Below, one piece after another: positions 1 through 57,987 of a stretch of 57,987 nucleotides of DNA. The stretch is taken from contig CAZQAA010000211.1 of the NCBI GenBank assembly GCA_964591255.1, forward strand, positions 1 through 57,987, given 5' to 3'. Every line of letters begins with the position of its first letter. Position 1 is the stretch's first letter. The translations under genes were made by a program, and so were the position numbers. This DNA is from an uncultured Desulfobacterales bacterium (GTDB taxonomy: Bacteria > Desulfobacterota > DSM-4660 > Desulfatiglandales > Desulfatiglandaceae). Under the pieces are notes generated by a model, which was not told the origin of the DNA, did not search any database, and saw nothing but the letters and a program-made list of their open reading frames with translations.

Positions 1-137
1 ATAAGGGTATTAAGCGTCTATTTGATGATGATATTTTATACGCGCACTTAAAAGAAAAGTCACTTAAACAGGCTGAGAAATTTAATTGGGACAAAACGGC
101 ACAGGAAACAGTTAACATATATAATTCTTTGGCATAA
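1..137 (+). CDS. 3' end of a glycosyltransferase-like gene (partial, start lies outside the window)
   Basis: Frame 3 reads KGIKRLFDDDILYAHLKEKSLKQAEKFNWDKTAQETVNIYNSLA and stops at TAA 135-137. This tail resembles GT-B family 1/4 glycosyltransferase C-termini. Only 44 codons are visible. Confidence 0.4.
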   Translation, partial: KGIKRLFDDDILYAHLKEKSLKQAEKFNWDKTAQETVNIYNSLA

Positions 138-196
138 TTATAGCTACCTTCCCTTCGAAAAACACCTTGCATTTCCGCTTTACATCAATTATGCGC

Positions 197-228
197 TGTA
201 ATACAGTGTAATACATTATAATGTATTA
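197..228 (+). promoter_or_regulatory. Operator/promoter repeats upstream of the antitoxin gene
   Basis: TGTAATACA occurs twice in tandem (197-205 and 207-215). TAATACAT/ATGTATTA forms a perfect 8-bp inverted repeat (209-216 and 221-228) that flanks and overlaps a TATAAT hexamer (217-222), just upstream of the RBS of the 239 ORF. Confidence 0.55.
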
Positions 229-238
229 GAGGTGATAC

Positions 239-457
239 ATGGGCAAAGCTATTTCTGTAAGAATCACGGATGATATTGCATCTAAACTCTCCGAAATTGC
301 TAAAGAAACAGAGAGATCCAAGTCTTTCCACGTTCAAAAGGCATTGGAAGTCTATTTGGCCGGGTTAGCAGATTTGCAGGTTGCTGTAGATCGACTGCGG
401 GATACATCTGATCCTGTTGTCACGATAGATGCAATGAGGAAAGAGCTTGAGTTATAA
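239..457 (+). CDS. Type II antitoxin, ribbon-helix-helix (CopG/RelB-like)
   Basis: The protein is 72 aa. The N-terminal KAISVRITDDIASKLSEIAKETERSKSFHVQKALEVYL fits a strand-helix-helix pattern. It overlaps the downstream toxin ORF by 11 nt. Confidence 0.7.
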   Translation: MGKAISVRITDDIASKLSEIAKETERSKSFHVQKALEVYLAGLADLQVAVDRLRDTSDPVVTIDAMRKELEL

Positions 458-686
458 AATAGCATTCAGGAAGTCTGTCTCACACGACCTTAAGAAGATG
501 GACAAGGTTCAGGCAGATAGAATTCTTAAGAAAATTGAAGAATATCTACCTGAGACAGCAGACTGTCTCCCTGTTCTGACAGGAAGGTTTACAGGAATAC
601 GGAAAGTTCGGCTTGGAGACTACATGGTCATTTTCACTATAATTGAAGATACAGCCCTTATCTTGAGGGTCAGTCATCGGCGATAG
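447..686 (+). CDS. Type II toxin, RelE/ParE family
   Basis: The protein is 79 aa with a TTG start inside the antitoxin 3' end. The C-terminal core KVRLGDYMVIFTIIEDTALILRVSHRR matches the RelE/ParE pattern (Y/F-R-hydrophobic run...V.HR). Confidence 0.7.
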   Translation: MSYKIAFRKSVSHDLKKMDKVQADRILKKIEEYLPETADCLPVLTGRFTGIRKVRLGDYMVIFTIIEDTALILRVSHRR

Positions 687-731
687 TCTTACAGATAGAA
701 ATATGACAAATTGTCCCGGAGGATTGAATGT

Positions 732-1268
732 ATGTTTAATGAAGAGCGTAATTATAACAAATTCGTATGGGAAGACTTGGGTGATCTTGTAAAAGGGAGG
801 CCCAACCTGGGCCTAGATGTTCCGGTTATGGTTTATCGATTACTCCAATATACTTTACGAGATGTGATGATAACCGAGTTGGGTGTAAGCAAAACAGATG
901 ATATTTTCATTAAGGCAGGCAGGCTTGCCGGGAGGCAATTCTGTGAGAATATGATGAATAGAGAACTCGATTTTAACGGATTTGTATCCCAGTTACAAAA
1001 AGTACTCAGAGAGCAAGCCATAGGAATTCTTCGCATTGAAAAGGCTGATTTTGAGAACATGACATTTACATTGACAGTTGCTGAGGATCTTGATTGTTCC
1101 GGCCTGCCGCCCACCGATGAGGTTGTTTGTCAATATGATGAGGGATTTATTTCCGGCATTATGGAGGCCTATACTGGAAAATCTTTCTGCACAAAGGAGA
1201 TTGACTGTTGGGCAAATGGTGACAGGTGTTGCCGTTTTGATGTAAGGCTTGATGGAGATACCGAATGA
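732..1268 (+). CDS. V4R (4-vinyl reductase-type) small-molecule-binding domain protein
   Basis: The C-terminal half, CSGLPPTDEVVCQYDEGFISGIMEAYTGKSFCTKEIDCWANGDRCCRFDV, shows the V4R signature (C...C..D.G...G....G......E..C...G...C.F). I prefer the ATG at 732 over the TTG at 711 given in the ORF track. Confidence 0.6.
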   Translation: MFNEERNYNKFVWEDLGDLVKGRPNLGLDVPVMVYRLLQYTLRDVMITELGVSKTDDIFIKAGRLAGRQFCENMMNRELDFNGFVSQLQKVLREQAIGILRIEKADFENMTFTLTVAEDLDCSGLPPTDEVVCQYDEGFISGIMEAYTGKSFCTKEIDCWANGDRCCRFDVRLDGDTE

Positions 1269-1891
1269 TAGAAAAAATTGCAGAACAGCTTGCAAGGCTC
1301 TTGCAAGGCAAAATTACTGAGAAAATTGACATTGGAAATATTACTGATGAACGTGAGCAATATCTTGCAAAATTATTGAATCAGCTTATAGACTTCATGC
1401 AGGAGGTACATGACTTCATCATTCCGTTATCAAGAGGGGAATTAGCCGAGATAAAAATTTCGCCAAAGAATTTTTTCGGATCACCTTTCAAGGAATTACA
1501 TTCCCGCTTACTTCATCTCACCTGGCAGGCAAACCAAGTAGCAAATGGTGATTTTAGTCAGCGAGTCGACTTTATGGGTGAATTCTCTGAGGCCTTTAAC
1601 TCTATGATTGTTTCTCTTGAAAATAACGAAAAACTACTAAAGAGGAAAATTGATGACCTGGAGAAAGCTCTTTCCCATATCAAAACTCTGGAAGGTATTT
1701 TGCCCATATGTGCTAACTGTAAAAAGATAAGAATTGATGGAACGGACTCAAAAAAAGAGGACAGTTGGGTGCAAATAGAGACTTATATAAGCGAAAAGAC
1801 AGAGGCCAAATTTTCACATTCCATCTGTCCGGAGTGCATGGAAAAGCTCTATCCAGACTTTAAATACAGAATAACAAAGCCCTCCACCTGA
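1265..1891 (+). CDS. Soluble HAMP-domain signalling protein with a C-terminal Cys4 (zinc-ribbon-like) module
   Basis: The start overlaps the V4R stop as ATGA. A HAMP-like segment reads LTWQANQVANGDFSQRVDFMGEFSEAFNSMIVSLE, followed by a coiled coil, then GILPICANCKKIRIDG...SWVQIETYISEKTEAKFSHSICPECMEKLYPD. I see no TM segment and no kinase, cyclase or MCP output domain. Confidence 0.6.
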   Translation: MIEKIAEQLARLLQGKITEKIDIGNITDEREQYLAKLLNQLIDFMQEVHDFIIPLSRGELAEIKISPKNFFGSPFKELHSRLLHLTWQANQVANGDFSQRVDFMGEFSEAFNSMIVSLENNEKLLKRKIDDLEKALSHIKTLEGILPICANCKKIRIDGTDSKKEDSWVQIETYISEKTEAKFSHSICPECMEKLYPDFKYRITKPST

Positions 1892-1986
1892 CAGATCGCT
1901 GTTACTACTAACATATGATTTTTGTGCAATTCATCTGTTATTAGACAAGAAACATATTTTTCGAGAATATCGTTTGGTGAGTTAAA

Positions 1987-2469
1987 ATGTATTATTTGTA
2001 TTATGTAACTCTATTTGCATTATTGGTTTCTATCATTGCGGACAGGAAAAAAACGTTTACTGCAATTAAAATATCCTGCAAGAAATTTATTAACATTATA
2101 CCTGCATTTTTAACTATGCTCATTCTTATTTCAATCGTACTTTTTTTTGTACCTGATAAGATGATTTCAGATTATCTCGGGAATAATGACAAGTTCATTG
2201 GCCTCATATTAGCTTCCGTTTTTGGCTCCGTAACATTAATGCCAGGATTTATCGCGTTTCCGCTATGCGGCCTTCTGCTAAAAAAGGGCGTGGGTTATAT
2301 GGTATTATCAGCTTTTACTACAACCTTAATGATGGTGGGTATCCTCACCTATCCGGTAGAGAAGGAGTATTTCGGAGTTAAAGTGACTATAATAAGAAAT
2401 GTAACCAGTTTTTTTATAGCAATTATTGTAGCCATATCAATCGGATTTTTCTTTGGTGAGTTATTATGA
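1987..2469 (+). CDS. Permease, N-terminal half of a split two-gene permease (DUF318/ArsP_1-like)
   Basis: The protein is 160 aa and polytopic. The segment ASVFGSVTLMPGFIAFPLCGLLLKKGVGYMVLSAF resembles the conserved loop of COG0701-type permeases. It overlaps the next gene by 4 nt. Confidence 0.45.
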   Translation: MYYLYYVTLFALLVSIIADRKKTFTAIKISCKKFINIIPAFLTMLILISIVLFFVPDKMISDYLGNNDKFIGLILASVFGSVTLMPGFIAFPLCGLLLKKGVGYMVLSAFTTTLMMVGILTYPVEKEYFGVKVTIIRNVTSFFIAIIVAISIGFFFGELL

Positions 2470-2993
2470 AAGTGAAAAGCGGGCGGCTTAAAGTATTGGC
2501 CGGAGCAATCTATTTTCTATTTATTGTTATTTCTTTTGTGACCGGGTTTAAACCAGGAAGGCAAATAGGAGACAATTTCATTTCCTTTTCCATTGAGATG
2601 TTGAAGATTTTACCTTGTGCTTTCATTCTGATTGGTCTGTTTGAAGTGTGGATAAAAAAGGAAAGTGTTGAAAAACATTTGGGAAAAGACTCAGGTGCTA
2701 TGGGCCATGTCTGGGTTGTACTTCTTGCAGGAACTACTGTTGGAGGATTATATGTAGCTTTTCCTGTTGCTTATTCCTTGTTTAAAAAAGGGGCGAAACT
2801 TTCTGTTATTTTCACATATATTGGTGCTTCTGCAATTTGCAGAATCCCGATGACAATCTTTGAATCTTCATTCATGGGGATAAAATTCAGTTTGATAAGA
2901 CTGGTTGTTTCTATACCGTTGGTGATTTTAAGCTCTATATGGCTGGGGAATTATCTTGAAGATAGAAATTATAAAGTAATGGAAGGAAAATAG
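2466..2993 (+). CDS. Permease, second half of the split two-gene permease
   Basis: The protein is 175 aa and polytopic. It is translationally coupled to the previous ORF (ATGA at 2466-2469). This architecture is like the two-subunit permease complexes annotated in Firmicutes. Confidence 0.45.
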   Translation: MKVKSGRLKVLAGAIYFLFIVISFVTGFKPGRQIGDNFISFSIEMLKILPCAFILIGLFEVWIKKESVEKHLGKDSGAMGHVWVVLLAGTTVGGLYVAFPVAYSLFKKGAKLSVIFTYIGASAICRIPMTIFESSFMGIKFSLIRLVVSIPLVILSSIWLGNYLEDRNYKVMEGK

Positions 2994-3219
2994 AGGGCCT
3001 ACAAATCGCTGCATCCCTACAAAGAAATGACCAAGGGCTATATAAGATCTCCTGGTGTCAATTAGGTAAAAAAAGCCGCTTTTTGGAAAAACCTGCCATT
3101 TTTCTTATTGTACTTGGCTGGAATGTCATCTATATATTATTTGCACATATGACCCAATGGCAAAGAATTTACTGCTAAAATTATGATTTGGTGACTTTCT
3201 TCTGGCGCATCTTTCATTC

Positions 3220-3235
3220 TGGCATTTACTTTGCA
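3220..3235 (+). promoter_or_regulatory. Sigma-54 (RpoN) -24/-12 promoter candidate
   Basis: The site is TGGCATTTACTTTGCA, with GG and GC separated by exactly 10 nt. It matches 10 of 12 defined positions of TGGCACG-N4-TTGCA. It lies about 35 nt upstream of the ATG at 3271, which is preceded by the RBS GAGAGGAG. Confidence 0.55.
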
Positions 3236-3270
3236 TCATTTATGGAAGAAAAACCAGAGAGGAGTTAGAT

Positions 3271-5082
3271 ATGAGAAGATCAGGAAAAATTTTCAATGTG
3301 TTCGCACTCTCCACCTTTTTTTTAAGCCTTGCGGTGTTCTGTGCTGACTCTGTTCAGGCGGATATATCTGGGCCTGATTCCGTTTTGCATGCCCCTGTGA
3401 TTTCCTCCCCTGGACTGCAGAATGCCACTCCGGAAATGAAGGCAAGAATTGATGTCAGCAAGGCATTGAGGTTTCCCCACAGGGAAGGGGAAGTCCTGGT
3501 TAAATTTAAAAAGGGCGTGAGCACTGATTATGCCATGGATATTGCGAATTCTCACTCCATGTCCATCAAGACACGATTTCATGTCCTTTCCCGTGATATC
3601 AACCAGGGATTTATGTTGATGAAATCCTCCGAGAATACGGCAGAAATGATCAGCAGGCTCAAAAACGATCCCAATGTTGAGGCAGTATCTCCGAACTACA
3701 GGCGACAGTTGACCAAAATTCCAAATGATCCATTTTTTGATGAATTATGGGGTCTTTATAATAATGGCCAGCAGGTGGAGGGATCTACGGGACTTCCTGG
3801 GATAGATATTTCCGCCATGGATGCCTGGGAGGTAAATACGGGATCAAAGGATGTCATAGTGGCAGATCTGGATACGGGAGTAGATTATACCCATGAGGAT
3901 CTGCAACCCAATATATGGGTGAACCCCAGGGAGATCCCTAATGATGGGATAGATAATGATGGAAATGGTTATGTGGATGACGTTTATGGCTATGATTTTG
4001 CCGGCAATAATGAAGGGGACAATGATCCAGATCCCATGGACATACATGGGCATGGGACCCATACATCAGGGACTATTGCTGCGGCCGGAAATAATGGCAT
4101 AGGGATTACCGGCGTAAACTGGAGGGCCAAGATCATGGTCCTTAAGGGTTTCAGGCCGGATATGGGTTTGTATGATTCAGACGCCATTGAGGCCATAGAA
4201 TATGCCATAATGATGAAAAAGGAATATGGGTACAATATTGTTGCAATAAATGCATCATGGGGTGGCGGAGGAAATGATGATCTGTTGAAGGAGGCCATTG
4301 AAAAGGCTGGCCAGGCAGGGATCATTTTTTGTGCCGCTGCTGGAAATGATGGAACAGATAATGACAGTGATCCCCAGTATCCCTGTTGCTATGACCTGCC
4401 AAATATCATAAGTGTAGCCGCAGTAGATCAGGAAGGCTATCTGGCGTCATGGTCCAATTATGGCACATGGAGCACCCATATTGCCGCTCCTGGTGTCAAT
4501 ATATTAAGCACCCTTCCGGGCAATAATTACGACTACTGGGATGGAACCTCCATGGCTACTCCTCATGTTACCGGGGCAATTGCCCTTATAGCGTCCAGGT
4601 TTCCCGGGGAAAATGCCCTTGAGTGGAAGGCACGTCTCTATGTTTCTGCAAGGCCCATATCAAATTTGGACATGAAGGTTGCCACAGGTGGCATGGTGGA
4701 CCTGTATTCTGCCTTAACAACCGGTAACAGGCCTGCCATCTTTTCCATATCCCCCAGAAAGGTGCAGGAAGGTCAATCCTTAACGATAACTGGCTATGGT
4801 TTCGGCAATTCCGGGGATGCAGGCATTGTTGTTTTTCCGCCCGATATGGAAGCAGAAATAATATCCTGGGAAAATGAGAAGATCCAGTGCAATATCCCTG
4901 AAGGGATGGAGAATGGAAAGCTCTACGTGGAGGTAAACGGACTAGGCAGGAGCAACGGTCTCTATGTAGAGCTTGAGCAGTCGGGTATGTCTCCAATATG
5001 GTCGGGATTTCCCGGTCTGGGCTTCTTTTCTCCTCCGGGGGCAGGTGGCGGCACACCTGTTCCTCCAGGCAGGGGAAGGTAG
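3271..5082 (+). CDS. Secreted subtilisin-like serine protease (peptidase S8) with I9 propeptide and C-terminal IPT/TIG-like domain
   Basis: A signal peptide is present (FALSTFFLSLAVFCADSVQA). The catalytic motifs are VADLDTGVD (Asp), HGHGTHTSG (His), AAGNDG (Asn) and GTSMATPHVTG (Ser). An Asp-rich Ca-binding-like insert reads NDGIDNDGNGYVDD. The C-terminal beta-sandwich-like segment reads SLTITGYGFG...KLYVEVNG. Confidence 0.85.
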   Translation: MRRSGKIFNVFALSTFFLSLAVFCADSVQADISGPDSVLHAPVISSPGLQNATPEMKARIDVSKALRFPHREGEVLVKFKKGVSTDYAMDIANSHSMSIKTRFHVLSRDINQGFMLMKSSENTAEMISRLKNDPNVEAVSPNYRRQLTKIPNDPFFDELWGLYNNGQQVEGSTGLPGIDISAMDAWEVNTGSKDVIVADLDTGVDYTHEDLQPNIWVNPREIPNDGIDNDGNGYVDDVYGYDFAGNNEGDNDPDPMDIHGHGTHTSGTIAAAGNNGIGITGVNWRAKIMVLKGFRPDMGLYDSDAIEAIEYAIMMKKEYGYNIVAINASWGGGGNDDLLKEAIEKAGQAGIIFCAAAGNDGTDNDSDPQYPCCYDLPNIISVAAVDQEGYLASWSNYGTWSTHIAAPGVNILSTLPGNNYDYWDGTSMATPHVTGAIALIASRFPGENALEWKARLYVSARPISNLDMKVATGGMVDLYSALTTGNRPAIFSISPRKVQEGQSLTITGYGFGNSGDAGIVVFPPDMEAEIISWENEKIQCNIPEGMENGKLYVEVNGLGRSNGLYVELEQSGMSPIWSGFPGLGFFSPPGAGGGTPVPPGRGR

Positions 5083-5106
5083 TGGATGAAAAGCGGGGAA
5101 TAAGGA

Positions 5107-6399
5107 TTAACCATAAAGTCGTGAGCAGATAAACACGGCGGCTATTATTCCTGCCAGGTCTGCTGTCAGGGCTGCTGCCATGGCGTGGCGTATGCGGCGG
5201 ACTCTGACAGCGCCGAAATAGACTGCAAGGACATAAAAGGTGGTCTCAGTGGATCCCTGGAGTGTTGAGACCAGGTATCCGGTGTAGCTGTCCGGACCAA
5301 TGGCCGGGTTGTTGATAATAGAGGCCATGATCCCGTATGCCCCGGATCCGGAAAGGGGACGCAGGATGGCCATGGGCAGGGCTTCAGGCGGCATGCCCAC
5401 TCTTTGTGTCCATACCCCTAATATATTGACCATTGTCTCCATGGCCCCGCTGGCCCGGAACATCCCCACTACCACAAGAATGGCCACCAGATAGGGAATG
5501 ATTTTCACGGCCACCTGGAACCCCTCCTTGGCGCCGTCTACAAATACCTCATAGACGCGAACCTTTTTTGCCACACCAAAGGCGAGAAATCCCAACATTA
5601 GGCCCGGGATTATCCATGGGGATATGGCTTTGCCGTACAAGATGGTCAGGGGTATAATGGACATCAAGGCACACAGTGCCATTGCGCTCACCCATACCGG
5701 ATACCCCTTTTCAGATCCAACATCCGGCCCGTTTTTGTCTGAAGGATCTGCATCAATTGCTTCAGGGGATTCTTTCTCCTCTGGACGTGTCCCCCGGGCA
5801 AATCGTGCGTATGCCTTGGCCGCTAATATGGCAATAATAGTTGAGCAGGCGGTAGCAAAAAGGGTGGTGGGAAGGATCCCGGCAGGATCTGCTGACCCTG
5901 CCGCAGCCCTGAGGGCAATGACTCCTGTGGGCAACAGGGTCACACTGGACGTATTGATGGCAAGGAACAGGACCATGGAATCAGTAGCCGTCCCGGGCTG
6001 TGAATTCAGTTTGTCAAGCTCCTGCATTGCCCTGATGCCGAAAGGTGTGGCTGCGTTTCCCAGGCCCATGGCATTGGCCGACATATTCAGGATCATACTT
6101 CCCATTGCCGGATGATCCGGTGGTATATCGGGAAAGAGCCGGATCATCAGGGGACGTATAAGACGCGCAAGCAGTGTGAGCATGCCACCTGCCTCAGCCA
6201 CCTTCATCAAACCCAGAAATAGTGTCATAACGCCTATAAGACCGAGGGCCAGTTCAACAGAACCTGAGGCGGAATCCACCATGGCCTTGGAAAGGGCTTC
6301 CATGGGCGAGGGTTCACCTTTTAAAGGCAGCCAGATTAGTTGACGCCATCCGGCTGACAAGAAGGCGATCATGGCTATCATGAAAAAGACCAGATTCAC
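5107..6399 (-). CDS. Nucleoside-recognition (Gate) domain membrane protein, fused SpmA/SpmB-like
   Basis: The protein is 430 aa and polytopic. The first half resembles SpmA (NMSANAMGLGNAATPFGIRAMQEL). The second half resembles SpmB (ILRPLSGSGAYGIM...LQGSTETTFYVLAVYFG). Confidence 0.6.
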   Translation of the reverse strand: MNLVFFMIAMIAFLSAGWRQLIWLPLKGEPSPMEALSKAMVDSASGSVELALGLIGVMTLFLGLMKVAEAGGMLTLLARLIRPLMIRLFPDIPPDHPAMGSMILNMSANAMGLGNAATPFGIRAMQELDKLNSQPGTATDSMVLFLAINTSSVTLLPTGVIALRAAAGSADPAGILPTTLFATACSTIIAILAAKAYARFARGTRPEEKESPEAIDADPSDKNGPDVGSEKGYPVWVSAMALCALMSIIPLTILYGKAISPWIIPGLMLGFLAFGVAKKVRVYEVFVDGAKEGFQVAVKIIPYLVAILVVVGMFRASGAMETMVNILGVWTQRVGMPPEALPMAILRPLSGSGAYGIMASIINNPAIGPDSYTGYLVSTLQGSTETTFYVLAVYFGAVRVRRIRHAMAAALTADLAGIIAAVFICSRLYG

Positions 6400-6429
6400 A
6401 TCCTGTCCCCTTTTTCGGTCTGTTATTAG

Positions 6430-7275
6430 CTACGTCGCTACTTCACACAAAATTTTGACAATCCTCGGCGTGATATATTCTGCAATATCGAAACGGGAGC
6501 CTCCACCCAGGCCCACAATGTATCGCCCATGGCAAACCTCATCAGCAAGATCCTTGACCTCCCTGACCAGCCGGGGGAAAAAATCCCGGGTTACGCCACG
6601 GTCTCCATAGTCTCCTCTGGCACAGTCGTGGCCAAGTATATGGAAAATAATATCGGGCTTGAATTTCATAACCCGCGGATGAAAATTCCTTCTTACCTTT
6701 TCAAGATAGGCGTTGTCGGTTGTATGCCACCCCACGTCCACGTCTATCTTTGTCCCATCGTCTTCAATGAGATCAGAACTGCAAAAACATACATGGAGGA
6801 CTTCCTTGTCGTTCATAAACAGGGCCCTTGTGCCGTCTCCATGGTGGGAATCGGTGTCAAGGATGGCAAAGCGCCTTACCTTATACCTCTCCCGCATATA
6901 CACCACCATAGGCCCTGTTCCCGATACTGTACATCCTCCCCAGGCATGGGTCGGGCCGGCGTGGTGGCAGCAGGTCAAGGTCAGAAAGGCATTGTCTATT
7001 TCACCTGTCCATATTTTTTCAGCAGATTTTACACATCCATCGGCAACCCTTATTCCTGCCTCATAGTTGTGATAGGACTTAACCTCCTCCAGCATTTCCT
7101 TTGAATGGACTTTAAGAAGTAAATCTTCGCTTATCGGCACTTCCTCATATGTGACTATGTTAGGCAGGCTCGACAATTCCTCAATCACGTTCCGGAAATT
7201 CTGCAGTTTATCCATTATGATATCCCACGAATGCAGGGAAAGGACCTCGTGATGAAATATACCTGTTTTTTTCAT
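6430..7275 (-). CDS. Histone-deacetylase/acetoin-utilisation (arginase-deacetylase fold) family protein, short form
   Basis: It carries the HHA motif (CCHHAGP), the metal-ligand motif AILDTDSHHGDGT and the later GHDCARGD motif. It is 281 aa. Confidence 0.6.
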   Translation of the reverse strand: MKKTGIFHHEVLSLHSWDIIMDKLQNFRNVIEELSSLPNIVTYEEVPISEDLLLKVHSKEMLEEVKSYHNYEAGIRVADGCVKSAEKIWTGEIDNAFLTLTCCHHAGPTHAWGGCTVSGTGPMVVYMRERYKVRRFAILDTDSHHGDGTRALFMNDKEVLHVCFCSSDLIEDDGTKIDVDVGWHTTDNAYLEKVRRNFHPRVMKFKPDIIFHILGHDCARGDYGDRGVTRDFFPRLVREVKDLADEVCHGRYIVGLGGGSRFDIAEYITPRIVKILCEVAT

Positions 7276-7520
7276 AAGCTTGATCCGACTGTATCTCCCT
7301 TGTGTTTTGGCTCACAAATAGAAGCAGGCCTTGGTGACATAGCCAGCGAATTTCAATACAGATAACTCACTATAATAGACATAATTAACCGAAAAGGATG
7401 TATCGGTCAAGAAAGTTTTCCTGCTATTTTCAACAGTTATAAAACAAGGAGATATCAAGGCTCAACAATAGACGGCTTATGGGATATCAGCCCGATCCTG
7501 ATGCTGAGATTACAAGTTTA

Positions 7521-7550
7521 TTGACTGATGGAATAACTATGGTTTAAAAT
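7521..7550 (+). promoter_or_regulatory. Sigma-70-type promoter candidate
   Basis: TTGACT (7521-7526), an 18-nt spacer, then TAAAAT (7545-7550). It lies about 34 nt upstream of the 7584 start. Confidence 0.35.
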
Positions 7551-7583
7551 ATTAAGGAAAAGACGTAATTATGAGGTGAAGAC

Positions 7584-7793
7584 ATGCCAATTTATGAATT
7601 CAAGTGTCTTAACTGTGGTACAGAGTTTGAAAAAATAGTTTTTTCAACCGATCAAAAGCCTGTAGGCTGTCCAAAATGCAACGAGACCAAGGTAGAGCAG
7701 CTCATGTCGGTTTGTTTTTCCGGCAAGACAACCCCTGAACTTGGTACATCATCTATGTCCTCATGCGCCACATCACCTGGAGGCTTCACCTGA
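7584..7793 (+). CDS. FmdB-family zinc-ribbon protein (CxxC...CxxC)
   Basis: MPIYEFKCLNCGTEFE...CPKCN is the hallmark N-terminus of the FmdB/CxxC_CxxC_SSSS family. The tail is Ser/Thr-rich. Confidence 0.7.
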   Translation: MPIYEFKCLNCGTEFEKIVFSTDQKPVGCPKCNETKVEQLMSVCFSGKTTPELGTSSMSSCATSPGGFT

Positions 7794-7953
7794 GCATAGA
7801 GGTCTTCAGCCGTCGGCTGGGGAAAAAAAAGAAGCTCACAGCCTGAAGGGAAGCGTGACGTATGCATGCATTCCTAACCCTTCATGATGCCCTTTTTCAT
7901 TTTTCAGGGCACCCAACTCTGCTAATGATCTAAAAAATATGAGGAGGAGAATC

Positions 7954-8418
7954 ATGATCAAGGCCCAGGACATTATGACAAGGGAGGTGATTACTGTTTC
8001 GCCTGAGACACGTATCACACAGGCAGCGAAGATCTTGATTGACAACCACCTGAATGGATTGCCAGTGGTTGATAAAACGGGTAGTTTGAAAGGAATTATT
8101 TGCCAGAACGACTTGATTTTTCAACAAAAGAAGATTCCCCTGCCATCTTTTTTCACTGTCCTGGATGGTTTTCTGCCCCTATCCACTGAAAAAGCTGTCG
8201 ACAGGGAGGTTGAAAAAATAGCTGCGGTTACTGTGGGTGAAGCCATGTCCCATGATCCTGTAACCATTACTCCCGAAACCAGCCTCGAAGATATTGCCAC
8301 CCTGATGGTAAAGAATTCCATACATACCTTGCCTGTCTTGGATAAGGGCAAACTGGTTGGCATTATAGGCAAGGAGGACGTCTTGCGAACGCTTATGCCT
8401 TCTGATGAGGGGCTTTGA
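7954..8418 (+). CDS. CBS-domain pair protein
   Basis: Two CBS repeats are visible (DIMTREVITVSPET...LPVVD and EAMSHDPVTITPET...LPVLD). I prefer the ATG at 7954 because GAGGAGGAG lies just upstream. The ORF track starts at 7939. Confidence 0.75.
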   Translation: MIKAQDIMTREVITVSPETRITQAAKILIDNHLNGLPVVDKTGSLKGIICQNDLIFQQKKIPLPSFFTVLDGFLPLSTEKAVDREVEKIAAVTVGEAMSHDPVTITPETSLEDIATLMVKNSIHTLPVLDKGKLVGIIGKEDVLRTLMPSDEGL

Positions 8419-8458
8419 ATCATACTAATCTGTCTTTTTTTAGAGGGGCAAGGTAGTT

Positions 8459-9559
8459 ATGTATTTTGTTTGGCTGGTCATGATGTGTTTCTTTCCTTCC
8501 ATGGTATATGCCGGTCCGCCAGTCCAAGAGGGAATGCCCCCGCCTGTAGTGAGTGTTGTCACTGTTGAATTGCAGGATATAAATCCAGCCAGGGAGTATG
8601 TAGGTCATGTGCAGGCCATTCAGACAGTGGTCTTGCAGCCTCGGGCAAGGGGATATGTAGAGGAAGTCAGGTTTAAGGATGGTGAATATGTACATAAAGG
8701 AGATATCCTTTATGTGATAGAACAGGATCCCTACAAGGCCGAGATTGAGGCGGATATGGCCAGACTTGCCCAGGCCGAGGCAGAGCTGTTCAAGGCCCAG
8801 CAACATCTGGAGCGGTTGCGGGCCGCACGTCCGGAGAGTGTTCCTGCCACTGATATGGACAATGCAATAGCAGAGAGGGATGCAGCAGATGCAAGGGTAA
8901 AAGAGGCAAAGGCGGTCCTTAGATTGGCGAGGATTAATCTGGGGTATACGCTCATTCATGCCCCGATAAACGGCCGTATTGGTCAAAATTTTTTTACCAT
9001 AGGCAACCTGGTAGGTCCCGATTCAGGTCCTCTGGCACGTATTGTCCAGATGGATCCAATTCGGGTACTTTATCCTGTAAGCGAAAATGATATCGCAGAA
9101 ATACAGACGGCATTGAAGAAGAATATCAGAAAAAGTTCTCTTCTCGTCCCGGATATAAGGTTGCCTGACGGCAGCTTGTATCCAATGGATGGAAAAGTAG
9201 AATTTGTGGATAACCGAGTGGACAGAAAGACCGGGACCATTTCGGTATGGGCCGTTTTCCCTAATCCGGATGGCATTTTGATTCCAGGCATGTATGTGAC
9301 CGTACTGGTAAGAAAAGGGGCACCCCGGATGATACCTGTTGTTCCCCAGTCCGCTGTTCAGGAAGACAAACAGGGGCGCTATGTACTTGTCATTGATAAA
9401 GATAACCGTGTGTCAACAAGACGTGTCCGCACCGGATTAATGGTTGGCACAGCGTGGACGGTGGAAAAGGGTCTGGCGCCTGGTGACAGTGTGATTGTGG
9501 ACGGGATTTTGAAGGTAAGGCCTGGACAGAGAGTAACAGTCAAAAAAGATTCTAAATGA
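8459..9559 (+). CDS. RND efflux periplasmic adaptor (membrane fusion protein, AcrA/MexA-like)
   Basis: It has a signal sequence, a coiled-coil hairpin (AEIEADMARLAQAEAELFKAQQHLERL...) and the INLGYT.I.API.G motif. It overlaps the RND gene by 4 nt. Confidence 0.85.
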   Translation: MYFVWLVMMCFFPSMVYAGPPVQEGMPPPVVSVVTVELQDINPAREYVGHVQAIQTVVLQPRARGYVEEVRFKDGEYVHKGDILYVIEQDPYKAEIEADMARLAQAEAELFKAQQHLERLRAARPESVPATDMDNAIAERDAADARVKEAKAVLRLARINLGYTLIHAPINGRIGQNFFTIGNLVGPDSGPLARIVQMDPIRVLYPVSENDIAEIQTALKKNIRKSSLLVPDIRLPDGSLYPMDGKVEFVDNRVDRKTGTISVWAVFPNPDGILIPGMYVTVLVRKGAPRMIPVVPQSAVQEDKQGRYVLVIDKDNRVSTRRVRTGLMVGTAWTVEKGLAPGDSVIVDGILKVRPGQRVTVKKDSK

Positions 9560-12500
9560 TCTCACTTCTGTTTATAAAAAGGCCCCGGCTGGCTGCCGTA
9601 ATTTCCATTATAATCACCATACTGGGGCTTATTGCCCTGTATAACATACCTGTTGCCCAGTATCCCCAAATTACCCCGCCAGAGATCAGGGTAACCGCAT
9701 TCTATCCTGGTGCTGATGCACAGGTGGTAGCAGATTCGGTTGCCGCACCTATTGAAGAGGAGATTAATGGCGTTGACAAGATGCTTTACATGTCTTCCAC
9801 ATGTGCCAATGACGGCACCTACAGCCTGGGTGTCACCTTTGCAGTAGGCACAGATCCGGACATAGATCAGGTAAACCTGCAGAATCGCCTGCAACTGGCA
9901 ATGCCAAAACTTCCAAAGGAGGTGGTGGAGCAGGGAATAGATATCCGTAAACGATCTTCAAGCATCATGGCCGCAATCAGTTTTTACTCCCCCAATAAGA
10001 CCTGGAATATGCTTTATCTGAGCAATTATGTAAGCAGGAATATAAGGGATGCCCTGGTACGGCTCAGGGGGGTTAGCGATATCCTGATATTTGGAGAAAA
10101 GGAATACAGCATGAGGGTCTGGCTTGACCCTGACCGTTTGACCTCATTGGGCCTTATCCCTGAGGATGTAATAACGGCCATTCGCCAGCAGAATATTCAG
10201 GCCGCTGTGGGTTCTATAGGGGCTGAACCGGTGAAAGAGGCCCAGCAGCTTAAATATACCTTGCGGGCCAAGGGGCGTCTCAAGGATGTTAAGGACTTTG
10301 AGGACATCATTGTACGTACCAATGACAAGGGCGGATTGGTGACCATAAGGGATATTGGCCGGGTGGAACTGGGGGCAAAGACATATAGCCATCAATCAAC
10401 CTTGAACGGCGTACCAGCAGTAACTATTGCTTTGTACAGGACCCCTGGAGCCAATGCCATTAATACTATGGATGAGGTCAGGGAGAAACTCAAACTGTTG
10501 GCAGACCGCATGCCAAAAGATATAAGATACAAAATTATCCTTGATACAACAAAATATGTCTCCGCGGCAGTGCATGAGATAGAGCGTACCCTTTTTATAA
10601 CCTTTTTGCTGGTGGTTGCTATCGTTTATCTGTTTCTTCAGGACTGGCGAGCAACTCTTATTCCCACCCTGGCTGTCCCCGTTTCCTTGATAGGCACCTT
10701 TTCCGTACTTTTGGTGTTGGGCTATAGCGCAAATACGGTATCACTGTTTGCCCTTATACTTGCCATAGGCCTTGTGGTAGATGATGCCATTGTTGTAGTG
10801 GAAAATGTATATCGTGTGATGGAAGAAGAGGGACTACCCAGGGACAGGGCGGCCGTTAAGGCTATGGGGCAAGTTACAGGCCCTATTATTGCAACTACCC
10901 TTGTGCTTTTGGCAGTGTTTGTGCCTGTGGGATTTATGCCCGGAATTACAGGAGAATTATACAAACAGTTTGCAGTAACCATATGCACCTCTGTAGTGAT
11001 ATCTACTATCTGCGCACTTACGTTGAGTCCTGCCCTGTGCGCCACAATCCTGAAAATGCCAGACCCCGTAAGGCATGGCCCCCTTGCCTGGTTTAATAAA
11101 GGCCTTAATATTACGCGCAGGGCATACATATCCTGCTCCGCATGGCTTATCCGGAAAATGATAATTGCTTTTCTCTTATTCGTTGTCATTATTGGCGGTT
11201 CATATCTCCTTTTTTCAAGACTCCCTACCAGTTTTTTACCATTAGAGGACCAGGGCTATTTCTTTTTTAATTGCCAGCTTCCAGAGGCCGCTTCACTGGC
11301 CAGGACCAGCGGGGTTATTGCAAATATCAGTGAAGAAATCAGGAAAATCCAGGGAGTTAGTAATGTAATCGGCGTCAGCGGTTTCAGTTTCCTGAGCGGA
11401 AATGCAGATAATGTGGGATTCGGCGTTGTGATCCTTGACCCATGGAATAGACGCAAGGTCCCCGGGCTCAGACTGTCTTCTATAATAGGCAAGTCCCAGG
11501 CAATAATGTCCTCTATTTCCTCTGCAAACATGTTTGCATTTCCACCACCCGCCATACTGGGACTGGGCACTACAGGCGGCTTTGATTTCAGGCTCCAGGC
11601 CACAGGTGATCAGGACCCTCAAAAGCTGGCATCAGTGATGCGGGCCATGGTTATTGCGGCCAACATGGATCCTGTCCTTAGCAAGGTATTTTGTACCTAC
11701 CGGGCAAATACGCCGCATATTTATGTCAAACTTGATCGGGCAAAGGCGGAGACCCTGCGTGTCCCTGTAAGCAGGATATACTCCATCTTGCAGGCATACC
11801 TTGGTTCTCTTTATGTGAATGATTTTAATCTCTATGGAAGAGTCTATCATGTAAAGGTGCAGGCAGAGGGCAGCTACAGGGATGATTATGAAGATATAAA
11901 AAGGATATATGTTCGAAGCTGTAACGGCGACATGGTGCCAATGAGAAGTATTGCTACCATGACTACTATGCTGGCACCCCAGCTGGTCTATCGATATAAT
12001 CAGTTTGCCAGCGTACAGATCAATGGACAGGCCGCACCTGGCCACAGCTCGGGTGAGGCAATGGCGGCCATGGAGGGGATAGCCGCCAAGGTCCTGCCAG
12101 AAGGTTATACATATGATTGGTCATCCATGTCTTTCCAGGAAAAAAAGACGGGTGGCCAGGTACTGATACTATTTATGATGGCCATGATATTTGGTTACCT
12201 CTTTCTTGTTGGGCAATACGAGAGCTGGAGTATGCCGGTCCCAATCATTCTTTATGTCCCGGTTGCCAGCCTTGGTGCCTTAATAGGGCTCTGGGTGTCA
12301 GGGTTGAGCCTAAGCATATATGCCCAGATAGGCCTTGTCCTGCTGGTGGGACTGGCCAGCAAGAACGCTATCCTTATTGTGGAATTTGCAAGGGATTGTA
12401 GGGAACAGGAGGGGTTATCTGTTATGGATGCAGCCCTGAATGGTATTAGAATACGCTTCAGGCCTGTCTTGATGACGGCATTTACATTTATCATGGGAGT

Positions 12501-12678
12501 CGCCCCGATGTTGACGGCTACAGGGGCCGGGGCATATAGCCGGCGCCATATCGGCACTACAGTATTTTCAGGTATGATGATGGCCACTATAATGGGTATC
12601 CTGCTAATACCGGTACTTTTTTATGCTTTTCAATCCCTCAGGGAACATATCAAGGCGTGGCGCATCCGCCGTAAATAG
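9556..12678 (+). CDS. RND multidrug efflux permease (HAE1, AcrB/MexB-like)
   Basis: The protein is 1040 aa. The N-terminus reads FIKRPRLAAVISIIITILGL. The typical 12-TM pattern with two large periplasmic loops is present, including VVDDAIVVVENV. Confidence 0.9.
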   Translation: MISLLFIKRPRLAAVISIIITILGLIALYNIPVAQYPQITPPEIRVTAFYPGADAQVVADSVAAPIEEEINGVDKMLYMSSTCANDGTYSLGVTFAVGTDPDIDQVNLQNRLQLAMPKLPKEVVEQGIDIRKRSSSIMAAISFYSPNKTWNMLYLSNYVSRNIRDALVRLRGVSDILIFGEKEYSMRVWLDPDRLTSLGLIPEDVITAIRQQNIQAAVGSIGAEPVKEAQQLKYTLRAKGRLKDVKDFEDIIVRTNDKGGLVTIRDIGRVELGAKTYSHQSTLNGVPAVTIALYRTPGANAINTMDEVREKLKLLADRMPKDIRYKIILDTTKYVSAAVHEIERTLFITFLLVVAIVYLFLQDWRATLIPTLAVPVSLIGTFSVLLVLGYSANTVSLFALILAIGLVVDDAIVVVENVYRVMEEEGLPRDRAAVKAMGQVTGPIIATTLVLLAVFVPVGFMPGITGELYKQFAVTICTSVVISTICALTLSPALCATILKMPDPVRHGPLAWFNKGLNITRRAYISCSAWLIRKMIIAFLLFVVIIGGSYLLFSRLPTSFLPLEDQGYFFFNCQLPEAASLARTSGVIANISEEIRKIQGVSNVIGVSGFSFLSGNADNVGFGVVILDPWNRRKVPGLRLSSIIGKSQAIMSSISSANMFAFPPPAILGLGTTGGFDFRLQATGDQDPQKLASVMRAMVIAANMDPVLSKVFCTYRANTPHIYVKLDRAKAETLRVPVSRIYSILQAYLGSLYVNDFNLYGRVYHVKVQAEGSYRDDYEDIKRIYVRSCNGDMVPMRSIATMTTMLAPQLVYRYNQFASVQINGQAAPGHSSGEAMAAMEGIAAKVLPEGYTYDWSSMSFQEKKTGGQVLILFMMAMIFGYLFLVGQYESWSMPVPIILYVPVASLGALIGLWVSGLSLSIYAQIGLVLLVGLASKNAILIVEFARDCREQEGLSVMDAALNGIRIRFRPVLMTAFTFIMGVAPMLTATGAGAYSRRHIGTTVFSGMMMATIMGILLIPVLFYAFQSLREHIKAWRIRRK

Positions 12679-12687
12679 AGGACTCAC

Positions 12688-14082
12688 ATGAAGCAATTAT
12701 CCATCTTAATAATGACTATCTTCTTTATGGGGTGTGCAGCTGTTGGCCCGGATTACACGCCAATTAGACCTGATGCTCCAGACAGATGGCATAGTCCGCT
12801 CAAATCGGGTTTGAGTATGAAGGCGCCTGATCAAAAAATGCTGGATAGTTGGTGGACCATATTGGACGACCCGATACTCATCAGATTAGAAGAGCAGGCA
12901 GTCAAGGGAAACCTTGATCTTAAAGACGCCCTGGCCAGGGTAAAGGAGGCGCGTGCTGCCAGGGGGATAGAAAAGGCGGATTTATATCCCCATCTGGATG
13001 TCGATGGATCCGTTGCAAGGCAGCGGGAGATCAAAGATACCCAGTATTCATTCGGCCTGGATTCCAGTTGGGAGATAGATATATTTGGGGGTATAAGGAG
13101 ATCTGTGGAGGCGGCACAGGCCGAACTCGAGGCGGCACAAGCCGAACTTCAGGATATACTTGTTACCCTTACTGCTGATGTAGCCCTGAATTATATGGAT
13201 GTGCGTACTTATCAGGCGCGGCTGGCAGCAGTCTATTCCAATATCAAGGCCCAGGAGGAGATCTACCGGTTAAACCGTTCCCGCTATGAAGCAGGTCTCA
13301 TCGATGAGCTTGCAGTGCAGCAGTCCTTGTATACTCTGGAACAGACCCGCTCCCAGATACCTGTGCTCCAGCGGGGGTGTGATGCTGCAATGAATCGTAT
13401 TGCGGTCCTTTTGGGTCTGCAGCCCGGATCAATACACAGGGAATTGAAGGAATTAAGACCTGTGCCATCACCTCCCTGGTCTGTTGCCATAGGCATACCT
13501 GCTGACGCCTTGAGACGACGGCCGGACGTCCGTAAGGCAGAAAGGGAGCTTGCTGCTGCCACGGCAAGAATAGGAGAAGCAAAGGCAGAGCTTTATCCCA
13601 AGTTCGATCTGTTGGGTACCATAGGACTGGAGGCTGTGGGAAGCAAGGATCTCTGGGACTGGGCCAGCCGTACCTGGAAGATAGATCAGGGTATCACCTG
13701 GAAGATATTTCATGCAGGCGCAATACGTCAGAACATAAAGGTGCAGACCGCGCGGCAGGAACAGGCCTTGATTCAATATCAGGACACTGTCCTTAATGCC
13801 CTTGAAGAGGTAGAAAATGCCATTGTCGCATACACCAAGGAGTTTCGGCGTATGGATTCCCTGAAAAAGGCGGTAAAGGCGGCTGGCACAGCTCTTGATC
13901 TGGCCAAGAGTAAGTACAGGGCAGGCCTTGTGGACTTCAGTGACGTGATGGATGCAGAACGCTCTCTCCAAGGGTTGCAAGATGAATTGGCCTCCAGTCA
14001 GGGTGAATCTATGTCGGATCTGATACGTTTATATAAGGCCCTTGGTGGCGGCTGGGTATGTTCCAAAGATTTGGTGCACTGA
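12688..14082 (+). CDS. Outer-membrane efflux lipoprotein (NodT/OprM family OMF)
   Basis: A lipobox is present (FFMGC/AAVGPDY). The family motifs WW..L.D..L and LY.ALGGGW sit at the C-terminus. Confidence 0.85.
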   Translation: MKQLSILIMTIFFMGCAAVGPDYTPIRPDAPDRWHSPLKSGLSMKAPDQKMLDSWWTILDDPILIRLEEQAVKGNLDLKDALARVKEARAARGIEKADLYPHLDVDGSVARQREIKDTQYSFGLDSSWEIDIFGGIRRSVEAAQAELEAAQAELQDILVTLTADVALNYMDVRTYQARLAAVYSNIKAQEEIYRLNRSRYEAGLIDELAVQQSLYTLEQTRSQIPVLQRGCDAAMNRIAVLLGLQPGSIHRELKELRPVPSPPWSVAIGIPADALRRRPDVRKAERELAAATARIGEAKAELYPKFDLLGTIGLEAVGSKDLWDWASRTWKIDQGITWKIFHAGAIRQNIKVQTARQEQALIQYQDTVLNALEEVENAIVAYTKEFRRMDSLKKAVKAAGTALDLAKSKYRAGLVDFSDVMDAERSLQGLQDELASSQGESMSDLIRLYKALGGGWVCSKDLVH

Positions 14083-15374
14083 TGGGAAAGAAATACGATC
14101 CTGATAAGGTAGAGGATATCCTGGGCCTGGACAGGGCTTGGAGGCGCAAAAGAGGCCTATGGATAGTGTTGATATCTCTTTTTGTGCTGTTGCTATCCAT
14201 AGGTGCGTGGAACAGATACATTTCTGACAGAAACCATGGCCGCATACATTATAAGACCCAGGAAGCAAGACGGGGTGATCTGACAGTAACCGTGACGGCT
14301 ACCGGCACCCTCTTTGCTCTCAATCAGGTGGATGTGGGGATAGAGGTTTCCGGTACCATAGAGCATATATATGTAGACTACAACGATCATGTACACGTTG
14401 ATCAGGTCCTTGCGCGTCTGGATACATCCAAACTGGATGCCCAGGTGTTGCAGGCAAGAGCACAGTTGGAATCAGCAAAAGCTGCCGTTTTGAAGGCAAA
14501 AGCAGAAATGAAACAGGCAAAAAGTAAAATGGAGGACATGAAACAGGCATGGGAATTGACCAAAGGCAAGGTGCCGTCACAGGTGGAGATGGATATTGCA
14601 GAGGCTGCTCTCATGGCTGCCCTATCCGGCGTGGCGATGGCCGATGCAGAGGTGTCCAAGGCCGATGCCTCGCTAAAATTTTATGAAACGGAGCTTTCCA
14701 AGGCCGTTATTCGTTCGCCCATAAATGGAATTGTATTAGCCAAACACGTTGAGGTTGGACAGACCATAGCGGCCACATTTCAGACACCGGTCCTTTTCAC
14801 GCTGGCTGAAGACCTGAAAGAGATGGAACTCCATGTAGATGTGGATGAAGCCGATGTTGGACAGGTGAGGGCAGGACAGGAGGCGACATTTGCCGTGGAT
14901 GCCTATCCCGACTCCAGGTTCCCTGCAAAGGTGATGGAAGTTCGTTTTTTTCCCAAGACGGTTGAAGGGGTAGTTACATATGAAACCCTGCTTTCTGTTG
15001 ACAACTCGGATTTGTCCCTGCGGCCTGGAATGACGGCGACCGCTGATATTGTGGTAAAACGAGTGAAGGATGCCCTGTTGATACCGAATGCAGCGCTTCG
15101 CTTTACCCCGCTGAAGCCACAAAAGGTTATAAAAGAAAAACGTGGATTGCTAGGTGCCTTTCTCCCTCATCGTCCAAGACGTGCGCCTCCTGAAAAGGGA
15201 GAGGAGATCCCCCTGAAAAGAGGGGAGCGCCTCGTATGGATCCTTAGGGATGGAAAACCCGTTTCCATTCCCATTAGGCTTGGAGGGACTGACGGCAAAG
15301 TGACCGAGGTTGTTGCAGGCGATATAAAGCCGGGAATGTCTCTCCTGATCGAAATGGTGATCTCCGGGAAATGA
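14082..15374 (+). CDS. HlyD/MacA-like periplasmic adaptor for the ABC pump
   Basis: One N-terminal TM is followed by a long coiled coil (LDAQVLQARAQLESAKAAVLKAKAEMKQAK) and a beta-barrel motif, I.SPING.V. I prefer the ATG at 14082, which overlaps the OMF stop as TGATG. The ORF track starts at 14058. Confidence 0.8.
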   Translation: MGKKYDPDKVEDILGLDRAWRRKRGLWIVLISLFVLLLSIGAWNRYISDRNHGRIHYKTQEARRGDLTVTVTATGTLFALNQVDVGIEVSGTIEHIYVDYNDHVHVDQVLARLDTSKLDAQVLQARAQLESAKAAVLKAKAEMKQAKSKMEDMKQAWELTKGKVPSQVEMDIAEAALMAALSGVAMADAEVSKADASLKFYETELSKAVIRSPINGIVLAKHVEVGQTIAATFQTPVLFTLAEDLKEMELHVDVDEADVGQVRAGQEATFAVDAYPDSRFPAKVMEVRFFPKTVEGVVTYETLLSVDNSDLSLRPGMTATADIVVKRVKDALLIPNAALRFTPLKPQKVIKEKRGLLGAFLPHRPRRAPPEKGEEIPLKRGERLVWILRDGKPVSIPIRLGGTDGKVTEVVAGDIKPGMSLLIEMVISGK

Positions 15375-16087
15375 ACAAAGGACATAATAATGAAGAAAAA
15401 TTCCTTATGGAGCTTAAGGGTATTACCAAGATCTATGGTAGCGGGCGTGCGTCCATGCAGGCTCTAAGGGGAATTGATTTAAGGATCAGCGAGGGTGATT
15501 TTGTGGCAGTGATGGGGGCGAGCGGTTCGGGCAAGTCTACCTGTCTGAATATTATGGGTTGCCTGGACACACCCACATCGGGATTTTATCTGTTCAGGGG
15601 GATTGAGGTGGGAAGCCTCAACCGTAACGAGCGGGCGCTTCTTCGCAGACACTTCTTCGGTTTTATTTTTCAAGGCTATAATCTGCTTGACCGTACCTCG
15701 GCCCTTGAAAATGTCGAACTCCCTTTGATCTATCGTGGATTTCATACCCGAAAAAGGCGTTCAGAAGCACTTGAAGCACTTGAGGCAGTGGGGTTACAAG
15801 GATGGGAAGGTCATACCCCTGCCGAGCTTTCGGGTGGCCAGCAACAGCGCGTGGCGATTGCCCGGGCCATTGTAACCAATCCTTCGGTTCTGCTGGCCGA
15901 TGAACCTACCGGAAATCTGGATACTGCCAGAAGTCTTGAGATTATGGATCTTCTCTCCCTTTTGAATCGGGAGAAGGGATTAACCATTGTTATGGTAACA
16001 CACGAACAGGATATGGCGGCCTATGCAAAAACAAGGATCCGTTTTGTAGACGGACTGATTGCAGAGTCCTGGCCGGAAGGGGTGTGA
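15371..16087 (+). CDS. ABC transporter ATP-binding protein (MacB/LolD/FtsE-type)
   Basis: Walker A is GASGSGKST, the signature is LSGGQQQRVAIARA and Walker B is LLADEPTGNLD. The start overlaps the upstream stop as ATGA. Confidence 0.9.
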   Translation: MNKGHNNEEKFLMELKGITKIYGSGRASMQALRGIDLRISEGDFVAVMGASGSGKSTCLNIMGCLDTPTSGFYLFRGIEVGSLNRNERALLRRHFFGFIFQGYNLLDRTSALENVELPLIYRGFHTRKRRSEALEALEAVGLQGWEGHTPAELSGGQQQRVAIARAIVTNPSVLLADEPTGNLDTARSLEIMDLLSLLNREKGLTIVMVTHEQDMAAYAKTRIRFVDGLIAESWPEGV

Positions 16088-17301
16088 TGATGCTCTGGAA
16101 TGTCTTCTTGCTGGCCTTGCGGGAGATTCGCCGGAATATAATGCGTTCATCTCTGACCTCCCTCGGCATTATTATCGGCGTTGCTGCGGTGATCACTATG
16201 GTTACCCTGGGAAGTGGTGCCACTGAAAAGGTCAAGACACAGATTGGAAGCCTCGGGATCAATCTCATCCAGTTGCGGCTAGGTCAGGGTTTTAGGGGAC
16301 ACGGCGGCATTCGGGAAGAGGTGTCTCCTTTTCATGTGGAAGATGCTGAAGCTGTTAAGAGAGAGGTGGCAGGAATCAGTTCAGTCGCTCCTGCTGCAGA
16401 AATGGCAACTCAGGCAATTTACGGAAACCGGAATTGGTCAACCTTGGTCAAGGGAAGTACGAACGGGTTTATGAAAGTACGGGACTGGCCGGTTGACAAG
16501 GGGCGGCAATTTACAGAGGGAGAGCTCAGGGGGGGAGCGGCAGTCTGTATCTTGGGAAGCACAGTCTCCAGGGAGCTCTTTGGTGATGAAGATCCCTTAG
16601 GGAAAGTTATTCGTTTAAAGAAACTGGCCTTTCGGGTCATAGGGGTGTTCAGGGCGAAAGGACAATCCACATTCGGCAGGGATCAGGATGACTTTATACT
16701 CATTCCTCTTCGTACGTTTCAGCGTCGCATGGCGGGTAATGCGGATGTCACCTGTGTGTATATATCGGTACGCGACGGATTTTCTATTGACAGGGCAAAA
16801 CAGGATATTGAAAGACTCATGCGGGAGCGCCGTCACATCTCCCGGGGGAAGGACGATGATTTTTTTGTACTGGATATGCGGGAGATAGAGGATATTCTAT
16901 CAGGGACTACGAAGGTTCTCACATCATTACTCGGTGCGGTTGCAGCCGTAAGTCTCCTTGTGGGCGGTATAGGCATCATGAATATTATGCTCGTCTCCGT
17001 GACCGAACGGACACGGGAAATAGGCACCAGGCTGGCCATCGGGGCACTGGAGCATGAAGTGCTCCTGCAGTTTTTGGTCGAGGCCGTGGTCCTTTCCTCC
17101 CTGGGAGGGATTATAGGTGTTATCCTTGCCATAGCCGTTTCAGCCTGGCTCGCTGGGATCTTATTGGTCCCTTTTATTGTTAATCCCGATATTATCATTA
17201 TTGCGTTCGCCTTTTCGGTGGCAGTTGGGATCTGTTTCGGCTATTTTCCGGCCCGCAAGGCCGCCCGCCTCGACCCAATAGAGGCATTACGCCACGAATA
17301 A
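16084..17301 (+). CDS. ABC transporter permease, MacB/FtsX-type with periplasmic domain
   Basis: The protein is 405 aa. One TM is followed by a large periplasmic domain and then the FtsX core (GGIGIMNIMLVSVTERTREIG.R.A.GA). It overlaps the ATPase stop. Confidence 0.85.
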   Translation: MMMLWNVFLLALREIRRNIMRSSLTSLGIIIGVAAVITMVTLGSGATEKVKTQIGSLGINLIQLRLGQGFRGHGGIREEVSPFHVEDAEAVKREVAGISSVAPAAEMATQAIYGNRNWSTLVKGSTNGFMKVRDWPVDKGRQFTEGELRGGAAVCILGSTVSRELFGDEDPLGKVIRLKKLAFRVIGVFRAKGQSTFGRDQDDFILIPLRTFQRRMAGNADVTCVYISVRDGFSIDRAKQDIERLMRERRHISRGKDDDFFVLDMREIEDILSGTTKVLTSLLGAVAAVSLLVGGIGIMNIMLVSVTERTREIGTRLAIGALEHEVLLQFLVEAVVLSSLGGIIGVILAIAVSAWLAGILLVPFIVNPDIIIIAFAFSVAVGICFGYFPARKAARLDPIEALRHE

Positions 17302-17508
17302 TCCGGGCCATTATAATTTCAATCTGCGTCATGGGCCGCTGAACGGGAAGCAGCCATTCTGTTTTCTTATCGGGCTATTACGAAGGTACATCAATAGGAT
17401 ATATATGATATTTGGTCGTGTGCTCACCTCTTGACTACTGAAAGAGAATGATTAACTTTTGGACGAATGAAAGAAATAAAATAAAAAGACAAAATGTTGT
17501 AAAAGGAG

Positions 17509-17967
17509 GTGAGAAAAATGACAAGGATGTTGGATCTTATACCACGGACCAATTCACTCTTTCCATCAATTTTTCCAAGGAGAGACCTGTTTGATCGTTT
17601 CTTCGAGGACTTTAATATGCCTTCCCTGTTCGAGGATGACAGGGAATGGGTTCCGGCCTTTGATATAAGTGAGAATGAAAAAGAATACATTGTGACTGCA
17701 GAATTGCCTGGAATTGATACGAAAGATCTTGACGTGACTCTCTCAGATGGTATCCTTACCGTTAAAGGAGAGAAGAAAGAGGAAAAGGAAGATAAGGGCA
17801 AAGATTATCACAGGATCGAAAGGCGTTACGGATCGTTTCACAGGAGCTTTCAGATCCCTGGAGAAATCAAGGCAGACAAGGTAGATGCCTCCTATAAAAA
17901 CGGGATTCTCAAGCTGACTCTTCCCAAGGCAGAGTCAAGTGTAACCAAGAAGATAGAGATCAAATAA
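17509..17967 (+). CDS. Small heat-shock protein, Hsp20/alpha-crystallin family
   Basis: The alpha-crystallin core reads PAFDISENEKEYIVTAELPGIDTKDLDVTLSDGILTVKGEKK...SFHRSFQIP...A.YKNGIL.L.LPK. A strong RBS (AAGGAGGTGA) is present. Confidence 0.9.
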   Translation: MRKMTRMLDLIPRTNSLFPSIFPRRDLFDRFFEDFNMPSLFEDDREWVPAFDISENEKEYIVTAELPGIDTKDLDVTLSDGILTVKGEKKEEKEDKGKDYHRIERRYGSFHRSFQIPGEIKADKVDASYKNGILKLTLPKAESSVTKKIEIK

Positions 17968-18011
17968 GGGATATTAAGCTCTCCTATTGTTGAAGTCAGC
18001 AGTTTTAATAA

Positions 18012-18068
18012 GGGGCGCCGTTTAAAAATCGAGATGATTTTTTGGCGACGCCCCCATTTTTTTCTTTA
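18012..18068 (+). terminator. Rho-independent terminator after hsp20
   Basis: A long imperfect hairpin: GGGGCG (18012-18017) pairs with CGCCCC (18049-18054), and an inner AAAAATC/GATTTTT stem adds to it. A run of 7 T residues follows (18057-18063). Confidence 0.6.
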
Positions 18069-18078
18069 TTTTTAGGAT

Positions 18079-20178
18079 ATGCAACAAATGGTTGATCAAA
18101 ATCAAGATTTACGAAACATAGGTATCAGTGCCCATATAGATTCGGGCAAGACCACTTTGACAGAACGTATACTCTATTACACCAAGAGGATCTTTGCCAT
18201 TCATGAGGTGAAGGGAAAAGACGGGGTGGGTGCCACTATGGACTCCATGGAACTGGAAAGGGAGAGGGGAATTACTATCTCTTCCGCGGCTACTCACTGT
18301 GAATGGAAAGGACACCATATAAACATTATAGATACGCCAGGACATGTGGATTTTACAATCGAGGTGGAAAGGGCCTTGAGGGTCATGGATGGGGCGGTTC
18401 TGATACTATGCGCCGTTGGGGGGGTCCAGTCTCAAACAGTGACTGTGGACCGTCAGATGAATAGGTATAAAGTGCCCAGGATAGCCTTTGTTAACAAATG
18501 CGACCGATCCGGGGCGGATCCTTTTATGGTGGTGGAGGATCTACGTCAAAAATTGAACCATAATGCCGTCCTGATGCAGATCCCTATAGGTCTGGAAGAT
18601 CGCCTTTCCGGTATAATAGACTTGATTTCCATGAAGGCACTCTATTTTAAGGGAGAGAGAGGCGAGGATGTGGTGACAGATGATATCCCGGCCGATCTTT
18701 TAGAGAAGGCTATGGTACATAGAGAAGAACTGCTGGAAGCTGCTTCCATGTTCTCGGATGAACTGCTTGAGGCCATCCTTGATGAAAATGTTAATGAAGA
18801 GATGATATTGGAGGCGGTGAGAAAGGGAACGCTTTCCAGAGAAATGATTCCTGTATTTATAGGATCTGCTTACAAGAATATAGGTGTTCAGCCTTTACTG
18901 GACGGGATAAGCAGATATCTTCCTGCGCCTCACGATGTCAAAAATGTTGCCCTTGACCTCGAACATAATGAAAAAGAGGTCCCTCTTAAGCCTGATCCCG
19001 GGCTCCCCGTAGTGGCCTTGGCATTCAAGCTTGAGATTACGCCATACGGACAGTTGACATATCTAAGGATATACCAGGGATCTGTCGGCAAAGGTGACGA
19101 CCTTATTATAACCCGCACGAGAAAAAAGATCAGGGTAGGCAGGCTGATCAGGATGCACGCAGATGAGATGGAAGATATTACAAGGGCTTATCCCGGTGAT
19201 ATCGTTGCACTGTTTGGTGTTGAATGTTATTCTGGAGACACCTTTACCGATGGTTCTGTGAATTACAGTATGTCAACCATGTTCGTTCCTGAACCGGTTA
19301 TCTCTCTAACCGTTTCGCCTGTTGATAAAAAGGACGACAGCAAATTGTCGAAGGCGCTAAGCCGCTTTACCAGGGAGGATCCAACATTCAGGTCCTATGT
19401 TGATCATGAATCGGGCGAGACCATAATATCGGGGATGGGGGAACTGCACCTCGAGATTTATCTGGAGAGGATGAGAAGGGAATTTGGTACGGAAGTGGTC
19501 ACCGGGACTCCCCAGGTCGCGTATCGGGAGGCGATTACCAGGAAGGCGCCGTTTGATTATATACACAAAAAACAGACAGGCGGGGCAGGGCAATATGGAC
19601 GCGTGGCGGGTTTTATTGAGCCGACTGAGGATGGCATTTATGAGTTTGTAAATGCAGTAAAAGGGGGAGCCATACCTTCCGAATTCATGCCCGCAGTTGA
19701 TGACGGTTTTCAATCCTGTCTCAGAAAAGGACAATTGATCGGATTTCCCGTGCTTGGCATGAAAGTGACGGTGAATGATGGAAAGGCCCATAGTGTCGAT
19801 TCTTCAGAAAGGGCATTTTTTACTGCGGCGGTAGGTGCCTTCAAGCAGGCCTATATGAAGGCAAAGCCGGTAATTCTTGAACCGGTGATGAAGGTATCTG
19901 TTGAAGCTCCTTCCGAGTTTCAGGGAAATGTCATGGCATCCTTGAATCAACGAAGGGGAGTTATTACAAGTTGCACGGAAAGCGGCATATTTACCCGTGT
20001 GGAGTCAGAAGTTCCCCTTGCGGAGATGTTTGGTTATGCTACCGTTTTACGGTCGTTGACTCAGGGGAAAGGGGAGTTTACCATGGAATTCTTAAGGTAC
20101 TTTAAGGTTCCTGAGTCCATGGCCGAGGAGCTAAGAGCTCGTATAAGGGAAGGCTCAAAGGAGAAAAAAGGATTATGA
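18079..20178 (+). CDS. fusA: Elongation factor G paralog (mitochondrial/spd-like EF-G1 type), outside any str operon
   Basis: The GTPase motifs are G1 [10 protein letters not shown]3 DTPGHVDF and G4 NKCD. The stretch [25 protein letters not shown] is, from memory, typical of the EF-G subfamily shared by mitochondria, spirochaetes, planctomycetes and deltaproteobacteria. It is 699 aa. Confidence 0.85.
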
Positions 20179-20870
20179 AAAATTTCATTTCAGTCAGCCC
20201 GTTGAAAGTGCTTGATCTGTCTTCACGTAAGTCTCTGGGAATTGGAAATCTTGGCGTAGTAATAGCAAGGGCGGGAGTAGGGAAGACCGCCTGTCTGATC
20301 CATATAGGACTCCACAGGATTTTTCAGGGAGGGAAAATAGTGCACGTTTCCTTGGATGGAGGACCTGATAAGGTGACGGCTGATTACAATGTCAGGGTGG
20401 ATGATATTATAAGATATACAAGTAATGGAGGCGAATACAGGACCCTGGTTGAGGAAAACAGGATGATCCTTGTCTATATGAACCAGACATTTGGCCCGGA
20501 AAGACTTCGTGCTAATCTGTCAAACTTGGCGGAAAACCTGGAGTTCAGACCGGATCTCCTTATTGTAGACGGGATCGATTTTGAGACAGCCGGGAGGACT
20601 CTTTTTGGGGACCTGAAAAATGTCGCCACAGAGTTTGCATTAGAGGTATGGCTGTCGGCCCTTTCCCATCGTCATATCCTCAAAGTTAATGACAGGGGAA
20701 TCCCGTATCCCTGTCATGAAGTTGATGATATTTTCAGTATTATTATGCAGCTGGAGCCTGCCACGTCAGGAATAGTTTTGAGGCTCCTGAAGGATCATGA
20801 TAATCCTGTCATCAGCAACGCTGAGGTAATGCTTGACCCTAACACCTTCCTGGTATTTGAGGAAGAATGA
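20175..20870 (+). CDS. Stand-alone RecA-superfamily P-loop protein (DnaB C-terminal/KaiC-like)
   Basis: The start overlaps the EF-G stop as ATGA. It has a Walker-A-like [13 protein letters not shown], then VHVSLDG, a Walker-B-like [11 protein letters not shown], and LSALSHR (compare the DnaB motifs ARPSMGKT, FSLEM, IDYLQL and LSQLNR). It is 231 aa. Confidence 0.45.
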
Positions 20871-20944
20871 GCCGGGGGTTGATCTTGCCAGGGGCAACAC
20901 ACGGCTCTGTGCCAGAAATCCGGCTGGTATGGAGGATTGATGCG

Positions 20945-22930
20945 TTATGAAAACTGGAGGCTGATCGCCTGTATGCGGTCCCTCAAAAGGGCGGCCTCCT
21001 CAAATTCCAACCGTTTGGATGCCTCTTCCATTCTCTTTGTAAGGTCTTTTATGAGGTTGGCGACCTTCTCTTGCGTCATATATTGTGCTTCTTCTTCAGC
21101 CACGACTGGGATGTCAGGGACTGCCATATAATCTGCCTCGCATATGGCACCTAAGACATTATTGATATTTTTCTGGATAGTAGTGGGTGTGATATTGTTG
21201 TTCCTGTTGTATTCTAACTGTTTTCGGCGGCGTCTATTACACTCTTCAATGGCCCGTTTTATTGAATCGGTCATGGTATCCGCGTAGAGTATGGCATTTC
21301 CATGGATATTTCGGGATGCCCTTCCGCAGGTCTGGATCAGGGATCTCTCTGAACGCAGGAATCCTTCTTTGTCGGCATCAAGGATTGCCACAAGTGATAC
21401 CTCAGGCAGATCCAATCCCTCCCGCAGCAGGTTGATTCCCACAAGTACATCAAATGTTCCCAATCGAAGATCCCGTATGATCTCCATCCGTTCCAGTGTG
21501 TTTATGTCTGAATGCATATACTTTACTTTTAATCCCAACTCGGCATAATACTCCGTAAGATCTTCTGCCATCCTCTTTGTCAATGTGGTAACAAGGACCC
21601 TTTCGTTTCGTTTGATCCGCTCCCTTATCCATCCCAGAAGGTCATCTATCTGGTTGGAGGCAGGTCTGACTACAATTTCTGGATCTATTAGGCCTGTAGG
21701 CCTTATAATCTGTTCCACGGTCATCTGGCTATTTTCCAGCTCGTAAGGTCCGGGGGTGGCGGAAACGTAGATGACCTGCTCAACTTTTGATTCGAATTCC
21801 TCAAATTTTAGTGGTCTGTTATCCAGAGCAGAGGGAAGACGAAAGCCATATTCCACCAGGGTCTCTTTCCTTGACCTGTCTCCGCGGTACATGCCGTTTA
21901 GCTGGGGAACAGTGATATGGCTTTCATCCAGTATGGTAAGGAATCCCCTTGGAAAGTAATCAAGGAGGGTTGGAGGGGGATCTCCGGGTTTTCTGCCGGT
22001 CAGGTGCCTGGAATAGTTCTCTATACCATGGCAATAGCCGATTTCGGACATCATCTCAAGGTCGAACATGGTCCTTTCTTCTATACGTTGGGCCTCCAGC
22101 AACTTGTTTTGCGATCTGAAATGTTCGATCTGTTCCTTCAGTTCCTCTTTGATCCGTTGAATGGCATTCTCCCTGACACCCACTGTGGCTACATAATGGC
22201 TGGCAGGGTAGACCGTGACCCTGCTCATGATCTTTATCGCCTTTCCGGTCAAGGGATCGATTTGGCGAATGGATTCCACTTCGTCGCCAAAGAAGGTGAT
22301 CCGTATTGCCCTGTCTTCTTCGTACACAGGATAAATGTCCAATACGTCTCCCCGGACCCGGAATCGTCCCCTGCAAAAATCGATTTCCCCCCGTTCGTAA
22401 TGGATTTCTACCAATTTTTTTACTGCAGTCTCCATGGCAAGCCCCTCACCAGTTTCAACATATAGAATCATGTCATGGTAGGCCTCTGGAGAACCGAGAC
22501 CGTAAATACAGGAAACGCTTGCCACTATAATGACATCATCTCTATCAAGAAGCGACCTGGTAGCCGCATGCCGCATCTTATCTATATTTTCATTTATGGA
22601 TGAATCCTTCTGGATATAGGTGTCTGATTGAGGAATATATGCCTCGGGCTGGTAGTAATCGTAATAACTTACGAAATACTCCACTGCATTTTTTGGGAAA
22701 AAACTCTTGAGTTCCCCATATAGCTGGGCGGCGAGGGTCTTGTTGGGTGCAATAACAAGGGTTGGTTTCTGGACCCGGGCTATGACATTTGCCACAGTGA
22801 AGGTCTTGCCTGATCCTGTGACCCCGAGTAATACCTGGTGGGAAAGGCCTTTATTAATTCCTTTTGAGAGCGTTTCTATGGCTTCTGGTTGATCCCCGCA
22901 AGGTGAAAAATCGGTAACGAGTTCAAACAT
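20945..22930 (-). CDS. uvrB: Excinuclease ABC subunit B
   Basis: It reads [18 protein letters not shown]...[10 protein letters not shown], with helicase motifs and the C-terminal UVR domain ([11 protein letters not shown]). I prefer the ATG at 22930 (8-nt overlap with the cysS stop) over the ORF-track start at 22972. Confidence 0.95.
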
Positions 22931-24392
22931 CGAATCTCCAGATAGTGCCCCGGGCTCCGTCTTCCAGGACAATGCCCCTCTGTTTAAGCAGATCCCTGAT
23001 CTCGTCGGCCCTGTTCCATTCCTTCTGTTTTCTTGCAGCAGACCTTTCTTTAATCATTTCTCTGATCCAGGCCTCATCAATACGATCTGTTGGGCCTGAG
23101 ATCTGTCTGAAGAAGTCAGCCGGAGTTTCTTCAAGCAAACCAAGGATGCTGCAGGCGAGGAAAATCTGGCGGCGGTCATGATCGAGTTTTGCCCGATTGG
23201 TATCATCCACCGAATCACCACATGCATTCAATATCTTATTCATCTCTCTTACCTTGTCAAATATAAGCCCGATAGCCCCCGCAGTATTCAGGTCATCATC
23301 CATCGTGTTTATGAATTGTTCAAGGAATGAGCCATTCTGCCTCTCTCCGGACATGTCTGCAGGAAAACCGGCGGCCCGGGATATATCTCCATCAAATGCC
23401 CCTATAAGTTCTTCCAGTCTCTCAAGTGTCCTGTAGATACGGATAAGACCGGATTGCATGGACATGACAGCCTTTTTGCTGAAATCCAGTGGGCTCCTAT
23501 AGTGCCTGGAGAGCAAAAAGAGACGGAGGACCTGCGGGTGGTATATTTCAAGGGCATCACGGATGGTCAGAAAATTGCCTGTGGATTTGGACATTTTTTC
23601 CGATTCAATGGTGACAAATCCGTTGTGGATCCAGTACTTGGCAAATATGCCGCCGTTGGCGCACAAAGACTGGGCCCTTTCATTTTCATGATGTGGAAAC
23701 AGAAGATCCTTGCCTCCTCCATGGATATCAAAGGAAGGACCAAGGTAATGATTGCTCATTACAGAGCATTCCAGGTGCCAACCCGGCCTGCCAGGGCCCC
23801 ATGGGCTTTGCCATTTTGGTTCGTCAGGTTTGGCCGCTTTCCACAGGACAAAATCCATGGGATGTCTCTTTTTTTTGTCCACGGCAATCCTGCTTCCGGC
23901 ATTCATGTCTTCAAGCTTCCTGCCTGACAGTCGGCCATAATCCCTGAACTTTTCTACCGAAAAAAAGACGTCGCCTCCTTCCACATATGCATATCCTTTT
24001 TCGACCAGGGTTTTTACCATATCGATCATACCGCCAATATGCCTGGTGGCCCTTGGCTCAAAATCCGCCTTAAGCACATAAAGCCTTTCCATGTCTTCAT
24101 AAAAGGCATTGATGTATTCCAGGGCGAGGATATCGGTATCTTTCCCCGTTTCATGGGCTCTCGTTATGATTTTATCGTCAATGTCGGTAAAGTTGCGGAC
24201 ATATGTCACATCAAAGCCCTTTGCTCTAAGGTATCTTGAAAGGACATCGAATACGATTGCAGAGCGGGCATGCCCGATATGACATAAATCGTAGACAGTC
24301 ACCCCGCAGACATACATGCCCACTTTTCTGTCTTCGATAGGTTTAAAGACCTCTTTTCTGCGATTTGCCGTGTTATATAATTTGATGCCCAC
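22923..24392 (-). CDS. cysS: Cysteine--tRNA ligase
   Basis: Class I signatures are present: CHIGHARS (HIGH) and KMSKSTGN (KMSKS). The start is GTG. Confidence 0.95.
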
Positions 24393-24421
24393 CTGTTTAA
24401 CCCCCGGATGCTCCCATAGGA

Positions 24422-24946
24422 TCAGTCTGAATTTTCAGGATCGTCCTTATAATCAGGTCCTTCATGTTTTTCAATGCCTACCAGACTTACTACTGCAAAT
24501 GCCTCGATCCCCTCCTGTCTACCGCAAAATCCCAACCTTTCCGTGCTGGTCGCCTTGATGTTGATTATACTCGTGGATACCTCCGCTGCACGGGCTATAT
24601 TTTCCTGCATCATTTGTATAAAAGACGCCAGTTTTGGCCTTTCTGCAACAACGGTTGCGTCAAGATTATTCAGCCGAAATCCACCTTTTTTGGCCCATGT
24701 CATTACCCTTTTAAATAAAGAGATGCTGTTTGCATCCTTATAGGCCAGATCGCTGTCCGGAAAATGTCGCCCAATATCACCCATTCCCAGGGCACCAATT
24801 ATAGCATCAATTATGGCATGGATGAGGACGTCCGCATCGGAATGCCCTGCAAGCCCCCTGGGATGTGGGACATGGACACCGCCAAGGATCAGCCTCCTCC
24901 CCTTTACCAGTTGATGGACATCATATCCGAAACCTATGCGAAACAA
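24422..24946 (-). CDS. ispF: 2-C-methyl-D-erythritol 2,4-cyclodiphosphate synthase
   Basis: It reads FRIGFGYDVHQL...LGGV...GL.GHSDADVL.HA..DA..GA...GDIG..FPD. I prefer the TTG at 24946 (AGAGG lies 8 nt upstream) because the ORF-track start at 25036 would overlap the fmdB-like gene. Confidence 0.85.
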   Translation of the reverse strand: MFRIGFGYDVHQLVKGRRLILGGVHVPHPRGLAGHSDADVLIHAIIDAIIGALGMGDIGRHFPDSDLAYKDANSISLFKRVMTWAKKGGFRLNNLDATVVAERPKLASFIQMMQENIARAAEVSTSIINIKATSTERLGFCGRQEGIEAFAVVSLVGIEKHEGPDYKDDPENSD

Positions 24947-24959
24947 GCAATTACCTCTG

Positions 24960-25178
24960 TCAACGGCAGCTGCTGCAATTGGTACTGGAACAGGTAGCAC
25001 ATCCGGATGAACTTGCGGGGGAGGTAAATTCTCCATCGCTTTTAAAGGAGCATGCTGACATCAGTCGTTTTAGATTATCCCCATTACAGTGGGGGCATGG
25101 CACTTTATCGTCACTCCTTATAATTAATGCCTCAAAATTTTTCTTGCAGTCCAAACACCTGTATTCATAAATAGGCAT
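24960..25178 (-). CDS. FmdB-family zinc-ribbon protein, second copy
   Basis: It reads MPIYEYRCLDCKKNFE...CPHCNG, with a Ser/Cys-rich tail (SSSGCATCSSTNCSSC). Confidence 0.7.
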   Translation of the reverse strand: MPIYEYRCLDCKKNFEALIIRSDDKVPCPHCNGDNLKRLMSACSFKSDGEFTSPASSSGCATCSSTNCSSCR

Positions 25179-25183
25179 ATTGA

Positions 25184-26161
25184 TTACTCCTCATTCAATT
25201 CATTCAACAATTTTTTATCATGCAGCCCTTCAATGACCAGAGCGGTCAGGAGAGGAAACATGATCTCATGATGCCCTACCAAACTGTATCCTTTTCCGCC
25301 CTCCAAGGTGGGTCGGTGAACCACATTGGTCATGGGCCGATAATGTTTAATGAAATCCATATTGACAGTAGTGAAGCCTTTCACCTTGTATCCGATATTC
25401 CTCACAAGGGTCAGGGCCTTTAGAAATACCTCAGGTATAATCACAGCGGATCCGATGTTCATGAATATACCCCCTTCAAGTGAGGAAACTATGCGGCTGA
25501 ATATTCGGAAATCCAGATGAGATGTGTTGCCTATGGCCGCCCCGTCCACACCTGGATGAAAATGTATAATATCGGTTCCTATCGCCACGTGAACCGTTAC
25601 AGGTATTCCAAGCTCATAGGCCCTTGCGAGCAGGCTGTGATCTTTATAAGGAAAATTTTCCTTTGTCAACATGGCGCCTACTGATTTACCCAGTCCGAGA
25701 CCTGTCTTTGCACCTTCCGAGATGGCGGAATTCAGATATTTCCCTGTTTCTTCCGCCATGCCGAAGTTCCCTTCACCTATTTCTGCCGCCACGTCTTCAG
25801 AGGTATGCCCGACCATGGCAATCTCTGTATCATGAATTATGCAGGAACCGTTCATGGCTATGCCTGTGACAATGCCGCGCTCCATAAGGTCTATGATAAT
25901 GGGATTAAGCCCAACTTTTATGACATGCCCCCCCATACCCAAGACAATGGTTTTATGTAAAACAGCAGCCCGTACTATCCGGCCTGCAATCTCTCTCAGA
26001 TCATTTCCTGCCAATATCCCGGGCAAGGATTCCAGCCATTGGATCATTGATCCCCCCTTTTTCCAGGAATGGCCAAAATGCTCTATCTTTATTTTGCTTT
26101 CCCTATCTCTTAGGGAATAACGGTTTACTTTATCTAATGATATGGGAGCAACTTCTTTCAT
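25184..26161 (-). CDS. Conserved protein of unknown function, possibly deoxyhypusine-synthase-like (DHS-like NAD-binding fold)
   Basis: GMGGHVIKVGLNPIIIDLMERGIVTGIAMNGSCIIHDTE and GIPVTVHVAIGTDIIH loosely parallel DHS motifs, which I am recalling from memory. I prefer the ATG at 26161 (MKEVAPISL); the ORF-track start at 26275 would overlap gmhA. Confidence 0.3.
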   Translation of the reverse strand: MKEVAPISLDKVNRYSLRDRESKIKIEHFGHSWKKGGSMIQWLESLPGILAGNDLREIAGRIVRAAVLHKTIVLGMGGHVIKVGLNPIIIDLMERGIVTGIAMNGSCIIHDTEIAMVGHTSEDVAAEIGEGNFGMAEETGKYLNSAISEGAKTGLGLGKSVGAMLTKENFPYKDHSLLARAYELGIPVTVHVAIGTDIIHFHPGVDGAAIGNTSHLDFRIFSRIVSSLEGGIFMNIGSAVIIPEVFLKALTLVRNIGYKVKGFTTVNMDFIKHYRPMTNVVHRPTLEGGKGYSLVGHHEIMFPLLTALVIEGLHDKKLLNELNEE

Positions 26162-26172
26162 GTCTGGATCTG

Positions 26173-26757
26173 TTATTCTGCTATATGCCTTTGAAAAATG
26201 ATATGGTCTACAAGATGACACACGATATGTCCTGCAAGGATATGTGCCTCCTGGATCCTTGGTGTCTGGTCGCATCTTGCAATCAATGCAAGATCTACCA
26301 CCTCTCCTATCTTTCCACCATCTTTGCCCAGCAGAGCCCCGGTATATATGCCCTTGCTGCGGGCATCTTTGACAGCCGATAATACATTCTCCGAGTTTCC
26401 GCTAGTACTGATGGCCAGGAGCACGTCTCCTTCAGTTCCGAGTGCTTGTACCTGTTTAGAGAATATCTTGTCAAATGAATAGTCGTTTCCGATACTGGTA
26501 ATCACTGAGCTGTCGGTGGTAAGGGCTATGGCCGGAAAGGGTCGCCGTTCAATAGTGTACCGATTGACAAATTCCGCTGCAATATGTTGGGCATCGGCTG
26601 CGCTGCCGCCGTTTCCGCACAATAGTAGCTTGTGATTGCCGGTAAAGGCAGAGGCGATCTTTTCGGATAGGAGGATGAGCTCGGGGGTGTTCTCACGGAT
26701 AAACGCCCCTTTTACTTCCTGACTGTCTTTTAGGATTTCCTCAATAATAGCCTTCAT
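26173..26757 (-). CDS. gmhA: SIS-domain phosphoheptose isomerase (GmhA/DiaA family)
   Basis: It reads CGNGGSAADAQHIAAEF...AL..D.S..T.IGND..F...F..Q....G..GDVLLAISTSGNS.N. Confidence 0.75.
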   Translation of the reverse strand: MKAIIEEILKDSQEVKGAFIRENTPELILLSEKIASAFTGNHKLLLCGNGGSAADAQHIAAEFVNRYTIERRPFPAIALTTDSSVITSIGNDYSFDKIFSKQVQALGTEGDVLLAISTSGNSENVLSAVKDARSKGIYTGALLGKDGGKIGEVVDLALIARCDQTPRIQEAHILAGHIVCHLVDHIIFQRHIAE

Positions 26758-26793
26758 TTAATTATCTTCTCAAATATATTGCCCTGCTGATAT

Positions 26794-28227
26794 TTATTGT
26801 GTTGCCATATCAACTTTTAGGGCGGCAAGCTCGTTTATGGCTTTTGCAACCGTCCTCAGCTCTTTTTCCTGTATCGTCCTGACATCTAAGAGAATCTTTT
26901 CCTTCTCGACCCTTGTTATGATTGGCGGGTGGTAGGATCTGAACCATCTTTCAATAGACTGGGACGATAGTTTTTTGGGGACCACACACAAAAGACGGCT
27001 TGACAATTCGGATAACGGCAGGGCACCCCCGCCTGCCTTTGAATTCCCGTCCGTCAGCTCGATGGAAAAATTCAGGGTATCTGCTTTTCCAATCAATTTA
27101 AGGAGCCTCTGCGCCTTTTTTACCAATGAGCTATACGTCTGACATATCATTTTCATGGTAGGAATCTCTTTAATTGCGATCTGTTCATCCCTGTAAAGCC
27201 TTAAGGTCTCCTCCAGGGCCAACAGTGTCAACTTGTCAATCCTCAGGGCCCTGTTAAGCTGATTTTTTCTGATTGCGTCAACTATCTCCTTTCGCCCTAA
27301 AATTATTCCTGCCTGGGGACCGCCCAGCAACTTGTCACCACTAAAGGTAATTAGATCCACGCCTTGGGCCAGTACCTCCTGGACTGTAGGTTCCTTATGT
27401 ACACCGTATTGTGAAAGATCTATCAGACATCCACTCCCTAGATCCTCCATTACCGGAATACCGTATCGTCGTCCAAGATCCACAAGTTCGGAGACAGAGG
27501 GTTCCTCCGTGAAGCCGACAATTTCGAAGTTGCTCCTGTGAACCCTCAGCAGAAGAGCGGTGTCCGGGCCCATGACTTCTTCGTAATCCATAAGATGTGT
27601 CTTGTTTGTGGTTCCTACCTCTACCATCCTGGCGCCACTTTTTCGCATTACTTCAGGTATACGAAAAGAACCCCCTATCTCCACGAGTTGTCCCCTTGAT
27701 ACCACCACTTCACGTCCACTAGCCAGTGTCTCAAGAGAAATAAGCACGGCAGCGGCGTTGTTATTTACCACCATTGCTGCCTCGGCAGAGGTGAGTTCCT
27801 GGAGGATCCCCTCTATATGAGTGTATCTGTTTCCCCTTATTCCACGGTCAAGGTCATATTCCAGATTACTATAGCCCCCGGCCACAGTCCTGAGTCTTTT
27901 CAAGATCCTGTCGGCCAGGATGGATCGGCCTAAATTAGTGTGAACTATAACTCCTGTAGCGTTGATGACCTCTTTTAGACTTGGCATGGAGATTTCTCCA
28001 AGTTTTTCCACTACCTTTAATGAGACGTCCTCAGGGCTAAGCTGAGATTCTACCTGCCCGGTTGCGTTTTTTATCCTGGTGCGCAGTTCATCAAGGACCT
28101 GGTTTATAGCCTTTAGGATAAGACCGCGGGGATAGGTATCTGAAATTTCCATCAGCCGTGGGGTCATCAGTAAACGGTCTACTCCCGGAATTTTTCTGAG
28201 AATTTTCGCCTTATCGTTACCAGTCAC
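26794..28227 (-). CDS. selA: L-seryl-tRNA(Sec) selenium transferase
   Basis: It carries the PLP-lysine motif FSGDKLLGGPQAGIILG and the N-terminal IPGVDRLL typical of SelA. The start is GTG. Confidence 0.9.
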   Translation of the reverse strand: MTGNDKAKILRKIPGVDRLLMTPRLMEISDTYPRGLILKAINQVLDELRTRIKNATGQVESQLSPEDVSLKVVEKLGEISMPSLKEVINATGVIVHTNLGRSILADRILKRLRTVAGGYSNLEYDLDRGIRGNRYTHIEGILQELTSAEAAMVVNNNAAAVLISLETLASGREVVVSRGQLVEIGGSFRIPEVMRKSGARMVEVGTTNKTHLMDYEEVMGPDTALLLRVHRSNFEIVGFTEEPSVSELVDLGRRYGIPVMEDLGSGCLIDLSQYGVHKEPTVQEVLAQGVDLITFSGDKLLGGPQAGIILGRKEIVDAIRKNQLNRALRIDKLTLLALEETLRLYRDEQIAIKEIPTMKMICQTYSSLVKKAQRLLKLIGKADTLNFSIELTDGNSKAGGGALPLSELSSRLLCVVPKKLSSQSIERWFRSYHPPIITRVEKEKILLDVRTIQEKELRTVAKAINELAALKVDMATQ

Positions 28228-28286
28228 CAGTGCTCCCTTTTTAAACGGGGTTTATCTCCATTTTTGTTTATTTTATCCGCTAATTA

Positions 28287-28315
28287 ATAATAGGCAAAAG
28301 ATTTTGTTGCGTCAA
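28287..28315 (-). promoter_or_regulatory. Sigma-70 promoter candidate for selA
   Basis: On the minus strand: TTGACG (28315-28310), a 17-nt spacer, then TATTAT (28292-28287). Confidence 0.5.
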
Positions 28316-28390
28316 ATGGTTAATAGCCTGTACCTGAAAACTACATTCTACGATTAGGGGGCCAATGCCCCTGTTTTTCATTGACAAATC

Positions 28391-28419
28391 CGGCAGACTT
28401 TGATTATTAGAATCTGTTC
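28391..28419 (+). promoter_or_regulatory. Sigma-70 promoter candidate (extended -10)
   Basis: TTGACA (28391-28396), a 17-nt spacer ending in TGA, then TTATTA (28414-28419). Confidence 0.4.
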
Positions 28420-28490
28420 ACAGGTGAAAACTTGGTTACAATGACTCAAAATATCTACCATGGGTAACTGTCAGTTTTTATTGGAGGATT

Positions 28491-29120
28491 ATGGAAAACA
28501 GAGCAAGACCCTTGTTTTTGATTGCAGTTATTACTGAATTATTCCTTCTTGCGTCTTGGTCAATGGTCCTTGCCCAGGAGCCGAAAAAGATGCTTAGCAT
28601 CGAAGCGTATGATATGCTTAATACCGTTCCAGACACATATCTGATTGACGTCAGGACAAGGGCTGAATACCAGTTTGTGGGCCATCCCGTTAATGCCTAT
28701 CTGTTCCCTTACATGTTTATGAGTAATGATTTCACATTAATAGATGAAAAGTTTGTCTATAGGTTTGATTTTAAAAATGATGCGTTTATCGGGGAAATAA
28801 ACAAGGTATTCAAGAAAACCGATAATCTGCTCATTATTTCCCGCGACGGTACCCGAAGTGCCCTTGCTGCTCTCGACCTTGTAAATGCCGGTTTTAAAAA
28901 TGTGTACGATGTGGAAGATGGTTTTGAAGGGCGATTATTTCCATCATTTAAGGATAGAAACAAAGACAAATTCTATAGGCAACTGGCAAAAAGGAATAAC
29001 GTCTACGGTCTTAACCAAAGACGTCACTATGGATGGCAGTGGTGGGGTCTGCCATGGACTTATGAAATGGATTCTAAATTCATATATCCCCCTGATCTTA
29101 GACAATGCAAGAAAGAATAA
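28491..29120 (+). CDS. Exported rhodanese-homology-domain protein lacking the catalytic cysteine
   Basis: A signal peptide is present (LFLLASWSMVLAQE). The rhodanese layout reads YLIDVRTRAEY..GH...A...., then the loop LLIISRDGTRSALAA where active enzymes have C-x-x-G-x-R-S/T. Confidence 0.6.
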   Translation: MENRARPLFLIAVITELFLLASWSMVLAQEPKKMLSIEAYDMLNTVPDTYLIDVRTRAEYQFVGHPVNAYLFPYMFMSNDFTLIDEKFVYRFDFKNDAFIGEINKVFKKTDNLLIISRDGTRSALAALDLVNAGFKNVYDVEDGFEGRLFPSFKDRNKDKFYRQLAKRNNVYGLNQRRHYGWQWWGLPWTYEMDSKFIYPPDLRQCKKE

Positions 29121-29131
29121 GGAGGCTCGCT

Positions 29132-29320
29132 ATGGAATCTGATGAATTGGTTTTGCTTATGAAACAGGTGGAAGAGAAAGGCATAGACTGGCAAACGGTT
29201 GAGGAAAAGACAAAGGTTTCACATGACCTTTTGAATCTTTATGCCAAATCCGGTCCGGTGCCGGTTACGCTTATAAACAGTTTGAAGACTCTTCTGGAAG
29301 AACCTTCCACGAACAGTTGA
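29132..29320 (+). CDS. Small hypothetical protein (62 aa)
   Basis: The ATG at 29132 is preceded by TAAGGAGG (29117-29124). It is helical and acidic, and I recognise no family. Confidence 0.35.
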   Translation: MESDELVLLMKQVEEKGIDWQTVEEKTKVSHDLLNLYAKSGPVPVTLINSLKTLLEEPSTNS

Positions 29321-29569
29321 CAAGCAGTTTCTTGTCATCAATCGTCCACTCTTAAATTTCGCTCGGAACTGGTGCTAGACCCTTCGATGTGAGTAAAGAT
29401 GTTATTGGGGGTCTTTGATCTTATACCTCAAATGGAAAAATAAGACCTGGTTTTTTAATAGAAGAGATTGATATAGTGCGTTATTATAAACCATTCTCAT
29501 GCTGTCGGGTCGGAAAACACTATTGCCTGTTTCAAAAATATAATTTGTTACGAAAGGAGTGAGGAGAGT

Positions 29570-29893
29570 ATGTCTGAATTATTACATGTAACGGATGAAA
29601 ACTTTGATGAAGAGATTATCAATTCCGATATTCCTGTGATGGTGGATTTTTGGGCGGAGTGGTGTGGTCCATGCAGGATGGTAGGTCCTGTGGTGGAAGA
29701 ACTGGCCGAGGAATTCGAGGGTAAGATAAAGGTTGCCAAGATGAATGTGGATGAAAGCCGTCAGACTCCTGCCAGATTCGGCATCAGGAATATTCCCACA
29801 CTGATCTTGTTCAAAGGTGGCGAAGTGGTACAGACAATTATTGGTGCCCAACCAAAAAGTTATCTTGAAGAGGCACTGAATAAGTTGTTGTAA
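29570..29893 (+). CDS. trxA: Thioredoxin
   Basis: It has the WCGPC active site (DFWAEWCGPCRM), is 107 aa and has a strong RBS (AAGGAGTGAGGAG). Confidence 0.95.
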   Translation: MSELLHVTDENFDEEIINSDIPVMVDFWAEWCGPCRMVGPVVEELAEEFEGKIKVAKMNVDESRQTPARFGIRNIPTLILFKGGEVVQTIIGAQPKSYLEEALNKLL

Positions 29894-29916
29894 TTTTTAG
29901 CTGTTGAGATAGGGCT

Positions 29917-30855
29917 TTGACCAGAAATGAAAAAAACTCTGTAGAGGACCTTGTTATTATTGGTGCCGGTCCTGCAGGTCTAACTGCAGGGCTTTATGCC
30001 GCAAGGGCGCGTCTCCGCACACTTATTATTGAAAACATGGTGCCTGGAGGACAGGTCTTGCTTACTGATCGGGTCGAAAACTATCCCGGATTTCCTGAAG
30101 GAATTTCCGGATTTGATCTAATAGACAGGATGAAACGGCAGGCCGAAGACTTTGGGACAACTATTATAAACCAGAAAGTCAGCAACTTGGACCTTGCCTC
30201 GGAGAAAAAAGTCGTCTTAACCGATAAGGGCCGTATAGAGTCAAGGGCATTGATCCTCGCGTGTGGTGCCACATCGAGAAAGCTCGGAATAGATGGAGAG
30301 CAGATTTTGACCGGCAAGGGAGTTTCCTACTGTGCCACATGTGATGGTCCGTTTTATAGAGATCAGGTGGTGGCTGTGGTGGGCGGTGGCGATACTGCCG
30401 TACAGGAGGCTATTTTTCTGACCAAGTTTGCCAGCAAGGTCTATCTCATACACCGCAGGGATGAGTTGAGAGCGGTCAAACTGCTCCAGGACAGGGCCAT
30501 GCATGAGAGAAAAATAGAGTGTGTATGGAATACCGTACCTGTGAAAATAGAAGGGGAGACCGGTGTGGAGAGTCTGGCTGTAAAAAATGTCATAACTGGC
30601 GAAGTGAATTATCTCCCGGTACAGGGTGTATTTGTCTTTATAGGTTTTGTCCCCAATAACGATTTGGTTAAAGGAATGCTGGACCTTGATGAAAAAGGTT
30701 TTGTACTGACAGATGAAAAGATGGAAACATCGGTACCCGGAGTATTTGCCGCCGGAGATGTAAGGTCAAAACTCCTTCGACAGATATCGACTGCCGTGGG
30801 TGACGGAGCCACTGCGGCCTTTGCGGCTGAAAAATATCTTGAAGGATTAAGATAG
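29917..30855 (+). CDS. trxB: Thioredoxin-disulfide reductase
   Basis: The motifs are GAGPAG (FAD), the redox centre CATCDG, GGGDTA (NADPH) and the C-terminal GD. The TTG start is taken from the ORF track. Confidence 0.9.
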   Translation: MTRNEKNSVEDLVIIGAGPAGLTAGLYAARARLRTLIIENMVPGGQVLLTDRVENYPGFPEGISGFDLIDRMKRQAEDFGTTIINQKVSNLDLASEKKVVLTDKGRIESRALILACGATSRKLGIDGEQILTGKGVSYCATCDGPFYRDQVVAVVGGGDTAVQEAIFLTKFASKVYLIHRRDELRAVKLLQDRAMHERKIECVWNTVPVKIEGETGVESLAVKNVITGEVNYLPVQGVFVFIGFVPNNDLVKGMLDLDEKGFVLTDEKMETSVPGVFAAGDVRSKLLRQISTAVGDGATAAFAAEKYLEGLR

Positions 30856-31664
30856 TGAATACATATAACCAGTTAGGTGTATTCAAGTTGTTAGGGGGCT
30901 TTATTATTGCCGCCTGTCTCCTTTTTGCCTGCACGCCTCCGCCTGAAAGGATGCGTTCGGAAGAAGAATCAGAACCTGCCCGGCTAATGAAACAGGCCAT
31001 GAAAGATCTTGAGGATGAATACTATGTCGAGGCGGTAGAAATCTTTCAGAAAATAAAAGACAGATATCCATATAGCAAATTTGTTATTCCTGCAGAGCTC
31101 AAGATGGCAGATGCCTTTTATATGAGGGGGCGGTATGACGAGGCGTATGAGGCCTACAGGGAGTTTGAAAGGCTGCATCCCAGGAACAAGAATATCCCCT
31201 ATGTGATTTATCAAAAAGGGATGTGCCATTATAGCAGAGTTGATACGGTTGATAGAGACCAATACCATACCTTTTTGGCAAAGGAAGAATTTGAGCGGCT
31301 GGTCAAGAGATTCCCGAATTCCGAATATGCCAAAAAGGTCTTCTGGAATATAAGAAGATGTTACGTGAATCTTGCAGAAAACGAGTTGTATGTGGGCAAT
31401 TTTTATTTTAACAGGGGAAAATATCGGGCGGCCATGGCCAGATATCGATATCTGCTAAGGAATTATCCTGACCTTGGCCAATACCACGATGCTATAGAGT
31501 ATCTGGGCAGGTGTGAGGTAATACTTGCCCAAAAAGGGGTTGAATCCCATCTTGCAAAGGCTGAATTGCTCCAAGAAGAAGAGTCGCATATCTGTCACCC
31601 GTGCGAGCGCATCAGACATGGAAGGCCAAAGGCATTGGAAAGAGAAATAGACGAATCTCCTTAA
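30855..31664 (+). CDS. bamD: Outer-membrane protein assembly factor BamD (YfiO), TPR lipoprotein
   Basis: A lipobox is present (LLFAC/TPP). The TPR-like repeats include the BamD-typical YPYSKF...A.L..A...Y....Y..A...Y..F...YP. The GTG start overlaps the trxB stop by 1 nt. Confidence 0.75.
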   Translation: MNTYNQLGVFKLLGGFIIAACLLFACTPPPERMRSEEESEPARLMKQAMKDLEDEYYVEAVEIFQKIKDRYPYSKFVIPAELKMADAFYMRGRYDEAYEAYREFERLHPRNKNIPYVIYQKGMCHYSRVDTVDRDQYHTFLAKEEFERLVKRFPNSEYAKKVFWNIRRCYVNLAENELYVGNFYFNRGKYRAAMARYRYLLRNYPDLGQYHDAIEYLGRCEVILAQKGVESHLAKAELLQEEESHICHPCERIRHGRPKALEREIDESP

Positions 31665-34306
31665 ATATCGGTATCTTCCACAAATTCATATAAGGAATAT
31701 AGGGCATCTTTCAGTTTTTCGGGTCTGTTTCCACCGCCTTGAGCCATATCAGCTCTGCCTCCTCCCCTTCCGCCAACCACATGTGCCGCCCTTTTTATGA
31801 TATCTCCCGCCTTGAATTTTTCCGTCAGGTCTTGTGTAACAACACTCACCAACATAACCTTGTCTTCTTTTTTGGCACCGAGGAGTATAATGCATGAACC
31901 CAGCTTGTCCTTTATCCGGTCGGCGGCCTCTCGAAGGTCACTAGGAGACTCTGCGGTTGTTTCCATAGCCAATACCTTTATCCCGTTTATCTCCTTGACA
32001 GCGGATATAAGGTCTTCCGATTTTTTTGTGAGCAACTTGGCCTTCAGGGATTCAATCTCTCTTTCAATCTTTCTGTAATCTTTTAGTATATGCTTAATAC
32101 GTTCTCCCACTTTGTCCGAAGCAACTTTTAAGAGTAATGCAGCCAGTTTTAGTTCACTGTCCTGTTTTAAGGTAAACTTGATAGCGGCCTCGCCGGTTAC
32201 GGCTTCAATCCTCCGTACATTTGCGGCTACTGCGTTCTCATTTACAATGCGAAACAGCCCGATATCCCCGGTACGGGCGGTATGGGTACCTCCGCATAAT
32301 TCCATACTAACACCATCACCTATTTTAACAAGCCTCACGATTTCACCATATCGTTCTTCAAATATGGCCATGGCACCGGTCTTCATAGCTTTTTCCTTGG
32401 TCATTTCTTCAATAATTACCGGCAGATTTTCCCTGATAAGCCTGTTTATCATAATTTCAATTTCTTCCAGGGTTTCCCTTGAGACCTGGGTAAAGTGGCT
32501 GAAATCAAAGCGTATCCTGTCATAAGAAACCAAAGATCCAGCCTGTTTAACATGCTGACCCAGAACTTCCCGCAGGACGGCATGGAGCAGATGAGTTGCG
32601 GTATGGTTTAATTCTGTGGCCTTTCTCCTGTCCTTATCTACTATCGCCTCTACTTTGTCGCCAAAAGAAAGGACTCCCGATTCCATCTGTCCGTTGTGGA
32701 CAACAAACCCATGGCCGAATTTCAGCGTATCCGTCACCCTGAACTTTGTTTCTCCATCCATAAGCCAGCCGGTATCTCCTGTCTGTCCGCCTGATTTACC
32801 ATAAAACGGGGTCTGGTCTAGCACCACTTCTGCCTGTACTCCTGTCTGAAGCGAGGAGGTCTCCTTCCCGTCAACCAGCAGAGCGACAATTTTTGCTGTG
32901 GAAGAGAGGTTATGGTAACCAATAAAATGCGTAGTAACACCACGGTCCATCAATGATCGGTAAATATCTGGAATTTCCGCCTCACCGCTACCCTTCCATG
33001 ATTTTTGTGATATAGCCTTTTGCTTCGACATGGCCCTTTTATAGCCGGGTATATCGACTTTTAGGCCTTCATCCCGGGCCACATCCTGAACAATATCAAG
33101 AGACAGGCCATATGTGTCATATAGTCTAAAGGCAACATCCCCTGGTATTGTATCGCCCCCTGTGGTTCTTAGCTTTTTCAGCTCTTCCTCAAGCAACGTC
33201 ATGCCATAATGCAAGGTGTCGGCAAATCTCTTCTCTTCATTGTTTACGACACCTTTGATGAAGTGCTCGGATCTGATAAGTTCACTATAATCCTCTCCCA
33301 TAATTTCGACAACTTTGCTTATGACAGAATTTAGAAAAGGACCATCAATCTTAAGGAGTTGGCCGAAGCGTATGGCCCTTCTGATTATTCGCCTCAGCAC
33401 ATAGCCCCTTCCCTCGTTAGACGGTATTATCCCGTCGCCAATTAAGAAGGTTAAGGCACGGGCATGGTCCGATATAACTCGAAAGGCCACATCCTCTCTC
33501 TCATTATTGCCATATTTTTTGCCGGAAAGTTCCTCTATCAGGGCAATAAGACCCTTAAAAATGTCGGTATCATAATTGGATGTGACGCCCTGTACTACGG
33601 CAGTCAATCTTTCAAGGCCCATGCCCGTATCAATATTTGGATTTGGAAGGGGAATCAGTTTTCCGTCCAGGTCTCTATTGAACTGGGTAAAAACCAGATT
33701 CCATATTTCCAGATAACGATCGCAATCGCATCCCGGCGCACAATCCTGCCTGCCACACCCGACGGCCGGGCCCTGATCAATCAGGATCTCCGAACAGGGC
33801 CCGCATGGTCCGGTGTCCCCCATGGCCCAAAAGTTATCCTTTTCTCCCAGGCGAATTATTCTGTCTCTATGTAGTCCAATTTTATCCTCCCAGATTCTGT
33901 AGGCCTCGTCATCATCTTCATAGACAGAGGCATATAACTTATCCTTTGGAAGCTTGTATATCTCGGTGAGCAATTCCCATGCCCATATGATGGCTTCTTC
34001 CTTGAAATAATCGCCAAAGGAAAAATTCCCAAGCATTTCAAAAAAGGTGTGGTGTCTGAGTGTATACCCTACATTTTCAAGATCATTGTGTTTTCCTCCA
34101 GCCCGCATGCATTTCTGAGAACTTACGGCCCTGGTATAAGGCCGCTTACCCCTTCCCAGAAAGATACTTTTGAACTGGACCATACCGGCATTTGTAAAAA
34201 GCAGGCTGGGATCGTCTTGCGGGATCAGAGAGGAGCTTTCCACGATCTCATGGCCATGGGTCTTGAAGTATTGCAAAAATGTCCGTTTTATTTCCCTGGA
34301 ATTCAT
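31661..34306 (-). CDS. alaS: Alanine--tRNA ligase
   Basis: The protein is 881 aa. The motifs are FTNAGM.QFK, HHTFFEMLGNFSFGDYFK, the editing-domain HTATHLLH...CGGTH, and a C-terminal DHHA1 domain. Confidence 0.95.
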   Translation of the reverse strand: MNSREIKRTFLQYFKTHGHEIVESSSLIPQDDPSLLFTNAGMVQFKSIFLGRGKRPYTRAVSSQKCMRAGGKHNDLENVGYTLRHHTFFEMLGNFSFGDYFKEEAIIWAWELLTEIYKLPKDKLYASVYEDDDEAYRIWEDKIGLHRDRIIRLGEKDNFWAMGDTGPCGPCSEILIDQGPAVGCGRQDCAPGCDCDRYLEIWNLVFTQFNRDLDGKLIPLPNPNIDTGMGLERLTAVVQGVTSNYDTDIFKGLIALIEELSGKKYGNNEREDVAFRVISDHARALTFLIGDGIIPSNEGRGYVLRRIIRRAIRFGQLLKIDGPFLNSVISKVVEIMGEDYSELIRSEHFIKGVVNNEEKRFADTLHYGMTLLEEELKKLRTTGGDTIPGDVAFRLYDTYGLSLDIVQDVARDEGLKVDIPGYKRAMSKQKAISQKSWKGSGEAEIPDIYRSLMDRGVTTHFIGYHNLSSTAKIVALLVDGKETSSLQTGVQAEVVLDQTPFYGKSGGQTGDTGWLMDGETKFRVTDTLKFGHGFVVHNGQMESGVLSFGDKVEAIVDKDRRKATELNHTATHLLHAVLREVLGQHVKQAGSLVSYDRIRFDFSHFTQVSRETLEEIEIMINRLIRENLPVIIEEMTKEKAMKTGAMAIFEERYGEIVRLVKIGDGVSMELCGGTHTARTGDIGLFRIVNENAVAANVRRIEAVTGEAAIKFTLKQDSELKLAALLLKVASDKVGERIKHILKDYRKIEREIESLKAKLLTKKSEDLISAVKEINGIKVLAMETTAESPSDLREAADRIKDKLGSCIILLGAKKEDKVMLVSVVTQDLTEKFKAGDIIKRAAHVVGGRGGGRADMAQGGGNRPEKLKDALYSLYEFVEDTDI

Positions 34307-34324
34307 AGTGGCTATAACCTGCTG

Positions 34325-35344
34325 CTACTCGTTTTTTTCTTCCACCCGTTTGAGTCCTGATTTTTCCATAACCATAGCTGTTATCTTTTCCATAATATCT
34401 TCATGCTCAGCCAGAAACTTTTTTACATTCTGTCTTCCCTGGCCGATCCTATCGTTTCCAAAAGAATACCATGTCCCGCTCTTTTCCACTATCCCGAATG
34501 ATACGGCCAGGTCCAAAAGATCTCCTTCTTTGGATATCCCATGGCCATAGATGATATCAAATTCGGCCTCTTTAAACGGGGGGGCGATCTTGTTCTTGAC
34601 AATCTTCACTCTTGTCCTGTTCCCTACCATTTGATCTCCTTCCTTAATGGCCCCTATCCGGCGAATATCCAATCGCAGCGTAGAATAAAACTTGAGGGCA
34701 TTGCCACCTGTGGTCGTCTCCGGATTTCCGAACATGACTCCAATCTTCATCCTGATCTGGTTGATGAATATAACGCATGTCCTGGATTTATTGATGGTCG
34801 CAGTAAGTTTTCTCAGTGCCTGTGACATTAGCCTGGCCTGGAGCCCTACATGTTGGTCTCCCATGTCGCCTTCGATCTCGGCCCTCGGTACAAGTGCAGC
34901 AACGGAATCTATTACCAGCACATCTATGGCACCACTTCTGACAAGAATTTCGGCAATGTCCAATGCCTGTTCACCCGTATCGGGCTGAGAAACGAGGAGG
35001 CTGTCCACATCCACTCCAAGTTTCTTGGCATAACTGATGTCGAGGGCGTGTTCGGCATCGATAAAGGCAACCATCCCATCCTTTTTCTGGGCTTCAGCGG
35101 CTATATGAAGGGCAAGCGTGGTCTTTCCGGAGGATTCGGGACCAAATATCTCCACCACTCGTCCCCTTGGAACTCCTCCTACCCCCAAGGCGATATCCAG
35201 GGCAAGGGAGCCGGTGGGGATGGCAGGGACGTCAATTACGCGTTCTTCCCCCATTTTCATAATGGATCCCCGACCGAATTGCCTTTCGATCTGGGAAATG
35301 GCCTGGTCTACGGCTTTATCTCTATCCATGGATTTTCCTCCCAA
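34325..35344 (-). CDS. recA: Recombinase A
   Basis: It reads [32 protein letters not shown]...FIDAEHALD...[25 protein letters not shown]. Confidence 0.97.
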
Positions 35345-35376
35345 ATAAGGATGTTATAAAAATTCAGGGTTGTGAT

Positions 35377-35406
35377 ATAATAGCGATCCAAAGAGAGAAT
35401 TGTAAA
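35377..35406 (-). promoter_or_regulatory. Sigma-70 promoter candidate directly upstream of recA
   Basis: On the minus strand: TTTACA (35406-35401), an 18-nt spacer, then TATTAT (35382-35377). It starts immediately after the thpR stop. Confidence 0.35.
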
Positions 35407-35979
35407 TCATTGTCCTATAAGAGGCCACGCGTGGAGCTTGGTGTAGACTGCTCCAGTCTTTTTCAGGTCACTTCTGAACAGGGAAAGTTCCTTTAACATA
35501 GAAACAGGACTGGTAATTTTTTTATATCTCTCCAGAATATCCGCCAAGTTGTTGTTTCTGCCACGCCCTGTTGGAAACCTCCCAAGAGTAAGGTGTGGTT
35601 TGAACGGTCTTTTTTCCTCTTTGATGCCGAACGGTATTAGTGCTTTCTGTAAATCATCCCTGAAATATGACATTCTCTCAGTATCACCATTTAGCCCTAA
35701 CCACAGGACCCGTGGATTATGCCTTTTTCCGAAGATATCGGCCCCGGTTAGGGCTATACGGAACGGAGCATAATTTCTGCATATTTTTTCAGATACCTTG
35801 CTTATGGGTATAATATCTTCTTCCTTTATGTTTCCCATAAATACCACAGTAAGATGGATATTTTCCACCTTTACCCAGCGTATATCCAGAGAGAGTCTCT
35901 TTATTTCGAGAACAACGCGGAAAATAATTTCCCTGATATCTTCTGTCAGTTCAAATGCTAAGAAGGAACGAATCCCCAT
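35407..35979 (-). CDS. thpR: RNA 2',3'-cyclic phosphodiesterase (2H family, ThpR/LigT)
   Basis: Two H-x-T/S-x motifs are present: HLTVVFMG and HLTLGRF. It is 190 aa. Confidence 0.8.
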   Translation of the reverse strand: MGIRSFLAFELTEDIREIIFRVVLEIKRLSLDIRWVKVENIHLTVVFMGNIKEEDIIPISKVSEKICRNYAPFRIALTGADIFGKRHNPRVLWLGLNGDTERMSYFRDDLQKALIPFGIKEEKRPFKPHLTLGRFPTGRGRNNNLADILERYKKITSPVSMLKELSLFRSDLKKTGAVYTKLHAWPLIGQ

Positions 35980-37213
35980 TAAGGTACCTTCTGATCCAGT
36001 CCAGGGCCATCATTGATGCATTTAATCTTATCTTGTTTCTGTTTCCCCGAAATAGATATCTGCAAGAGACCAGCTCATCGCTTGAGGAAAGACCGATATA
36101 GACAGTCCCAACCGGTTTGTCGTGGCTTCCACCATCAGGGCCGGCTATACCTGTTACGGCTAGTCCCAAGTCCGTTTCCATATTCTTCCTTATACCATGA
36201 GCCATTTCCTTAACCGTTTTGTCGCTTACGGCCCCATGGTTTTTAAGTGTATCGGGATGAACGTCTAAAAGGGAAATCTTGGAGCGGTTGCTGTATACTA
36301 CAGCACCACCCTGAAAATATCCCGAACTCCCGGGAACCTTAGTCAAACGGTATCCTATAAGCCCGCCGGTACACGATTCGGCTACGGAGATGGTTAGATT
36401 TCTGGACAAAAGTATGGCACCTACTACATCTTCTATCTCAGCGTTTCCACTACAAAATATATATGGTCCCAGGAGATCCCTTATCTCGGATTCAATTTTC
36501 TCTAGTTCCTTTTCAACTTCTGTCTCATCACTCTTGCTCAGTGTAAGTGTGATGTGGTTTTCAGGAAAGTGGGGATAAAAACCCAGTATAACATCCCCTG
36601 TCTTTCCAGCCAGACTTTTCAATGTTTCTGCAATTTGAGGTTCGCTTAATCCATACAGCTTCAGAATTCTTTGCCTGACAAAGGGTAATTTTTCGTATAA
36701 ACCTATGATTTCTGGCAGCACGAACCGATCCATAAGATATTGCATCTGATCCGGCACCCCTGGAAGAAAGTAGAATAAAACATCATTTTTTTCCAGGGAA
36801 AATCCACATGCCTCACCATCAGGGTCTAATATTCTTGAACCTTCAGGCATCCATGCCATCTTTTCAAGGGAGGCGGTCATTTTCATGTTCATGGATTGGG
36901 CGCGATTCTTGATATGTTCAAGAATTTTTCTGTGCAGGGTTAGAGGTCTTTCCAGTGCTTTTGCCACGATCTCATTTGTTATATCATCTTCAGTTGAACC
37001 AAGACCTCCTGTTACAATCACAACGCGTGAATCCTGCAGGGCATTTTTCAGGGCCTCGGAAACCATTTTATGGTCATCACCGATGGAGGTTATTCTGGTT
37101 ACATTCAGGCCCAGCGCCGTGAGCTTGTCAGCGGCATAACACGAATTCAAATCAAGGGTCTTGCCCGAAATAAGTTCGCTCCCTATGGTAATAATTTCAC
37201 AGGGTGTCTTCAT
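35951..37213 (-). CDS. cinA: CinA: MoCF-binding domain plus nicotinamide-nucleotide amidohydrolase (PncC) domain
   Basis: The N-terminus reads EIITIGSELISGKTLDLN. The C-terminal domain has the canonical SVAESCTGGL...PGSS.YF.GG.V.YSN..K...L.V and TGIAGPDGG..DKPVGTVYIG. I prefer the ATG at 37213 (RBS AAGGAGGGG) over the ORF-track start at 37396. Confidence 0.85.
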   Translation of the reverse strand: MKTPCEIITIGSELISGKTLDLNSCYAADKLTALGLNVTRITSIGDDHKMVSEALKNALQDSRVVIVTGGLGSTEDDITNEIVAKALERPLTLHRKILEHIKNRAQSMNMKMTASLEKMAWMPEGSRILDPDGEACGFSLEKNDVLFYFLPGVPDQMQYLMDRFVLPEIIGLYEKLPFVRQRILKLYGLSEPQIAETLKSLAGKTGDVILGFYPHFPENHITLTLSKSDETEVEKELEKIESEIRDLLGPYIFCSGNAEIEDVVGAILLSRNLTISVAESCTGGLIGYRLTKVPGSSGYFQGGAVVYSNRSKISLLDVHPDTLKNHGAVSDKTVKEMAHGIRKNMETDLGLAVTGIAGPDGGSHDKPVGTVYIGLSSSDELVSCRYLFRGNRNKIRLNASMMALDWIRRYLNGDSFLLSI

Positions 37214-37227
37214 TCTGTTTCCCCTCC

Positions 37228-37716
37228 TTAAAAAAGATTCCACAGATGAAGGGTGATAACAACTCCTGCCCAGGCGTATAGTCCTGCCAGGATATCGTCC
37301 ATTACAATGCCGATTCCTCCATACATGCGTTCGGCCTGTTTTATGGGAAACGGCTTTATGATATCGAATAAGCGGAAAAAGATAAAGCCGAGACAAATGA
37401 CCGACCAGGAAGTCGGCAGAAAAGACACGGCGAGCAGGAAACCTGCAACCTCGTCAATGACAATTGCCGGGGGATCTGGCAGTGTCAACATGGCTTGAGA
37501 ACGATCCGATGCCCAGATAGCGGTTACTATTATTATGGTCAGGCATAATATCCTGGAGATTATGCTGAATTTCCAGCACAGAAGGACAACAGGGATTGCT
37601 GCAATTGTACCGCATGTGCCAGGTGCCACCGGAAAAAGACCGGTGCCGAACCACGTAGACAACACCAGCGCAATTTTTCCGGATAGTGAGGATTTCCGGA
37701 AGACATCCCGTATCAT
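37228..37716 (-). CDS. pgpA: Phosphatidylglycerophosphatase A
   Basis: It reads LSTWFGTGLFPVAPGTCGTIAAIP...IVIDEVAGF....F......L.FI.FR.FDI.KP.PI...E...GG.GI..DD..AG.Y. I chose the start at 37716 (163 aa), but the RBS is poor and a TTG at 37749 is possible. The ORF-track start at 37935 looks non-coding. Confidence 0.75.
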   Translation of the reverse strand: MIRDVFRKSSLSGKIALVLSTWFGTGLFPVAPGTCGTIAAIPVVLLCWKFSIISRILCLTIIIVTAIWASDRSQAMLTLPDPPAIVIDEVAGFLLAVSFLPTSWSVICLGFIFFRLFDIIKPFPIKQAERMYGGIGIVMDDILAGLYAWAGVVITLHLWNLF

Positions 37717-38053
37717 AATTATGTTAGCCAGGTCTTTGTTTGAAAGCAAATAGATGATGCCCTTCCTTGGTTCCAAGTCTCCCGGACCGGTCTTTTCACA
37801 GAATTGTGAGCAGGGGAAACTTGCCTGCTCCGCATTCCTTCTGACAAGCGCAGGGCTGCGGCTTCTCCCACTGAATAAGCCTGGAAAAAACGGCGCCCTC
37901 CCGACAGTTACTGTAGAAAGGGTATCATCATTCACCCGATGAGACAGGAAGTCTTAGAAAGAGCGGAAATGTTACTATATCAATAAACTATCAGACTGAG
38001 ATTTTGATATCAAGCAGGGAATAATTTTTCCGTAGTAAAACCTAATTCTGAAA

Positions 38054-39229
38054 TCATGGGGCTACTTTTTTGTTAACACCCATGACCCATTCGTAGATTT
38101 TTCTGAGTGGAAGCCTGTTCCTTATGGCTATTTCCCGACAGGCGGCATATTCAGGCATAATCAAAGAGATACCGTTGGATTGTACGATTTTATTGACCCT
38201 GATTTTGCCCCAGGGGCTCTCTATATTAGTATCATATCGTTTTAGTATCTTCCTCTGTGAATATCGGTATCGTATTCCAAGGGTGGCGGATTCCAGGAAT
38301 ATCATATCCATCAAGTTGTCGAGCTGATCAGGACGTCCCATGACCTGGATCTGGATTCCAGGCCGATTTTTTTTCATTTGAACAGGAAAAAAAGCCACGT
38401 CAAGTGCCCCGGCTTCAAACAATCTATCCATCAAATAGCCCAACCACTCAGGATTGGTATTGTCTATATTGGTTTCGATAAGGACAACCGTTTCAGTCTC
38501 TTTTTCAACCTGTTCATTCCCTATAATAATTCGCAGAAGATTGGGCCTGTCGGATAAATCTCTGCTTCCCACTCCGTAACCAGTTTTTTCCATCACCATG
38601 GGAGGCATTGCTCCGAAATCGCTTACAAGGGTTTTTATAAGGGCGGCTCCGGTGGGAGTAACCATCTCCTCTTGAAGACCAGAACCCGAGACCGGTATGC
38701 CCTTGAGAAGGGAAAGGGTCGCAGGAGAAGGGAGAGGTATCCTTCCGTGGGAGATATCTTGGAATCCTGAGCCGAGCGGAATGGGTGAAGCTACTATCTT
38801 TGTAATCCCCAAGCGGTGGATGCCAAAAGCTACCCCAACAATATCTATAATGGAATCTGTTGCTCCTACCTCATGAAAATGGACTTCTTCGAGTGAACAA
38901 CCGTGTATTTTTGCTTCAGCCTCCGCAAGCAGTTCAAATATCTTGAGACTTGTATCTTTTACCCCGACATCAAGGTCGCTTTTCAGAATTATGTCACGGA
39001 TAGAATTAAGAGTGTTTGGCTCCTTCCCGACTTTTTCAAGAATGACCAACAGTCTTGTGCCTGAAATTCCTTTCCGGAGTTCCCTGCGTATATCCAGCCG
39101 ATAACCGGTAACAGGAAGCGTATGAAGAGCCTGATCTAATTCTTTAAAACAAAGGCCTGCATCAAGAAGGGCGGCCAGGAACATGTCGCCACTGATACCG
39201 GAAAAGCAATCCAAGTAGGCCGTAGTCAT
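38054..39229 (-). CDS. larC: Nickel-pincer cofactor biosynthesis / nickel insertion protein LarC (DUF111)
   Basis: The N-terminus AYLDCFSGISGDMFLAALLDAG and the internal FHEVGA.DSI.DIVG are LarC hallmarks. It is 391 aa. Confidence 0.8.
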   Translation of the reverse strand: MTTAYLDCFSGISGDMFLAALLDAGLCFKELDQALHTLPVTGYRLDIRRELRKGISGTRLLVILEKVGKEPNTLNSIRDIILKSDLDVGVKDTSLKIFELLAEAEAKIHGCSLEEVHFHEVGATDSIIDIVGVAFGIHRLGITKIVASPIPLGSGFQDISHGRIPLPSPATLSLLKGIPVSGSGLQEEMVTPTGAALIKTLVSDFGAMPPMVMEKTGYGVGSRDLSDRPNLLRIIIGNEQVEKETETVVLIETNIDNTNPEWLGYLMDRLFEAGALDVAFFPVQMKKNRPGIQIQVMGRPDQLDNLMDMIFLESATLGIRYRYSQRKILKRYDTNIESPWGKIRVNKIVQSNGISLIMPEYAACREIAIRNRLPLRKIYEWVMGVNKKVAP

Positions 39230-39378
39230 TGTGTCGAGTCCCTTTGATATGATTCTATTTTATGTTGAAATTTTGAAATGGTTCCAAAGAGGAAAAGCCC
39301 ATAGATGTTTATCAAGAATAATACGAACTGGATAGAAAAGGAAGGGGAAAATGTCATGGAAAGATACGGAAAATAGGA

Positions 39379-39408
39379 TTGACTCAATTTACTGCAACTT
39401 ATTATTAT
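39379..39408 (+). promoter_or_regulatory. Sigma-70 promoter candidate
   Basis: TTGACT (39379-39384), an 18-nt spacer, then TATTAT (39403-39408). It lies about 25 nt upstream of the acyl-CoA synthetase start. Confidence 0.4.
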
Positions 39409-39431
39409 AAGAAAAAGAAGTTATTTCTAAG

Positions 39432-41006
39432 GTGATGAATGTAATGCCACTTAATGAGCTCTTACCAAAGGCTGTGAGACTGTATCCCGCCAGGGAGGCG
39501 GTGGTTTGTGGGGATATACGGCTGGATTATGAAGGTTTTTCCAAACGTGTATGGCGTCTTTCGAATGGACTGTTGCATTTGGGTATAAAAAAGGGAGACT
39601 GTCTGGCCGTACTGCATGAAAACTGTCACATATTTCTTGAGCTTTATTTCAGCGCCGCCCATCTTGGTTTAATACTCTTGCCTCTAAATATCAGGCTTGC
39701 ACCTGAGGAACTGTCTGTAATACTCAGGGACAGTGGCGCCTGTATCCTGGTGGCACAGGCAAAATTTCAGGACAGGGTCTTGGCATTTATAGACGATACC
39801 CGGAAGATTCAGGAAATTATCTGGACACAGTCAGGGGCTGGAGAGGAGGAGCCCGAAGGTCTAAATTATGAGGATATTATAGCAGGTGAATCCGAAACGC
39901 CGCCGGTCCATATCCATATCCGTGATACAGACGTGGCTCACCTGTATTATACCAGTGGGACCACCGGCAGACCAAAGGGTGTGATGTTGACCCATAAAAA
40001 CGTAAAGGCCCATTCTCTGGGTGCTATTGCTGAGCTTCAACTGACCGATGGAGACCACTGGATACATGCTGCGCCTCTTTTTCATCTGGCCGATGCATGG
40101 GCCACCTTTGCTGTTACCTGGGTCGGTGGGAAGCATGTCATTATTCCTTTTTTTGAACCATCCGGCATATTCAAGGCCATTGAGCAAGAGAAGGTGACCA
40201 TAACAAACCTTATTCCCACGATGCTTAATATGATGGTCAACCATCCGGAAGTTGGCAATTATGATTACTCGAGTTTGCGTGTGCTGATGAGTGGAGGCGC
40301 ACCTATAGCGCCTGAACTGGTCCGCAGGGTCATGGGAGTATTCAGATGTGATTATATACAGACCTATGGCATGACAGAGACAAGCCCGTATCTTACACTT
40401 TCCATTCTCAAGAAACATCTCATGTCCCTGCCCAGGGAAGAACGGATCGGATTCAAGATTAAAACGGGGCGGGAATTTATTAACGTAAACCTTAGGATAG
40501 TGGACAGGCAGGGAAAAGATGTGGCAAGGGACAACAGAGAGGTTGGAGAGATTATTGTGAAGGGAGACACTGTGACTCCAGGATACTGGAATCTGCCAGA
40601 GGAGACCCAGAAGGCAATCAAAGATGGCTGGCTTTATACCGGAGATCTGGCCGTAATGGACCGGGAAGGCTATGTCACTATTGTTGACAGGAAAAAAGAT
40701 ATGATCCTGACCGGCGGAGAAAATGTGTATTCAACCGAGGTAGAAAATGTGCTCTATAGGCATCAAGGGATATTAGAAGCAGCAGTGATCGGGATACCTG
40801 ACAATCACTGGGGCGAAGCAGTGAAGGCCTGTATAGTACTAAAGGAAGGTTCCAGTGTAACAGCAGATGAGATTATATCTTTTTGCAAACAACACCTAGC
40901 TCACTACAAGGCACCCAAGAGCGTAGAATTCCTGGATGCCCTGCCAAAAACCGGCTCGGGAAAAATATCCAAAAAGGCCTTACGAAATAGCTATCGGAAC
41001 GGTTAA
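39432..41006 (+). CDS. AMP-dependent acyl-CoA synthetase/ligase (fatty-acid or aromatic-acid CoA ligase family)
   Basis: The AMP-binding motifs are YTSGTTGRPKGV, QTYGMTE, YTGDLA and PKTGSGKISKK. The exact start is uncertain (GTG 39432, ATG 39435 or ATG 39444). Confidence 0.85.
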   Translation: MMNVMPLNELLPKAVRLYPAREAVVCGDIRLDYEGFSKRVWRLSNGLLHLGIKKGDCLAVLHENCHIFLELYFSAAHLGLILLPLNIRLAPEELSVILRDSGACILVAQAKFQDRVLAFIDDTRKIQEIIWTQSGAGEEEPEGLNYEDIIAGESETPPVHIHIRDTDVAHLYYTSGTTGRPKGVMLTHKNVKAHSLGAIAELQLTDGDHWIHAAPLFHLADAWATFAVTWVGGKHVIIPFFEPSGIFKAIEQEKVTITNLIPTMLNMMVNHPEVGNYDYSSLRVLMSGGAPIAPELVRRVMGVFRCDYIQTYGMTETSPYLTLSILKKHLMSLPREERIGFKIKTGREFINVNLRIVDRQGKDVARDNREVGEIIVKGDTVTPGYWNLPEETQKAIKDGWLYTGDLAVMDREGYVTIVDRKKDMILTGGENVYSTEVENVLYRHQGILEAAVIGIPDNHWGEAVKACIVLKEGSSVTADEIISFCKQHLAHYKAPKSVEFLDALPKTGSGKISKKALRNSYRNG

Positions 41007-41031
41007 CAGTCCTGTATCCTTGGAAAATTTC

Positions 41032-42510
41032 TTAACCATTTGTTGTAAGACGATCGGACAGCACGAGGAGATCCTTTTCCACCATATTGTCTGTCCGTAT
41101 TTCATTAAACGGGATCGCATAACCTCGTCCTGAGCTTACAGCCGGCATAAGCCGTGATGTTCCCGCCTTTAGATATTCGGACACATTGTATGCCATTCTC
41201 TGGGCCAGTGTTATATCTTGGTTATTGGGGGCAGCCCCTCTGATGTCCCTGGAAAATGACTCACAGACCACCTTCCTTTTTATTTTTATGCCAGTTGCCA
41301 AAAGTTCTTTGTAAAAATATTCTGCCGCATTATCCTTTATCCCCTTCTCATTCCTCTCATCCTTTTTGTAACCCTCGGCTACAACAATTACACATTCATC
41401 ACGCCTGTTTAGGGCCTCCACCACTTTTTTATGGTCAATATCGGTGTTGGGAAGAACGGCCAAATGGGCCCTGGAACCGAGGCAGGAATGGAGGGCATGA
41501 AAGCCACTGCTCGCACCCATCATCTCTATTATATAGGTTCTCTTATGAGTCCTGGCATCGGCCATGTAACATCTGATCTTTTCAGAACCCATCTCTATGC
41601 CGGTATTTTCACCTATGCATTCGGTGCCGGCAATATCGCTGTCGATGGTAACAGGTATAAAAAACACCTGTATGGAGGTAGATATGAGATCACAGAGGGC
41701 CTTGGTTCCTCTAAACGTACCGTTACCGCCTATTGATATTATGGCTTTTACATTTTTTCTTTTAATGGTCTGTGCCGCCTTTTTCTTTATTTCATCCTTC
41801 ACAAAATCCTTATACCTTTCGGTTCTAAGTTGTGCTCCACGCCATTCTGACAAAGGAGCAGCATGAAACACGCCCGGGACATGGTCTAACTTCTTAAACA
41901 GTTCAGGATCATAAACAAGCCGTACAAAATCGTCATCATTACCTGTTACAAGAGACTTAAAACCTTCACGTGTTGCATACACTTCTCTGCCGATCCCTTC
42001 CAGGTGATAAGTGATAAAGGCGGTAACAGGGTTGTATCCAGGGGCGCAGCCGCCATCCTGGATAAGGAGGACGTCGATTTCATTAAACATTCTCTGGCTT
42101 TCCAGCTTTGTTTTTCTTATCTGCGAAGATATCCTTTCCCCAACCCTGATCCTGGCCAGCAGTTCATCTGGATCAACAGGTTTTTGGAGAAAGTCGTCAG
42201 CACCTTCGTTCATGCACCTTATCTTATCCTCCTTTGCCTCTTTGGCACTGACTATAATAAGATATATATCGGAAAGTTCGGCATCGGGGTCGGATTTTAT
42301 ATAGCGGCATAGCTCATGGCCATCCATCTCAGGCATCATCAGGTCGGATACTATGATATCCGGGATCCAGTCTTTGATCAGGTTCACGGCCTCTTTACCG
42401 TTTCCAGCTCCCCTCACCTCAAGTTCTGAAAGTGATTTCAGGATTTTCATGTAAAGCTCCCGGGTAGTTCTGTTGTCTTCCACCACCAGCACCCTGAATT
42501 TTTGCGCCAT
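41032..42510 (-). CDS. Response-regulator receiver domain fused to a divergent phosphofructokinase-family domain
   Basis: The REC domain reads VLVVEDN...DIIVSDLMMPEMDG...IIVSAK...GADDFL.KP. The PFK-fold motifs are LIQDGGCAPGYN, ISIGGNGT, IPVTIDSDI and IIEMMGASSG. I prefer the ATG at 42510 (GGAGG lies 6 nt upstream). Confidence 0.7.
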   Translation of the reverse strand: MAQKFRVLVVEDNRTTRELYMKILKSLSELEVRGAGNGKEAVNLIKDWIPDIIVSDLMMPEMDGHELCRYIKSDPDAELSDIYLIIVSAKEAKEDKIRCMNEGADDFLQKPVDPDELLARIRVGERISSQIRKTKLESQRMFNEIDVLLIQDGGCAPGYNPVTAFITYHLEGIGREVYATREGFKSLVTGNDDDFVRLVYDPELFKKLDHVPGVFHAAPLSEWRGAQLRTERYKDFVKDEIKKKAAQTIKRKNVKAIISIGGNGTFRGTKALCDLISTSIQVFFIPVTIDSDIAGTECIGENTGIEMGSEKIRCYMADARTHKRTYIIEMMGASSGFHALHSCLGSRAHLAVLPNTDIDHKKVVEALNRRDECVIVVAEGYKKDERNEKGIKDNAAEYFYKELLATGIKIKRKVVCESFSRDIRGAAPNNQDITLAQRMAYNVSEYLKAGTSRLMPAVSSGRGYAIPFNEIRTDNMVEKDLLVLSDRLTTNG

Positions 42511-42557
42511 AATCATCCTCCATGGTTTAGTATGTCTTTCTGAACGTACTTATTCCC

Positions 42558-43370
42558 TTAGCCCTTGCCCAGTTCCATGGCCCTATCATATGCTGCTTTA
42601 ACTGCCTTTTTTATCATATTCTCAAGACCCATATCTTCAAAAACACCCAGGCCGGCTGCAGTTGTACCCCCTGGAGACGTAACCATCTCTCGCAGTCCGG
42701 ACAAGGGAAGATCCGATTCCCTTGCCAGGTATGCAGCGCCCAAAAAGGTCTGAATTACCAGCCTAAGAGACGTATCAGGATCAAGGCCGATATTGATACC
42801 GCTACTCACCATGCACTCCATTATTCTAAAGACATATCCGGGACCACTTCCGGACAGGGCGGTTACTGCATCCATCAGGTCTTCTTTCACTTCTATAGTG
42901 TTTCCCACGGCATTAAAGATGTTTTTTGCTGTAGACATGTGCTCATCCTCTGCCCATTGTCCACGGGCCAAGACACTTATGCCCTTCTGAACAAGGGCAG
43001 GAGTATTCGGCATCACCCGGATTAACGGGATATCTCGACCTATGATGGAGTGAATCATCTTGAGTGGAATTCCTGCGGCAATAGAGATAACCAGATGTTT
43101 TCCAGTGAGTTCTTCTCTAATTTCTTCAAGTACTTCACGCATATTCTGAGGCTTTATTGACAGTACCACTGTTGAGCATGCACTCACAAGATCCCTGTTA
43201 GACATGGTCTTGATACCGAATTTATCGGATATGATTTTCAAGGCCTTATCACTATTGTCTGAGGTAGCCAACTGATCCGGCAGATATGTACGGCTTTGAA
43301 TAAGTCCCTTGATTATGGCCGTCGCCATGTTACCGGCACCGATAAAACCCACTTTTTCACTTCCTCTCAT
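42558..43370 (-). CDS. proC: Pyrroline-5-carboxylate reductase
   Basis: It reads GFIGAGNMATAIIKGL...VVLSIKPQ...R.MPNTPA.V..G......, with the C-terminal dimerisation motif SPGGTT. Confidence 0.9.
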   Translation of the reverse strand: MRGSEKVGFIGAGNMATAIIKGLIQSRTYLPDQLATSDNSDKALKIISDKFGIKTMSNRDLVSACSTVVLSIKPQNMREVLEEIREELTGKHLVISIAAGIPLKMIHSIIGRDIPLIRVMPNTPALVQKGISVLARGQWAEDEHMSTAKNIFNAVGNTIEVKEDLMDAVTALSGSGPGYVFRIMECMVSSGINIGLDPDTSLRLVIQTFLGAAYLARESDLPLSGLREMVTSPGGTTAAGLGVFEDMGLENMIKKAVKAAYDRAMELGKG

Positions 43371-43402
43371 ACAATACCCTCCGTTTATAACATACCATGA
43401 AG

Positions 43403-43431
43403 ATTATACTATGATAGATGTTGCCGTTCAA
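43403..43431 (-). promoter_or_regulatory. Sigma-70 promoter candidate for proC
   Basis: On the minus strand: TTGAAC (43431-43426), a 17-nt spacer, then TATAAT (43408-43403). Confidence 0.55.
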
Positions 43432-43594
43432 GAAATAGTATTGCGCATGCACGAGTCGAACAGGCGGGAGAGTCGGGGTAACAGGTCAAAAATTTGACTG
43501 ATGAGGTAAAGTCTGGGCCAATTTTATAAATACAGTACAATTAATTTTTTGTGTAACATGTTGTTATTATATGTTTTTATGGCAAGTTTCTTTT

Positions 43595-43603
43595 TGGTAT
43601 AAT
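43595..43603 (+). promoter_or_regulatory. Extended -10 promoter element (TGgTATAAT)
   Basis: This is a perfect TGnTATAAT about 60 nt upstream of the 43665 ATG. The same bases also fit a weak GG-N10-GC pattern (TGGTATAATTTTTGCT), so the sigma factor is ambiguous. Confidence 0.45.
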
Positions 43604-43664
43604 TTTTGCTTTAAATTTTCCGGTAGCAGGGTTTTTAAATAATATATAAAAACATGGTGGCAAT

Positions 43665-43907
43665 ATGACAACAGAGACGGTTAAGAGAGTGAAAAAAGAT
43701 AATCAGCCTTTAGTAGAGCCGGATAATAAAACATCTGACCATGATTTTTCCCGGAAAAGGCTTATTGCATTAAATGCAGCATTTGAGGCTGCCAGGGCCG
43801 GGCAGACCGGATCTGAATTTGCCTTGTTGGTTGATAAAACCCTCCATATGGCGACAAAGACAAAAGAGGAAGATGTTAAAGATTCATCAATCTGTTATTT
43901 ATTATGA
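43665..43907 (+). CDS. 80-aa ORF carrying only the conserved hairpin-tip motif of methyl-accepting chemotaxis proteins (mini-protein or gene remnant)
   Basis: KRLIALNAAFEAARAGQTGSEFALLVDKT aligns by eye with the MCP tip consensus LALNAA.EAARAGE.GRGFAVVA.EV. I see no TM, HAMP or methylation helices. Confidence 0.4.
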   Translation: MTTETVKRVKKDNQPLVEPDNKTSDHDFSRKRLIALNAAFEAARAGQTGSEFALLVDKTLHMATKTKEEDVKDSSICYLL

Positions 43908-44239
43908 TTCGGGGTTCCATTGAGAGTGGAATTTAGATTTTTTATGGTGGGATGCCAGACTTCGTGAAAATGTTCCCAAAAAATGGTTTGCGCAAGGACA
44001 AACCTGTTATGGACTGATCCGGCTCCTTTCATCTTTTTATCCCAGGATTCCTGTAAGGCCCTCAGCCTTTTTTTCTGTTCTTCATCCCTTGCACTGTTAA
44101 TAACCTCTTCTATCATTCTTCTTCTTTCTTGCTCAAAGATGAACCTGTTTTCTTTAAATAGTGCAGATAGACGGGCATGCTCATTTAACGCATGTTTTTC
44201 TCTCTCCTGCCTTTCTTGCTCCCAGCTACGTCTTTTCAT
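43895..44239 (-). CDS. DUF3135-like protein
   Basis: FEQERRRMIEEVINSARDEEQKKRLRALQESWDKKM...IFWEHFHE resembles the DUF3135 pattern (F...R...IEE.I.SAP......LR.LQ..ID.......W..F.E). It overlaps the convergent 43665 ORF by 13 nt. Confidence 0.5.
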   Translation of the reverse strand: MKRRSWEQERQEREKHALNEHARLSALFKENRFIFEQERRRMIEEVINSARDEEQKKRLRALQESWDKKMKGAGSVHNRFVLAQTIFWEHFHEVWHPTIKNLNSTLNGTPNHNK

Positions 44240-44281
44240 ATTTTAATCTCCCCCGAGGATAAAGATATGAATTTAACTGAA

Positions 44282-44297
44282 TGCAAACAGCGTGCCG
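44282..44297 (-). promoter_or_regulatory. Sigma-54 (RpoN) -24/-12 promoter, near-consensus
   Basis: The minus strand reads CGGCACGCTGTTTGCA. It matches 11 of 12 defined positions of TGGCACG-N4-TTGCA with exact GG-N10-GC spacing. The -12 element lies about 44 nt upstream of the 44239 start, which has the RBS GGGGGAG. Confidence 0.65.
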
Positions 44298-44460
44298 ATT
44301 TGTAATTTTGATATATCTTTATAAATTTCAAATAGTTAATGAAGGGATAGTAAAGCTGATATATGATAAATTGTGAAGTGAAGGTTATAATATGTATATA
44401 AATATGTAGTTTATTTCATACAGCAATTGGCTTTACCAGCCATCCGGTAACGATTCTGGA

Positions 44461-45693
44461 TCAGGGTGCATCAGACAGGGCAAGTCTCAAGGTATTCATG
44501 CCTATTACGGATCCTCTTATTCTTATAGCAGCTATGCTGCCGCCCATTGTCCAAGAAAATGTTTTTTCTATATCATGGCCAATAACGGCCACGTGTGCAT
44601 TCACCGCATAGTCCTTCTTCTTCTCTTGTACAAATCCCAAGATGGCAAGCCCTATGTCTGCCTTTCCCTGTTCCATTGTTTTACGTGCGAGTTCAATAGC
44701 AGATTTTTCATCTGGATCAATGTCGTTCTTACATAGATATTGGGCAATACGTGTCTTGTCAGGGGTAACCATGCTCATTAACAACTGATGTGAAGGGAGT
44801 TGGTAAAATTTCTGTGCCGCCAATCCGCAGGAAAAGGTCTCCATTATTGCGAAGGTAAAATTTTTTTTAGTCAACATGGAATCGATTACACTTTCAAGTG
44901 TATCGTCATCTTCTCCAAAGATTTTGTTGCCCAGCCTGGACCGAATCTTTTCATAAATCGGCTTGATAAAGGTATCGGCCCGTTGCCCTTCCCTTGGTCT
45001 GGCGGTAATCCGTATCCTTATTCCCTCTTCAGAGGTCAGGATACCCACTTCAGGGTCTTGACCGGGCCTGATAAGATCGCCGATTAGGCGATCCACCTTA
45101 CTTTCACCAAGACCGATCACTTTTAATACCTTGTATTTTATCTCCCGGTCGTTGAGATTAAATCTTTGTATGATCCACGGTATAATTTCCTTGTCCAATA
45201 GAAATTTCAGCTCTCTTGGCACTCCGGGAAGACATATGATTTGGGGTCCACCGGCGTTGGTAATAAAGGCGGGAGCTGTACCGATGGGGTTATTGATGAC
45301 AAGGCTACCGGCAGGTACATAAGCCTGTCTCCGATTGTTATCAGGCATGTCATATCCATAGCGCCGAAATATATGTTCGATCTGTTCCATCAGGTCTTCC
45401 CTGAATTCCAGATCCATCCCTACGGCTTGGGCAACGGCTTCACGGGTCATGTCATCCAGGGTAGGACCCAGACCGCCGCTTGTAATTACTATATCACATC
45501 TTTTAAGCGCTAAACGGATAACCTGTATTATTTCCTCAAGCCTATCTCCTACCGCTGTCCTGAACCGGACGTTCACACCAATTTTGCCTAATTCCCTGGC
45601 AAGATAGGTAGTATTCGTGTCAGTAATTTGACCAAAAAGAAGCTCGCTGCCTATGGTGATAATTTCACAGACAGGCAAACCGGAATCATGCAT
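44461..45693 (-). CDS. CinA-family paralog: intact MoCF-binding domain, degenerate PncC-like C-terminal domain
   Basis: The N-terminus CEIITIGSELLFGQITDTN...TSGGLGPT.DD.T is canonical. The C-terminal domain has IMETFSCGL instead of AESCTGGL, and LGFVQEKKK where TGIAGPDGG is expected. The ATG at 45693 overlaps the upstream stop (ATGCATGA). Confidence 0.65.
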   Translation of the reverse strand: MHDSGLPVCEIITIGSELLFGQITDTNTTYLARELGKIGVNVRFRTAVGDRLEEIIQVIRLALKRCDIVITSGGLGPTLDDMTREAVAQAVGMDLEFREDLMEQIEHIFRRYGYDMPDNNRRQAYVPAGSLVINNPIGTAPAFITNAGGPQIICLPGVPRELKFLLDKEIIPWIIQRFNLNDREIKYKVLKVIGLGESKVDRLIGDLIRPGQDPEVGILTSEEGIRIRITARPREGQRADTFIKPIYEKIRSRLGNKIFGEDDDTLESVIDSMLTKKNFTFAIMETFSCGLAAQKFYQLPSHQLLMSMVTPDKTRIAQYLCKNDIDPDEKSAIELARKTMEQGKADIGLAILGFVQEKKKDYAVNAHVAVIGHDIEKTFSWTMGGSIAAIRIRGSVIGMNTLRLALSDAP

Positions 45694-45976
45694 ATTGGTA
45701 GATTGCGTATTCGGTTTTCGTTCCCAATAAGGCATCAATCTCGCGTACCAATTCAATCCTGCGCTTGATATTTACACAGGCTTTCCAGTCATCAAAAGAC
45801 TTCCATGTCCCTATCACCACGAATTCTTCTGGATCGTCGAGATTTCTCAGAGTTTCTCCGGAGATATAACCAGGTTGCGCTATTGCAAGAGTCCGCAACT
45901 CAATTAAGAGAGGGAGCAACTCCGCCTCTTTGCCCTTGGGCACCTTTCTTTTGATAATAGTCTTCACGGCAGACAT
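45686..45976 (-). CDS. Antibiotic-biosynthesis-monooxygenase (ABM/Dabb) fold protein
   Basis: The protein is about 96 aa. The segment A..QPGYISGETLRNLDDPEEFVVIGTWKS.DDW.A is typical of ABM domains. I prefer the ATG at 45976 (RBS GAGGAGGG). Confidence 0.55.
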   Translation of the reverse strand: MSAVKTIIKRKVPKGKEAELLPLLIELRTLAIAQPGYISGETLRNLDDPEEFVVIGTWKSFDDWKACVNIKRRIELVREIDALLGTKTEYAIYQYA

Positions 45977-46034
45977 GCTTTCCCTCCTCAATCCATTACC
46001 TGTTTATGAAGAACAGGCTGGCAAAAGGTATATC

Positions 46035-46247
46035 CTATTCATATACTATTAATATGGCATCTGCCTCAATTGTGTCACCCTTTTTACACTTTACTTCTGT
46101 CACTGTACCGCCTGATTCCGTAATTACAGGCAGTTCCATTTTCATGGCCTCAAGGATGACTATCTCGTCTCCTGCATTGATGGTATCTCCTACGTTTACT
46201 TTTACCTCGATCACTTTTCCCCCCATGGGAGCCCTAATTTCACCCAC
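46035..46247 (-). CDS. Biotinyl/lipoyl-type carrier protein (biotin carboxyl carrier, minimal 70-aa form)
   Basis: It reads I.APMGGKVIEVKVNVGDTINAGDEIVILEAMKMELPV, with the biotin-attachment motif EAMKM. The GTG start lies 7 nt after GAGGAGG. Confidence 0.8.
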   Translation of the reverse strand: MGEIRAPMGGKVIEVKVNVGDTINAGDEIVILEAMKMELPVITESGGTVTEVKCKKGDTIEADAILIVYE

Positions 46248-46348
46248 AACAAAACCTCCTCTTAATAGTTATTTTAACTTATACCACGATGGTCCTTTGA
46301 AAAAAAGCACAATCGGAATTTATCATGCTATAGAGAGACTGGCCTTCT

Positions 46349-48127
46349 TTATCCCTGGAGTGGTGCCAGACGTACATTTATTTCCCGGGCACGTTGCATA
46401 ATGAGCCTGGGAGTCAACATGTGATTATGGGGACATATGGATTTTGGATTTTGATAGGCAGCTTCAGTAAAGGCCACAATATATTTTCGCATTTCGGGAA
46501 AAGAGATTACTTCGTCAACGAATCCTTTTTTTGCGCAATAAACCGGACTTGATTTTTCAAAATAATCCTTTACCAGTTCGTTCATCTTTTCGATAACCGG
46601 CTCGAGTGGTCGGCCGGCATCCTTTTCTTTCACCAGCCTTCTCGCGAAAGTTGCCGCTGCAGCTGTTGGCCCATACATGACAGTTATCACGGTCGTCGGC
46701 GTTCCCAGGGTAAAGGCATTGTGATTGTTGGCTGTAGGTCCACCCATAACATAATGGGCAGCTGCCGTACCCTTTCTCAGGACAATACACATCTGCGGCA
46801 CATCAGTCTGTTCAATGGAATATATAAGTGATTGACCCAAACCAAGCAGCTCCGCCTGTTCCGCCTCATCTCCCACATCAATGCCTGTTGTGTCCTGGAA
46901 CCAGACAATAGGGATCCTGTCACGACCGCATAAGGTGACAAAGGCATTCATCTTTATCAGTCCCTGGCGATAAAGTTTGCCTCCCACACCCATATAGGAT
47001 GAGGTGTATTCCGGATAATTTTGCATCAAAAAACCTTGCCTGTTTCCTATGATCCCTACCAATAGACCGTTTATTTTGGCCAGGCCAGTATAAATTTCCG
47101 GTCCGTAATCCGGCCCGTATTCCATCTGTTCGCTATTGTCAACGACACGGGCAAGCACTTCACTGAACCTGTAAGCCCTCCTCTGGTTGAATTCAATAAT
47201 ATGGTTCAGGTCTTCTCCTGGAAATTTAGGCTCTTTCGGCTCGGCAACCCGGAAGAAAGAGAGATCATATGCCGGCACCATGGACATATATTTCTTGATG
47301 GCATCAAGCACATCTTGCTCAGTATCATACACCTCTTTAAAAAATCCGGTTTTGTTATAGTGGATATTTGCACTTCCGGGTGGTAGTTCCTTATAGTGCT
47401 TGGTAGCCTCGATAAGTTCTTCCGCCGATTTAAGATCAAAGTGCCCTTTTGGGCGCATCCCTCCCACAATTCCTCCACCTCCAACGGCCATGTTGGCATC
47501 CTTATGGGCCACAAGTATGGTAGGGCTTATGGCCTGATATCCGCCACCAGCTGGGTTTGTTCCATATATGCCGGCGATAATAGGTACTCCCAATTTTTCC
47601 AGCTCGGCATGGCGAAAAAAGGTGGTACCGTTTCCCCTCCTGTCTGCGTATACTTCTTCCTGTTCTGTGAGCTTTACGCCGCTGCAGTTGACGATCCAGA
47701 CCAGGGGCACACGAAGTCTTTTGGCCATATCAGTTACCCTGAGTTGGTTTTCCGCTTGTCCGGAAATCCAGGCTCCTGCCAGGACCTTGTTGTTAAATCC
47801 AATTACAACGGCCCATTTGCCATTGATTTTGGCCAGGCCGTCCACAACACCTGTGGTTCCCTCCTCATTGAATTTTGGGTTATAAAGGGTGTGAAGAGGA
47901 CACCAACTACCTGGATCTATAAGATATTCGATCCTGTCCCATACTGTCATCTCACCCCTTTTCTTGATTTTCTCATCAGGAATTCCGGCGTTCCTTACAG
48001 CCTTTATAGCGCTGGCAACCTCTTTTTCCACCTCCCTGATCTTGAGAACGTTTTCTTTCATATTCTCCTTCTGTTCAGAAGTGATCGGTTTCCCGAGAGG
48101 TTCCATTTCTTCAAAATACTGCCTCAT
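46349..48127 (-). CDS. Acyl-CoA carboxyltransferase, glutaconyl-CoA decarboxylase alpha (GcdA)/methylmalonyl-CoA decarboxylase alpha type
   Basis: The protein is about 592 aa with two crotonase-like carboxyltransferase halves. The N-terminal region (KKRGEMTVWDRIEYLIDPGSW....L) resembles GcdA as I remember it. I prefer the ATG at 48127 (GAGGAGG upstream). Confidence 0.7.
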   Translation of the reverse strand: MRQYFEEMEPLGKPITSEQKENMKENVLKIREVEKEVASAIKAVRNAGIPDEKIKKRGEMTVWDRIEYLIDPGSWCPLHTLYNPKFNEEGTTGVVDGLAKINGKWAVVIGFNNKVLAGAWISGQAENQLRVTDMAKRLRVPLVWIVNCSGVKLTEQEEVYADRRGNGTTFFRHAELEKLGVPIIAGIYGTNPAGGGYQAISPTILVAHKDANMAVGGGGIVGGMRPKGHFDLKSAEELIEATKHYKELPPGSANIHYNKTGFFKEVYDTEQDVLDAIKKYMSMVPAYDLSFFRVAEPKEPKFPGEDLNHIIEFNQRRAYRFSEVLARVVDNSEQMEYGPDYGPEIYTGLAKINGLLVGIIGNRQGFLMQNYPEYTSSYMGVGGKLYRQGLIKMNAFVTLCGRDRIPIVWFQDTTGIDVGDEAEQAELLGLGQSLIYSIEQTDVPQMCIVLRKGTAAAHYVMGGPTANNHNAFTLGTPTTVITVMYGPTAAAATFARRLVKEKDAGRPLEPVIEKMNELVKDYFEKSSPVYCAKKGFVDEVISFPEMRKYIVAFTEAAYQNPKSICPHNHMLTPRLIMQRAREINVRLAPLQG

Positions 48128-48312
48128 TCTTTGCCTCCTCATTATCCTTGGCGATTTTTAGCCAAAAATTGAAGTTAACAGCCCAATAAAAAGGGGTGAG
48201 AGAATCTTTCTCATGCGACCCTCAGTGCCAACTTGTGGGATACGTGCCTTAAAAAGGAGAGTCGCCAGCAGAATGTCATTGGGCTGATATGATCGAATTA
48301 TTTTTAATAATA

Positions 48313-48969
48313 TTAGATCATGGAAAGGAGTTTATTCACACCCTTTTCAATCCCCTTTGCAATATCTTTTATGCCCGGGCCAAGCATATACGCAGGAGCG
48401 CTCACTATTTTATTTTTTTCGTCCACTGCAATTTCGTCCACTGCGCATACAGTGTGCTTAACCCCAAGAGCATTTAATGCCATGATTGTTTCCTCATGGC
48501 TTCCAACGGTTACCTCGGGTGAATGGGTCTTTAATGCTGCTCCCACAGTTGCGGGCGCAATGCAAAAGGCACATATGGGTTTATGCTTTTTCAACATTTC
48601 TTCGAGTAAGCTTTTTACCTCCGGATTAACATCACATCCTGGGCCCTTGAAAGCAAAATCGCTCAGATTTTTGGCGGCACCGAATCCACCGGGCAGGATC
48701 AAGGCGTCAATATCATCGGCATTTATATCCTTCAAATCCTTAATATCACCCCGTGCGATCCTGGCAGATTCCACAAGCACATTTCGTGATTCCCCCGTTT
48801 CCTCATTCGTAAGGTGGTTGATAACATGGGCTTGAGGAATATCAGGAGCCATACAAATAATCTCTGCCCCCGCTTGATCAAGGTATAACATGGTCAGCAC
48901 GGCCTCATGTATTTCGGCCCCGTCAAGGAAGCCACATCCTGACAATAGTACACCTACTTTTTTAGACAT
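48313..48969 (-). CDS. elbB: DJ-1/PfpI-superfamily protein, ElbB-like
   Basis: KVGVLLSGCGFLDGAEIHEAVLTMLYLDQAGAE...LILPGGFGAAKNL matches the ElbB (isoprenoid biosynthesis/glyoxalase-like) pattern. It is 218 aa. Confidence 0.7.
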   Translation of the reverse strand: MSKKVGVLLSGCGFLDGAEIHEAVLTMLYLDQAGAEIICMAPDIPQAHVINHLTNEETGESRNVLVESARIARGDIKDLKDINADDIDALILPGGFGAAKNLSDFAFKGPGCDVNPEVKSLLEEMLKKHKPICAFCIAPATVGAALKTHSPEVTVGSHEETIMALNALGVKHTVCAVDEIAVDEKNKIVSAPAYMLGPGIKDIAKGIEKGVNKLLSMI

Positions 48970-48988
48970 CTTTTTTCCTCCTTTTTAT

Positions 48989-50977
48989 TCATATTTCACT
49001 GGGCATATGAGCGCAGACAATTTCTGCTATATCATACACTTTTTCTTCTTCAGTAAAGCCCTTTAATCCGTCCGTCATCATGAGAAGACAGAAGGGGCAT
49101 GCAGTGGCAATCATGTCTGCCCCTGTCGCCAGGGCTTCTTGAGCCCTTGCCCTGTTGATCCTTGTTCCCTCTTCTTCTGCCCAGTAGTTTCCTCCGCCGC
49201 CCCCACAGCAAAAGCTTGACTTTCCGTCTCGAGGCATTTTCGTTAGATTCCCCACCTTAGAGATAATGTTGCGTGGTTCAGTCAGAATATCATTATGCCT
49301 GGCAAAATAACATGGATCATGAAAAGTAATCTTGCTGGAACCGTCATTGATTTCAAGCCTGTGGGTTTCCATCAGGCGCTTGATCATAACTATATGGGGA
49401 ATGACCTCATATGTTCCCCCCAACTCAGGATAGTAATGGACAAAGCTATGATAACAGTGGGGACACATAGTAATAATTTTTTCAACGTTAAGAGTTGAAA
49501 AATCCTCGATATTTTGGAGGGCCAATTCATTAAACAGAAACTCGTTTCCCATCTGTTTTGCAGGGTCACCGGTACACCTGCTATCTTTTAGGATCCCAAA
49601 GGAGACCCCGGCCTTGTGAAGGATATCAACCATGGCCCTTGCAATTTTCTGTGCCCGTTCTTCATATATGATAGAACAGCCGATCCATAACAGGTATTCA
49701 CTTTTTCCTTTTTCAAATATAGGCACATCCAGTCCCTTTTGCCAGTCTTGTTTTCCTGTTCCGGTACCAAAAAAGGGATGGCCGCGGGCTTCCAGACTTT
49801 TGATTGCCTTGCCGGCCAGTTCCGGGACTCTGCCTTCCTCCATAATTAGATAACGCCTCATTTCTATGATATCGCGGAGGTGTTCATTCCCTACAGGACA
49901 GACATTGGCACAGGCACCACAGGTGGTGCATTGCCAGAGTTCATCCTCAGAGATTGAATCTCCAATGAGATTAATGCGTTCTATCTCATTCCATGTTTCT
50001 TGTGGAGCAGCAAGGAGTCTTGGACCATTAGCAAAAAGATTTTCCTTGATAGAGAGAATGATTTCCTTGGGAGATAGGGCCTTGCCGGTACTGTTTGCAG
50101 GACACTGGTCCATACAGCGGCCGCACTCGGTACATGTATATCCATCAAAGAGTTGTTTCCAGCTTAAATCTTCTACCTTGGATACACCCAAGACATCCAG
50201 TTCTTCTGCATCAAAATCGATCATAGGGAGATGGACAAGAGGCGGGGGATAATGTCTGAAAAAATTGGCCGGTACTGCCGTAAATACATGCAGGTGTTTA
50301 CTGTTTGGAATGTAGTCCAGGAAAAATAGCAGCACAACAAGATGTACCCACCACATAATTTCGAACATGTTATGGTTGAAGTCATGAATACCGGCCATGT
50401 TAACAAAAAGGTGAGTTAACGGCATCCAGTCTGCAGCAATGCTTGAAAACCCTCTCTCTTCCGGATTGACGAGGCGCAGGGAGTTCATGCCCAGGAGGGT
50501 GATCATTAAAATGCAGATGAGACCCAGTATCAGATAAGCGGTCAGATGGTAGTTGATTTGCGTGGGCCTTAAAACAAATCTCCTGAAAAATGCCATAACC
50601 ATTGCCAGGATAACGACAACTATAAATATATCTTGAGATAAGAGGAAGATGTTGAAAATGGGATATCCCAAAAAGGAGAAATCAAAGCCAGGAATAATGC
50701 CTCCCAGGACAAACTCAATCTCGCCGGGAAGAAGGATCAGGAATCCGAATATAATAAATATATGCATGATCCCGGCATAGGTGTAATCTGCTACGGGAAC
50801 ACGGAACTGAGAAAATTGAAGGATGCTTTGTTTTATCGTCGTCCAGAGCCTTTTTATGGGCTGCTGGAAACGGTTTTCTTCCTTGCCTATGGCCAGCAAC
50901 TTAAACAGATAGATTACCCGGTATGTGAAATAGCCAAGGGACAGGATTACTCCAACTGTCGCCAATACCGATTTCAT
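48989..50977 (-). CDS. Membrane-bound FeS oxidoreductase (N-terminal multi-TM domain fused to an HdrD/DsrK/GlpC-like domain); candidate Etf:menaquinone oxidoreductase
   Basis: About 6 TM helices are followed by CTECGRCMDQCP and CTTCGACANVCP (2x[4Fe-4S]) and then two CCG-type cysteine clusters (MCPHCYHS, DPCYF, FCCGGGGG, TACPFC). It sits immediately downstream of etfBA. Confidence 0.75.
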   Translation of the reverse strand: MKSVLATVGVILSLGYFTYRVIYLFKLLAIGKEENRFQQPIKRLWTTIKQSILQFSQFRVPVADYTYAGIMHIFIIFGFLILLPGEIEFVLGGIIPGFDFSFLGYPIFNIFLLSQDIFIVVVILAMVMAFFRRFVLRPTQINYHLTAYLILGLICILMITLLGMNSLRLVNPEERGFSSIAADWMPLTHLFVNMAGIHDFNHNMFEIMWWVHLVVLLFFLDYIPNSKHLHVFTAVPANFFRHYPPPLVHLPMIDFDAEELDVLGVSKVEDLSWKQLFDGYTCTECGRCMDQCPANSTGKALSPKEIILSIKENLFANGPRLLAAPQETWNEIERINLIGDSISEDELWQCTTCGACANVCPVGNEHLRDIIEMRRYLIMEEGRVPELAGKAIKSLEARGHPFFGTGTGKQDWQKGLDVPIFEKGKSEYLLWIGCSIIYEERAQKIARAMVDILHKAGVSFGILKDSRCTGDPAKQMGNEFLFNELALQNIEDFSTLNVEKIITMCPHCYHSFVHYYPELGGTYEVIPHIVMIKRLMETHRLEINDGSSKITFHDPCYFARHNDILTEPRNIISKVGNLTKMPRDGKSSFCCGGGGGNYWAEEEGTRINRARAQEALATGADMIATACPFCLLMMTDGLKGFTEEEKVYDIAEIVCAHMPSEI

Positions 50978-50994
50978 AAGGTTTTCTCCGTATC

Positions 50995-51882
50995 TTATTT
51001 GGCCTTTTTGATCGTCTCGATCAAGATCGGAACGACTTTCTTGTAGTCTTCCACAATACCGAATCTCGCGCGCTTGAAAATGTTTGCCTCTTCATCCCTG
51101 TTTATGGCAATCACGCATTTTGCATTGGTTATTCCTGCCAGGTGTTGGCTTGCACCTGAGACACCTATGGCAAAATATATTGTAGGCGCCACTATCTTTC
51201 CCGTCTGGCCTACCTGGAGTTGCGGAGGCATCCAGCCTTCGTCCACTGCCCCTCTTGATGCCCCCACTGCCCCTTTGAGGAGGTCAGCTATTTCCCTGAG
51301 CATGCTGAAATTTTCAGCGCTGCCTACACCACGCCCGCCGGTAACTACAACCTCTGCGTCTTCAAGTGGAATCCCCTCGGTCTTTTCTTCCCTTTCCGCT
51401 ATAAACGTGACGGCCTTTTTTTCAATGGCCAACTGAAGTGTCTCGCTGGTACCTTCCAGAGGGTCTTTTTCAAAGTAATTGCGTCTTATAGTAATCACAA
51501 CCGGTGTTTTTTCTATCTTGTATTTTGCAACACTCTTTCCGCCGTACAGGGGTTTTTCCAGTACAAGATCAGGTGTGATTCCCGTTACCTCCGACATGAT
51601 CGGTGCAGAAAGGTGCACGGAAAGAGGGGCTGCAATACCTCCCCCGATTGTGGTGGAAGTCAAAAGAATAATCTCATAGCCTTCTTTTTTTATGAGATCC
51701 ACAAGGGATGGAAGTATATTCGCCCCTATGGTCTCTTCTGTCTGGAAGACCTTGCCAAATCCCCCGGGCACGGCCCCTTCACCAATGGCCACAAGATCGG
51801 GTGTGTCTCCGAAGACCTTGCTTGCTGTAACCAATTCCCCCAGCCTGTTTGGATCGACGATTTCCACGATGAGTGTCTTCAT
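50995..51882 (-). CDS. etfA: Electron transfer flavoprotein alpha subunit
   Basis: The C-terminal FAD-binding motif reads VGQTGKIVAP.IYFAIGVSGASQHLAG. It is 295 aa and has no N-terminal ferredoxin extension. The start overlaps the etfB stop as ATGA. Confidence 0.9.
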   Translation of the reverse strand: MKTLIVEIVDPNRLGELVTASKVFGDTPDLVAIGEGAVPGGFGKVFQTEETIGANILPSLVDLIKKEGYEIILLTSTTIGGGIAAPLSVHLSAPIMSEVTGITPDLVLEKPLYGGKSVAKYKIEKTPVVITIRRNYFEKDPLEGTSETLQLAIEKKAVTFIAEREEKTEGIPLEDAEVVVTGGRGVGSAENFSMLREIADLLKGAVGASRGAVDEGWMPPQLQVGQTGKIVAPTIYFAIGVSGASQHLAGITNAKCVIAINRDEEANIFKRARFGIVEDYKKVVPILIETIKKAK

Positions 51883-52634
51883 AGATAACGTTCCTCCTTT
51901 AGTTTGTTCAGGAGCATTTCAGCGGCCTGGTTTATGTCATCAACAGGCAAAAACTCGCAAACAGATTCTATGGTTGGGATCTCCACGGATATCTCCTCTG
52001 CAGGCATGGGATCTGTATCTATCCCGGGAATTTTTTCCACAGGCATCTTCTTGGCCGCCAATATCCTTCGAACCGGAGGAATGCGTGGAACGTTGCTTGT
52101 GTCGTCAGTGATGGAAATGACGCCTTTACCTGCAAATTCCATCTCTCTTGACCCTTTTTCTGTTATCTGATTTACTTTCCAGTTGCCATCAATGTTCTCT
52201 ATCTGGCTTATCTGTGGAATAAAGGTATACCCCAACATCCCGGCCAGAATTCCTGGCACAACACCTCTGTCCATATCTGCGGATTGTCTGCCCGCAAGAA
52301 CGAGATCTACATCACCAAGCTGTTGAATCGCCATCTTCAAATTGGCCGCTATCATATTGGGGTCATCCGAGCTTCCAATAACCAGGACCAGCTTGTCTCC
52401 GCCCATGGCGATGGCCTTCCGCAAAACGGGTATGTCATCTTCCCTGCCATAAGATATGATTGTCAGCTGGGCGGAATATTTTTCCTTGATCTGCACCCCC
52501 ACTTCAACGGCATTTTCATCATAAAGCCCGATCATTCGTGTATATCTTTCATGTGCCCTGCCATTTACCAGCTCAAAGTCGGCGGCAGGCACCTCATAAT
52601 CGGGTACGACTTTAGCGCATACTGCAATATGCAT
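51879..52634 (-). CDS. etfB: Electron transfer flavoprotein beta subunit
   Basis: It reads IAVCAKVVPD...LVLAGRQS.D......P..LA..LG. I prefer the ATG at 52634 (GGGAGG lies 8 nt upstream) over the GTG at 52643. Confidence 0.85.
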   Translation of the reverse strand: MHIAVCAKVVPDYEVPAADFELVNGRAHERYTRMIGLYDENAVEVGVQIKEKYSAQLTIISYGREDDIPVLRKAIAMGGDKLVLVIGSSDDPNMIAANLKMAIQQLGDVDLVLAGRQSADMDRGVVPGILAGMLGYTFIPQISQIENIDGNWKVNQITEKGSREMEFAGKGVISITDDTSNVPRIPPVRRILAAKKMPVEKIPGIDTDPMPAEEISVEIPTIESVCEFLPVDDINQAAEMLLNKLKEERYL

Positions 52635-52677
52635 TGGTAGCACCTCCCAGGTTATTCAGACCGGCCCTGAAAACCGA

Positions 52678-53448
52678 TCAATTTCCCTTGTATTCAGGGG
52701 CCCTCTTCTCGGCAAATGCCGTAAATCCCTCTTTTCTGTCCTCTGTGTCTCTCAAGATTCCCCACATAAGATGAGAGAAGAGGATTGCATGGTCAATAGG
52801 CATGTCCTGCCCGAGGACAGCAGCCTGTTTTGCCGCCTTGACTGATAAGGGCGCGTTGGCCGCGATACGTTCAGCATATTTCTTTGCAAGGTCCATTAAT
52901 TGATCCGGTTCTACCAGATCGCTTACAAGTCCAACCCTATATGCTTCTTCTGCATCGATCATCTCTCCGGTCAGGAGCATCTTCATGGCAATTGCCTGAG
53001 GAATTGCCCGGGGAAGGCACTGGGTTCCGTTCAGGCCGGCAAGACTTGCCACCTTTACCTCGGTCAAACCAAACTTGGCCTTTTTAGAGGCTATCCTGAG
53101 GTCGCAGGCAAGGGCCATCTCGAGACCGCCGCCCACTGCATACCCGTTAATAGCCGCAATTATCGGCTTCCACATTTTCATGTATGGAATTATCGGCATA
53201 CCCTCATTCAGGTAGGTTGCAGCCATACACTCCTTGGGGGGAGGGGTCTTCTTCATATCCGTCCCTGTGGAAAAGGCCTTTTCTCCTGCTCCGGTCAGTA
53301 CAATAACGCGAATTTCACGATCTTCCCTGACTTCAGTCCATATATTTTTCAACTGCTCAAGAGATTCAGGATCTAATGAATTCATGGCCTCAGGCCTGTT
53401 AAGTGTGATATACGCCACATGCCCTTCTCTTAAAAAATCAACGCCCAT
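52678..53448 (-). CDS. Enoyl-CoA hydratase/isomerase (crotonase) family protein
   Basis: It reads ITLNRPEAMNSL...VIVLTGAG.KAFS.G.D......INGYAVGGGLEMALACDLRIA. It is 256 aa. Confidence 0.9.
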   Translation of the reverse strand: MGVDFLREGHVAYITLNRPEAMNSLDPESLEQLKNIWTEVREDREIRVIVLTGAGEKAFSTGTDMKKTPPPKECMAATYLNEGMPIIPYMKMWKPIIAAINGYAVGGGLEMALACDLRIASKKAKFGLTEVKVASLAGLNGTQCLPRAIPQAIAMKMLLTGEMIDAEEAYRVGLVSDLVEPDQLMDLAKKYAERIAANAPLSVKAAKQAAVLGQDMPIDHAILFSHLMWGILRDTEDRKEGFTAFAEKRAPEYKGN

Positions 53449-53460
53449 TGTTAATTCCTC

Positions 53461-54690
53461 CTAATAATCCTTTTCTACAATAAATGGATCATACGGTTTT
53501 TTTGATCGCAGAATTTGTCTTGCAATCAACCATCTGTGTATCTCTGATGGTCCTTCCAGGATTCTCCATATCCGTACCATCCGAGCTACATACTCGATGC
53601 CGAGTTCCCTTGAGACTCCCAGCCCGCCGTGGAGCTGGATTGCCCTGTCAGCTACGCGTGTCAGCATCTCGGTTGCAGCCACCTTTACAGCTGCTCCTTC
53701 AACACGCAGGTCCTTGTATCCCTGGTCTGATTTCCATGCCGCGTAGTAGAGCAGCCACCTTGTCTGCTCGAGTTCCATAGTGGAGTCTGCAATCCAGTTC
53801 TGGACAGTCTGTCGCTCGGCCAAGGGTTTCCCGAATGTAACCCTGTTGTTGGCCTGCTCGATCATCATCTGTATAAGCCGCTCCGCCATTCCTGTACAAT
53901 GCGCGGCCAATTCGATCCTGCGCACTCCAAATCGATTCTGAAGGGGGATGAATGCCTTCCCTACCTCTCCAAGAACCGCATCATCGTCAACTTCCACGTC
54001 CTCAAGTATTAAATCCCATACGGGCATTGCCCCGATAACCGGGATCTCCCGGCCCTTACGAAGACCTGGATGATCCCTGTCTATTAGAAACGCAGTGAAC
54101 TTGTCCTTGGCGGGAGCATCGGGATCTGTGACGGCAATCAATATGAAGAAGACGTTTGGATAATCGAGCTTGCTTATAAAGGTCTTTGTCCCGTTTATTA
54201 TCCACTTGTCTCCTTTTTTAACAGCCCTGGTTTTGAGGCCGCTCACGTCGGAGCCCGCATCTGGCTCCGTGACTGCCATTGCAGAATCAATCTCGTCATT
54301 GCAATAGGGAACAAAATATTTTTCCTTCTGCTTTTCGTTACAGCACTCTTTCAGATAGTAGAGGTTTGGTGCATCAGGGGGAAGGGTAAAACCGTGATGT
54401 GAGAATCCTACCAGGCACTTGCACATCTCTTCTACTACCAAAGTCTTGGCCAGCATGCCGAGACCCTGGCCGCCGTATTTTTCCTCAACTTCAAGACCCC
54501 AAAACCCGAGTTCCTTCGCTGCCTTCAATAATCTTGCATGATCTTCCTCAGAAATAAGGGGACCGGGTTCTGTCCACAGGCTTAGCTCTCGATCGAGAAG
54601 TCCCTTTTCAAGGGGCATCATTTCCCGTTTAACAAACTCCCTCATTGCCTCTTTCAACATCATATATTCTTCAGGTATGGAGAAATCCAT
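53461..54690 (-). CDS. Acyl-CoA dehydrogenase
   Basis: The ACAD layout reads F.IPEE..ML.EA.REF...E., MAVTEPDAGSD, the middle beta domain and the C-terminal R...ILEGPSEIHR. I prefer the ATG at 54690 (MDFSIP..., GGGAG upstream). Confidence 0.9.
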   Translation of the reverse strand: MDFSIPEEYMMLKEAMREFVKREMMPLEKGLLDRELSLWTEPGPLISEEDHARLLKAAKELGFWGLEVEEKYGGQGLGMLAKTLVVEEMCKCLVGFSHHGFTLPPDAPNLYYLKECCNEKQKEKYFVPYCNDEIDSAMAVTEPDAGSDVSGLKTRAVKKGDKWIINGTKTFISKLDYPNVFFILIAVTDPDAPAKDKFTAFLIDRDHPGLRKGREIPVIGAMPVWDLILEDVEVDDDAVLGEVGKAFIPLQNRFGVRRIELAAHCTGMAERLIQMMIEQANNRVTFGKPLAERQTVQNWIADSTMELEQTRWLLYYAAWKSDQGYKDLRVEGAAVKVAATEMLTRVADRAIQLHGGLGVSRELGIEYVARMVRIWRILEGPSEIHRWLIARQILRSKKPYDPFIVEKDY

Positions 54691-54751
54691 TTTCAACTCC
54701 CATGTCAAATTGCAGGCGGATAGTTGGGTGTGCTCACAAGTCGCCGTTTAA

Positions 54752-55984
54752 TCAGGTCAACACCCCTTTTTCCACCAGTTTTGAGATTTCATTGTCCGTG
54801 TAACCCAAAAAGTCCGTCAATACATCCTCGGTATGTTCACCAAGAAGCGGTGCAGCCTTGTTCATTTGTATAGGCGTCTTGGAAAAAAGAATCGGCGCCC
54901 TGTTGTAATTGCTGATTCCCATCTCTGGATGCTCCAAATATGCCCAAAACCCCCGTTCAATCAGGTGTTCGTCTTCGATCGCAGCACGTGCATCATTTAC
55001 AAGCCCGGCCTTGACACCCCCTTTTATTAACTTCTCCATCAATTGTTTACCGTATTGCAGACGGGTCCAATTTTCTATTTTGTCATTTAATTCCTGCTCG
55101 TTTTCTTTGCGGGCTGACAGCGTCGAAAATTTTGGATCATCCGCCCATGAGGGATTGTCCATGACCCGTTTAAACGCGTACCATTCGTCTTCGGTAAAAA
55201 CAGCAATCGCAATCCATTTCCGGTAACCGAGGGTTGTGTATACTCCGTGAGGCGCTGCATCGGGATCGCCAAAACCGATCGGTCCCAGGATGTCGCCATT
55301 TGCGGCATATGTCATAACATCCATAGGTTTCATGGCTATTGAAGCCGCCAACTGGGAAACCGCCACCTGCTGGCCCTTTCCCGTGACTTCTCTATTCAGC
55401 AATGCCGCTATTATCCCAAAAATAGTATGGCTCGGGACCATCACGTGGTCTGTGTAGTTGGTTCCTGTACCAAAAGGCCTCTGGCCCTCAAAGGCGCTTT
55501 GCTCTGTAAGGCCACAAAGGGCATTCAGGTTGACGCCAAAACCCATATAGGAGCTGTGGGGACCTTTTGTTCCCTGCAGGCTCATGGTGACATATATGAT
55601 CCGAGGGTTAATTTCTTTTACATCATCCCATCCAAGCCTCCATTTTTCCATCTGCCCGACTCGAAAATTGTTGATGATGATGTCGCTTTTTTTTATTAGC
55701 CGGACGGCTATATCACGGGCTTCTGGATGTCCCATATTGAGGGCTATACATTTTTTGTTAGGATTACGGTTGGCAAAATATCCGCTTCGTTCCATACCCT
55801 TCGCTATTCCGTCCTTAAAAGGACCTCCAAGCCTCAAGATGTCCGGCCTTTTTTTGCTTTCGATCTTTATGATTTCGGCACCACACTGACCCAGAACATT
55901 GGTGGTTATCGGGCCTGCTCCTACCCAGGAAAAGTCACAAACAACGATTCCTTCCAGTGCCCTTTTCCATTTATTTCCCGACAT
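54752..55984 (-). CDS. Family III (CaiB/BaiF) CoA-transferase, second of a tandem pair (BbsF-position)
   Basis: It reads [34 protein letters not shown]...R. The length, about 410 aa, is typical for the family. The ATG at 55984 is preceded by GAGGAGG and overlaps the upstream gene by 14 nt. Confidence 0.8.
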
Positions 55985-57218
55985 GGATAACCTCCTCTTT
56001 TGACAGGGTATCAATTTCATCCTTTGTATATCCGAGTTCTTCCATAATCTCGGCGGTATGTTGGCCAAAGGTGGGCGCCGGAGTGCCCAGGCGCCATTTA
56101 AGATTGCCGAATTCATACGGGGGCCCGGGATAGGTCACTTCTCCGCCGCCTAAGGATTCATGATTGAGGGTCTGCCAGAAATTAAGAGACCTGAGCTGTG
56201 GATTTTCAAACAGGTCTTTACCGTTGCTTACAGGTGAAATAGCCGTTTTGGCTGCTTGGCCCGCATCATAAAGATATAGCTTGTCATGTTTCATTGTGTA
56301 TTGCTCAAAGATCCTGCAGAAGGTCTCATATCCCTCATGCGATGACCGATAAGCGGGTTCTATCCATTTGTCATCGTCGAAGACTTCCCATTCTGCCACA
56401 TTTTCGTTTTTCATCCAGGCTACAAATCTGTCCCACATTCCCTTGTTTTTTCCCATAATTGCAACGATGACCACATAGCCATCCTTACATGGATGGACGG
56501 TGGCAGTGCCCGCCTCCTTGCCCCTTCCGCGCCTGTTTTTTCCCTCTAAATCATAATACTGAATGGCATTTTCAAGGGCCATTCCTACTGCTTCCATACA
56601 AGATATATCTATAAATTGTCCCACACCAGATTTTCGCGCAAACAAGAGTGCTACAGCACTTCCCACCGCTGCATATGCCTCAGCCATTCTATAAGACTGA
56701 TTATCACAGGCCCTCACAGGTTTATCGTTGTCCACGCCCGCCAGAAAGAGGAACCCCCCCAGGGCCGAGCACGTGAGATCCGAACCGGGAAATTCCGAGT
56801 ATGGGCCTATATGTCCAAATGGAGTGATGGATGTATGTACAAGCCTTGGGTTATGGGCGCTCAAAATATCATAAGAAAGCCCGAGGGCTTTCAGGTATCC
56901 GGGAACAAAGCTTTCCAGCAGTATGTCGGCTGAGGCACACAGTTTGCAAAACAGGTCCTTTCCTTCCTCTTTTTCCAGATCCAGGGCCATTCCCCTCTTG
57001 CCGGCATTGTAATAAAGGTATTGTAGGCTTCTTTCCATACCAGGTTCGTTATTGTAGAACGGCCCACGCTTCCTTAAAGGATCTCCAGCTATCGGCTCTA
57101 AATGGATGACATCGGCACCAAGCCCTGCATACAGTTTTGCTGCATATGGACCAAGTTCCCCCGTGAAATCAATAACCCTAACGTCACTCAATGAGTCAGT
57201 GAGTCCTTTTTCAGCCAT
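55971..57218 (-). CDS. Family III (CaiB/BaiF) CoA-transferase, first of a tandem pair (BbsE-position)
   Basis: It reads [38 protein letters not shown]. It is about 415 aa. I prefer the ATG at 57218 because the ORF-track start at 57335 would overlap the SDR gene. Confidence 0.8.
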
Positions 57219-57258
57219 TTTTGCTCTCCTGTCCTTGTAGGCATCAATATATTTTTTT

Positions 57259-57987
57259 CTAACCTGAAAAAAGGCTCCTGCCTCCACAAACATAAAGGAC
57301 CTGTCCCGTAATATATGACGCTTCTTCATCTGCAAAAAACATTACTGCATTGGCAATGTCATCCACATCACCGAGTTTTCCCGTGGGCTGTTTGGAAAGC
57401 AGAAAGTCTTTATTTTTTTCAGGCAGGGCATCCCATAACGGTGTATGGATTAGGCCGGGAGCAATACAATTGGATGTGACTCCTTTCCTACCCAGTTCAA
57501 GGGCCAAAACCCTGGTAAGTCCCACCATACCCGCTTTGGCCGATGAATAAGGCGCCTGACCAGGACCTCCAAGCCAGGCGCGTGAAGCGATGTTTATTAT
57601 ACGTCCGAATCCCTGTTCCACCATATGTCCGTGTACGGCCTGGCTACACAGGAATGTCCCCTTTAGGTTTACATTAATGGTGACGTCCCAATCAGCTTCA
57701 CTGAGTTTCCGTAATGCGCCTGCTTTTTCCATCCCCGCGTTGTTAACCAGGATATCCACTCCGCCTAATTCATCGTTGATCTCGGAAACCATCTTTTCCA
57801 CATCTTCCCTGTTGGTGATGTCACAAACCTTGCCTATGACATCAAGACCTTTTTCTTTAAATTCCCTTACGGTCTCATTCACTTTATCACTGATAATATC
57901 GTTTATTACGATTTTTGCCCCATTTTCGGCCATACGCATTGCAGTTTGTTTACCAATACCGCTTGCAGAACCGGTTACAAGTGCTGT
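57259..57987 (-). CDS. Short-chain dehydrogenase/reductase (FabG-like), 5' end outside the window
   Basis: The reading frame stays open to the window edge and there encodes [13 protein letters not shown] (Rossmann TGxxxGIG). NNAG and the catalytic YSSAK follow, so the Met at 57939 in the ORF track is internal. Confidence 0.85.

Follow-up and report, generated by a model that had tools for sequence, protein, structure and literature searches.

The gene set bbsABCDEFGH, which converts the adduct of toluene and fumarate, benzylsuccinate, or a similar aromatic compound to benzoyl-CoA, is known from the denitrifying toluene degraders Thauera and Aromatoleum, and the Aromatoleum loci carry bbsA-H without etfAB or an FeS oxidoreductase in the operon. 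In Geobacter metallireducens (Gmet_1521-1531), Desulfobacula toluolica and D. phenolica, all eight bbs genes are joined by etfB, etfA and a gene for a membrane FeS/CCG oxidoreductase, and it has already been described that strict anaerobes encode an ETF and an ETF:menaquinone oxidoreductase within their bbs operons (PMC10818641). Documented variants of the gene set are bhs (PMC4148979) and bns (PMC2988823). The NaphS2 cluster was named bns by its authors and adjoins nmsA, and NaphS2 grows on toluene too (PMC2988823).

The window that we analyzed, one entire 57,987-bp contig, carries eight genes on the minus strand of positions 48989-57987 in the order bbsD, bbsE, bbsF, bbsG, bbsH, etfB, etfA and a gene for a membrane FeS/CCG oxidoreductase, presumed to be an ETF:menaquinone oxidoreductase (EMO). 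What we observe of the operon is its gene content, its gene order and the orthology of its products. On these grounds, the region is very probably the distal two-thirds of a bbsABCDEFGH-etfBA-EMO operon from an uncultured member of the Thermodesulfobacteriota, whose substrate would be (R)-benzylsuccinate or a closely related arylmethylsuccinate.

Orthology of the bbsD-H products

The SDR gene bbsD runs from position 57259 to beyond 57987 and is cut by the contig end, such that 242 of its 248 codons are present and the first six are missing. Its product contains a YSSAK motif and the Pfam domain adh_short, and the full-length copy on a matching contig (L001) scored 396 bits against the solved BbsD (PDB 7pcs_B), with the next match at 220 bits. 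After a gap of 40 nt follows bbsE (55971-57218), which encodes a family-III CoA-transferase subunit of 415 aa (Pfam CoA_transf_3). BbsE matched a benzylsuccinate CoA-transferase subunit (PDB 9fn0_A) with 587 bits over residues 10-412, and the next match reached 143 bits. Automatic gene calls start bbsE 25 codons further upstream (440 aa), but we favor the 415-aa start, the length also given in the sequence-only reading, because it agrees with the alignment to the solved BbsE and with homologues of 413-414 aa. The second family-III CoA-transferase subunit, BbsF (54752-55984; 410 aa; Pfam CoA_transf_3), is encoded in a gene that overlaps bbsE by 14 nt. It scored 643 bits against PDB 9fn0_B and shares 74% identity with Desulfobacula toluolica BbsF and 75% with the NaphS2 homologue. 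By their Pfam assignments and 9fn0 matches, the two adjacent paralogous transferases are orthologues of BbsE and BbsF.

The BbsG-type dehydrogenase and BbsH-type hydratase come directly after the transferases, in the conserved order. The bbsG gene (53461-54690), 61 nt from bbsF, encodes an FAD acyl-CoA dehydrogenase of 409 aa with three ACAD Pfam domains, which is 70% identical to the Aromatoleum protein, 82% to that of Geotalea and 86% to those of a Desulfatiglandales MAG and NaphS2. Its best PDB matches are generic ACADs at ∼180 bits; no solved BbsG exists. Following a gap of 12 nt, bbsH (52678-53448) encodes an enoyl-CoA hydratase of the crotonase type (256 aa; Pfam ECH_1) with 76-78% identity to Aromatoleum BbsH and up to 82% identity in deltaproteobacterial loci. 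The positions, strand, spacing and Pfam domains of all eight genes were borne out as first described.

We weighed these data against a generic acyl-CoA beta-oxidation cluster, of the fatty acid, cyclohexanecarboxylate, carnitine, oxalate or bile-acid type, that would resemble bbs in gene order only. The NCBIfam matches of D-H could be read in this way, since they are all sub-threshold and name FabG, succinate-glutarate or formyl-CoA transferase, acryloyl-CoA reductase and short-chain enoyl-CoA hydratase. However, these matches lie far under their cut-offs (for example, 176 versus 750 and 222 versus 640), while the scores of the solved Bbs proteins are three to four times those of any other PDB entry, and among named homologues BbsF proteins come closest. 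Set against the strong matches to solved Bbs proteins, the sub-threshold matches leave a generic cluster effectively refuted and exceedingly improbable. Each of BbsA-F and EtfA matches a solved toluene-pathway protein far above any other PDB entry. The counterparts in Aromatoleum, a toluene degrader, are 61-78% identical in the case of A, B and D-H, with BbsC lower at 45-47%. The designation "bbs-type operon" in the sequence-only reading therefore holds for orthology (PDB 9fn0, 7pcs and 5ow0; 61-78% identity) as well as for gene order, and neither the transferases nor the ACAD fall in non-Bbs clades.

Upstream genes on matching contigs

The window had been expected to cut the operon before bbsABC, and the genes proposed to look for upstream were those of another SDR, a thiolase and a small Zn-ribbon subunit. 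All three were found on contigs L001 and L002, which are 99.8% identical to the window and extend upstream with bbsC, bbsB and bbsA; these encode the second SDR, the thiolase and a Zn-ribbon DUF35 protein, respectively. BbsC on L001 scored 203 bits against PDB 7pcs_A, whereas BbsB and BbsA matched PDB 7pxp with 704 and 249 bits. BbsA, which contains two CxxC pairs, and BbsB also passed their NCBIfam equivalog cut-offs (282 versus 250 and 806 versus 750, respectively). The TGxxxGxG and NNAG motifs are both found in BbsD and are both missing from BbsC; together with the 7pcs matches, these motifs identify an SDR pair consisting of an active-type BbsD in the window and a BbsC pseudo-subunit on L001.

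All available contigs stop ∼600 bp upstream of bbsA, and metagenome DNA scans found no contig reaching further. This stretch holds only a small ORF and a truncated OAD_beta fragment. The fragment is gcdB-like, matches OAD_beta positions 197-280 of 349 and is truncated at its 3′ end before bbsA, which suggests rearrangement. A fumarate-adding glycyl radical enzyme was not found in the 58-kb window, and no double-TetR regulator, bss or nms genes adjoin the operon on the available contigs. These observations could be explained if the genome had no fumarate-adding enzyme at all and the bbs operon were an orphan, which would either scavenge benzylsuccinate-type metabolites from the community or have been acquired only recently and still await integration. 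The absence of the regulator and the glycyl radical enzyme upstream, which sets the locus apart from L007, L016, L046 and L049, would fit such an orphan, as would the rearrangement suggested by the gcdB-like fragment and the sister species (L040), which is arranged alike without a linked enzyme. However, lack of linkage is frequent (within 10 kb, none is seen at the Aromatoleum, L009 and L014 loci), and with all contigs ending where they do, the negative result covers the window and these contigs. In addition, none of the genes is disrupted and two species at ∼80% identity keep the same arrangement, which argues for selection. We consider an orphan operon unlikely.

Proposed electron transfer and downstream neighbors

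The genes etfB (51879-52643; ETF beta subunit, 251-254 aa; Pfam ETF) and etfA (50995-51882; ETF alpha subunit, 295 aa; Pfam ETF and ETF_alpha) lie directly after bbsH on the minus strand, a position that they share with about twenty loci. The gap between bbsH and etfB is 34-43 nt, and etfB and etfA overlap by 4 nt (ATGA). EtfB is 60-73% identical to the products of etfB genes that follow bbsH in other Desulfobacterota bbs loci, and EtfA scored 413 bits against PDB 5ow0_A over residues 1-293, with the next match at 158 bits.

After 17 nt follows the gene for the presumed EMO (48989-50977; 662 aa), assigned by its motifs and CCG domains. Residues 1-225 of the protein include about five hydrophobic stretches; a CxxCxxCxxxC motif occurs twice, at residues 282 and 350, and Pfam identifies two CCG-domain stretches. 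The description of this protein as having a multi-TM domain, two [4Fe-4S] clusters and two CCG clusters stands for the TM, FeS and CCG domains, but a literal CCG triplet occurs only in the second CCG domain (residues 590-592). It is 69% identical to the protein of the N47 bns locus and 44-47% identical to those of NaphS2, Desulfobacula and L007. Compared with the latter three, its cytoplasmic part is 57-59% identical, whereas its membrane anchor is at most 27% identical, yet alignable. The anchor is the variant seen in culture N47, a 2-methylnaphthalene degrader, and His72, His212 and His230 are invariant across both anchor variants. A dedicated EtfAB and a membrane FeS oxidoreductase had been called typical of obligate anaerobes, which the about twenty related loci and PMC10818641 confirm. 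From that paper and the references cited there, we infer that electrons pass from BbsG by way of ETF to menaquinone, in this direction; the menaquinone step may need a membrane potential.

By orthology to characterized enzymes, the operon would convert benzylsuccinate or a close arylmethylsuccinate to an aroyl-CoA and succinyl-CoA. BbsEF would transfer CoA from succinyl-CoA onto the free acid, and BbsG, using FAD, would form the benzylidene double bond and pass two electrons to the dedicated EtfAB. The membrane FeS/CCG protein, with its NarI-like anchor containing three invariant His residues, two [4Fe-4S] motifs and two CCG domains, would then move the electrons from ETF to menaquinone. Hydration of the double bond by BbsH would be followed by oxidation of the alcohol by BbsCD, in which D is predicted to be the active subunit and C a pseudo-enzyme without the NAD motif, and BbsAB would cleave the product to benzoyl-CoA and succinyl-CoA.

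Beginning 19 nt after the FeS gene is a gene for an ElbB-like DJ-1/PfpI protein (48313-48969, minus strand; 218 aa; NCBIfam ElbB equivalog, 324 bits versus a cut-off of 180), which is probably the last gene of the unit. The sister species (80% identity), NaphS2 (75%) and Desulfobacula (66%) have this gene in the corresponding place after the FeS gene. Further along the minus strand are gcdA (46349-48142), which encodes the carboxyltransferase subunit of glutaconyl-CoA decarboxylase (760 bits to GcdA, PDB 1pix), and a gene for a GcdC-like biotin carrier of 70 aa (46035-46247; Pfam Biotin_lipoyl, 69 bits). gcdA is a neighbor from the lower benzoyl-CoA pathway and not part of bbs proper; in three species it comes right after the bbs-etf-FeS block, and the biotin carrier next to it is conserved in L040 and L045-L047.

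Substrate and comparison with known systems

The order bbsA-H, etfB, etfA, FeS gene is common to about twenty Desulfobacterota loci, among them those of Desulfonema magnum, Desulfobacula, Desulfotignum, Desulforhabdus and a Desulfatiglandales MAG, and several of these loci adjoin a fumarate-adding glycyl radical enzyme. The order differs in Geotalea, where E-H, etf and the FeS gene precede A-D. In a neighbor-joining tree built on BbsD+E+F+G+H (1742 columns), a group made up of the present operon, L040 (its sister) and the L045 clade has 100% bootstrap support. The Bbs phylogeny is not in step with the type of linked fumarate-adding enzyme, as NaphS2 and L007 group together.

The closest relatives are the L040 contig (JGI 3300039254) and the MAGs GCA_053939655, GCA_053988215 and GCA_053990175 (L045-L047). 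All have the FeS-protein variant found here (70-81% identity), with gcdA and the biotin carrier directly downstream as well. The L040 contig ends just upstream of bbsA, like the contigs of the present species. L045-L047 differ in having an ABM gene after the biotin carrier and no ElbB-like gene; upstream, they encode an 834-aa glycyl radical enzyme in divergent orientation, together with its activase and a double-TetR regulator. Of the three types compared, NaphS2 NmsA comes nearest to this enzyme (53% identity), ahead of the Desulfobacula type (50%) and the 862-aa BssA type (48%). The enzyme belongs to an uncharacterized clade.

Which succinate the operon processes was left unnamed in the sequence-only reading, a fair caution that remains true in detail, with the NaphS2 bns cluster equally similar. 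Benzylsuccinate from toluene appears to be the somewhat favored substrate. Another aryl-substituted succinate is a serious possibility, and the same holds for the broader view that the same chemistry acts on methyl- or hydroxy-benzylsuccinate (from xylenes or cresols; bhs), on 2-naphthylmethylsuccinate (bns) or on the product of an uncharacterized fumarate-adding enzyme. The divergent 834-aa enzyme, the only linked glycyl radical enzyme in the 100% bootstrap group, points to such a substrate, as do the bns D-H proteins of NaphS2, which are 71-86% identical to ours and equal in this to toluene-linked L007, the FeS protein of N47, the independence of the Bbs phylogeny from the linked enzyme and the precedent of bhs and bns. 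However, BbsA and BbsB pass equivalog cut-offs that were built for benzoylsuccinyl-CoA thiolase. BbsE and BbsF are ∼61% and ∼68% identical to their N47 counterparts, which is no closer than Aromatoleum (61-62% and 66-67%) and further than toluene-linked deltaproteobacterial clusters (68-75%). Moreover, toluene-linked fumarate-adding enzymes differ by ∼45% among themselves, so that divergence of the enzyme does not by itself imply another substrate. NaphS2 itself can use toluene for growth. More speculatively, and with rather low probability, the sub-lineage of the present operon, L040 and L045-L047, marked by the N47-type oxidoreductase and the downstream gcdA and biotin carrier, may serve the 834-aa enzyme or, here, be an orphan module on adducts made by others. 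If it serves that enzyme, the succinate adduct processed would derive from neither toluene nor 2-methylnaphthalene but from a different aromatic hydrocarbon.

Compared with the bns clusters of NaphS2 and N47, the present operon has the same order, including etfBA and the FeS gene, and shares the ElbB-like gene with NaphS2. The NaphS2 FeS protein is the other anchor variant (44%). Both bns clusters adjoin nms genes, and none are linked here. The N47 identities (BnsG and BnsH, 79% each, in addition to the values for E and F above) are no higher than those of toluene-linked clusters; with only the FeS protein N47-like, the operon is not particularly close to the Bns set of N47. Thauera and Aromatoleum share the order bbsABCDEFGH with the present operon, and BbsC-D and BbsE-F match PDB 7pcs and 9fn0; unlike here, etfAB and the FeS oxidoreductase are missing from the Aromatoleum operons. 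Geobacter and Desulfobacula share the complete set of eight bbs genes, etfB, etfA and the FeS/CCG oxidoreductase, and Desulfobacula also the ElbB-like gene after it. The present operon differs from these in its FeS protein, whose membrane anchor is only about 27% identical although the cytoplasmic part reaches 57-59%, in the lack of an adjoining double-TetR regulator or bss genes, and in having gcdA and gcdC directly downstream. Taken together, this is a known system in an uncultured bacterium, a fresh example of the bbs gene set and not a new kind of system.

Gene content of the operon and its 5′ end

The window is one entire contig (57,987 bp), and eight minus-strand genes fill positions 48989-57987, with every domain assignment backed by Pfam. 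In order of reading, these encode an SDR (bbsD; 57259 to beyond 57987, cut by the window end, with a YSSAK motif), two family-III CoA-transferases (bbsE, 415 aa, 55971-57218; bbsF, 410 aa, 54752-55984), an acyl-CoA dehydrogenase (bbsG, 409 aa, 53461-54690), a crotonase (bbsH, 256 aa, 52678-53448), the ETF subunits (etfB, 51879-52643; etfA, 50995-51882), and a 662-aa membrane FeS oxidoreductase (48989-50977), referred to as the FeS protein herein. Gaps are 40 nt (D-E), 61 nt (F-G), 12 nt (G-H), 34-43 nt (H-etfB), and 17 nt (etfA-FeS gene); bbsE and bbsF overlap by 14 nt and etfB and etfA by ATGA. The gene list and spacing given in the sequence-only reading were thus borne out by coordinates and Pfam. 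Public automatic gene calls start bbsE 25 codons earlier (440 aa, 55971-57335, minus strand), with a 35-nt overlap with bbsD. We favour the ATG at 57218 as the probable start, since the 415-aa form agrees with the alignment to solved BbsE and with homologues of 413-414 aa. Promoter and terminator scans of 43800-57987 returned counts no higher than the shuffled expectation, with zero sites at gene boundaries.

Exact-protein look-up with the crotonase yielded two longer contigs, ENA k141_340083 (L001) and JBPNUL010000036.1 of GCA_054029115.1 (L002), which are 99.8% identical to the window across 15.3 kb; position 3264 of L001 corresponds to window position 57987. Both complete the cut SDR and, farther upstream, encode another SDR of 251 aa, a 389-aa thiolase, and a Zn-ribbon/OB (DUF35) protein of 151 aa. 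The operon had been predicted to be cut before bbsABC, and the second SDR, thiolase, and Zn-ribbon genes are indeed all present on these contigs.

An 881-aa ORF at 31661-34306, considered as a glycyl radical enzyme, was rejected because it is alanyl-tRNA synthetase (AlaS). AlaS of the window matches its GCA_054029115.1 counterpart at 100% identity and no other protein above 71%, which indicates a lineage without a close cultured relative; labelled matches are MAGs of Thermodesulfobacteriota, Deltaproteobacteria, and Desulfatiglandaceae. Elsewhere, the window encodes housekeeping functions (alaS, recA, cinA, uvrB, cysS, ispF, selA, and fusA) plus efflux pumps. The latter lie in tandem at 8459-17301 (plus strand), where an RND system (membrane-fusion protein, 1040-aa AcrB-like pump, and outer-membrane factor) accompanies a MacAB-like ABC pump, and they may serve solvent tolerance in a hydrocarbon degrader. 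Also present are a 524-aa AMP-forming acyl-CoA ligase (39432-41006, plus strand), 8 kb from the operon, and a 494-aa fusion of unusual architecture (41032-42516, minus strand) that joins an N-terminal response-regulator receiver to a phosphofructokinase domain.

Orthology to Bbs proteins and the proposed pathway

Both subunits of solved Bbs complexes were recovered as best PDB matches. The thiolase (BbsB) matched 7pxp_C, a benzoylsuccinyl-CoA thiolase subunit, at 704 bits (next best 204) and the DUF35 protein (BbsA) matched 7pxp_A at 249 bits. SDR D matched 7pcs_B, BbsD, at 396 bits (next best 220) and SDR C matched 7pcs_A, BbsC, at 203 bits. For the transferases, the best matches were the benzylsuccinate CoA-transferase chains 9fn0_A (E, 587 bits; next best 143) and 9fn0_B (F, 643 bits, with no second match at E ≤ 1e-40), and EtfA matched 5ow0_A at 413 bits (next best 158). 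NCBIfam equivalog cut-offs were exceeded by BbsA (282 versus 250) and BbsB (806 versus 750). NCBIfam is without models for BbsC-H, and the matches of those proteins (FabG, formyl-CoA or succinate-glutarate transferase, and acryloyl-CoA reductase) fell far under cut-off. Identity of the BbsF homologue to the UniProt-named BbsF of Desulfobacula toluolica is 74%, and to many JGI-labelled BbsF proteins it is 72-78%. The NAD-binding TGxxxGxG and NNAG motifs are present in BbsD and absent from the BbsC homologue, a pattern that fits the known pairing of a pseudo-enzyme with an active partner.

The sequence-only reading had called the operon bbs-type, with carnitine, oxalate, or bile-acid enzymes as the clades that would speak against it. 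These alternatives are excluded by the matches to solved Bbs proteins, the equivalogs, and the homologues named BbsF. Taken together, the orthology identifies this as a bona fide operon of the bbs type, specifically its strict-anaerobe variant, carried by a new uncultured lineage.

With steps assigned by orthology, the acid would first be activated by BbsEF using succinyl-CoA and then dehydrogenated by BbsG, reducing EtfAB, from which electrons would pass to menaquinone via the membrane FeS/CCG protein. Hydration by BbsH, oxidation of the resulting alcohol by BbsCD, and release of benzoyl-CoA and succinyl-CoA by BbsAB would follow. We infer the BbsG-ETF-menaquinone electron path, as well as any dependence on membrane potential.

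Linked fumarate-adding enzymes, substrate, and the region upstream of bbsA

Among the loci collected, the fumarate-adding glycyl radical enzymes that adjoin bbs-like clusters fall into four types. An 862-aa BssA type occurs in a toluene-linked Desulfatiglandales MAG (L007), Desulforhabdus, a Syntrophobacteraceae MAG, and Geotalea. An ∼810-aa type, 54-56% identical to the BssA type, occurs in Desulfobacula, Desulfotignum, and Desulfonema, and adjoins the Desulfobacula bbs cluster whose BbsF bears the Tol2 name. NmsA occurs in NaphS2. Lastly, three MAG loci (L045-L047) carry an 834-aa type (L046:1373-3877, minus strand) alongside an activase and a small subunit of 74 aa. This enzyme shares 53% identity with NmsA, 50% with the ∼810-aa type, and 48% with the BssA type, and adjoins the closest enzyme-linked relative of the window operon. 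In NCBIfam, which has no fumarate-adding model, all four types gave sub-threshold matches to other glycyl radical enzymes.

We built an NJ tree from concatenated BbsD+E+F+G+H (1742 columns, bootstrap computed in numpy). The window operon grouped with its sister-species locus (L040, from JGI 3300039254) and then with L045, each at 100% bootstrap. NmsA-linked NaphS2 clustered with the BssA-linked L007 and Geotalea, which implies that the Bbs tree tracks lineage rather than linked-enzyme type. Identities of the window proteins agree closely for NaphS2 and L007: 85 and 85% for BbsB, 77 and 78% for BbsD, 71 and 73% for BbsE, 75 and 74% for BbsF, 86 and 86% for BbsG, and 80 and 80% for BbsH. For the 2-methylnaphthalene-degrading enrichment N47, they are ∼61% (BbsE), ∼68% (BbsF), 79% (BbsG), and 79% (BbsH). 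The authors who described the NaphS2 cluster called it bns without fixing which genes serve which substrate, and the strain also grows on toluene (PMC2988823); cresol variants are known as bhs (PMC4148979). Because the tree follows lineage, the NaphS2 proteins are so alike, and bns and bhs variants exist, we lean only modestly toward benzylsuccinate as the substrate and hold another arylmethylsuccinate to be a substantial, though lesser, prospect.

In four collected loci (L007, L016, L046, and the Desulfobacula locus L049), a double-TetR regulator and glycyl-radical genes lie directly upstream of bbsA; both are absent from the ∼620 bp upstream of bbsA in L001 and L002. This region (L001:1-620, L002:1-500, L040:1-530) holds a 3′-truncated fragment of a Na+-decarboxylase beta-subunit (OAD_beta positions 197-280 of 349), along with a small hydrophobic ORF, which carries a frameshift in L001 and is intact in L002 and L040. 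Outside the window, at L001:520-560, a sigma-70-like TTGACA-N16-TAGAAT site precedes bbsA by ∼70 nt and overlaps both the palindrome AAACATGTTT (10 bp) and a second ACATGT; the motif AACATTCAATAT also occurs in the sister locus L040. The site may be an operator, though it has no neighbouring TetR gene. All contigs of the window species recovered by exact-protein look-up of BbsH and BbsE stop within ∼600 bp of bbsA, and the sister's 32.6-kb contig ends at the same point. Two scans of JGI metagenomes for exact DNA matches (promoter 37-mer and bbsA 32-mer) found no longer contig. The shared break in all assemblies of both species points to a rearrangement or a repeat, possibly a gcdB paralogue.

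Membrane anchor, downstream genes, and relation to known bbs loci

In the FeS protein, the first 225 residues contain ∼5 hydrophobic stretches. The protein also has two CxxCxxCxxxC motifs and two stretches that match Pfam CCG, although a literal CCG occurs only in the second of these. An unrelated membrane domain was rejected, since the domain aligns with the NarI-like variant of Desulfobacula and NaphS2 and shares three invariant residues, His72, His212, and His230, consistent with a haem-b anchor. Identity is 81% to L040, 70% to L045, and 69% to N47, yet only 44-47% to the FeS proteins of NaphS2, Desulfobacula, and L007. This divergence lies in the anchor (residues 1-270), which is 65-78% identical among the window locus, L040, L045, and N47 and at most 27% identical to the NarI-like anchor of Desulfobacula, NaphS2, and L007, versus 57-59% for the cytoplasmic part. 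The membrane anchor of this ETF-linked oxidoreductase thus exists in two variants, and since their distribution conflicts with the Bbs tree, the gene or its anchor has been exchanged between clusters.

An ElbB-like DJ-1/PfpI gene (48313-48969, minus strand; NCBIfam equivalog, 324 bits versus a cut-off of 180) begins 19 nt after the FeS gene. It is found at the same position in the sister (L040:12631-13287, 80%), NaphS2 (L039:10670-11329, 75%), and Desulfobacula (L049:17162-17824, 66%), hence in bbs/bns clusters of four lineages, and is absent from L045-L047. We regard it as an additional, conserved component of the bbs clusters of several Desulfobacterota. Further downstream lies gcdA (46349-48142, minus strand), which scores 760 bits against 1pix, the solved A subunit of glutaconyl-CoA decarboxylase; a biotin carrier of 70 aa (46035-46247, minus strand) and an ABM-fold gene follow it (block 45686-48142, minus strand). 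The gcdA and biotin carrier genes sit directly 3′ of the bbs-etf-FeS block in three species, namely that of the window, the sister (L040:13323-15564), and L045-L047 (L045:12002-14334), the last of which also have the ABM-fold gene. As glutaconyl-CoA decarboxylase is part of the lower benzoyl-CoA pathway in strict anaerobes, joining its genes to a bbs operon, a trait of this sub-lineage, is physiologically sensible. The window also encodes two CinA-like paralogues, one with a C-terminal CinA domain (35951-37396, minus strand) and one with MoCF_biosynth and KH domains only (44461-45756, minus strand); the second adjoins the gcd genes, and a gene of the same kind lies 3′ of those genes in L040.

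The operon adds an uncultured Thermodesulfobacteriota lineage to the carriers of a full benzylsuccinate-type module that includes a dedicated ETF and menaquinone-linked oxidoreductase. This is useful when judging the hydrocarbon-degradation potential of metagenomes, with the caution that substrate cannot be read from bbs genes alone. The interest of the locus lies in that substrate question, the 834-aa enzyme clade of its nearest relatives, and the small conserved extras; the anchor variants, ElbB-like gene, and gcd linkage may interest specialists and leave the accepted pathway picture unchanged.

A BbsB scan of one genome per GTDB species gave 32 loci, which we annotated by BLAST against the proteins of the window operon. 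The best BbsB match, from a Desulfatiglandales MAG, was only 85% identical, so the window species is not among these representatives. The order bbsABCDEFGH-etfB-etfA-FeS gene is common to Desulfonema magnum, several Desulfobacula, Desulfotignum, Desulforhabdus sp. TSK, the Desulfatiglandales MAG, and others, in keeping with the earlier view that a dedicated etfAB and membrane FeS oxidoreductase typify obligate anaerobes, an arrangement previously described (PMC10818641). Geotalea has the same genes split into two blocks, whereas Aromatoleum spp. have bbsA-H only, at identities to the window proteins of 74-78% (A and B), 45-47% (C), 69-73% (D), 61-62% (E), 66-67% (F), 70% (G), and 76-78% (H).
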